This document shows, piece by piece, positions 1-64,000 of a DNA stretch of 64,000 nt. The notes under the pieces were generated by a model. The model was not told the DNA's origin and ran no database searches. It saw only the letters and a program-made list of their open reading frames with translations. A program made the translations under genes and the position numbers. Source of the stretch: Callorhinchus milii (Eukaryota). Each line of letters starts with the position of its first letter. Position 1 is the first letter of the stretch. The stretch covers positions 1 to 64,000 of the forward strand of contig NW_024704778.1 in assembly GCF_018977255.1 (NCBI RefSeq). The letters run 5' to 3'.

Positions 1-11244: not shown

Positions 11245-14200
11245 AGTAGGCAGACGTGTGGAGGAGGAGGAGAGGCTCGACTGCGAGACCCTGGGATGCT
11301 GAGAGCACGGTGTACACAGTGACCTACCTCCGTGTACTCGAGAGGAACTTGAGAATCCGACTTTAAGCTGTGCGTCCGAGTCCAAAGAGAGCGAGAGAAA
11401 GAGAGAGAGAGCGAGGGTTTAACGTAGAGAGCTAGCTGTTACGCTGAGATGCAGGACTCAAAGGCAAGGATTCCTCTGACCCTTTTAACCCCAGTTTTAA
11501 TCTTCGCTTCGAAGAAACCATGTCGTCTCTGTCCCTTCTCTTTGTTCTAATTGTTCTAACCGAGACCTGCTGCTGTGTGATTGTGGTGATGGTGGTAAGG
11601 TCCGCGGGGTTAGGAGGGCGCTTGTGGGAACTGGGAGTAAGTCCAGGCCAGGCTGGTAGGATCCAAATCTTCTCTGACTGCTAACGCGCAGTGTCAAATG
11701 TGCATACACCACGTGCAAGTGTTAATATATCCTGTGAAAAGATTATTATCTTTTAACATCCATTTGATCAAGCAAATGGGACTTTGGGTTCAAAGTGTCG
11801 TCCAAAGGAGACTTTGGTTTGAAGCGACACACGTTGTCAGTTGCGCTGTCCCCTCTTTCTTCCCCCACACCCCCACCACCACACAACAATCCTCGCACAC
11901 ACAAACACACACACACACACACCACACGCACGCTCACTCACGCAACGCACACACACTCTCATTGCTGCTCTGGAGTGTCAAAGCTTGTTGGACGGTCGAC
12001 TCAGCTCCTGGCGCGAGGTTGTGAGCCCGTTACCCCGATCCAGAAGCAAGAGTCAAAATGGAAAAAAGAGAGCGAGAGAGAGGGGGGCAAGTTACAATGG
12101 GTAGATTTTATCAGCTGCTATTTTAAACTCGTGCCGTTTAATGTTCTGCAAGATTCAGGTCTGCAGTTGCCTGTCTTACTGGAAATGGGAGTGCAGATTG
12201 ATTCCTCTGTTTGCCCACCTTAATATGTCCTCTCCCTCCCTCCCTCCCTCCCTCCCACCCTCCAATACACTGTAAAGTGAATTGATGGCATGTTTTGTGG
12301 GCGAAACGCGGCAGACAGTTGCGCTTGACTGTGGCAGAGTTGGCAGACTCTGCCACCGTCAACCACTCCGGGATAGCCACCGGGAGTGAAGGGCGCTGTG
12401 TAAACGCAAGACGTCGTTGCTCGCTGGGTGCCGGGGTTTGAGATGAGGGTGAACTCAAGCCACGCTGGCAGGAAACGGCAGCTCTCCCGCTAGCGGGTGC
12501 TTACTGGTAGCTCGCCAAGCCGGGCACTTGAGCAGAACACCTCGCGCCGGGGTTCAGCTCGACCTCGTTACACCTGCCCGCCCTGCGAGCAGTCTGCGGC
12601 TGATAATTTAGCGAGGAAAGTCCACGCGAGTCATTGCATCCACTGAGAGATGGATTCAGGTTGGGGCTCGGTCATTGACGGGACCTGGGACTGGCTACCC
12701 TTCTCCTAACAGCCTCCCGGTTCAAGAGCAGTGTCGAGTGGTAGTGTAACCAGCCTACTCTCCCACAGACCCAAGGGGAGTGACGCCGGCATCAGCTTTG
12801 TTTTGATGTGAAACTCTACTGTGTAATTATGCTTTCATTTGCCTAAGTATAACCGAAATAGATTGTCACCCACCTCGCACCGGGCGGTAGCACTCCAGGA
12901 CGCTATACCGCGCGCGTGAAGGGGTGGGGGCGGTGTAAGTGCCGGTCGTTCTGGTGACTCCAGAGGCTGATGTATTTTGGCTCACTATTGGCTTCGGGTC
13001 TGCGTGGAATCCCGGCTGAACCATCAAAATGGACAGCGCAGCAGGAGGCCCCTGGAGAAGGATTGCTCTCACGTTCGCAGTCACAAGGTTGTCTTGCGAT
13101 TGTGTATTTGCACCCAAGCTGTAGAGCAGAAGTCCTCTTCACCCACCGCCATTGCTTTCCTAGTGGCCTACTCTTTACTCTTCTCCAACCCACGTTCATT
13201 GCCCCAACTTCCTTCGCATCTCTCCGGGAGATTGTGGGCGAGAAAGGAGGTGCATTTCGCACAAAACGCAAGTCACTACACTTTGCGGTATGTTCCGTGA
13301 AGCGCTTTGAGACGTCGCGAAGGCACGATAAGGCGCTGTATCGAATGCCAGGATTAGTATTAGATCAGACAAGTGTATGCGTGTGTTGGGCAGACTGTGA
13401 GAGAAAGGGGCTTAATTGTTGAACATACTCGCAGGCTTCTGATCGTTCGAGTGCCTGTGTGCGTGCGCGCATGTCTTCGAAGCAAACACTACACGCGTGT
13501 GTTTTATCGGTACAGCATGTGACTTGTTGTTCGGGCTCGCTATTTATTTCCTCCGTGGTCATCCACATCCTGTTTATGTTCAGTGGACCTATTTTTTATG
13601 TGTACGTATAAATAAATATATATATATATATATACACACACATACATACACTGACATTAACAAGGAGGAAGGGAGGTGGGATATGTGTGTGTGTTATATG
13701 TAGACCCCACCCCCCCCCCCCCCCCACCCTGTTGTAAACTTGACAAAGGCCCCTCTGTTGGTATGAAAGTTAACTTATTGCTCTGCTGAATTTAACCCCC
13801 TCAAACACACTCCCATTTGGGGAAACATTTACTGTGTTCGGTGTGTCTAACTTGACGGTTCTGTAAGCTTCGACTGTTAAATGCTGCTTTTTCTTGGCGT
13901 GATGTGACACGAGACCTTTGCGAGAGCGGTGCTTGATCCGTCCCGGGACACGCGGCCTCTCGGCAGCAAATTGTACCTCGCGCGTGCTTTGTGGTCGCTC
14001 TTAACTGTACAACACTGGTGTATTCTGTATAAATTCAGGCCCTTAATCGCGACATGGCGCTGGGCTATTGTGATTTCTTCCCCGAGTCTCGACTCCGATC
14101 CCTTTATCTGCGATCCTTTGAAGTCACAGACTAGGCTGACGCTCCGGTGTATGATCTCAGCTCCTCATTTGGGGCAGTGACCCACAGCCTTCTGCCCCCC

Positions 14201-15126
14201 CACACACCCCCCCCCCCCAAAGCCAAAGTGCCACTTGACTGTGACAAACTGAAACAATCTGAATTTTTTTTCTCTCTCTCTCTCTTGAGAAGTGGGGCTA
14301 ATTTATCTCCAAAATCCGAAAAATCATTGCTATTTTCACCCCCACCTCTCCTCGTTACGTAATAATAATCCTTGCATTTGATACAGCGCCTAATCAGGTC
14401 GTCGAGACGTCTCGAAGCGCTTCACAGGAGACACCGTAAAGTGAATTGACTGTATATTTGGGGGCCAAATGCGCACAGCAGCGTCCATCCCGCAGAAAGT
14501 CGTGGTTTTAGTGACCAATTTATTATTTGGATTATTACCCCTGGAAAAGCGATCGACTAACAAGCGACTAACTGGCGAGGTAAACAAAGGCACGTGCGGA
14601 GTGAGGAAACTTGCCTAAGGTTTCGCCCCGACCTGACCCGCTCGGGAATCGAACCCGGGTCCTCTCATTTGCGAACTGGGCCACTGAGCTACGGGACCTG
14701 CAGTGTCATTTCCTGCGTACGTGTCCCGAACGCGGATGGGTTTGTAAACCCAACGGCAGGTTCCAAAGCCGTAAGCGACATGTGTCCGGGTTTTCTGAGT
14801 GCCACTTAGTGCTGCTAAAACATCTTGAAACTGTCTGTGATTTCTCCTTGATAAAAGGACTTAGCTTCTGTATTTCCCCCCCCCCCCACCCCACCCCATC
14901 TCTACAGACAAGGTGGCTGCCTGTCACATTACATCAGCCTATAATATAATAATCTTCGCATTTAATGGAGCATTTTGTGTCTCAAAGTGCTGGCTAGATA
15001 ATGGCTGTGAAGTATGTACTGGCAGCTGTATCCCAGCATGATGGCCATTTTCTGCACAGCACGGAAAACTGTCTGCCAGAACTGTGACCAGGAGAAACTC
15101 CCTGCTCTTTTCCCCCCCCCATCTAT

Positions 15127-15505
15127 GGAGTCCTGCAGCTCAGTGGTTTGAGCGCTCGCCTGGGCAAGCGAGAGGACCTGGGTTCGATCCCGGCCGGGCA
15201 GGGCGAAACGTCGGGCAAGTTTCCTTACTCCACCCGCGCACACGCTTCTGTTTACCAGCAGTAACTAGGAACCCGGATGTTCGTCGATTGGCCTCTCGCT
15301 TTTCCGGGGGGTAATAATCCCTCCATAAAAACTGTTCGCTCAATCCAGGACTGTTTGTGGGACCTTTGCTGTGTGCAGTTGGCTGCCGTGTTTCGCCCAC
15401 AAAATACACACGGCCAAACCACTTCACGGTATATCCTGCGAAGCGCTCTGAGGCGTCTCGAAGACGGGGTAAGGCGCCGTATCAAACGCGAGGATTATTA
15501 TTATT
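15127..15505 (+). mobile_element. Full-length tRNA-derived SINE (Deu-domain family)
   Basis: A-box-like GCTCAGTGG, B-box GGTTCGATCCC, Deu-like core, 3' tail GAAGCGCT..GACGTCTCGAAGACG...AAGGCGC.GTATCAAA.GC.AGG(ATT)n. Dozens of copies in the window (e.g. 10715-11057, 18835-19206, 54408-54774, 60860-61262 on +; 14361-14700, 47262-47610, 58474-58845 on -). Confidence 0.88.
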
Positions 15506-15818
15506 CTGTGGGGCTTGAACCCACAGCTTTCTGTTTCCCAGTTTAAAAAAAAAGGCACAGGTTTTAGCACTCAATCCTGAAATCCATCCCAATGGGTCCC
15601 GTTTGGAAAGTTCAGGGCGTCCTGTCGAGAAGGCTGTGAAGCGGAACAAATCGATTTGCTTCCGAAACGCAATGATTTTTAGGGCAAATTATATTTTACT
15701 GTTTTATACAGAATATTTACAGAACGACAAAAAAAAAACACAAGTCAATAAACTTTAATCGAGTTTCAAAAGTCTGGTTTAAAGAGAGAAAAAAAATCGC
15801 ACGCTGCTTTCCGTGCGT

Positions 15819-17596
15819 CAAATCGAAATGAGACGATCGCCTCGATGGGCTAAACACTGTGCAATTTATTGAATTCTATTCCTATGGCTTTTATTTTCCC
15901 TCAATGGGGTTCTCCCCAGGCAAAGAGAAATGTATAAGGCTCCTGTTCATTTGATAGTGGGTCAGTTTCACCCATCCCGCTCCTTCCTTCCCACTCGTCC
16001 CTTCCCACTCTGCGTTCTTGTTCGGGTCAAGAACTTAACCCAGTAGAAAGTCTCCAGTATATACTCCGTCCCTGCTACCTTGTGCGTTCTGTTTCAAGTG
16101 ATGTGGGCTTTCTAAAGGGACTTGGGCAGCAACGGGTGGGAATATCAGAAAATCCTCATTTCTCTTGTGCCTCTCTCTCCCATCCTAGAAACTCCACAGA
16201 CAGACAGACAGACAGACAGACATTCAGACAGAGCTTCTGACCTTCGTGGGGAAGCTGAAGGCAAAGGCGGAGGAAAGGCAACCGGATAGGAATGAGCGAG
16301 AGAGAGAAAGACTTCAGACTGAGGCAAGAGAGAGAGAGCGGGTGGGCGAGGGGCGGGGGTGGGTGGTGGGGGGGAGTGGAGGTTGGTACAAACACAAAAA
16401 AATTAAGAAATGCGCAGGATTCAGTGACGAATACAGATCCTTGGGACGTCTTTTCAGACGTGGAAGGCACTATGCAGATGTCGGTTTGTATTGTATTTTG
16501 TTGTTCGCTGATCTCCTTGCATTTGATACAGTGCCCTATAACACCGCCGAGATGTTCTTGAAGGCGCTTTGCGCCCGGCAACATCCCATTTGCGCGTTTC
16601 GCCCACAAAACACAGTCGCTGCATGTCACAGCATGACCTCTGAAGCCCTTTGAGACGTCTCGAATACGCGATCAGGCGCTGTGTCGAATGCAAGGATTAT
16701 GATCATCGTAACGCAAGCGATGACGTGAGTGTCCAATTTTATCCGGGGGATTGTTGTCTGGATATGAAGGAGTTACAAAGGGAATTCTAGAGGAAATTGG
16801 GAGTCCACCATTGGCTTCAGTATTCCTGGCCTGAGGTTCCCATTTCCACCTAATTGTACGTAGCCTGTGAAACTATTTTGGCTTCATACTTTATAAGTCC
16901 TGTAGCTTAGTGGTTAGAGCACTCACTGGGTTCGGTTTCTGGGCGGGCAGGGCAACACGTTGGGCAAATCTCCTTCCTTCCTGGCATATCAGATCGAGCT
17001 AACCAGTCGAGAGAAGGAGACGAGTGAGCATGTTCTCGAGGGAGGGGGTAAGAGAATCGAAGCAGCAAGACGTTTCAGGCATTTGAGGAGAACGGGGTGA
17101 AGTGAGGGCAGTTCCTGTGGGCTGCGGTGTATTGCAGTCATCAATCCGTACAATGAGGTCAGGACTGGCACTAACCACAGGATGCTTCTGTAGACGTCTC
17201 TCATGTGCTACTTTCTCGAGAGGGCCTCTGGAAGACGACTCGAGCTACGTCAAGCGGCTTCCCGCAGTCACAGTGCGGCGCCATAGCCTCAAAGACTTCT
17301 CCGACTTCGGGTGGACAAGATCTACCCCGTCTGACGCAGTGCCGGCTGCCATTTGCTAGCGTGTTTCTGCACAAATGCTGCTAATCTGCCCCTCTGGAAC
17401 TCCATCCCACAATCCCCCCGCCTCGCACCCTCCCTCGCCTCCTTCAAGACCCTTGGCTTCGACCGTGCCTTCGATTACCTGCCCTCCTCCACCCCTTCCT
17501 GATCCCAACACCCACCATCCCAACACAGCTCGGGTGCAGATCTCTCACTGTCCAGCACATTGGGACATCCTGTCGTGAAAGGCACTGGTCTTTGTT
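15819..17596 (+). repeat. Segment A of inverted duplication (partner 28412-30196)
   Basis: Reverse complement matches 28412-30196 apart from two CAGA units and a 1-bp indel; mirrored ORFs in the track. Confidence 0.95.
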
Positions 17597-20500
17597 GTTC
17601 CATACGCCCGGTCTTTCCCCTGGAAACAGAGAAATGTTATCCGCAACAACAGAAAAAGGGTCCGATTGCGCCTGTGTCGCTGCCGTTAGCTTTTCGAACT
17701 CACTTTTCTTCAATATTCATCTCCCACTTCCAGTTCTCTCATATTCCTTAATGCTTTTACTATTGTTTGACAGTCCAGTGCCTTGGGATGTCTTGCCGAC
17801 CTGAAAGGCACTATATAAATGTAAATTTGTATTGTACTTTACTCAAGATACTAATCCAGTTCTCTTTCTGAATGCGCCTATTATAATTAAGCCTCAAATG
17901 CCAATTATTGTAATGAATTCGAACACTTAATGAACCCCCTGAGTGAAGAAATTACTTCTAACTTCTCACTTAATTTCTCTGCTAATAAACCCTGCTACAA
18001 TAACAGGCTTTAAACCGAGGTCCCGGATTCCTGTTCGGGTGGATGTTAAAGATCCCAGGGCACCGTTCAGAAACTGTAGGGACTTTCTCCTTGTGTCCCG
18101 GCCAGCAATCCCCTGGATAAAATTGGTCACTCACTCCATGGCTGTATGCGGGGCATCGCTGTGCAAAACTGGCTGCCGCGCTTCGCCCGCGACATACAGT
18201 CAAGCCCGCGTGTCCCGTGAAGCGCTTTGAGATGTCTCAATGGCACGATAAGGCGCTATATCAAATGCAGGTATTATTATTAATACCCAGTCAAGTTAAT
18301 CACCAAAACCACGAGGAATAAAGGTAGTATTTTATTTTCACGGAGGATTGTTAGGACATGAAATGCCCAACCCTGAATTGTGGTTGAGGGCATGTTTCCC
18401 AAGCCCGGTTAAGATCCATCTTGACTTTTAAGGGGGAATAGATAATATGGGGGGGATTATAAAAGTGCGTGGGTGGGGAGAGAAGGAGAATTGGACTAAA
18501 TGCATAGCTGTTTCAGTGAACCATCCCAGCGTGATAGGCCGAATGGCCTCCTCCTGTGTTGTAAATTCCTATGGTTTGCTCAGCTAGTCAACAGAAACAA
18601 TTTACATTTTCCGGAGAAGATATTTCATCCTCCTGGGGAAATCCCATTCTACCTGAAGGAAAACCCAAGTAGGAAACAGAGCGTAAGAAAGGACAAACAT
18701 CACTATTACAGGGCAACTCGGAGAACTTATTGCGAAATGAAGTCAAGACATAAGGAAGCTAATGAGAAATGAAAACAAGAAGGGATAGGAGGGAAAAAAA
18801 ATGTGGCACGGCGGATTGTGCGATTAATTCATTTGGAGTCCTGTAGCTCAGTGGTTAGAGCACTCGCCTCGGAAGTGAGAGGACCTGGTTTCGATTCCCG
18901 GGTTGGGCCAGTTTCCTTACTCCACGCACACGCCTCTGGTTACCTAGCAGAAAGTAGGAACCCGGTTGTTAGCCGACTGGTGGATCGCTTTTCCGGGCGT
19001 AATAATCCCTTCAAAAAAAAATAATAATTTGGTCGCTCAATCCATGACTGTGAAACAATTGGCTGCCACGTTTCACCCACAAAATACACAGTCACTACAC
19101 TTTACAGTATATCCTGCGAAGCGCTTTGAGACGCCTCAAAGACATAATAAGGCGCTGTATCAAATGCAAGTTATTATTATTATTATTAATTAATTATTAT
19201 TATTATGATGAGCTTCATTTCACTACTTGGTTTCACCCAAGTGAGTCTTCCCAGTTGACAAAAAGAAGCTTTTTTCCACAATAAAACGCGGCTGAAAGGA
19301 CTTCTTGTTGCTCAGGACCCATCTTGAAGGCTGGAGTGTGGAACTCACTTGCCATAGAGGTCAGTCATATGAAATATTACTAGAAGGTAGGAAACAGGTG
19401 AATATTCCTTTATTTATAATCTCTCAAATGATTCTTTTCCCAGAGCAGAGAGTACTCTAAGAGCAAAGCCTAACCCAGAGCTTGATTCTCAGAACAAGCC
19501 CCAGTCATCGCTTTAAATGAGAATGCAGAGATTTGGCTTTTCTTCTTCTATTATTGTGAGTGAATCAGAGATTCCTGCTTCTGTTCAATTAGATTCACGC
19601 TCCAGCGCATTTAGATTAGCAGCTTCTTTACATTTAGATAAAAGGCTGCACCTCGTTCTATCGGGGAAAGGGGAGTGGGGGATGGGGGGAGTAATGAAGC
19701 GAGGCAAATCAGAGATATTAAATTTCAGGCACAATGCCTCACAAAAAAAAAGAGCATTTAATGATTCATCTGAAGAACAAGGCTTGCTGTGTGATTATTT
19801 GCATACCCTCATCCTGTGGAGTCCTGTAGCTCAGTCCTAAGAGAACTCGCCTCGCAAGCGAGAGACCTGGGTTTGATTCCCGGCGGGGCGAAACGTTGGG
19901 CAAGTTTACTTACTTACTCCACATGCCTCTGTTTACCTAGCAGTCAACATGAACCCGGTTGTTAGTCGATGGCCTCAGCCTCTCGCCCCACTCTGGAACT
20001 CCACCCCACGTGCCTTCGCTCTGCTTCCTCCCTCCTCCTTCAAGGCGTCTCAAGACCCTCCTCTTTGACTGTGCCTTCGCTCCCCTCCACTCTCTCCCTC
20101 TCCTCCCTCCCTCCCTCCCCTCCCCTGCCTTCCCCCAGCTCGGGCCCGACCCAACTGCACCCTTGGGACGTCCTCCCGATGAAAGGCGCTCTATAAATGT
20201 GTTTGTTGTTGTTGTTGTTGATTGGCGGATCGCTTTTCCTGGGATAATAATTCCTTCCAAAAAAAATGGGTCACTCACTCTACGGCTGTTTGTGCAACTC
20301 TGCAGTGCGTAAATTGGCGGCCGCCTTTTGTGCACAAAAACATAAAGTCAGTTCACTTTACGGTATATTCTGCGAAGTGCTTTGAGACGTCTCGAAGACG
20401 TGATAAGGCGCGATATCAAACGCGAGGATTATTATTATTATTATTTACAAAAATTGGTACGTGCAGACGAGCTGCGGGGTTCATGATCAAATGTGATTTC

Positions 20501-20630
20501 AAAATGTAATATCTGGTTAAGACTCCAGCAGTTAACCCCGACGGACACTCTGGGCTCCCCCCCAAGCCTTGGCTCTTGCCAACCTGTGCCTAATACTCTC
20601 TGGAATTAGGTAAACAGGACGCGTCCCTCC

Positions 20631-20668
<38 letters not shown>

Positions 20669-21516
20669 GCATTCCATTCCGACAATTTATCTCTGGGATT
20701 TTCATGGGTAGTTGGAATGCAGGGAATTCTCAGCACCTGGTTGGCTTTTTTGCTGCCAAACAGGTAACGTGACAGGAGTGGGACCGAATTCTACCCGAGA
20801 GTGAAGCATCTCTCGGACAACAACAACAACAAGATTACATTTGTACACGTCGGGAAGACTTTCCCAAGGCGCTGGAACGTCTGAGAACATTTCTAACATC
20901 TCTAACCACTATGCTGCAAGACTGACAATGTCTGAGAACACAGAGCAAATAAGATAAGGGCTCTTATTAGCAGAGGACTGTGGATTATGTTCGGCCTCAT
21001 TCAGTGTGGCACAGAAGTGCAACTTAAAGAGGGGAGAGATGAAAAGCTGCACTTTTATAATGTCTTCTTGACCAAAAACATCTCAAAGCAATTTACTGTC
21101 AGGCCTCGTCTCTCTCTCTACCTCATGTATTTTTAATTTGATCTGTTAAGCTGCTTGCATTCCGGCAATTGTCCAATATTGCCTCTGTAATATTTATGCA
21201 AACACGATTTGAGAATTTTAACAAGCCGCTGAACATACACCAGCTCACTTTAAGCATTCGTATCCATATGTAAAATTAATTCTTATTATTAATGTATGTA
21301 GAATGACATACGGAAGCATAGTAACAGTGAGCAATCAGGCACCAATACAGAAGCCCTCATAGGTAAAGTAGTTGTTTTCAATAATAACAATAATAATGCT
21401 TGCATATTATTATTTTTTAATTTATTTTTGAAGGGATTATTACCCCCAGAAAAGTGATCCACCAATCGACTAACAACCGGGTTCCTACTTACTGCTAGGT
21501 AAACATGTGTGTTATG

Positions 21517-21554
<38 letters not shown>

Positions 21555-24500
21555 AGTAAGAAAACCTGCCCAACAGGTCGCCCTGCCTGCGAACCAAACT
21601 CAGGTCCTCTCGCTTGCGAGGGGCGAGTGCTCTAACCACTACGCTACAAGACTCCAGTATCGCAATGGATGCATCCAGCAATTACACCGTAAGGGAAGCT
21701 CATACGCAATAGTACGTTCATGCACAAGGCATTTCTGAGAAAGTGGGTGCAACGCACGATATAATAATCAAAAGCTGAGAGCTAATTTGGGAGTATGAAG
21801 CACCAGAAATTCTCAAAATACTTTCAGTCACTTGAAACCTTGCCCAGCCGTCACCACCACTTTAGGCCAAGATTAATGAAGGGACAAAGAACTCATTGTG
21901 ATTTTTAAAAAAATGTTAAATCACCTTTCAAGAACATTAAAGCTTCAGTGATCATACACATCTGGTTAATCTTCAACAATTAATAGCAAGTCAGCATAGG
22001 GAGCCCTTTATCAAACATTTTAGTTAGGAAATTAGAGAGAAAAACACCAGAAGGGAACCCAATACAGAACAATCAATCACCCGCCACACGTGCGGTTGAG
22101 ACACATGGAAGAAAAACCCAAACAATGCTGAGAATGAAAATGTGACGGTCAACGTGATGGCCATCACCAGCAATGGAAACATAGAACCAGGAGGAGGCCA
22201 TTCAGCCCCTTGAGCTTGTTCCGCCATTCTATAAGATCACGGCTGATCAGTACCTCAACTCCAATTACCGGCCCTACAGAGAGCAGTCAGGCACCAACAC
22301 AAATAATACAAAAGCCCATATAAGAACTGTAGTTGTTTTCAATAATAATAACCCTTCCATTTGATATAGCACCTTATCAGGTCTAGAGCATGTTATTAAA
22401 GCATATTAGAGTGATATTATTTCACATGTGGAATTTCCACTGCTGTCGATGTCCCTGTCCACAGCCTCGTGAAAATGGATGATCTCAAAGCCACTCATTT
22501 GAACATCTACCTGAACAAGCTTCATCGACTTAACTGAACTTTTAAAGGAAAAGGGGTTTGAGACACCAAGAGAAATACAGCGGGATTTACTGTTACAAGG
22601 ATTAGGAATGAAGAGACAGCTGCACTGAATGAGCTAAAACCAGCTCCGGCTCAATAAGTCAAAGGGCCTCCTTCAATTCTGTAATTCCTATGATTCGATC
22701 GACCCAGTTTCCTAAGCAGGGTGCGTCCCTCCAAGGAGAGAACGCTCATTCATTCCAGAATTCCTATTTTCTGCAAGATGAACGGAGGCGTGTGCGTGTG
22801 GAGTAAGGAAACTTGCCCAACGTTTCGCCCTGCCCAGGAATCAAACCCGGGTCCTCTCGCTTGCGAGGCGAGTGGTCTAACCACTACACTACAGGACTCC
22901 ATGATTGCTACTCATATAGCATTTATATGGCGTCTTTCGAGTAAAATAATTGTCCGTAAGTGTTTTACAAATTAAAATTGATGAATAACTTGTGATCTCA
23001 ACAACTACAATGGATTGAAATTGGGAGGACAGAACCATGGACAGGGCAGGAGTAATGAAAATCTTTTTATAAAACCTAACAGCACCTCCAGCAGACTGTC
23101 AGTAGTACTTCAACTAAATGATAATATAATAGCAATCCTTGCATCCTTGAGTCGTCTCAAAGCACTTCACAGGATACTCTGTAAAGTGGAGTGATTGTAT
23201 ATTTTGTGGGTGAAACACAGCAGAAAATTGGGCACAGCGACATGCCAGACGTGGATTGAGCGACTACATTTTTTAAAAAGGGATTATTACTCCCGGAAAG
23301 AGATCTGCCAATCAACTAACAACTGGGTTCCCTGATTACTGCTCGGTAAACAGAGGCGTGCGGAGTAAGGAAACTTGCTTAAGGTTTCGCCCCGCCTGGG
23401 AATCAAACCCCGATCCTCTCGCTTGCGAGGCGAGTGCTCTAACCAATACACTACGGGACTCGACAATGTAAAACGCATTTTTCTCACATTGTGATCAGGA
23501 TTTACATTTGCGGATGTTTGAAATCCTACGCCCTACGAGCCGTTCTAAGACGTTTAAAAGACTGCAACGACAATGTAAAAGTGTACAAGGAAGAGCGGGG
23601 AATTAGGATTAGAGAATTTAGCTGCAGTGGACGAGCCAGCTCTACTTAGGCTCAATGGGCAAACAGTCTCCTCTGCACCGTTATCTGTTCTGCTATAAAC
23701 CTTTGTGACAATTTTTGAAACTCCATCCCACAGTCCCTTCACCTCACTCCCTCCCTTTCCTCCTTCAAGGCCCTCCTCTTTGCTCGTGCTTTCAGTCACT
23801 CTCCCACCCTCCCTGCCCTCCAAACCTCCTGACCCACCTACAAGCTCGGATCCAAATACCTGACAGTCCAGCACCTTTGGACGTCCTCCTGACGAGAAAG
23901 GCGCTGTATAAATGTCATGTGTTTCTGTTGCTGTTATTTAATACTGTGCAGAAATACCACAAATTCACTTTGGATAGTAAATCACAATAAGTCACTGTTG
24001 AAGGTCAGAGTGTTTTGTGAATGGCAATGCAGGTTGTATCTCCGGTCTGATCTGAGGTAAGTAATCTCAACCAGGTTAACAGTACTGGTGGGGCAATTAG
24101 GCTCAGGACTAATGAGGTTAACGTTATTTGCAAAATACAGCCCCCGATAGTTCACAAGCAAATAGACAAAATCTCTTCTCCCCGCTCTGACCTATAATCT
24201 TCCTGATAAATAATTAATTATGCCATTATCTGGTGCACAATCTAATTAACAAACACATGAAAAATTCATTTGTACCAGCGCATGGCAAGAGAGAAAAGAC
24301 GAGATTGAATAGAGATTTGTTTTAGCCATCCTGTATTTTGCTCTAAAAAAAAGTATTCAGTGGAACATTTCTTAGTGTTAAGTCAAGATTCCCAGCACCT
24401 GTCAATCCACAAATACAGAAACGGGCCACAATATTGCTCACAAAATCAACATTATATATATATACACACACACATTCACAATGTACATATCATTCTCCAA

Positions 24501-24889
24501 ACATCACAGCCTTTATGAAACACTCTTGCCACATTTCTATTTGTTATCTGGTCGACATTTAAAAAAACATTCCAGAGAGTTGTTACGGTCTGGAACGCAC
24601 TGCCTGGAAACAGATTCAATAACGACTTTCAAAGGGAATTAGATAAGTACTTGAAAAGGAAAAACTTACGGGGATAGGTGGAAAGAAAGAGCGGGGGAGT
24701 GGGACTGATTGGGTAGCTCTTCCAAAGAGCCGCGTACAGGCACGATGGCTTGAATGGCCTCCTTCGGTGCTGTAAGATTCTATGGATTCTATGAGGGTAA
24801 TGTGAAGGACTGTGTATCTCAGTGGTACATAGAGTGGTTTGTTGAATGAGGGAAAGTTACTACAGATGTAGTTTTGCCACCGTACTGAC

Positions 24890-25006
24890 CTGCGTTGACA
24901 ATGGCATCAATTTCCAGTTTGGTGATGTCCCCCTGAAAGAGCGAGACCTTCCCATTCAGAATATCGTCCTTCTTGTACTTGGACTCTGGGTTTTTAAGCT
25001 TTTCCA
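24890..25006 (-). CDS. MACROD1: MACROD1 exon, duplicate copy in segment B'
   Basis: Reverse complement of the exon at 39665-39781; probably an assembly duplicate. Confidence 0.6.
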
Positions 25007-27580
25007 CTGGGAAACAAAATGGGAGCAAGTTAAAGAGAGGGGGAGACAACCACATAAATTGTGACTGGGCTTTCAACCACTTTTTCAGCAATGATTATGG
25101 CTATAAATGTCATGTTCACAGATTACCAACCTCCTATATCTGGCACTGAAGCTTGGCAGTGTGTCCTGGCAGACCATCTAATTATTGGATTGGGATATCA
25201 TATTTTCAAGGATCGTCAACAATCAAAATCCCAACCGTCTTAATTAGAAATTTGGACTCAAAATCGTTGTGCCTGTTAATTGAGACAGATTTCACCAATT
25301 ATAATAATAATAATCCTTGTATTTGATATAGGGCCTTATTGCGACGTCTAAAAGCGCTTCACGGAATCTCCCACAGAGATTAATTTGGATAGCTCTTTTA
25401 AAGAGCCGGCATGGACACAATGGGCTGAAGTGTCCTCCTCCTGTGCTGTCTAATTCTATGATTCTAATATGCTGTAAAGTGTAGTGACTGTATATTTTGC
25501 GTAGAAAAGCAGCAGTCAATTATTGTTATCAATTATTATCACCTCGTAAAATAGCAAATCAGATTTGAAAGATGCAGCAAATGGAATATGAAATGCCCTA
25601 AGCAATTTTGTCGATGGTATATTAATTTATAAGTGAAATGCTTCCTGCTGTGCAAACATTGATTATTAGAAAGCGATACAAATAATTCTACAAGTTTAAG
25701 AGGAAACTGCTCTTCTTCTCTGTTTCGTTAAGTGCAGTTTAATACAATTACAAATCACTTTGCAGGCATTTATGTGAAACCCTCTCTGCCAAGAACAAAA
25801 ATCCACATCATAATGAATTTGTAAGTTTTAAAAGGCGGTTGTCCAATCTGAATTTAATCATTGGTAATTTAACAAAATTACTAATTGCTTCCCTAATAGT
25901 TAAACGAACCATGTTACTTTCTAGTATTGTTTATCCTACATGTTGAATGCTCTTTCTCTCCGCTTTCCTCCCACGCTTGTGAACTGAGGTGTCAAAAGGA
26001 GAGCGAAGTAGAGGCACTCTCAACACAGAAGCGAATCTTGCAGAATGCAGATTTGATAGTAACAATAGTCCTTGTGTTTGACATAGCGCCTTATCACGTC
26101 TCCGAGACCTCTCAAAGCGCATCACAGAATACACTGTAAAGTGGAGTGACTGTATCTTTTGTGGACAAAACGCAGCAGCTAATTGCACACAGTAGTGTAC
26201 CACAAAATGTCGTGGATTGAGTGACCAAACTATTGTTATTATTATTTTTTTGAAGGCATTATTACCCCCGGAAAAGTGATCCGCTAATCGACTAGCAAGC
26301 GGGTCCCTACTTACTGTTAGGTAAAAGACGCATGTATGTGGAGTAAGAAAACTTGCCTAAACTTTAAATCTGCCTAAGGTTCCAGCAGAGGGCTTGAACC
26401 CAGAGCCTTCCAGAAACGAGAGTGAGCCAAGCTGTCACAAAACTGTAATGATTAGATGCCATTAGACCCGGGCTATAAAATTAACACGTGTAAATCTATT
26501 TTCAATATAAATGGAAATGTACTCTTCCAGGCACAAGGCAATGCACATTAAAACCAGAGCAATATAAACGCTCAGTACATATTCATTACCTCGTTATTAC
26601 ACACAGCGTCCTCTTCTCACTAACTCATTTTTGAAATATTGCACCGCAAATGTCAGAACCACGAAGGAGGCGAAATAAAATCACTGAAAATATTATCAGG
26701 AAGCAGCATCTCATAGCTGGTTTTGGATTGACATTGATTTATAATAAATAATTGTAATCCTTGCGTTTGATACAGCTCCTTATTACGTCGTAGAGACATC
26801 TCAAAGCACCTCACAGAATATACTGTATCGTGCAGTGTGTAATTTGTGGGCGAAACACGCCAGCCAATTGCACACAGCAGTGTCCCACAAACAGTCGTGG
26901 ATTGAGTGACCAAATCATTATTAATTTTATTTTATTTATTTTTTGGAGGGATCATTACTTTATATGATTTTTTATATTAATTAGTACTTAATATTATTTT
27001 TTTGTGGGCGAAATACAGCAGTCAATTGTGCATAGCAGTATACCACAAACAGTTATGGATCGAGTGATCAAACTTTATCCCTCTTGGAGGGATTCTTACT
27101 TGATTTTTTAAAATATTATTAACAATAGTTATACTTTACACTATTTTAAAATAATTAATGATTCCTTTGTACTACATTTTATATCGTTAATTATTGCTCT
27201 ATATATTATGTTATGTTATTAATTATTACTTGATATTGTTTTGCTATATTAATACAAAAACGAGAAAAGCCAACATAGCAACGATCATTGTGGTCGCGTT
27301 GCTAAGGAAGCAGCAACCAAAAAGGGATTGGTGAAACCAAATGCTAATCAAACAAAACACAGAGCCTTTTCCTGTCATGTGAAAAGCACTTACAGAAAAA
27401 GGAAGCGACTGCTGGGGAGTCTGTGTGTGCAACATCAGGTAATTAAACACAAGCTGTGTATACTTATGGGATTTGTTTTTTGTTTAAAGGCGTATAAGAA
27501 CTTGTAAGTTTGGGACCCGTTTTTATCGGATGGTTTTATTTTCAGGCTAGGAAAATAGTCTGGCAGCAAGATAAACATTG

Positions 27581-28147
27581 ATGGAAGACTTGGAGCCTGC
27601 CTCTGCCTTTGACAAGGATCCATTCGAGCTAACGGCAGAAGATGTCTACGATATATCTTATGTCATTGGCCGCGAGTTAATGAAAGTCAGCAGCCCCGTG
27701 GGCTGCCCTGGAGTCTCCGAGCTGCAGTATAAGATCATCCGCGTTTTGGAAATGTTCGAGTCCCTGGTGAACAAGCACAATTTGACGGTGGAGGAGTTGA
27801 AAATGGAGCAAGCAAACCTGAAGGCTGAGACGGAGAGGCTTCACAGAGAACTGCAGAAGGCAAGCAGCGAGACACGGCAACCAGAGGATAAAGCTTCGGT
27901 GGATCTCGCAGACCCAAATCGCCCACGGTTCACGTTAGGGGAGCTCAGGGAGGTGTTGCAAGAACGCAATGAGCTGAAGGCCAAATTACTTGTTGTTCAA
28001 GAAGAGCTGCAGTATTACAAGAATAGCTTAGTCTCTTCCAAGGAAGCCAGTGTCATCGAGAGGGAAAATGCATCGACTGCAAGTCGGGGCAGTGAGCAAA
28101 CTATGATTAAGAAACTCTTTAATTTCAAACGGCGAAACAATCCATAA
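27581..28147 (+). CDS. RILPL2: RILP-like protein 2, intronless ORF (188 aa), copy in segment B'
   Basis: RH1 region PFELTAEDVYDISYVIGRELM...LQYKIIRVLEMFESLV, RH2 VDLADPNRPRFTLGELREVLQERNELKAKLLVVQEELQYYK, C-terminal IKKLF; ATG at 27581; AATAAA at 28314-28319. Confidence 0.85.
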   Translation: MEDLEPASAFDKDPFELTAEDVYDISYVIGRELMKVSSPVGCPGVSELQYKIIRVLEMFESLVNKHNLTVEELKMEQANLKAETERLHRELQKASSETRQPEDKASVDLADPNRPRFTLGELREVLQERNELKAKLLVVQEELQYYKNSLVSSKEASVIERENASTASRGSEQTMIKKLFNFKRRNNP

Positions 28148-28386
28148 AACGCGCAGATAAGACTCTTACAAAGCTGCAAAACCTTTCCCGGGACATTAAT
28201 TAATATGCTCGACGGACCTTAACAAGGCTTTTACTCCTTCTTACTTTTATACAAGAAATGATTTCTGACCAAAAATAACTTTTTTTTTGAAAATTCTACT
28301 TCTCAGAAACAGAAATAAAAGAACTAATCCAAACTTCTTCGCACTTTTCATTAACCGGAAGGTTTCCTCGTGACAATACCAGAAGA

Positions 28387-28411
28387 NNNNNNNNNNNNNN
28401 NNNNNNNNNNN
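28387..28411. other. Assembly gap (25 N)
   Basis: Run of N exactly between duplicate segments B' and A'. Confidence 1.
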
Positions 28412-29785
28412 AACAAAGACCAGTGCCTTTCACGACAGGATGTCCCAATGTGCTGGACAGTGAGAGATCTGCACCCGAGCTGTGTTGGGATGGTGGGTGT
28501 TGGGATCAGGAAGGGGTGGAGGAGGGCAGGTAATCGAAGGCACGGTCGAAGCCAAGGGTCTTGAAGGAGGCGAGGGAGGGTGCGAGGCGGGGGGATTGTG
28601 GGATGGAGTTCCAGAGGGGCAGATTAGCAGCATTTGTGCAGAAACACGCTAGCAAATGGCAGCCGGCACTGCGTCAGACGGGGTAGATCTTGTCCACCCG
28701 AAGTCGGAGAAGTCTTTGAGGCTATGGCGCCGCACTGTGACTGCGGGAAGCCGCTTGACGTAGCTCGAGTCGTCTTCCAGAGGCCCTCTCGAGAAAGTAG
28801 CACATGAGAGACGTCTACAGAAGCATCCTGTGGTTAGTGCCAGTCCTGACCTCATTGTACGGATTGATGACTGCAATACACCGCAGCCCACAGGAACTGC
28901 CCTCACTTCACCCCGTTCTCCTCAAATGCCTGAAACGTCTTGCTGCTTCGATTCTCTTACCCCCTCCCTCGAGAACATGCTCACTCGTCTCCTTCTCTCG
29001 ACTGGTTAGCTCGATCTGATATGCCAGGAAGGAAGGAGATTTGCCCAACGTGTTGCCCTGCCCGCCCAGAAACCGAACCCAGTGAGTGCTCTAACCACTA
29101 AGCTACAGGACTTATAAAGTATGAAGCCAAAATAGTTTCACAGGCTACGTACAATTAGGTGGAAATGGGAACCTCAGGCCAGGAATACTGAAGCCAATGG
29201 TGGACTCCCAATTTCCTCTAGAATTCCCTTTGTAACTCCTTCATATCCAGACAACAATCCCCCGGATAAAATTGGACACTCACGTCATCGCTTGCGTTAC
29301 GATGATCATAATCCTTGCATTCGACACAGCGCCTGATCGCGTATTCGAGACGTCTCAAAGGGCTTCAGAGGTCATGCTGTGACATGCAGCGACTGTGTTT
29401 TGTGGGCGAAACGCGCAAATGGGATGTTGCCGGGCGCAAAGCGCCTTCAAGAACATCTCGGCGGTGTTATAGGGCACTGTATCAAATGCAAGGAGATCAG
29501 CGAACAACAAAATACAATACAAACCGACATCTGCATAGTGCCTTCCACGTCTGAAAAGACGTCCCAAGGATCTGTATTCGTCACTGAATCCTGCGCATTT
29601 CTTAATTTTTTTGTGTTTGTACCAACCTCCACTCCCCCCCACCACCCACCCCCGCCCCTCGCCCACCCGCTCTCTCTCTCTTGCCTCAGTCTGAAGTCTT
29701 TCTCTCTCTCGCTCATTCCTATCCGGTTGCCTTTCCTCCGCCTTTGCCTTCAGCTTCCCCACGAAGGTCAGAAGCTCTGTCTGAA

Positions 29786-29820
<35 letters not shown>

Positions 29821-30196
29821 GGAGTTTCTAGGATGGGAGAGAGAGGCACAAGAGAAATGAGGATTTTCTGATATTCCCACCCGTTGCTGCCCAAGTCCCT
29901 TTAGAAAGCCCACATCACTTGAAACAGAACGCACAAGGTAGCAGGGACGGAGTATATACTGGAGACTTTCTACTGGGTTAAGTTCTTGACCCGAACAAGA
30001 ACGCAGAGTGGGAAGGGACGAGTGGGAAGGAAGGAGCGGGATGGGTGAAACTGACCCACTATCAAATGAACAGGAGCCTTATACATTTCTCTTTGCCTGG
30101 GGAGAACCCCATTGAGGAAAATAAAAGCCATAGGAATAGAATTCAATAAATTGCACAGTGTTTAGCCCATCGAGGCGATCGTCTCATTTCGATTTG
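28412..30196 (-). repeat. Segment A' (inverted copy of 15819-17596)
   Basis: Direct sequence match in reverse complement. Confidence 0.95.
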
Positions 30197-31108
30197 TGTA
30201 ATCAATCCCATCAGTGAAGCAAATGCAACAGCAGCAGCAACAACAACATGACCTTTATAGAGCGCCTTTCGGGTCGGGAGGACATCCCAAGGCCCTGGAC
30301 AGTCCGGGGGTCGGGGCCCGAGCGTGGGGGGAAGGGAGGGAAGGCGGAGAGGTGGGAGGGGGACCGAAGGCACGGTCGAAGAGGTGGATCTTAAGACCGG
30401 CCTTGAAGGAGGTGAGGGAGGAAGCGAAGCCAAGGGACCGTGGGGTGGAGTTCCAGAGTGTGGGGGCAGAGAGGCTGAAAGCCCGGCCACCGATGGGAGG
30501 GGGGGTCGGGCGGGAGACATGGAGCAGGCCAGAGCCCGCTGAACGGAGGGAGCATATTTACATAAAATATATATATATAAAAATACACTATATATATATA
30601 AAACGCACACAGGCTTTTTCTCTATCACTGAGTCATGTCAGAGGTTTGTTTTTCACAGTTAACTCTTCCCAAAGACTTTGTAGGTAATCTCTTCATTTTG
30701 TGTAGCTCAGGGGTTAGACCCCTCGCCTCGCAAGCGAGCGATTCCCCCGCCGGGCAGGATCAGGGCGAAACATTGGGCAAGTTTCCTGACACCCCGCGCG
30801 CACACACACACACACGTACCTTTGTTTACCTAGCAGTAAGTAGTCAATCGGTGGATCGCTTTCCGGGGGTAATAATCCCTCCAAAAAAAACATTTGGTCA
30901 CTCAATCCACGACTGTCTGTGGGGGAACGTCGCTAGGCACGATTGGCTGCCGCGTTTCGCCCACAAAGTATACAGTCACTGCACTTTACGGTGAATCCCG
31001 TGAAGCGCTTTAAGACGTGATGAGGCGCCGGGTAAACACAAGGATTATTATGATGATGAAGGTGTTTTTTCTGGGAGGTGTGGTGGTGGTGGGGGGGAGT
31101 TTGAGTGA

Positions 31109-34100
31109 TTATATAAAGATGTTCTGACATTTCTCCTTGCCGAAGTTCAGTTTGATCTCCTCCTGGTAGATCGGTGGTAAGTTGGTGCAGGTCATGGCTT
31201 CTGTCACGGCGTCCAGGTGCTCCTGAATGACCCTGTTGTCCCAGTTGGAGTAGGCGGCGGTGGGGGCTTTGCCCAGCGATGGGGGGGTGTAGGTGGCTGT
31301 CGGGTAGTAACCATCTTGCGATCTGTGCTGCCAGTCGTCTTGCTGCCTGTGGATCTTCATGTGAGCATTCCGACTCTTGATCTTGTAGAACATCCTGTGT
31401 TGTGGGGGTGGCGGGGGAGGTTGAGGAAGGAAGAAAGTAATCAAGATTCTCTCTCTCTCTTGTCTACAAATCCCTTCACGCCCTGGCACAGCCCTCCATC
31501 TCCGACTTGCTTACTCCCCACTACCTTCGCTTGTCCCTCGCCCCCCCTCCGCTCCACTACGCCCCAAAGCTTCGGAACTCTTGCCCTCAATCCCTCCACT
31601 TTCCTCCCTCCTTCCCATCCCATTAGATCACGACTGAAGCCCTCCCCCCTTGGACCGTGCTCACGGTCACCCTCTCACTCCCTGCCCCCGGCTCAGCCCA
31701 TGCCGAGTGACGTGAGGGATACTTACTTTCCGCACTGTTTGCAGGGGAAGTTGCCAATAACCGTGGGGCACGGGCTCTGTCGTTCTCTGTGGATGGGCTC
31801 CAGCGACTGTGACCGTAACGGAGGCTATTCCAGAAGCAAGAGAAGGTGGGGAGGAAGGGAAAGAATGTCACTTCACCAAACTGATCGATGCCAACGGCCT
31901 CTCACTCGTTTTCAGATCCCTTCATGTCCCGCCACTTCCCTCCTCCCTCCCTCCCCACTTTCAAATCCCACCTAAAGACCTTCCTTTTTGATCGTGCTTA
32001 CGGTCACCTCCCCACTCCCTCCCTTTCCTCCCCCCGCGCCCCCTCGGCTTGGTATCCGACTCCGCCACTGTCAAGCACTCCGGGAAACACTACCCCACGT
32101 GAAGGGCGCTGTGTAAAATGCTGCCTTGCCCAGCCTGACCTCATTGACGCTGTCTTGTCGGAACACTTGGCCACAATCCTCCTCCGCGTCCAAGGGCCTG
32201 AGTCTTGGCTTCTTGTTGAACTTGAGGATCTTCTTGAAGCTGTAATAGTACTCCACGCACTCCGCGATTGGCTTGGACTTTACCTGGAACAGGCGGAGCG
32301 GGGGGGTGGGGGGGGTAAAGGACATAAGAACTTGCTCGGCAAACGAAGCCCAAGGTCCACCCAGTTCGCCTTCCCACCATCCTGGCAGTCGTTTAACATG
32401 TGTCCCCAAACTCTACGCTGTATCTCTGCCCCCGGATATTATTTTCCAGTAGAAATCGATCTTGTTTGTTTTTGGAACTTTTTCTGTCTCCCTCAGGAGC
32501 CATACATTTACCACTCGCTCACCGAATTAGTGCGTCTGCAGATTTTGTACTGAATTTTCTCCCCCTTCGATCAACCCCAGGCCACGTCCTCTAGTTCTAC
32601 TGTTCAGCACGAAGACATTTACCGTTACTCCACAACCCACACACGCCTCTGTTTACCCAACAGTAAGCAGGAACCCGGTTGTTAGTCGATTGGCGGATCG
32701 CTTTTCTGGAGGTAAAAATCCCTTCCCCCCCCCACCAAAAAAAATAATAAATTGGTCACTCAATCCACGACTGTATTGGGCGCAATTGGCTGCCATGTTC
32801 GGGCCACAAAATATTCAGTCAATTCACTTCACAGTATGTCGTGTGAAGCGCTTTGAGAACGTCTCGAGGACACGATAAGGCGTGTTATCAAATGCGAGGA
32901 GTATTTCCACCGAATGCCTCGCCCCGTTACCATTTTCTGGATCGTGTAGAAGTCCTTCTTGTGCAGGCCGAAAGCTTTGTTGAAGGCTTTGCGTTCGTTG
33001 AAGGTCCAGGAGCAACTTCCTGACAAGAGCGGGAAAACAAGAACGAGGAAGAGAAAGTGGGTGAATGTCTCACGAACGGGTTCCCGTGGTCTCAGCTTTC
33101 AGACCAGGGCCTTAAAATTGCCGATGGTTTTGGACAGCTCCTGGACGTGGAAGCCGGATCACTCGGCTGCGTTTGCGAGTCAAGCTTGACTCCGGCTTGG
33201 ATTCCACGGAACATCCTTGCTCACCTACCTGTGTAATGGTAACTGGCCAAAGCCTCTGATCGGGCGGGGACCTTGGTGTTCAGTAGCAGTCTCTCCAACA
33301 CGGCCTGTGGGAATAGGAATCCGGTTACCGTCGTTCTAAAGGGAATTTTTACCTCGCCGGGTTAAATTGGTCGCTGACTTTCATGGCCATTTGTGGCACG
33401 TTGCTCTGTGTAATCGTTCGCCCACGAGAAATACACAGTCACTCCACTTTACCATCTATTCTGTGAAGCGCTTTGAGACGTCCAGAAGAAGTGATAAGGC
33501 GCTGTATCAAATGCAAGGAGTGTTAATCTCTTACGAGCCACGAGTTTCATGATCTTGAACACCTCTATCAGGTCCCCCTCTCGACACTGCGGAATCATCT
33601 CAACACTGATCTCAGTTCTACCCCCCGACCTGTCCTCCAGTCTTTGAAAAGCTTTGAGACTTCTGGAAGACGTGATAAGGCGCTATTTCAAATAGATCAA
33701 GGATTATTATTATTATTATTGTCCAAAAGTGGAAGCAGCCTATCAGGAAGCAATAATCCCTTCAAAAATAAATAATAATAATAATAATCTGGTCACTCAA
33801 CCCACGACTGTTTGTGGGGCGTCGCCGGGCGCGATTGGCTGCCACGTTCGCCCCCAAAACCCACAGTCACCACACTACAGTGTATCCTGGGAGGCGCTTT
33901 GAGGCGTCTCGAAGACACGATAAGGCACTGTGTCCAACGGAAGGATTATTTTTTTACTGTTGAAAAGGTGGGACTGGACCGTTTCAAGTAGCCGCCTCTC
34001 ACCATAATGTCAGCCCCCTCCTCGAAGAGACAGTGAAGAGCAAACTCTCGGTTGGTTCCTCCTCCTGGCAGCACACTGGAACACGCCATGTTCAACATGT

Positions 34101-35946
34101 CCTCCACTGTTAGGGTAACACAGAGTTGATGTTAATCTCAAAGGAGACTGCGCTGAAATGTTGTGACTACATCAAACTATGTATAGTTATTGGATTCCCG
34201 GTTGTCCTCTCAAGCAGGAGAGATAATCTTACCCTTCTGTTGCGTGTCTGGGTTGTCTATTAATCCTTTCCAGGGTCTCCAGACGAGGTCTGCAGTGTGC
34301 TTGTCCTGATCCGCCAAGGACGCCTCCATTAGGTCAGGCAACGTGGCCTGGAACTGATGGCCAACGTTTATGCAGCTGGAGAGATGAACACAAGTCTTAC
34401 AGCAGCGACTGGAGTCTCCAAATCATGCCCAGCCCTCAGCTACCTTGTCTCACCCACATTCCCACATCATCAACCTGATCGCTCCCTCTGCTCCCTCCAC
34501 GTCCCCCTGCCCTGTCCATCCCGGCCCACCACGGGCGATCGAGCCTTCAGCCTCGCTGCCCCCACCCTTCGGAAGTCCGTCCCACATTCCCTTCGCCTCT
34601 CTCGCTCGCCTGCCTCCTTCAAGGCACATCTCGAGACTCTCCTCTTCGACCGTGCCTTCGGTCACCCTCTTACCCCCGACCCTCCCGATCCCATCTCTTG
34701 AGGTGTCTGAATTTCTGATACTTACGGAGTCCAGCTTTCCACCTGCGTTGAGTTCTCCTGGTGAATTAAATCCAGTCCATCTGTGAAAGAGAACAGAGTG
34801 AATAACACACAGCCACATCGATAAGAACTGTGTAGATTTATTTACACAGGAAGTTCAATTCCTGGGTGGGTCGGGGCAACACCTTATGCAAGTTTCCTCA
34901 CTCAACACACACACACACGTACACACACACACACGCCTCTGTTTACCCAGCGGTAAGTAGGAACCCACTCGATGGTCGATTGGTGGATCGCTTTCCCGGG
35001 GGGTAATAATCCCTCCAAAAAAAAATAATAATCGTTTGGTTACTCAGTCCACCACTGCTTGTGGGACATTGACTTGTGCGATCGGCTGTCGCATTTCGCC
35101 CACAAAATATACAGTCACTATGCTTTACAGTCCGTCCTGTGAAGCGCTCTGAGACGTGATAAGGCGCTGTATCAAATGCAAGGATTATTGTTGTTATAAG
35201 TGACCCTCGGCTTACTGAATAAACAGCGGGTCCTTACAGTCACACATACACAGTGACTCTCACCCTGTAGATAAACAACAACAACAAAACAACATTTATA
35301 GAGCGCTTTTCAGGTCGGGAGGACGTCCCAAGGAGTTGCAGTCGGGTCGGGGCCCGAGCGTGGGGAAGGGCCGGGGGTAGGGGTGAGGGAAGGGAGAGAG
35401 GTGGGAGGGAGACCGAAGGCACAGTCAAAGAGGAGGGTCTTGAGACCGGCCTTGAAGGAGGTGAGGGAGGAAGCGAGGCCAAGGGACCGTGGGGTGGAGT
35501 TCCAGAGTGTGGGGGCAGAGAGGCTGAAAGCTCGGCCACCGATGGGGGGGGGTCGAGTGGGAGACGGAGCGGGCAGGTTGGTTGGTAGGGAGTCAGCGGG
35601 TCAGAGAGGGTAGGAGGGGGCAAGGCCATGGATGGGCTTGAAAGCGAGGACGAGGATCTTGAATCTTGAACAGTCACTACACACACACACACACACAGCG
35701 ACTGCCCCTCACCCTCTGATACCTACTGTATTGGTTGCACGCGAAGGGAGAGCCCACCGACTCGGAGCTGTGCTCAGCGAGGTTGGTGAAGAGGCCGGAG
35801 CCCTTGCGGGCCGGGTTCAGCATCGGCAGCGGGGTGTAGTGGGGGGCGCCCGCCGAGGGGCTGGCGGGCGCCCGCTTCCCCTCCGCGTGGAGCCGGCTGG
35901 GGTACACGCTGGCACAGTGGTAGGGCGGGGGGGCTGCCCCGCAGCT
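31109..35946 (-). CDS. ELM2-SANT-C2H2 transcriptional regulator of the TRERF1/ZNF541/MIDEAS family, 3' nine exons (404 aa, 5' end absent)
   Basis: Exons 35946-35727, 34780-34726, 34375-34233, 34106-34003, 33304-33229, 33019-32931, 32283-32140, 31824-31727 and 31394-31109 are all GT-AG and in frame (1215 nt). Motifs: [17 protein letters not shown]; ELM2 [16 protein letters not shown]...LVWRPW...[20 protein letters not shown]; [52 protein letters not shown]; zinc finger [23 protein letters not shown]. Confidence 0.92.
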
Positions 35947-36521
35947 CTGCAACAGAAGGTTAATGATGATGATAATGATAAATAATAATCCTTGCCTTTG
36001 AAACCCGGCGCCGTGCCGCGACTCGAAGCGACGTGAAAGGCGCCTCGTGAACACCGCTTCGTGTGGTGGAGTGACCGTGTTTCGCCCGCGAGCCGATTGC
36101 GCGCAGCGGCGTTCCCCGCAAACAGCCGCGGATTGAGCCGGGTGGGGGGGGTGGTGTGGGAGGGCGACCGAAGGCGGGGTCGGTCAAAGAGGAGGGTCTC
36201 GAGACGAGACTCGAGGGAGGGAGTTCCAAAAGTGGGGGGGGGATGGGGGCAGAGAGGCTGAATTATCAGTCAACACACTCGCTCTTCTGGTATTGTCACG
36301 AGGAAACCTTCCGGTTAATGAAAAGTGCGAAGAAGTTTGGATTAGTTCTTTTATTTCTGTTTCTGAGAAGTAGAATTTTCAAAAAAAAAGTTATTTTTGG
36401 TCAGAAATCATTTCTTGTATAAAAGTAAGAAGGAGTAAAAGCCTTGTTAAGGTCCGTCGAGCATATTAATTAATGTCCCGGGAAAGGTTTTGCAGCTTTG
36501 TAAGAGTCTTATCTGCGCGTT

Positions 36522-37088
36522 TTATGGATTGTTTCGCCGTTTGAAATTAAAGAGTTTCTTAATCATAGTTTGCTCACTGCCCCGACTTGCAGTCGATGCA
36601 TTTTCCCTCTCGATGACACTGGCTTCCTTGGAAGAGACTAAGCTATTCTTGTAATACTGCAGCTCTTCTTGAACAACAAGTAATTTGGCCTTCAGCTCAT
36701 TGCGTTCTTGCAACACCTCCCTGAGCTCCCCTAACGTGAACCGTGGGCGATTTGGGTCTGCGAGATCCACCGAAGCTTTATCCTCTGGTTGCCGTGTCTC
36801 GCTGCTTGCCTTCTGCAGTTCTCTGTGAAGCCTCTCCGTCTCAGCCTTCAGGTTTGCTTGCTCCATTTTCAACTCCTCCACCGTCAAATTGTGCTTGTTC
36901 ACCAGGGACTCGAACATTTCCAAAACGCGGATGATCTTATACTGCAGCTCGGAGACTCCAGGGCAGCCCACGGGGCTGCTGACTTTCATTAACTCGCGGC
37001 CAATGACATAAGATATATCGTAGACATCTTCTGCCGTTAGCTCGAATGGATCCTTGTCAAAGGCAGAGGCAGGCTCCAAGTCTTCCAT
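36522..37088 (-). CDS. RILPL2: RILP-like protein 2, intronless ORF (188 aa), nested antisense in a MACROD1 intron
   Basis: Same protein as 27581-28147; uninterrupted RH1+RH2 ORF; splice acceptor (ttttattttcag) at 37125-37124, 35 nt before the ATG. Confidence 0.88.
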   Translation of the reverse strand: MEDLEPASAFDKDPFELTAEDVYDISYVIGRELMKVSSPVGCPGVSELQYKIIRVLEMFESLVNKHNLTVEELKMEQANLKAETERLHRELQKASSETRQPEDKASVDLADPNRPRFTLGELREVLQERNELKAKLLVVQEELQYYKNSLVSSKEASVIERENASTASRGSEQTMIKKLFNFKRRNNP

Positions 37089-39664
37089 CAATGTTTATCT
37101 TGCTGCCAGACTATTTTCCTAGCCTGAAAATAAAACCATCCGATAAAAACGGGTCCCAAACTTACAAGTTCTTATACGCCTTTAAACCAAAAAACAAATC
37201 CCATAAGTATACACAGCTTGTGTTTAATTACCTGATGTTGCACACACAGACTCCCCAGCAGTCGCTTCCTTTTTCTGTAAGTGCTTTTCACATGACAGGA
37301 AAAGGCTCTGTGTTTTGTTTGATTAGCATTTGGTTTCACCAATCCCTTTTTGGTTGCTGCTTCCTTAGCAACGCGACCACAATGATCGTTGCTATGTTGG
37401 CTTTTCTCTTTTTTGTATTAATATAGCAAAACAATATCAAGTAATAATTAATAATATAACATAATATATAGAGAAATAATTAATGATATAAAATGTAGTA
37501 CAAAGGAATCATTAATTATTTTAAAATAGTGTAAAGTATAACTATTGTTAATAATATTTTAAAAAATCAAGTAAGAATCCCTCCAAGAGGGATAAAGTTT
37601 GATCACTCGATCCATAACTGTTTGTGGTATACTGCTATGCACAATTGACTGCTGTATTTCGCCCACAAAAAAATAATATTAAGTACTAATTAATATAAAA
37701 AATCATATAAAGTAATGATCCCTCCAAAAAATAAATAAAATACAAATTAATAATGATTTGGTCACTCAATCCACGACTGTTTGTGGGACACTGCTGTGTG
37801 CAATTGGCTGGCGTGTTTCGCCCACAAATTACACACTGCACGATACAGTATATTCTGTGAGGTGCTTTGAGATGTCTCTACGACGTAATAAGGAGCTGTA
37901 TCAAACGCAAGGATTACAATTATTTATTATAAATCAATGTCAATCCAAAACCAGCTATGAGATGCTGCTTCCTGATAATATTTTCAGTGATTTTATTTCG
38001 CCTCCTTCGTGGTTCTGACATTTGCGGTGCAATATTTCAAAAATGAGTTAGTGAGAAGAGGACGCTGTGTGTAATAACGAGGTAATGAATATGTACTGAG
38101 CGTTTATATTGCTCTGGTTTTAATGTGCATTGCCTTGTGCCTGGAAGAGTACATTTCCATTTATATTGAAAATAGATTTACACGTGTTAATTTTATAGCC
38201 CGGGTCTAATGGCATCTAATCATTACAGTTTTGTGACAGCTTGGCTCACTCTCGTTTCTGGAAGGCTCTGGGTTCAAGCCCTCTGCTGGAACCTTAGGCA
38301 GATTTAAAGTTTAGGCAAGTTTTCTTACTCCACATACATGCGTCTTTTACCTAACAGTAAGTAGGGACCCGCTTGCTAGTCGATTAGCGGATCACTTTTC
38401 CGGGGGTAATAATGCCTTCAAAAAAATAATAATAACAATAGTTTGGTCACTCAATCCACGACATTTTGTGGTACACTACTGTGTGCAATTAGCTGCTGCG
38501 TTTTGTCCACAAAAGATACAGTCACTCCACTTTACAGTGTATTCTGTGATGCGCTTTGAGAGGTCTCGGAGACGTGATAAGGCGCTATGTCAAACACAAG
38601 GACTATTGTTACTATCAAATCTGCATTCTGCAAGATTCGCTTCTGTGTTGAGAGTGCCTCTACTTCGCTCTCCTTTTGACACCTCAGTTCACAAGCGTGG
38701 GAGGAAAGCGGAGAGAAAGAGCATTCAACATGTAGGATAAACAATACTAGAAAGTAACATGGTTCGTTTAACTATTAGGGAAGCAATTAGTAATTTTGTT
38801 AAATTACCAATGATTAAATTCAGATTGGACAACCGCCTTTTAAAACTTACAAATTCATTATGATGTGGATTTTTGTTCTTGGCAGAGAGGGTTTCACATA
38901 AATGCCTGCAAAGTGATTTGTAATTGTATTAAACTGCACTTAACGAAACAGAGAAGAAGAGCAGTTTCCTCTTAAACTTGTAGAATTATTTGTATCGCTT
39001 TCTAATAATCAATGTTTGCACAGCAGGAAGCATTTCACTTATAAATTAATATACCATCGACAAAATTGCTTAGGGCATTTCATATTCCATTTGCTGCATC
39101 TTTCAAATCTGATTTGCTATTTTACGAGGTGATAATAATTGATAACAATAATTGACTGCTGCTTTTCTACGCAAAATATACAGTCACTACACTTTACAGC
39201 ATATTAGAATCATAGAATTAGACAGCACAGGAGGAGGACACTTCAGCCCATTGTGTCCATGCCGGCTCTTTAAAAGAGCTATCCAAATTAATCTCTGTGG
39301 GAGATTCCGTGAAGCGCTTTTAGACGTCGCAATAAGGCCCTATATCAAATACAAGGATTATTATTATTATAATTGGTGAAATCTGTCTCAATTAACAGGC
39401 ACAACGATTTTGAGTCCAAATTTCTAATTAAGACGGTTGGGATTTTGATTGTTGACGATCCTTGAAAATATGATATCCCAATCCAATAATTAGATGGTCT
39501 GCCAGGACACACTGCCAAGCTTCAGTGCCAGATATAGGAGGTTGGTAATCTGTGAACATGACATTTATAGCCATAATCATTGCTGAAAAAGTGGTTGAAA
39601 GCCCAGTCACAATTTATGTGGTTGTCTCCCCCTCTCTTTAACTTGCTCCCATTTTGTTTCCCAG

Positions 39665-39781
39665 TGGAAAAGCTTAAAAACCCAGAGTCCAAGTACAAGA
39701 AGGACGATATTCTGAATGGGAAGGTCTCGCTCTTTCAGGGGGACATCACCAAACTGGAAATTGATGCCATTGTCAACGCAG
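39665..39781 (+). CDS. MACROD1: MACROD1 (mono-ADP-ribosylhydrolase) internal exon beginning the macro domain
   Basis: tttcccag|TG GAA AAG...AAC GCA G|gtcagt, 117 nt, encoding (V)EKLKNPESKYKKDDILNGKVSLFQGDITKLEIDAIVNA. FLRT1 lies antisense in the following intron, the known MACROD1/FLRT1 arrangement (MACROD2 hosts FLRT3). Confidence 0.88.
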
Positions 39782-39877
39782 GTCAGTACGGTGGCAAAAC
39801 TACATCTGTAGTAACTTTCCCTCATTCAACAAACCACTCTATGTACCACTGAGATACACAGTCCTTCACATTACCCT

Positions 39878-40100
39878 CATAGAATCCATAGAATCTTACA
39901 GCACCGAAGGAGGCCATTCAAGCCATCGTGCCTGTACGCGGCTCTTTGGAAGAGCTACCCAATCAGTCCCACTCCCCCGCTCTTTCTTTCCACCTATCCC
40001 CGTAAGTTTTTCCTTTTCAAGTACTTATCTAATTCCCTTTGAAAGTCGTTATTGAATCTGTTTCCAGGCAGTGCGTTCCAGACCGTAACAACTCTCTGGA
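39878..40100 (-). mobile_element. CR1-type LINE 3' fragment
   Basis: CATAGAATCCATAGAATCTTACAGCACCGAAGGAGGCCATTC... terminal repeat and 3' UTR typical of CR1-like elements; mirrored at ~24570-24795. Confidence 0.7.
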
Positions 40101-43100
40101 ATGTTTTTTTAAATGTCGACCAGATAACAAATAGAAATGTGGCAAGAGTGTTTCATAAAGGCTGTGATGTTTGGAGAATGATATGTACATTGTGAATGTG
40201 TGTGTGTATATATATATAATGTTGATTTTGTGAGCAATATTGTGGCCCGTTTCTGTATTTGTGGATTGACAGGTGCTGGGAATCTTGACTTAACACTAAG
40301 AAATGTTCCACTGAATACTTTTTTTTAGAGCAAAATACAGGATGGCTAAAACAAATCTCTATTCAATCTCGTCTTTTCTCTCTTGCCATGCGCTGGTACA
40401 AATGAATTTTTCATGTGTTTTGTTAATTAGATTGTGCACCAGATAATGGCATAATTAATTATTTATCAGGAAGATTATAGGTCAGAGCGGGGAGAAGAGA
40501 TTTTGTCTATTTGCTTGTGAACTATCGGGGGCTGTATTTTGCAAATAACGTTAACCTCATTAGTCCTGAGCCTAATTGCCCCACCAGTACTGTTAACCTG
40601 GTTGAGATTACTTACCTCAGATCAGACCGGAGATACAACCTGCATTGCCATTCACAAAACACTCTGACCTTCAACAGTGACTTATTGTGATTTACTATCC
40701 AAAGTGAATTTGTGGTATTTCTGCACAGTATTAAATAACAGCAACAGAAACACATGACATTTATACAGCGCCTTTCTCGTCAGGAGGACGTCCAAAGGTG
40801 CTGGACTGTCAGGTATTTGGATCCGAGCTTGTAGGTGGGTCAGGAGGTTTGGAGGGCAGGGAGGGTGGGAGAGTGACTGAAAGCACGAGCAAAGAGGAGG
40901 GCCTTGAAGGAGGAAAGGGAGGGAGTGAGGTGAAGGGACTGTGGGATGGAGTTTCAAAAATTGTCACAAAGGTTTATAGCAGAACAGATAACGGTGCAGA
41001 GGAGACTGTTTGCCCATTGAGCCTAAGTAGAGCTGGCTCGTCCACTGCAGCTAAATTCTCTAATCCTAATTCCCCGCTCTTCCTTGTACACTTTTACATT
41101 GTCGTTGCAGTCTTTTAAACGTCTTAGAACGGCTCGTAGGGCGTAGGATTTCAAACATCCGCAAATGTAAATCCTGATCACAATGTGAGAAAAATGCGTT
41201 TTACATTGTCGAGTCCCGTAGTGTATTGGTTAGAGCACTCGCCTCGCAAGCGAGAGGATCGGGGTTTGATTCCCAGGCGGGGCGAAACCTTAAGCAAGTT
41301 TCCTTACTCCGCACGCCTCTGTTTACCGAGCAGTAATCAGGGAACCCAGTTGTTAGTTGATTGGCAGATCTCTTTCCGGGAGTAATAATCCCTTTTTAAA
41401 AAATGTAGTCGCTCAATCCACGTCTGGCATGTCGCTGTGCCCAATTTTCTGCTGTGTTTCACCCACAAAATATACAATCACTCCACTTTACAGAGTATCC
41501 TGTGAAGTGCTTTGAGACGACTCAAGGATGCAAGGATTGCTATTATATTATCATTTAGTTGAAGTACTACTGACAGTCTGCTGGAGGTGCTGTTAGGTTT
41601 TATAAAAAGATTTTCATTACTCCTGCCCTGTCCATGGTTCTGTCCTCCCAATTTCAATCCATTGTAGTTGTTGAGATCACAAGTTATTCATCAATTTTAA
41701 TTTGTAAAACACTTACGGACAATTATTTTACTCGAAAGACGCCATATAAATGCTATATGAGTAGCAATCATGGAGTCCTGTAGTGTAGTGGTTAGACCAC
41801 TCGCCTCGCAAGCGAGAGGACCCGGGTTTGATTCCTGGGCAGGGCGAAACGTTGGGCAAGTTTCCTTACTCCACACGCACACGCCTCCGTTCATCTTGCA
41901 GAAAATAGGAATTCTGGAATGAATGAGCGTTCTCTCCTTGGAGGGACGCACCCTGCTTAGGAAACTGGGTCGATCGAATCATAGGAATTACAGAATTGAA
42001 GGAGGCCCTTTGACTTATTGAGCCGGAGCTGGTTTTAGCTCATTCAGTGCAGCTGTCTCTTCATTCCTAATCCTTGTAACAGTAAATCCCGCTGTATTTC
42101 TCTTGGTGTCTCAAACCCCTTTTCCTTTAAAAGTTCAGTTAAGTCGATGAAGCTTGTTCAGGTAGATGTTCAAATGAGTGGCTTTGAGATCATCCATTTT
42201 CACGAGGCTGTGGACAGGGACATCGACAGCAGTGGAAATTCCACATGTGAAATAATATCACTCTAATATGCTTTAATAACATGCTCTAGACCTGATAAGG
42301 TGCTATATCAAATGGAAGGGTTATTATTATTGAAAACAACTACAGTTCTTATATGGGCTTTTGTATTATTTGTGTTGGTGCCTGACTGCTCTCTGTAGGG
42401 CCGGTAATTGGAGTTGAGGTACTGATCAGCCGTGATCTTATAGAATGGCGGAACAAGCTCAAGGGGCTGAATGGCCTCCTCCTGGTTCTATGTTTCCATT
42501 GCTGGTGATGGCCATCACGTTGACCGTCACATTTTCATTCTCAGCATTGTTTGGGNTTTTCTTCCATGTGTCTCAACCGCACGTGTGGCGGGTGATTGAT
42601 TGTTCTGTATTGGGTTCCCTTCTGGTGTTTTTCTCTCTAATTTCCTAACTAAAATGTTTGATAAAGGGCTCCCTATGCTGACTTGCTATTAATTGTTGAA
42701 GATTAACCAGATGTGTATGATCACTGAAGCTTTAATGTTCTTGAAAGGTGATTTAACATTTTTTTAAAAATCACAATGAGTTCTTTGTCCCTTCATTAAT
42801 CTTGGCCTAAAGTGGTGGTGACGGCTGGGCAAGGTTTCAAGTGACTGAAAGTATTTTGAGAATTTCTGGTGCTTCATACTCCCAAATTAGCTCTCAGCTT
42901 TTGATTATTATATCGTGCGTTGCACCCACTTTCTCAGAAATGCCTTGTGCATGAACGTACTATTGCGTATGAGCTTCCCTTACGGTGTAATTGCTGGATG
43001 CATCCATTGCGATACTGGAGTCTTGTAGCGTAGTGGTTAGAGCACTCGCCCCTCGCAAGCGAGAGGACCTGAGTTTGGTTCGCAGGCAGGGCGACCTGTT

Positions 43101-43117
43101 GGGCAGGTTTTCTTACT

Positions 43118-43155
<38 letters not shown>

Positions 43156-44005
43156 CATAACACACATGTTTACCTAGCAGTAAGTAGGAACCCGGTTGTT
43201 AGTCGATTGGTGGATCACTTTTCTGGGGGTAATAATCCCTTCAAAAATAAATTAAAAAATAATAATATGCAAGCATTATTATTGTTATTATTGAAAACAA
43301 CTACTTTACCTATGAGGGCTTCTGTATTGGTGCCTGATTGCTCACTGTTACTATGCTTCCGTATGTCATTCTACATACATTAATAATAAGAATTAATTTT
43401 ACATATGGATACGAATGCTTAAAGTGAGCTGGTGTATGTTCAGCGGCTTGTTAAAATTCTCAAATCGTGTTTGCATAAATATTACAGAGGCAATATTGGA
43501 CAATTGCCGGAATGCAAGCAGCTTAACAGATCAAATTAAAAATACATGAGGTAGAGAGAGAGAGACGAGGCCTGACAGTAAATTGCTTTGAGATGTTTTT
43601 GGTCAAGAAGACATTATAAAAGTGCAGCTTTTCATCTCTCCCCTCTTTAAGTTGCACTTCTGTGCCACACTGAATGAGGCCGAACATAATCCACAGTCCT
43701 CTGCTAATAAGAGCCCTTATCTTATTTGCTCTGTGTTCTCAGACATTGTCAGTCTTGCAGCATAGTGGTTAGAGATGTTAGAAATGTTCTCAGACGTTCC
43801 AGCGCCTTGGGAAAGTCTTCCCGACGTGTACAAATGTAATCTTGTTGTTGTTGTTGTCCGAGAGATGCTTCACTCTCGGGTAGAATTCGGTCCCACTCCT
43901 GTCACGTTACCTGTTTGGCAGCAAAAAAGCCAACCAGGTGCTGAGAATTCCCTGCATTCCAACTACCCATGAAAATCCCAGAGATAAATTGTCGGAATGG
44001 AATGC

Positions 44006-44043
<38 letters not shown>

Positions 44044-47000
44044 GGAGGGACGCGTCCTGTTTACCTAATTCCAGAGAGTATTAGGCACAGGTTGGCAAGA
44101 GCCAAGGCTTGGGGGGGAGCCCAGAGTGTCCGTCGGGGTTAACTGCTGGAGTCTTAACCAGATATTACATTTTGAAATCACATTTGATCATGAACCCCGC
44201 AGCTCGTCTGCACGTACCAATTTTTGTAAATAATAATAATAATAATCCTCGCGTTTGATATCGCGCCTTATCACGTCTTCGAGACGTCTCAAAGCACTTC
44301 GCAGAATATACCGTAAAGTGAACTGACTTTATGTTTTTGTGCACAAAAGGCGGCCGCCAATTTACGCACTGCAGCGTTGCACAAACAGCCGTAGAGTGAG
44401 TGACCCATTTTTTTTGGAAGGAATTATTATCCCAGGAAAAGCGATCCGCCAATCAACAACAACAACAACAAGATTCCATTTATAGAGCGCCTTTCACTTC
44501 GGGAGGACGTCCCAAGGCGCTGAACAGTTGGGTCGGGACCCGAGCATTGGGGGGAAATGGTCAGGGTGAGGGGAGGGAAGGGAGGGAGCGAGGAGGGGGG
44601 TAGAGAGTCGAGAGGGGAGCTGAAGGCACAGTCAAAGAGAAAGTCCTTGAAGGAGGAAAGGGAGGAAGCAAGTCGAAGGCACTGGGGGATGGAGTTCCAG
44701 AGCCTAGGGGCTGAGAGGCTGAGGCCATCGACTAACAACCGGGTTCATGTTGACTGCTAGGTAAACAGAGGCATGTGGAGTAAGTAAGTAAACTTGCCCA
44801 ACGTTTCGCCCCGCCGGGAATCAAACCCAGGTCTCTCGCTTGCGAGGCGAGTTCTCTTAGGACTGAGCTACAGGACTCCACAGGATGAGGGTATGCAAAT
44901 AATCACACAGCAAGCCTTGTTCTTCAGATGAATCATTAAATGCTCTTTTTTTTGTGAGGCATTGTGCCTGAAATTTAATATCTCTGATTTGCCTCGCTTC
45001 ATTACTCCCCCCATCCCCCACTCCCCTTTCCCCGATAGAACGAGGTGCAGCCTTTTATCTAAATGTAAAGAAGCTGCTAATCTAAATGCGCTGGAGCGTG
45101 AATCTAATTGAACAGAAGCAGGAATCTCTGATTCACTCACAATAATAGAAGAAGAAAAGCCAAATCTCTGCATTCTCATTTAAAGCGATGACTGGGGCTT
45201 GTTCTGAGAATCAAGCTCTGGGTTAGGCTTTGCTCTTAGAGTACTCTCTGCTCTGGGAAAAGAATCATTTGAGAGATTATAAATAAAGGAATATTCACCT
45301 GTTTCCTACCTTCTAGTAATATTTCATATGACTGACCTCTATGGCAAGTGAGTTCCACACTCCAGCCTTCAAGATGGGTCCTGAGCAACAAGAAGTCCTT
45401 TCAGCCGCGTTTTATTGTGGAAAAAAGCTTCTTGTTGTCAACTGGGAAGACTCACTTGGGTGAAACCAAGTAGTGAAATGAAGCTCATCATAATAATAAT
45501 AATCGTTGTATTTGATATAGCGCCCTATTAGGCCGTTGAGATGTTTCAAAGCGCTTTACTGGATGTACTGTAGGATGTTGTGCCTGTGTATTCTGTGGGC
45601 GAAACTCGGCAGCCAATTGCGCACAGCAGTGTCCCACAAACAGTCGTGGATTGAGTGACCAAATTTATTTATTTATTGTTATTTATGAGGTCATCCATCT
45701 AGAATACCCACCCAACTGTCTTCACTTTGCAGCATCAAGCCGTTTCCTAAATAACTCCCGTGTAAGAATGACCAACCAGCAAACAGTTTTATCTTTATTT
45801 TGAAGAGAACAAGGAAATTGTCACATTCTGTATGGACGAGAAAGAAAGTCAACATTTTACAGTTGGAACACACACTCAACATTGAAATTTCAAGGCACCT
45901 ACATAGAGAGGCCGAAGGGCTTCACAATGCACTTTGGTTCTTCGACTTCTGAATATCCTCAGTTCTGTTTTAGAATTATCTTGGCCAAAAACACAGCAAG
46001 CCAACCCTAAACAACGCAATGCCGAACAGACAAAAAAAAAAAAAGGAACGATGTTTTAGCACTTCTCTATCTCTCTGACCTACTCGATACCCCCTTCACT
46101 CATCCCTCGATCCCTCCGCACCACAATCGGTGGCCATGTCTTCACCCACTACGCACTACGCTCTTAAACTCTGGAAGTACCTGCTTCAATCCCTCCGCCT
46201 TGCCCCCCTCTTTATCTTTAAATCCCACTTGAAGACTTACCTCTGTGACCGCACCTATGGTCACCTCCCCCTTGTGCCTTGCTTGCCTCTAACCCCGCCA
46301 CTGTGCAGCCCTGACACTCGATCTTGCTTGAAGGGCACGATATAAATGCAAGTTGTTGTTTAAACCAATTAAACTTCTCTCAATCGAGTGTCTCTGAAGT
46401 AAATTATTCCTCTTATATCACAAGTGCCAAGCTTCAGTGTAGCTTAAGTTGTGAAATCTCTGAAACGTCAGCACTCTCCCTCCTGAGTTACTTGAAACAA
46501 GTACACCGCCACTCGCAATGTTTGGCTCCCAGTCTAACTTCTTCCTTATCTTCCATTCCCAAATTTCAACAGATTTTCTCATGCGGGGGGGGAAAGACAA
46601 CACTTGTATAAAGAAAGAGAGAGAGAGAGAGAGAAAAAGACTTGCATTTTTATCACATCAGGATGTTACTCGCAAATGTAAACCCGCAATGTTTAGTTCA
46701 CAGCACCCATCTTAATCATTGGAGGAGAAATTTTGCGAAGGGGGGAACGGAATAGCGTTGTATTTTAGATTTGAAATTGATGATTTTAATAATATAATAA
46801 CAATAATGATCCTTGGTTTGTCATAGTGCCTTATCACGTCTTTGAGACGTCTCAAAGAGCTTCACAGAATAGACTGTGAACTGACTGTATGTGCTGTGGG
46901 CGAAATGTTGGTATGAACGTGGGCGAAATTTTGTCGTGAACACAACTTTGTTCTGTCCACTGCCATGACTGGCTCATGGTGTTATTGGCCAGATTGAGCA

Positions 47001-49045
47001 TTACATTCAGATAGATAGAAACTTAATTTACTTTACACCAAGGAGACAAGGGGATGTTGTTCTTTTCCTTGCCCTGTGAATGGCAGGGACTAAATAACAG
47101 TCTTGTTAATTGCCCACAGCACTTATTGTGGTAAATGATTGTATGACATTCTGACTAAAGAAATGGAAGTGCAGTTATCTTTGGTTTCTCTCCAATTTCC
47201 TTTTGGAAAGTGCAGTGTTTACAGCAATGATGAAAAGGAAGGGATGCTTCATAACAATAGTAATAATAATAAAAATCCTTGCATTTGATACAGCGCCTTA
47301 TCATGTCTCAAAGCGCTTCGCAGGATATACTGTAAAGTGTAGTGACTGTATATTTTGTGGGCGAAATGCACCCAGTAGTGTCCCACAAACAGTCGTGGAT
47401 TGAGTGACCAAATTATCGTTATTATTGAATTTTTTTTTTTCGAAGGGCTTATTTTACCCCCGGAAAAGCGAACAGCCAATCGACAAACACCCAGGTTTGA
47501 CACACAGAGGCGTATGTGTGGGGTAAGGAAACTTGCCCCACGTTTTGCCCTGCCCAGTCGGGAATCGAACCCGGGTCGTCTATCCTGCGACAACACTCAC
47601 CACTGAGCTGCTTGCTGCCCATACAGTACAACCATCTGCTTATCTTTCCAGGGAGTGAAGGGAGCCTTGAAAGGAAAAGCAATTAGGAACAAAATTGCGG
47701 GGAAAATATGTTTGAGGATTCCCTTCTTTGTTTTGCTTCACTTATTTCACACTATTTCGGAGCTTTTCTGCGAAAAGTATAACTTAATAGCACCCATACC
47801 TTGTATCATATCAACCTGGAGTTGAGGCATAATTAGTATTATTCACGTAATAATTATTTTTGATGTAGAAATTAATATGCGTTTTTTTGCGGAAAAAAAA
47901 AGCTTGTTGCTGTCACTTGGGGAGACTCACGTGGGTGAAATCAAGTAGTGAAGTGACGCACATAGCAGAGCTCATGATAATAACAACAGTGACTGTGTAT
48001 TTTGTGGGCGAAACGCGGCAGTCAATTGCGCACAGCAGCGTCCCACACACAGTCTTGGAGTGAGACGTCTCAGAAGAGCTTCACAGAATATACTGTAAAG
48101 TGAATTGGTACTCAATATCCTTCGAAACATTCAAATAGCCGTGCAAACGATGGATATTCTGCCACCATGTTTGACACTCATCACGTCCCAAATCGCACCG
48201 CAAAATAAACCCCGAGGATCCCTTTTCAGCAAAGATTTAGAAATAGCTGTGAAAGTCTCCATTGTTCCAGTTAATGAAGAGAGCAAACAAAACATCTGAA
48301 TTGTCCCCGTTTTTCTAATCATGTACAGAAGGGAAAGCATACGTCAACCGGGCAAATGAATCTGCTAAAAAGACAGGAAGGAAAATCATCAAAGCTGTAT
48401 GAAAAGAGGGACCTTTTTGTTTCTTTGGAAAAATATATTTTCGCCCTCATTGTATCTGAAAGGTAAAGGGAGACATCTGTGGGGTGTAAATGATAAAAAA
48501 AATAATAATAATAATCCTTGCATTTGATATAGCGCCTTATCACGTCTTCAAGACGTCTCAAAGCGCTTCACGGAATATACTGTAAAGTGAATTGACTGTA
48601 TATTTTGTGGGCGAAACGCGGCAGCCAATTGGTTTGCTTCAGGTGACCCTTTGATATTCCTTCAGTCTTTCTCAAGCATGAGACGTGTTACAATAAAGTA
48701 TGAAGGATGCTTTTATGTCAGACTCTAAAGGAGTTTGGGGTCGTTATATTGCCTCATTACTCTGTCCCAATTCTATCTAAAATGCAGGAAAAAAAATGTG
48801 GCTCGTTCACAATTAGGTAGCTGTGTTTTTTCTTTCTAATTGTCCAGCGTTTTTTTTTCCCCCTTAATATTCACTTAAGTGTATTAAATATAAATTATGT
48901 GACAAATGTACAAAATATGGTTCCCAGCATCGTCGTCTGCTGGTACTTTGTGTGTGTTTTTTTAATCCCTAAACATTTTTTTTTGTTCTGTAGTTTGGTT
49001 TGCAGTGCAGTGGATATTGGGGGGCGGGATTGGGAATCTCTCCCA

Positions 49046-50998
49046 TCACGTGTAAGAATATTCCGCGTCTGGTATCCCACCGTCTCTGTAACCGCGGTTA
49101 GTACTGAGTGCCGTACTGTGGGGGCTCTTGTAAAGATGGGTCCCGTTCGATGGGAATATGGTGTGTATTATGTAGTCCTCCTTTGGCCGCTGTTGCTGAT
49201 TGTTGAGGGGAATCATCTGAAAGCCACCCCCTCGGATCTCTAAAATGGAGTTATCTTTCTTTGTCCCTGCTTCCGCGTAATCGTCCTTCTTCCTGCAACC
49301 TCTGCTGTACGCCTGGTCCTGGGAAAACACGCTCCTGTTGTTGTTGACGTAGCAGCAGAAGGCGGCGAGGGCGACGATGAGGAAGACCAAGGCTGCTGCG
49401 CCCCCTATTATACCGGCCAGCGGAAGACTAGCTTGGTCCGATTCCTCCTGCTCCCTGTTTAACGTTGTGGTGGGACTGTACAGATCGCCCGTCTCGGCTT
49501 TCGTGCAGACTGGAGTCTCGTCGTGCGTGTAGATATTCGCGGTCTCCATCGTGACCAAACATATGATGTAGCTTGACTTGGGCTCAAGGGCTGTGAGCAG
49601 GTACTCATTCCTGTCTCCCTGTACCAGCGTTTCAGTGATGGAGCCCACCGAGGGGCTGTGGCCTAACCTCAACCAGCTGAGCCTGTAGGAGGTGACTGGT
49701 AGCTTGGTTCTCCATGTGATACGGATGCTGTCAGCGGTCAAGGGCACCACTTTGATCACCAACGACTTGGAGGTTGACCCCCCGCCCGGCAGCAGATTGT
49801 CTGCTCCCAAACCTGGAGGCTTGAAGTTCGGCTGCCTTGGTCTGTACGTGAACTGCAGTCCTTGAGTGGCCGACAATGTGTGCACGATTGGGGTCGTTTT
49901 CACCAACGCATCGCTGCCTTGCAAAGTGATTTTGAAACACTCGTCCATCTCTGCGTTGATGTCTTTGATGGCCATTCCTCGGACTTTATCTGGCCCTTGG
50001 CACATCAGCCCTCGCACGTTGACATGAAACGCAGTCGTTCTCATCCAGTCCCTAAGCCACATCATTCTGCAGCCACAGTGCCAGGGGTTATTCCGTAAGA
50101 AGAGCTGACTTAAGCTCTCCAGGTCATCAAAGACTCCTTTGGGCAAAGACGTGAGGTTATTGTTGGACATGTCCAAACGTTGGAGTTGTCGCATTTTTGC
50201 AAAGGCATTTGGCCGGATGTAGCTGATGAGGTTGTCTTGCAGGTGGAGCTTCTGCAGGTTCGAACCGGGCAGATTCGGCGGTGGGAAGACCAAAGAGTTC
50301 CTGACCAGCGAGAGCTCGCTCAGGTTCTGCAGTCGGCTAAAGGTCTCGTCGGCTATCCTTTGGTTGGCTAACAGGTTGCCATCCAGGATTAAGCGCCGCA
50401 GGTTCACCAAGCCCTTGAAGGCGTACTGGGGAATGGTGGCAATGCGGTTGTCATCCAGCCGCAACTCCTCCAGGGTCGTGGGGAGCTTGCTGGGGATGCT
50501 ACTGAGATGGTTCCTGGAGAGAAAGAGCAATCGGAGGTGTTTACTGTCGGCAAAAGCGTCTTCCTCAATGCTAACCGTGGAAACAGAGTTATCGTCCAGA
50601 TGCAACTTCTCCAACAGCGGAATCCTCGAGAGCGCATCTCTGGTGACAGCCCTGATGTTGTTGTCCTGGAGGTGAAGTTCTCTCAGAGATTTGGGCAGGT
50701 TGACGGGGAACTCATCCAACGTGTTTTGATACAGGTAGATCACCTCTATGCTCAGGAGGTGTTTCAGCTGCACGGGAATCCCGATGTTATTGATCCTGTT
50801 GTTCTGGAGGAAGAGCGTCGTGGAGTCCTCGGGGATCTTGGGGGGAATGGACATCAAGCCCCGGTCGTTGCAGTAGACAAACCCATTGTCACATCGACAC
50901 ATCGAGGGACAGCTGGCGAGGACGCTTGGCATCAGCAGCACTGGTATCACGGCCAGCAGCAGCAGGCTGCCTTCAGAACCCATGGTGTGCAACTGCAT
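49046..50998 (-). CDS. FLRT1: Leucine-rich repeat transmembrane protein FLRT1 (single coding exon, 650 aa)
   Basis: Signal peptide, [24 protein letters not shown], LRRs ([28 protein letters not shown]; [21 protein letters not shown]), LRRCT NPWHCGC, FN3, [16 protein letters not shown], tail [14 protein letters not shown]...[15 protein letters not shown]. Acceptor at ~51042; second in-frame ATG with a better Kozak context at 50983. Confidence 0.97.
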
Positions 50999-53900
50999 TC
51001 GTCCGTCGATCGCTTCTACTTCTTCCTTCGCTCAGTTCAATCTGCTGGGGGGGGGGGGAAATAAATACAAATCGTACGTCAGCGAACCCGTTTCGCCCAC
51101 AAAAATATACCGTCGATTCAATTTGCGGTTTTAGTCTTGCGAAGCGCTTTGAGACGTCTCGAAGATGTGCTAAGGCGCTGTATCAAATGCAAGGTTTATT
51201 ATTATTATTATTATTATTATTTGCTTTTCCCTTCTTCATAACCTCTCTGTGACGTCTAACATCAAGGGCGCTCACTTCAGTCTCTGGCAGCGGTAGATGG
51301 ACAACAACAACAACTTGCATTTACACAGCAACCCCTCACCGAGGGTAGCGCCACAGAGTGCTTGACAGTGGCTGAGCAGGACCCCAAGCCGGGGGGAGGG
51401 AGTGGGGGAGGTGACCATAGGTCGAAGAAGAAGGTCTGACTCTGCAATGGGGAGCACTGCATCTCAGGATGTTCTGCGTGCAGTGTGTAAATGGCACAAC
51501 AACTTCACGCAGGCCCCAACCGATTAGAAATTTATTTTCGCTTTCAAATCCACGCTTTCCTTCAGCTCAGATGCTTCCAGGCATTTCACTCTCTGACACA
51601 CTTTCTAATACGTGCCTCACTGACATCCACTTCTGTTACAGGGCCTGAGTTGAAAAGGCCTGGAAATTTGAACACGGTTTCCATTTTACAGAATCTATTT
51701 AATCTATCTTGCCTTAAAGGTACATCTGCGAAGATGGCTCAGTGGACAGGGGCAGCGTAGTACTAAGCTATACAAGATGAAAGTTTTGATTCCTGGGTGA
51801 AACCATAGGCAAGTTTCCTTATTCCATACACACACACACCTCTGTTTACCTCAGTGAATTGGAACCCAGTTATAATAATAATAATAATAATAATCCTTGC
51901 ATTTGATATAGCGCTTTTCACGTCGGGAGGACGTCCCAAAGCGCTTTACAGAACACACTGTAAAGTGAATTGACTGTATATTTGTGGGCGAACGCGGCAG
52001 CCAATTGCGCACAGCAATGTCCCACAATGTCAGTCAATTAGCAGATCGCTTTTCCGGGGGTAATAAGCGAGAGGACCTGGGTTTGATTCCTGGGCGGGGC
52101 GAAACACTGGACAAGTTTTCCTACTCTGCACGCACACCTCTGTTTGTAGGAACCCGTTTATTAGTCGATTGGCAGATGGCTTTTCTGGGGGTAATAATTC
52201 CTTTACAAAAATACCAAAATTGGTCATGCAATCCAGAACTGTTTGTGGGACGCTGCTGTGCACAGTCACTAGACCTTACAGTATATCCTGTGAAGCGCTT
52301 TGAGACATCGCAAGGACGCGATAAGGCGCTGTATCAAACGCAAAGATTATTAAATCAGGTTTGTGAATTGTCCTGAGGCTTCCCCCCCCGCCCCCCCACT
52401 GAGAAAGGGATTTGGTTGCAGCATGCTTGGCGTCTGTAAGCGTACAGCGTGGAGGGTTCTGTAACGGCGGCGGGGGGTGGGGTGTGGGGGGGGGTGGGTA
52501 GAGCATGAGAGTGTAACAGGAGAAGCATAACTAATGAAGAATTATTGCAAGTTCTTCAACTGGACCTGGGCTTGGAAGCAGGTTAACATGGGTATCACCT
52601 TGCCACCATCTTCCCTCCCCGTTTCAAATGCATCTGACAAGAGGTTTTCGATTTATTTTGGGTCCTTTAGCCTTCCAGCTGTTCTCCTTCACTGTTCTCA
52701 AGCGCTCGCTTACCCTCTGGGTTCTTAAAGGGAACTTACAGTGCGAAAGCCACGCGCAAAAGCCAATTTTACACCTCCTAGCTACTCTCTCTTAATAATA
52801 ACAACAAGAATAATCCTCGCATTTGATACAGCGCCTTGTCACGTCTTCGAGACGTGGCAAAGCGCTTCACAGGATTACACCGTAAAGTGAATCGGCTGTA
52901 TATTTTGTGGGCGAAATGCGGCAGCCGATTGCGCACGGCAGCGTCCCCACAAACGGTCGTGGATTGAGTGACCAAATAATTATTATTATTACTCCTCGGT
53001 TCGGGAACTGCAGATTTTAGCCCTAAACTATGGGGTGATGGGGTCGTTATATCACCAGTGGAAAGCAGTCGGTAGTTTTCGCTGACCTCAAGGGTCAAAC
53101 CTTCTTCTTCCTCTTGAGTCTGGTCACTCCAAATCCTCTCTTTATTTATTTTTGGCCAGCCGGGTGTCCGACACTTGCAGAAACCCATCACCGTTACTTA
53201 AGAGTTTCCTTGGGCGAGAGCCAAGGCTTGGCGGGGGGAGCCCAGAGTGTGCGTTGGGGCAACTGCTGGAGTCTAACCAGCTAAACCCGCATAACTTGCC
53301 GTCAAGAGCGCTGACTGGCAAGCTTTCCCGCGAGGACCACCCTACCTGTGAGGGCTTTGGCTTTGCAGGTTTAACGGGAGCTGAGTGGGGAGGATCCCCT
53401 GCCCCCAGTGACTGGTCTGCCCTTCCAGGTCCTGCTGAGCCCTCCAAGCCCTTCTCTTCACAGAATCGCATATCCGTCTAGCCGGTCGAGATTTCAGGAG
53501 AGCTGTGCTTAAGTGGTCGTGGCTTCAGGGGAGCACAGCACAGAATCCTCCTTTCACAGAACATCAGTGCGTTCTGTGCTGTGAGCTGCCAATAAAGGCT
53601 GCACAAGCTCCTGGCCTCTGCTACCGTCATTTAGGCAGCCGTGATTGAAAAAATAAATTTCTAATGATGTTTGGCGCATCTGGTGTGATTGCTCTGCTTA
53701 CCGCGACACGTGCACAGACTTGAAATGCGGCTGCTCCTCCTGCTCGGCCCCACATAGTCGTGTCTTCAAGAGCCATCTTATTAAAAGCATCAACGCCACA
53801 GCTACGTCGAAGGCTGCCACTGCTGCCCTCCACCCCTCCCGACCCCCCGCTCCCAGCTCGGGTCCAAAACCCACTGACTGTCCAGCGCCCTGGGACGTCT

Positions 53901-56900
53901 TTCCGCCAACATTTCTTGTCGTTGTCTCTGGTTTAGCACAGAAGCTGATTTTGTTTTCAGGATTCCTATTGTTTATAATGCCTTCCTTACTCTGCGCTTG
54001 TATTTTTTGTTAGAATTTGCTCGTCACAAGAAGATCAAGGACCATCCAGCTCACCTTCCACCATCCTGGCAGTCGCTTGACATGTCGTGCCCCCGAACTG
54101 TATACTGTATTATCCGCAAATATTATGTCCTAACCGAAATCTATCTCATTGAAAAACAAGCAACACTTTCTGCTTCCTTCGTCTGTCTAGCTCAGGAGCC
54201 CGTTCTGTTCCATAAGTTTACCACTCGCTCACAAAAGTAGTGTTTCCGCAGATTTGTTCTGAATTTACCCCACTTTCAGTCGCAGGCCGTGTCCTCTGGT
54301 TCTGCTGTTCAGTAGAAGATAAAACAGCTTGTCGTGGTCTACATTATCCAATCCTTTCAGAATCTTAAAGACCGTAATCATATCACCCCTCAAATCTCGA
54401 GGGGTGTGGAGTCTTGTAGCTCAGGGGTTAGAGCGCTCAGCTCGCAAGCGAGTGGACATGGGTTCGATTCCAGGGCGGGCACAGCGAAACCTTGGGTAAG
54501 TTTCCTTACTACACACGTCTCTGTTTACCTAGCAGTGTGTAGGAGCCCAGTTGTTAGTCGTTTCCTAGTCGGGGGGGTAATAATCCCTTCAAAAAACGAA
54601 TAAGAATTTGGTCACTCAATCCACGACTGTTTGTGGGACGCTGCTGTGCGCGATTGGCTGCCGTATTTCGCCCTCAAAATATACAGTGACTACACTTTGC
54701 AGCGTATCCTGTGAAGCGCTTTGAGACGTCTCGAAGACATGATAAGGCGCTGTATCAAAAGCAAGGATTATTATCATTGATAAAGACTGTGGGACTGGGC
54801 TGGCAGTCTGAAATTGTTCCTATTGTTTCTGACCAGCGAGTGTGAGATCGTTGTAGTAAAGTAGAACCAGGAACAGAATAGGCTCATGTTTTGAGATAAT
54901 AATAATTAGCAGGTGTTCTCAGGAGCTGAAGGTGACACGAGGCTTATATTGTCTTTAAGCACTTCCATATGTCTCTTAAAGCTAATGTGGTCTGGTCTGG
55001 ATTTCATTCATAGATTACCATAAATTAGAAATCTACTATATCCGGTGTCACTTGTGTAGCAATTTGCTAATCCCTCAAAATATGGGACAGACACGTTTCG
55101 CCCACAAAACACACAGTCAATTCACTTTACTATACTGTAAAGTAAATTGACTGTGCGTTTTGTGGGTGAAACGCGGCGGCCAATTGCGCACAGCGGCATC
55201 CCACCAACACTCGTGGATTCAGTGGCCAAATAATTATTTTTTTAAGAGATTATTACCCCCCCAGGAAAGCAATCTGCCAATCGACAAACAGGTTTTACTC
55301 ACTGCTGAGGCAAACAGAGGCGTGTGGAGTAAGGAAACTTGCCTAGGTTTTTGCCCTGGCTGCAGATCACACCCAGGTCCTCTCACTTACGAGGTGAGTG
55401 CTCTAACCACTGAGTTACAGGACTCGGATGCTCTCTTTCCCTTCCCTAGGTCAGGTTAGATCAGATCACACACATGCACTTTTCAGAAGGCATTCCTGGC
55501 TAGCAATCAGAATATGATTGCAGTTACATACCCCCTTAACCCAGGGGCATAAGAGGGTGTTGCTTTCCTAGCAGGTAGCCAGTACCTTTTATATAGTGAA
55601 TGTCTCAGAGAGCATCGCAGTACATTAGAAGGTCGGGTCAAATCTCATAGGAATAATATGAATACAAGTTTCATGCCTTTTTTTTTCCTTGCAATATCCT
55701 CCGAATCCACAGTGTACAGTTGACTTCTTTCTCCTTTACAAAGTATTCTTAAATACAGTCGTTATACTGAGGGCCAGGCATCCTAATCCTAGTTAATTTC
55801 CATGTCCCTAACCCTAGGTGTCTGACACACGCGGAAATCCGTCATCGTACTTAAGAGTTTCCCAACCAAGCTGAGTATACAGATGGAAATCCCAGAGATA
55901 GATCGTTCTAATCTCTCTCTCTCTTTCCCTGGAGGGATGCATCCTGCTTACTTAATTCCGGAAAGTATCAGGCGCACATTGGTGAAAACCAAGGCTTTTT
56001 GAGGGAGGGGGAAGAGAGGTGACCATAAGCACGGTCGAAGAGGAAAGTCTTCAGGCATGACCAGAAGATGGGGAAGGAAGGGGCATGGCGGAGGGAGGGA
56101 TAGAGGAAGAGTGTGCCAGAGTTTCGGGGAGTCCTGGCTGATAGCTCGGCCACCAATGGTGGGACGAAGGGCACGAGGGGCAAGCAGCAGGCCGGATCTA
56201 GTCGAGCGGAGGCAGCGGTTAGGGGGTGAGCAGGTTGGAGAGGTAGGGAGGTGCCAGGGCGTGAAGGGATTTGAAAACGAGCGAGAGGACCTTGAAATCG
56301 ATCCGTTCGGCGATAGGGAGGCAGTGGAGCTTGGCGAGGGCCGGGGTGAAGGGGGGACGGAGTTTAGTGCGGGTGATAGGGAGCCAGTGGAGCCTGGCTA
56401 GGACTGGTGTGAAGACATCATAGTTCAGCCATGTTTCCTATGTTTACTCAAAAGTCAAGACGTTTTCTTACCTAAACATATCAGCGTTGCCTCAACACAA
56501 ACACAAACTGCTGCCAACAAATCCAGCCAAGTGTCAGCGAAACAGTGCAGCCAAAAATAGTTGTGTACTTTTCACTTAGAGCAAAAGCAAAAGAGCCGCG
56601 GTTCCATTACCCATCTCCTTCCTTCCAGCTTGCAGTCGAGCAAGCTCTGGTTCAGCAACGTTTCTGATGCAGGAATATTGAACACTCCTCTGTTACGGGC
56701 GCGAACTGCAGAGGCTTCCCTGAGGCAGAGCGAATTCAATGAAACAAGAGACCCAGGAATTTCATTGCCTTCCTCTGTTGCGCCTTTGATTGACCTTCAG
56801 TTTCTGGTAGCCAATCATTTATAGGCTTGGCTGAAGTTTTCAAAAATCTTCTAATAACAAAATTGAGCTTGGGGGACTCGATAGGGAGCGGGAATAAGCA

Positions 56901-57087
56901 AGCAAACTTTTTTTTTTCCCCCTGCCGAAGCTAAGCTACCGATTGAGAGGACTTGCGCAAAGATTTCACCCGCAGACAGCTTGTCGCTTCTTACAGCAAC
57001 AACTTGCATTTATCTATATAGCGTCCTTCATGAGGGGGTAGCGTCCTGGAGTGCTTGACTGTGGCGGAGTCTGACCCCAAGCCGGGG

Positions 57088-57120
<33 letters not shown>

Positions 57121-58005
57121 AGGGAGGGAGGGACGAGTCAAAAAGGAAGATCTTTACGCTGGGAGGGAGGGGGCATGGCGGAGAGAGTCACAGGGTTTTC
57201 GGGACGTAGTGGCTGAAAGCACGGCCACCGATGGTGGAGCGGAGGGGACAAGGGACAAACAGGAGGCCGGAGCCAGCCGGGCGGAGGCGGTGGGTAGTGG
57301 AGTAGGGGGTTAAGCAGAACGGTTCTAAGTGGAATGGTATATCCAGAAGCCAGCTGTTGTCGCTCATTTCTGGTACGGTTGGATTCCACGTTAAGCTGAA
57401 GGTGTTGTTTTGCATAATTTGTTTTAGATAAGTGTTTCAGATAAGTGCCACTGTTCCACTATATCAATCAGCACAGCCCCGCACTCAGATTACCTTTCGC
57501 GCTTCCCGAACAAGACGAAATCTTAGGCAAGTTTCCCTACTCCACACGCACACACACACACACACACGCACACACACACACGCGCGCACATACACACACA
57601 CACGCACACACGCCTCTGTTTACCTAAAGGTAAGTAGGAATCCGCTTATTAGTCGATTGGCAGATCGCTTTCCGGGAGTAATAATCCCTCCAAAAGATAA
57701 ACAATAATAGTTCAGTCACTCAATCCACGGCTGTTTGTGGGACACTGCTGTGCGCAATTGGCTGCCGCGTTTCGCCCACAAACTACACAGTCACTACACT
57801 TTACAATATTTCCTGCGAAGCGCTTTGAGACGCGTCGAAGGCGTGATCAGGCGCCGTATCAAATGCAAGGATTATTATTATTATTAGTGTTATTAAGTGA
57901 ATGTGGGAGTGAGAGAGGACCCATTCTTGGTGTCATGGATTTTTCATTGCAGCTGCGTGAAAGAAGTTGTGGGTTAGAGGGGGGGGGGGAGGGAGAGGAG
58001 GAAGG

Positions 58006-58037
<32 letters not shown>

Positions 58038-59125
58038 TGGGGGGGAGACTGACTGAAGAATGGCTGAGTACTGAGGAAGCACATGTCTGTCGGGCCATTC
58101 CTGGAGCCCTCTCGCCGCGAACTGTTATTACAGTTGTTGCTCGGTGTCGGATTTTTGTAGCAGGCTCCACAAAGCTGCCTGTTCGCTAACTGAATCAACA
58201 GAAGTGCATGTGTTCTCACTTAGTTCTGCTGGCGCTCTGTGAACCAGGCCTGTTTTACAGTTAGTTTAATGGCGTGTTTTCTAGCCCATAAATAACTCGC
58301 TCTCTGAGTTTAGGTTCAAGCGAGACCTGGCCCCTCTCCCCCCACCCCCACCCCCCCCCACCACCATTCTGAGAAAACACAAGTCACGTTTCTCAGACCT
58401 CTTTGAGGCACAGCTTCTTTTCCATCCAATAAAGCAAGCGGCTTTTACGGGAACCCATTCAAATCTTTCCTTTAATAATAATAATAATAATCCCTGCATT
58501 TGATACAGCGCCTTATCATGTCGTCGAGACGTCTCAAAGCGCTGCACCGGGATACACCGTAAAGCGAATTGACTGTATGTTTTGTGGGCAGCCAATTGCG
58601 CACAGCAGCGTCCCCACAAACAGTCGTGGATTGAGCGACCAGATTATTATTTTATTCTTGTTGAAGGGAATATTACCCAGGAAATGCGATCCGTCAGTTG
58701 ACTAACACCCGGGTTCCTAGTTACTGCCAAGTAAACAGAGGAGGTGCGAGTGGAGTAAGGAAACTTGCCCAACGTTTCGCCCTGCCCAGCCGGGAATCGA
58801 ACCCAGGACCTCTCGCTTGCCAGGCGAGCGTTCTAACCACCGAGGAAACGAAAGGAATGAAAGTCTGAAGCCGAATAATACAAGTCTGAAAGAAGTTGCT
58901 GTTTGTTCGGACGTATAAAGGAGGGCGCGGAGTGGGGTCTGGGGGCTGGGAATGGTCGACAAAGTGGTTCGTTCATTCGAGAGATTCAGGTAACATGAGA
59001 TATTTGGTGGAGGGGACTTTGGCCCACACTCTAATGCAATACTCGGGAAGTGCTACATTACCGGGGGTGCCGTCCTTAAAATGAGATGGTTTCACAGAGT
59101 CCGTCACGTCTGCCTGTTCGGGTGG

Positions 59126-59285
59126 ACTCATTCCCTCACTCACTCGTTCCCCCCCACCCCCCCCCACACTCACTCTGTCTCACTCGCTCAATCACTCCCT
59201 CTCTCACACCCTCACTCAGTCTCTCACACCCTCACTCAGTCTCTCACACACTCACACACTCACTCACTCACTCCCTCCCTTAGTC
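59126..59285. repeat. (CTCA/CACT)n low-complexity tract
   Basis: Directly visible. Confidence 0.8.
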
Positions 59286-61395
59286 ACGTTGCTGTCCTGG
59301 CTACTCATCATCCACTAACAACAGCATTGCAAAGCTGAGATCAGGAGCCCTGTATTGGGAGTCACTGCTGTGAGCTTGTGGCTTACCACAGTAGAACGTG
59401 ACAGACTGAAGTTTCAATACGTGTGTTATTACCATGCTGCGTTTTCTCTGCTTCTTATGGAAACGAGGCAGAAATAGCTGCGAGGAACAGGTTTAACTAA
59501 AGAATTCTGTGCCTGGAGGATTCCTGATTGCCAGTATTGTGACTCTAATTGACAACGTCTAGGGCCTATCACCCAGGACGAGCTTCTGAAAGTGCATCAC
59601 AGATATAATGTGGAGCACTGAGCAGTAAAAAGAATGCTACCTTGAAGCACAATCATAGAGTATAACAAATAACAATATAGTAATAAATGGTTGCATTTGA
59701 TATAGCGCGTTATCGCGTCTTTGAGACGTCTCAAAGCGCTTCACATAATATACTGTAAAGTCAGCCAATTGCGCACAAATTGAATCAAATCCAGGTCTTC
59801 TCGCTTGCGAGGCGAGTGCTCTAACCGCTAAGCTACAGGACTCCAAAGGGGGTTTGTAAGAAGGCGTCAAAGGAAGAGAGAGAGTGGAAATGAGGTAGAG
59901 AGATTTGGGAGACAGGTGGCCGAGGCGAGGAAGGCAAGGCTGACCGGGATGAAAAGGGTTGGGAAATAGACTGGAATCCGAAGGACGTAGTGTGACAGCA
60001 GCAGAATAGGACGAGAGATTACTACACAGGACATGTTTCATTCTTGTTCCAAAAAGAAAATAGATTCCTTAACTTTTTTTTAAAAAAATAGTGAGCGAGT
60101 AGTAAACTTATTGGAGCAGAACAGGTTCTCCGGGAAGACAGACGGTGGAAGTAGTGAGTGTTGTTTGTTTCAGGAACAAATGAGGTAGATTACTGCTAGA
60201 AAATAATATCTGGGGATAGTACAGTATGTAGTTTGGGGATACGACAGGTTAAGCGACTGCCAGGGTGGTGGAAGGCAAATTGGATGGATTAGTCTTATTT
60301 CGCCAAGGAAATTTTACGTTCTACACCTCAAAAAAGGCCAAGTGGCCCACCAGTGCTGTAATTCAAATTGTTGGGAATCTAAATGGATTCGTTCAATTGA
60401 AGTGCGGCATCCGGTAACAGCATAGTTTTATACGGAGTAAATTGTACGTCGTGGAAACGACAAAAGAGCAATTACTTTTTTTTTAAAAAAAGACCAGGAT
60501 TATCGATCGCTGGACACACGTGCGCAGCCTCGAAAAAGAACGATTGAAGCTGATCAGTGAGGGAATGAGGGAAGCTGAACTCGTATGTTTTCATTTAGAA
60601 GCTGATCCTCAAGATCCTTTGAATTTTTTTTTTCTGTTTTCCTGAGGATGACCTTGAAAAAGGGATACATTTCTTCTCGGATTTGCTGTGATGGGTGGAA
60701 GATGTACAAGTTATAAGCTGTCATTTCCATTTCGATGAACGTCTCGGTTACGAAATGTGTTTGTTGTCCTGCTTTGCTCCAAATAACACTGCACTTAATG
60801 CCAGTTCAGATTTATTCCTGAACTCAACCTCTAAGCTTGCTGGAAACAACCTTTTCCTTGGAGTCGTGTAGCTTAGTGGTTAGAGCACTCGCCTCACAAG
60901 CGAGAGCGCTTGGGTTTGATTCCCGGCGGGGCAGGGCGAAACCTAAGGCAAGTTTCCTCACTCCACAGACACACACACACACGCCTCTGTTTACCGGCAG
61001 TTAGTAGGAACCCACTTGTTAGTCGATTGTCCGATGGCTTTTCTGGGGGTAATAATCCCTTCAAAAAAATAATAATCATTTGGTCACCCAATCCACGACT
61101 GTTTGTGGTACACTGCTGTGCGCGCAATTGGCCCCTGTGTTTCGCACACATAATATATAGTCACTGCACATTACAGTCTATTCTGTGAAGCGCTTTGAGC
61201 CATCTCAAAGATGTGATGAGACGCTATATCAAATGCAAGGATTATTATTACTATTATTATTAAACAATGCAATTAATGGTAATTCAGATTCATTCCTGAA
61301 CTCACTGGAAACGTCCTATTCCATGAAGTGTATTCAGCTGGTAAACGTGAATCGCTAATGGAAGCTAACAGAGTAGTGTGACATCAATATCTTAC

Positions 61396-61766
61396 CTCTG
61401 TTGCAGCTTCACCTCTTGTTGCATCTGATTAAGTGAAAGGCGCTTGATAGACATTCAGCTGCTGAAACCTAGCGACTTCTTTGAACTCCTTTCCCTCTCA
61501 GTTCAAGCATAAATCAGCGGGGCTGCATTCTCCCACTTATGCAGCCGAATCCCTCACAAATCCCACGGTGTGTGTCGAAAGTTCAGTCTGATCGTCCCTC
61601 TCCTTGTTAGTTTCAAAGCAAAGACGTCAAAATGTCAAATGCCTTGTAAATGCAGCTGTCTCCCTCTTCCTCTCTTCCTCTCTTCCTTTTCTGTGTTTAA
61701 GTTCTTTTTTTTTTATCCCCAGCGGTGTTCTCTCTCGCGAGCTACTTCCTAGCCACTGAGCTAATT
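61396..61766 (-). other. Candidate non-coding 5'UTR exon of FLRT1
   Basis: Minus-strand acceptor (ct)n tgttgtcttgtcacacgcag| at 61766 and donor GAG|gtaaga at 61396; repeat-free sequence upstream of the FLRT1 coding exon. Confidence 0.45.
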
Positions 61767-64000
61767 CTGCGTGTGACAAGACAACAGAGAGAGAGAGAGA
61801 GAGAGTAAGGGAACTGAGGATGGAAAGGATTGTGAATACAGTTTTGCTATTCGGGAGCTCAGTCAGTCTCCAGAGTGAAGTAGGTGGGACTGTGGGTGTT
61901 GTGTGTCCATCACACAGTACTTCAGATGGCTGACCTTTATCTGTTCAATCAGTTGACACGCCAATCTGAGCTGTCAGGGATCCTGAGAAGAACTCAACCC
62001 CAGTAGCGACCTTTAAGCAACCCACGGGTTCCCGGTACAGACCCGTCCTCCAGTTGCTGATAATATTTCTTCGGCAGACGACAGATATTGTAAAACGACT
62101 GTGCTTTCTTTTTCAAAAGGAAACTTTCTTTTGTTGATGTTGCTGTCCTGGCCCGTCTCTGTCTTCTTGTTAAAAGCAGCCGCTGATTTTCCCCTACACG
62201 CAGACAGACAGTAACATGAAAATTAGCCGCACGACAACAAGGGACCTTTACACAGCACCTTTCACGCCAGGAGGACGTTCCAAGGTGTTGGACAGTTAGG
62301 GATTTGGACCGGAGCTTGGGCTTGGGATCGGAGGGGGATGGAGGGCAGCGAGGGTGGGGGTAGGAGGGTGACCGAAGGTGCAGTCAAAGAGGAGGGTCTT
62401 GAGATAGGTCTTGAAGGAGGGAAGGGAGGGAGTGAGGTGAAGGGACTGTGGGATGGATTTCCGAATAGTGGGGGCAGAGAAGCTGGAGGCCCGACCGTTG
62501 ATGGTGAAGCAGGCCGGGCGGGTGATGTGGAGCAGGCTGGAGCCCGCTGAGCCGAGGGAGCGAACAGGTTGATCTGGCGTAAGTAGATCGCAGAGGTAGG
62601 AAGGAGCTATTTAGTCATTTATTCAATCCACAATTGTTTGTGGGGTCGCTGCTGTGCGCAATTGGCTGCTGCCTTTTGCTCACAAAATATACAGTCAATT
62701 TGCTTTACGGTACAATCGGTGAAGGGCTTTGAGACATCTCGAAGACGTGATAAAGCATTATATCAAATGCAAGGGTTATTATTATTCCTATTATTATTAC
62801 AGAAGAGGTCTCCACCGTGAACCAGTCCGTCCAAAGACAAGCTACTGGCTTGACACATCCAGAGTAAGGGTTTTATCTGGCCCCAATTCTAGGCTTGAGC
62901 TGTCAACATGACTTGTTCTTTTATTAGAAAAATCAAGACGTCGAAATGTTTATCAGCAAATGTGGTCGCTTGCTGGGAACGCATTTCAGAACAATTTTCT
63001 TTCAAAGCAGATACTTGGCTGCTTTTCACTCCTAACTCCACTGCGGTTGACACTTAGAGGAAGGATTATGTGAAGCAGTAGCTTAAGGGTAGCATGATTG
63101 CTACCTAACTGATTAATCCAGGCCCCACGGAAGAAGCGATATCACAGACTTTCGCCCTCATTGTTAACATTTCCAGCTACAACAATATGCAGAGCTGAAC
63201 TAATAATAATCCTTATGAATAATAATGCTTGTACATGAGATCCAGGACCTTTATTATGCTGTCAAAGTCTCAAAGCACTTCACACGAAGTGACAATTAGC
63301 AGATGGACAGAAACACGGATAAAACACATCTTAAAACCTGTCCTAAACAAGAGGTTTAATAGTAATAATCCTCGCATTTGGTACAGCGCCTTAATTATCA
63401 CGTCTTCGAGACGTCTCAAAGCGCATCACGGAATATACTGTAAAGTGAATCGATTGCGTATTTTGCGGGCGGAATGAAGCGCTTCGAGACGTCTTGGAAG
63501 CCGCGATAAGGAGTAACTATCAAATCCAAGGGCTGTTATTATTAGTAGCAGTATTATCATGGAAGGAGGGGGTGGGTGGCCCAGATGAAATGGAGTGGGT
63601 GCTGGTGGGGAGGGGGGTGACGAAATCGACCCGCGGGCCACCCTTCGGACCACCCCGGTAGACGACTAAGATTTCGAAGTCACATCGCGGGGCTCGAGCC
63701 TACAGCCGTCTGCCAGAGGCGAGAGTGTTACCGACAGCGCCAGGTTGACCTCACTCTGTACGTAACGCCTTCAGGAATGTCTTTGCTAAATCACCGCTAC
63801 CAAAATAACAGGAGCGCAGGGAAACCGCCAGGGGCAAAGGCTGCTTGATATTCAGCCATCGCTCAGCCCCAGCTTCTGTTCTGCTCGATCTGAACAAGCC
63901 TGGGCTGACCTGCCTGTCTGATTCTACCTCTCTGTTATTGATCATCGACTGAAAGCTTCCAGTCAGTGTGAAGCTGCTGTCAGCAAAGCTTACCTCACAC

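What the first reader, a model, noticed from the sequence alone, without database searches (positions are those of the whole stretch)
36522..37088. Intact intronless RILPL2 nested antisense inside MACROD1
Seen: the complete RH1-RH2 ORF with no introns, stops or frameshifts, a poly(A) signal about 170 nt after the stop, and no residual poly(A) tract. Knowledge: RILPL2 is multi-exon in mammals and lies beside RILPL1, not in MACROD1; FLRT1 is the established nested gene of MACROD1. Inference: an old retrogene under selection, either an extra paralog or a replacement for the parental gene.
Basis: partly seen in the sequence, partly recalled or inferred. Interest (0 to 1): 0.7.

Follow-up and report, generated by a model that had tools for sequence, protein, structure and literature searches.

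The report
Chimaera RILPL2 retrogene replaced its parent
In this chimaera the only RILPL2 gene found (a cell-transport adaptor) is an intact, spliced-and-transcribed copy without coding introns lying backwards just before a MACROD1 exon, while the gene's usual site is empty, so an ancient, likely RNA-derived copy shared with sharks and rays has likely replaced the original.

Summary
Observation confirmed, with corrections. The 188-aa RH1-RH2 ORF is intact and lacks coding introns, but RNA contigs of two studies show a 108-nt 5'-UTR intron. An identical second ORF lies at 27581-28147 in a 9-kb inverted duplicate ending at an N gap, likely an assembly artefact. The genome holds no spliced RILPL2: the RILPL1-KMT5A interval is 3.1 kb, gap-free and without remnant. 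The gene groups with a clade of 23 cartilaginous-fish species; in three rays it shares the chromosome with MACROD1, in two with neighbouring accession numbers. A second, apparently spliced clade was found in only 3 of the 23. Reading: an orphan retrogene, inserted before chimaeras and sharks split, whose parent was likely lost several times. Nesting is inferred: MACROD1 RNA splices an upstream exon that is missing from the assembly. Phospho-Rab-binding residues are kept; the myosin-Va pocket Phe is Tyr in 22 of 23. dN/dS not computed. My paper searches found no report, but this scan noted the same gene before in three shark genomes. New member of a known kind.

The parts
36522..37088 (-). RILPL2 ORF, 188 aa, single coding exon (RH1 21-81, RH2 118-178)
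36338..36521 (-). 3' UTR with AATAAA at 36350-36355; RNA contig end at 36338
37089..37123 (-). 35-nt 5'-UTR part of the coding exon, after the splice acceptor
37124..37231 (-). 108-nt GT-AG intron in the 5' UTR
   Evidence: joint 37122/37231, ends CT..AC (cut +1), in runs X7 and X10; sequence
37232..37271 (-). non-coding first exon (minimum extent; contigs cannot show the start)
   Evidence: record 17
37359..37396 (.). two RFX X-box-like sites (37359-37372 minus; half-site 37388-37396 plus), about 90-125 nt upstream of the RNA contig end; consensus recalled, function untested
39665..39781 (+). MACROD1 internal coding exon (host gene), spliced on both sides in RNA contigs
49046..50998 (-). FLRT1 coding exon, in the next MACROD1 intron
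27581..28147 (+). second, nucleotide-identical RILPL2 ORF in the inverted duplicate; likely assembly artefact
19193..28386 (.). inverted duplicate of 36283-45503 (99.3%), ends at the N gap; holds the mirror MACROD1 exon at 24890-25006
28387..28411 (.). 25-N assembly gap, followed by 28412-30196, an inverted copy of 15819-17596 (99.5%)

Best explanation
The ORF is an intact, transcribed RILPL2 gene without coding introns and the only RILPL2 found in this genome; it likely arose by retroposition of a RILPL2 mRNA into a MACROD1 intron before chimaeras and sharks split, and likely replaced the spliced parent, whose usual site beside RILPL1 is empty here. Shown: intact ORF, spliced 5' UTR, empty parental interval, a clade of orthologues linked to MACROD1 in rays. 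Inferred: LINE-driven reverse transcription; position inside the MACROD1 intron; own promoter with RFX-like sites; at least three separate losses of the parent (chimaera line, rays, galeoid sharks; species tree recalled). Predicted function: a dimeric adaptor whose RH2 X-cap binds LRRK2-phosphorylated Rab8/Rab10 and whose RH1 recruits myosin V, acting in ciliary membrane traffic as RILPL2 does in mammals. The second copy in the window is likely the same locus assembled twice.
For: Intron loss: RILPL1 and RILP in G000 have a phase-2 intron after the RH2 'YK/YQ' codons, RILPL1 another in 'RRL|F'; isoform pairs of clade-B and coelacanth RILPL2 diverge at these same places; the window ORF reads through both. 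Parent absent: searches with the window protein and with a clade-B protein hit only the two window copies, RILPL1 (C8) and RILP (C10); C8 order is DDX55-TMED2-RILPL1-[3093 bp, no N]-KMT5A-SBNO1 with no RILPL2 remnant by tblastn or HMM read through stops. Age: ingroup tree puts the window with clade A (16 rows, SH-aLRT 96; 97 among 180 rows). MACROD1 and clade-A RILPL2 share contig length in Hemitrygon, Pristis and Hypanus, with neighbouring accessions in the first two, while RILPL1 is on another chromosome in all three. Expression: GT-AG joint in 2 of 2 RNA-like runs laid; ORF covered in 4 of 4. Constraint: N129, R130, R132, F133, T134, L135, E137, R139, K149, E157 of human RILPL2 are all kept.
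Against: With RILPL1 as outgroup the best tree places the window protein basal to all RILPL2 and joins clade B with bony vertebrates (96/96); AU tests reject neither window+A (p 0.127) nor a chondrichthyan clade (p 0.143), so the date is unresolved upward. No poly(A) tail or target-site duplication remains. Exon structure and site of clade-A and clade-B genes in other species were not seen in DNA; they rest on accessions, contig lengths and isoform break points. Absence of clade B in 20 of 23 species rests on annotated proteins only. The assembly is incomplete here (a transcribed MACROD1 exon is missing), so a hidden parent cannot be excluded outright. The myosin-Va pocket Phe56 is Tyr50, so equivalence to the parent is not assured. 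dN/dS was not computed.
Confidence: 0.86

Rival explanations
1. The copy is older than jawed vertebrates' crown: retroposition happened in the gnathostome stem, and bony vertebrates lost the retrocopy while most cartilaginous fishes lost the parent (reciprocal loss).
For: Clade B joins bony-vertebrate RILPL2 at 96/96 in the tree with outgroup; Phe at the myosin pocket is shared by B (3 of 3) and bony vertebrates (148 of 151, 3 unparsed).
Against: Outgroup branch is very long; a chondrichthyan clade is not rejected (p-AU 0.143); 4 columns unite window+A+B against bony vertebrates, 2 unite window+A against B+bony; none of 151 other listed proteins falls in A or B. This is a variant of the best explanation in date only.
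Confidence: 0.3
2. DNA-level duplicate (whole-genome or segmental) that later lost its introns one by one, not a retrocopy.
For: Great age; no tail or target-site duplication; a 5'-UTR intron is present.
Against: All coding introns are gone at once; none of the parent's neighbours (RILPL1, KMT5A, SBNO1, TMED2) is seen beside it; it sits antisense within another gene; new 5' exons are common in retrogenes (PMC4772013, passages).
Confidence: 0.07
3. The spliced parent still exists in this species but is missing from the assembly; the ORF is an extra paralog.
For: The assembly lacks a transcribed MACROD1 exon; three sharks keep both copies.
Against: The syntenic interval is continuous, 3093 bp, without N; no chimaera clade-B protein among the 120 listed of 706 hits to a clade-B query, nor among 26 unnamed proteins placed on the tree.
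Confidence: 0.07
4. The inverted second copy is a real recent duplication, giving two active RILPL2 genes and a partial MACROD1 copy.
For: The copies differ by 7 substitutions and 5 small indels outside one repeat, and carry different repeat copies at 44470-44712.
Against: It ends at a 25-N gap flanked on both sides by inverted copies of nearby DNA; the far junction lies in a repeat; a DNA contig of run X1 leaves the window sequence at 36283, the base where the duplicate meets the gap; ORFs are identical. Contig depth gave no copy number.
Confidence: 0.2

Closest known systems
RILPL2 of mammals (PDB 4KP3 with myosin Va tail; 6RIR, 6SQ2, 7LWB with phospho-Rab8a)
   Same: RH1-RH2 layout, short length, X-cap and K149 residues, hydrophobic patch V31/S35/G39/L42 kept as V22/S26/G30/L33
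   Different: No coding introns; lies at MACROD1, not between RILPL1 and KMT5A; Phe56 is Tyr50 throughout the clade; Q136 is Gly
Orphan retrogenes (Ciomborowska et al., PMC3548309, 25 human cases; Carelli et al., PMC4772013, 10 families; passages read)
   Same: Intact, expressed retrocopy with no spliced parent in the genome; new 5' exon
   Different: Cartilaginous-fish case; parent and copy apparently coexisted for a very long time and still do in 3 of 23 species, whereas PMC3548309 reports replacement mostly soon after retroposition; RILP is not named in that paper's main text
FLRT genes nested antisense in MACROD introns (recalled; no paper found)
   Same: Single coding exon, antisense, inside MACROD1; FLRT1 is in this window
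   Different: RILPL2 lies one intron further upstream and has a traceable spliced parent elsewhere

Membership tests
RILPL2 (RILP family) | N-terminal RH1 and C-terminal RH2 domain | tested here: met
   Pfam PF09744 and PF11461 over cut-off
RILPL2 (RILP family) | About 190-210 aa, lacks the long middle coiled coil of RILPL1/RILP, groups with RILPL2 | tested here: met
   188 aa; RILPL2 side of the tree 100/100; separate RILPL1 and RILP loci in G000
RILPL2 (RILP family) | Phospho-Rab contact residues R130, R132, F133, K149 | tested here: met
   R114, R116, F117, K133
RILPL2 myosin-Va binding mode | Hydrophobic patch plus Phe56 inserted in the myosin tail pocket | tested here: inconclusive
   Patch kept; Phe56 is Tyr in 22 of 23 clade-A proteins, 1 unparsed; binding itself untested
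Retrogene | Loss of ancestral coding introns | tested here: met
   Two intron sites seen in RILPL1 (one also in RILP) and matched by RILPL2 isoform break points are read through
Retrogene | Insertion away from the parental locus | tested here: met
   C37 at MACROD1 versus C8 RILPL1-KMT5A-SBNO1; bony-fish RILPL2 shares contigs with RILPL1 or is fused to SBNO1 in models
Retrogene | Poly(A) tail and target-site duplication (expected only in young copies) | tested here: inconclusive
   Neither found; absence is expected at this age and does not decide origin
Retrogene | Intact frame and transcription | tested here: met
Retrogene | dN/dS well below 1 | not testable with these tools
   No orthologous coding DNA held; protein identity to clade A 0.72 in RH1, 0.71 in RH2, 0.38 in the linker, 0.30 in the tail
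Orphan retrogene | No spliced parent in the genome | tested here: met
   assembly is incomplete elsewhere
Orphan retrogene | Carries out the parent's function and expression | not testable with these tools
   Needs rescue or binding assays and tissue RNA
Nested antisense gene | Host exons on both sides, opposite strand | tested here: inconclusive
   Downstream exon shown; RNA joins an upstream exon that is not in 35600-39900, the window or G000, so it must lie beyond the ORF if splicing is in cis

The most novel reading that the evidence does not exclude
A slow, repeated gene hand-over: a RILPL2 retrocopy landed in MACROD1 at least 400 million years ago (date recalled), possibly before bony and cartilaginous fishes split, fixed a Phe-to-Tyr change at the myosin-Va pocket, kept the C-terminal motif that the parent has since let decay, and made the parent dispensable in at least three separate lineages, while bullhead, sevengill and sawsharks still carry both. 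Most cartilaginous fishes would then run LRRK2-Rab-dependent ciliary traffic on a retrogene with altered motor binding.
Probability: 0.35. Interest if true: 0.62.

Novelty: new member of a known kind. Interest (0 to 1): 0.45.

Why it matters
Orphan retrogenes are few and mostly known from mammals. This chimaera copy dates the event to at least the root of living cartilaginous fishes, and species that keep both copies, or only the retrocopy, give a natural series for studying how a copy replaces its parent. It also shows that the 'RILPL2' annotated in most sharks and rays is not the positional orthologue of human RILPL2, and flags a probable mis-assembly around the start of MACROD1.

Tried and rejected
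Search for MACROD1 exons 1-2 in C37:1-184000 by tblastn and HMM: nothing real; the one hit at 54275 (-) is a LINE tail by eye. Idea that the RILPL2 5' exon is borrowed from FLRT1 or the ELM2 gene: rejected, it lies 108 nt upstream. Gene conversion from RILPL1 in RH2: 70 of 102 nt, only 11 of 27 same-residue codons identical, no better than RILP (9 of 21). A conserved acceptor position shared with rays: not supported, ray isoforms diverge about 3 codons before the ATG. SNRNP35 as a control for the C8 interval: PF12220 gave one hit only (C31), uninformative. A strict regex for the C-terminal motif missed 98 of 151 bony-vertebrate proteins, so alignment identity was used instead. Copy number from contig depth: no unique control stretch was covered. 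No run was on record as RNA; RNA status rests on splice joints. No third contig holds the left end of the duplicate. No fold or complex was predicted.

Full report
Observation. The ORF at 36522-37088 (-) is open for 188 codons and carries RH1 and RH2. Its best match is a 99%-identical protein labelled RILP-like protein 2 of Callorhinchus milii, followed by shark and ray proteins at 57-67% (120 of 719 hits listed). AATAAA lies 167 nt after the stop; no tail or flanking direct repeat remains.

Transcript. No run was on record as RNA. Contigs of 4 of 4 RNA-like runs from three studies cover the ORF (the X10 contig from 36516, X6 down to 36338). Two runs of two studies show the joint 37122/37231 with ends CT..AC, a 108-nt GT-AG intron on the minus strand, and a first exon from 37232 to at least 37271; run X5 reads unspliced to 37186. 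So the gene is transcribed and only its coding part is intronless. Contigs say nothing on level or tissue. Two RFX-like sites lie 90-125 nt further up; the half-site pattern occurs 13 times in 304 kb, 4 of these being this pair in its two copies.

Host gene. The exon at 39665-39781 (+) matches ray proteins named MACROD1-like at 76%; later exons lie at C37:105930 and 121270, with FLRT1 antisense between. RNA contigs splice an upstream exon onto 39665. That exon is found neither in the window (3 mismatches) nor in G000 (1 mismatch), and homology searches of C37:1-184000 found no exon 1 or 2. DNA contigs of run X1 tile most of 36283-39900. RILPL2 therefore most likely lies in the intron before this exon, and the 5' end of MACROD1 is missing from the assembly. 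An ELM2-SANT gene at 31.1-35.9 kb (-) also lacks visible 5' exons, which fits a lost segment near 36.27 kb.

The duplicate. 19193-28386 mirrors 36283-45503 at 99.3% and stops at a 25-N gap; beyond the gap 28412-30196 mirrors 15819-17596. Outside one swapped repeat the arms differ by 7 substitutions and 5 small indels, and the far junction is in a repeat. The X1 contig departs from the window at 36283 with 22 unfitted letters. I read this as the same locus assembled twice (about 0.8); copy number was not measured.

The parent. Searches of G000 with the window protein and with a clade-B protein found only the two window copies plus spliced genes on C8 and C10 that are RILPL1 and, by weaker match, RILP. 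On C8 the order is DDX55, TMED2, RILPL1, KMT5A, SBNO1 (gene names other than RILPL1 and SBNO1 recognised from recalled motifs). In bony vertebrates RILPL2 lies here (recalled; RILPL1 and RILPL2 share contig lengths in sturgeon, gar and arowana, and a bichir model fuses RILPL2 with SBNO1). The interval is 3093 bp without N and shows no remnant by tblastn or by an HMM read through stops. RILPL1 and RILP have a phase-2 intron at the end of RH2, RILPL1 another before its last exon; isoform pairs of Heptranchias, Heterodontus and coelacanth RILPL2 diverge at these places. The window ORF reads through both.

Two clades in cartilaginous fishes. Clade A holds the window protein and proteins of 22 other species. 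Clade B was found in Heterodontus, Heptranchias and Pristiophorus only: after these, hits to a clade-B query fall from 79% to 62% (120 of 706 listed). In Hemitrygon MACROD1 is XP_072887323-327 and clade-A RILPL2 XP_072887328-329; in Pristis XP_051900932-933 and 935-936; in Hypanus both share a 39.8-Mb contig; RILPL1 is on another contig in all three. This is indirect but points to one insertion before chimaeras and elasmobranchs split. With RILPL1 as outgroup the window protein falls basal and B joins bony vertebrates, but AU tests reject neither window+A nor A+B; the upper date is open. On the recalled species tree, B missing from 20 of 23 species needs at least three losses; only the chimaera loss was checked in DNA here.

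Mechanism. In human RILPL2 the RH2 X-cap (R130, R132, F133) and K149 bind phospho-T72 Rab8a (PMC7139218, passages); all are kept. RH1 binds the myosin-Va tail by a hydrophobic patch and Phe56 (PMC6831827, passages); the patch is kept, Phe56 is Tyr in 22 of 23 clade-A proteins but Phe in 3 of 3 clade B and 148 of 151 others. The C-terminal motif is 0.49 identical between A and bony vertebrates but 0.18 between B and bony vertebrates, suggesting decay in the surviving parents, though gene models could be at fault. I infer a working phospho-Rab/myosin-V adaptor; binding is untested.

Known or new. It meets the tests for RILPL2, retrogene and orphan retrogene as defined in PMC3548309 and PMC4772013 (passages). 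Searches RILPL2+retrogene (1 unrelated listing), RILPL2+shark (0), retrogene+elephant shark (19; one listed), retrogene+cartilaginous fish+intronless (11; one listed), RILPL2+evolution+phylogen (17; 15 listed), FLRT1+MACROD1+nested (0) and RILPL2+RFX+cilia (3) showed no report in the listings. Two 2026 vertebrate retrocopy preprints do not name RILP in their main text; their supplements, which I did not see, could list it. Three unreviewed notes of this scan describe the same gene in shark genomes; I reached the orphan-retrogene reading before seeing them, and took the promoter lead from them.

Verdict. Real, ancient, expressed orphan retrogene; new member of a known kind; interest 0.45.

Noticed in passing
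window 31112-35946 (-): Multi-exon ELM2-SANT gene (TRERF1/ZNF541/MIDEAS type, family assignment recalled; ELM2 at 34255-34371, E 1.8e-8). Its first visible exon starts at a splice acceptor, so its 5' exons are missing, probably with MACROD1 exons 1-2.
   Followed up: partly
window 15819-30196 and 36283-45503: Two inverted duplicates flank a 25-N gap; the arms carry different repeat copies at the same place (44470-44712 versus about 19985-20202).
   Followed up: partly
window 8906-11418 (+): Exons of a glycosyltransferase family 43 gene (B3GAT3-like), Pfam PF03360.
   Followed up: no
G000:C8:8548878-8551970 (L027-L028): No SNRNP35-like ORF is evident between RILPL1 and KMT5A, where mammals have it (recalled); its place in this genome was not found.
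   Followed up: partly
G000:C10:6690305-6690466 (L004): The RILP-type gene reads RPCF where RILPL1/2 read RPRF, so it lacks the arginine that binds the Rab phosphate.
   Followed up: no
G000:C21:4820959-4821306 (L010, L039): A 119-codon stretch matches MACROD1 residues 182-300 at 61% in one open frame, across several exon borders; possibly a MACROD retrocopy.
   Followed up: no
window 36957: All five runs laid read A where both window copies have T (third codon position).
   Followed up: no
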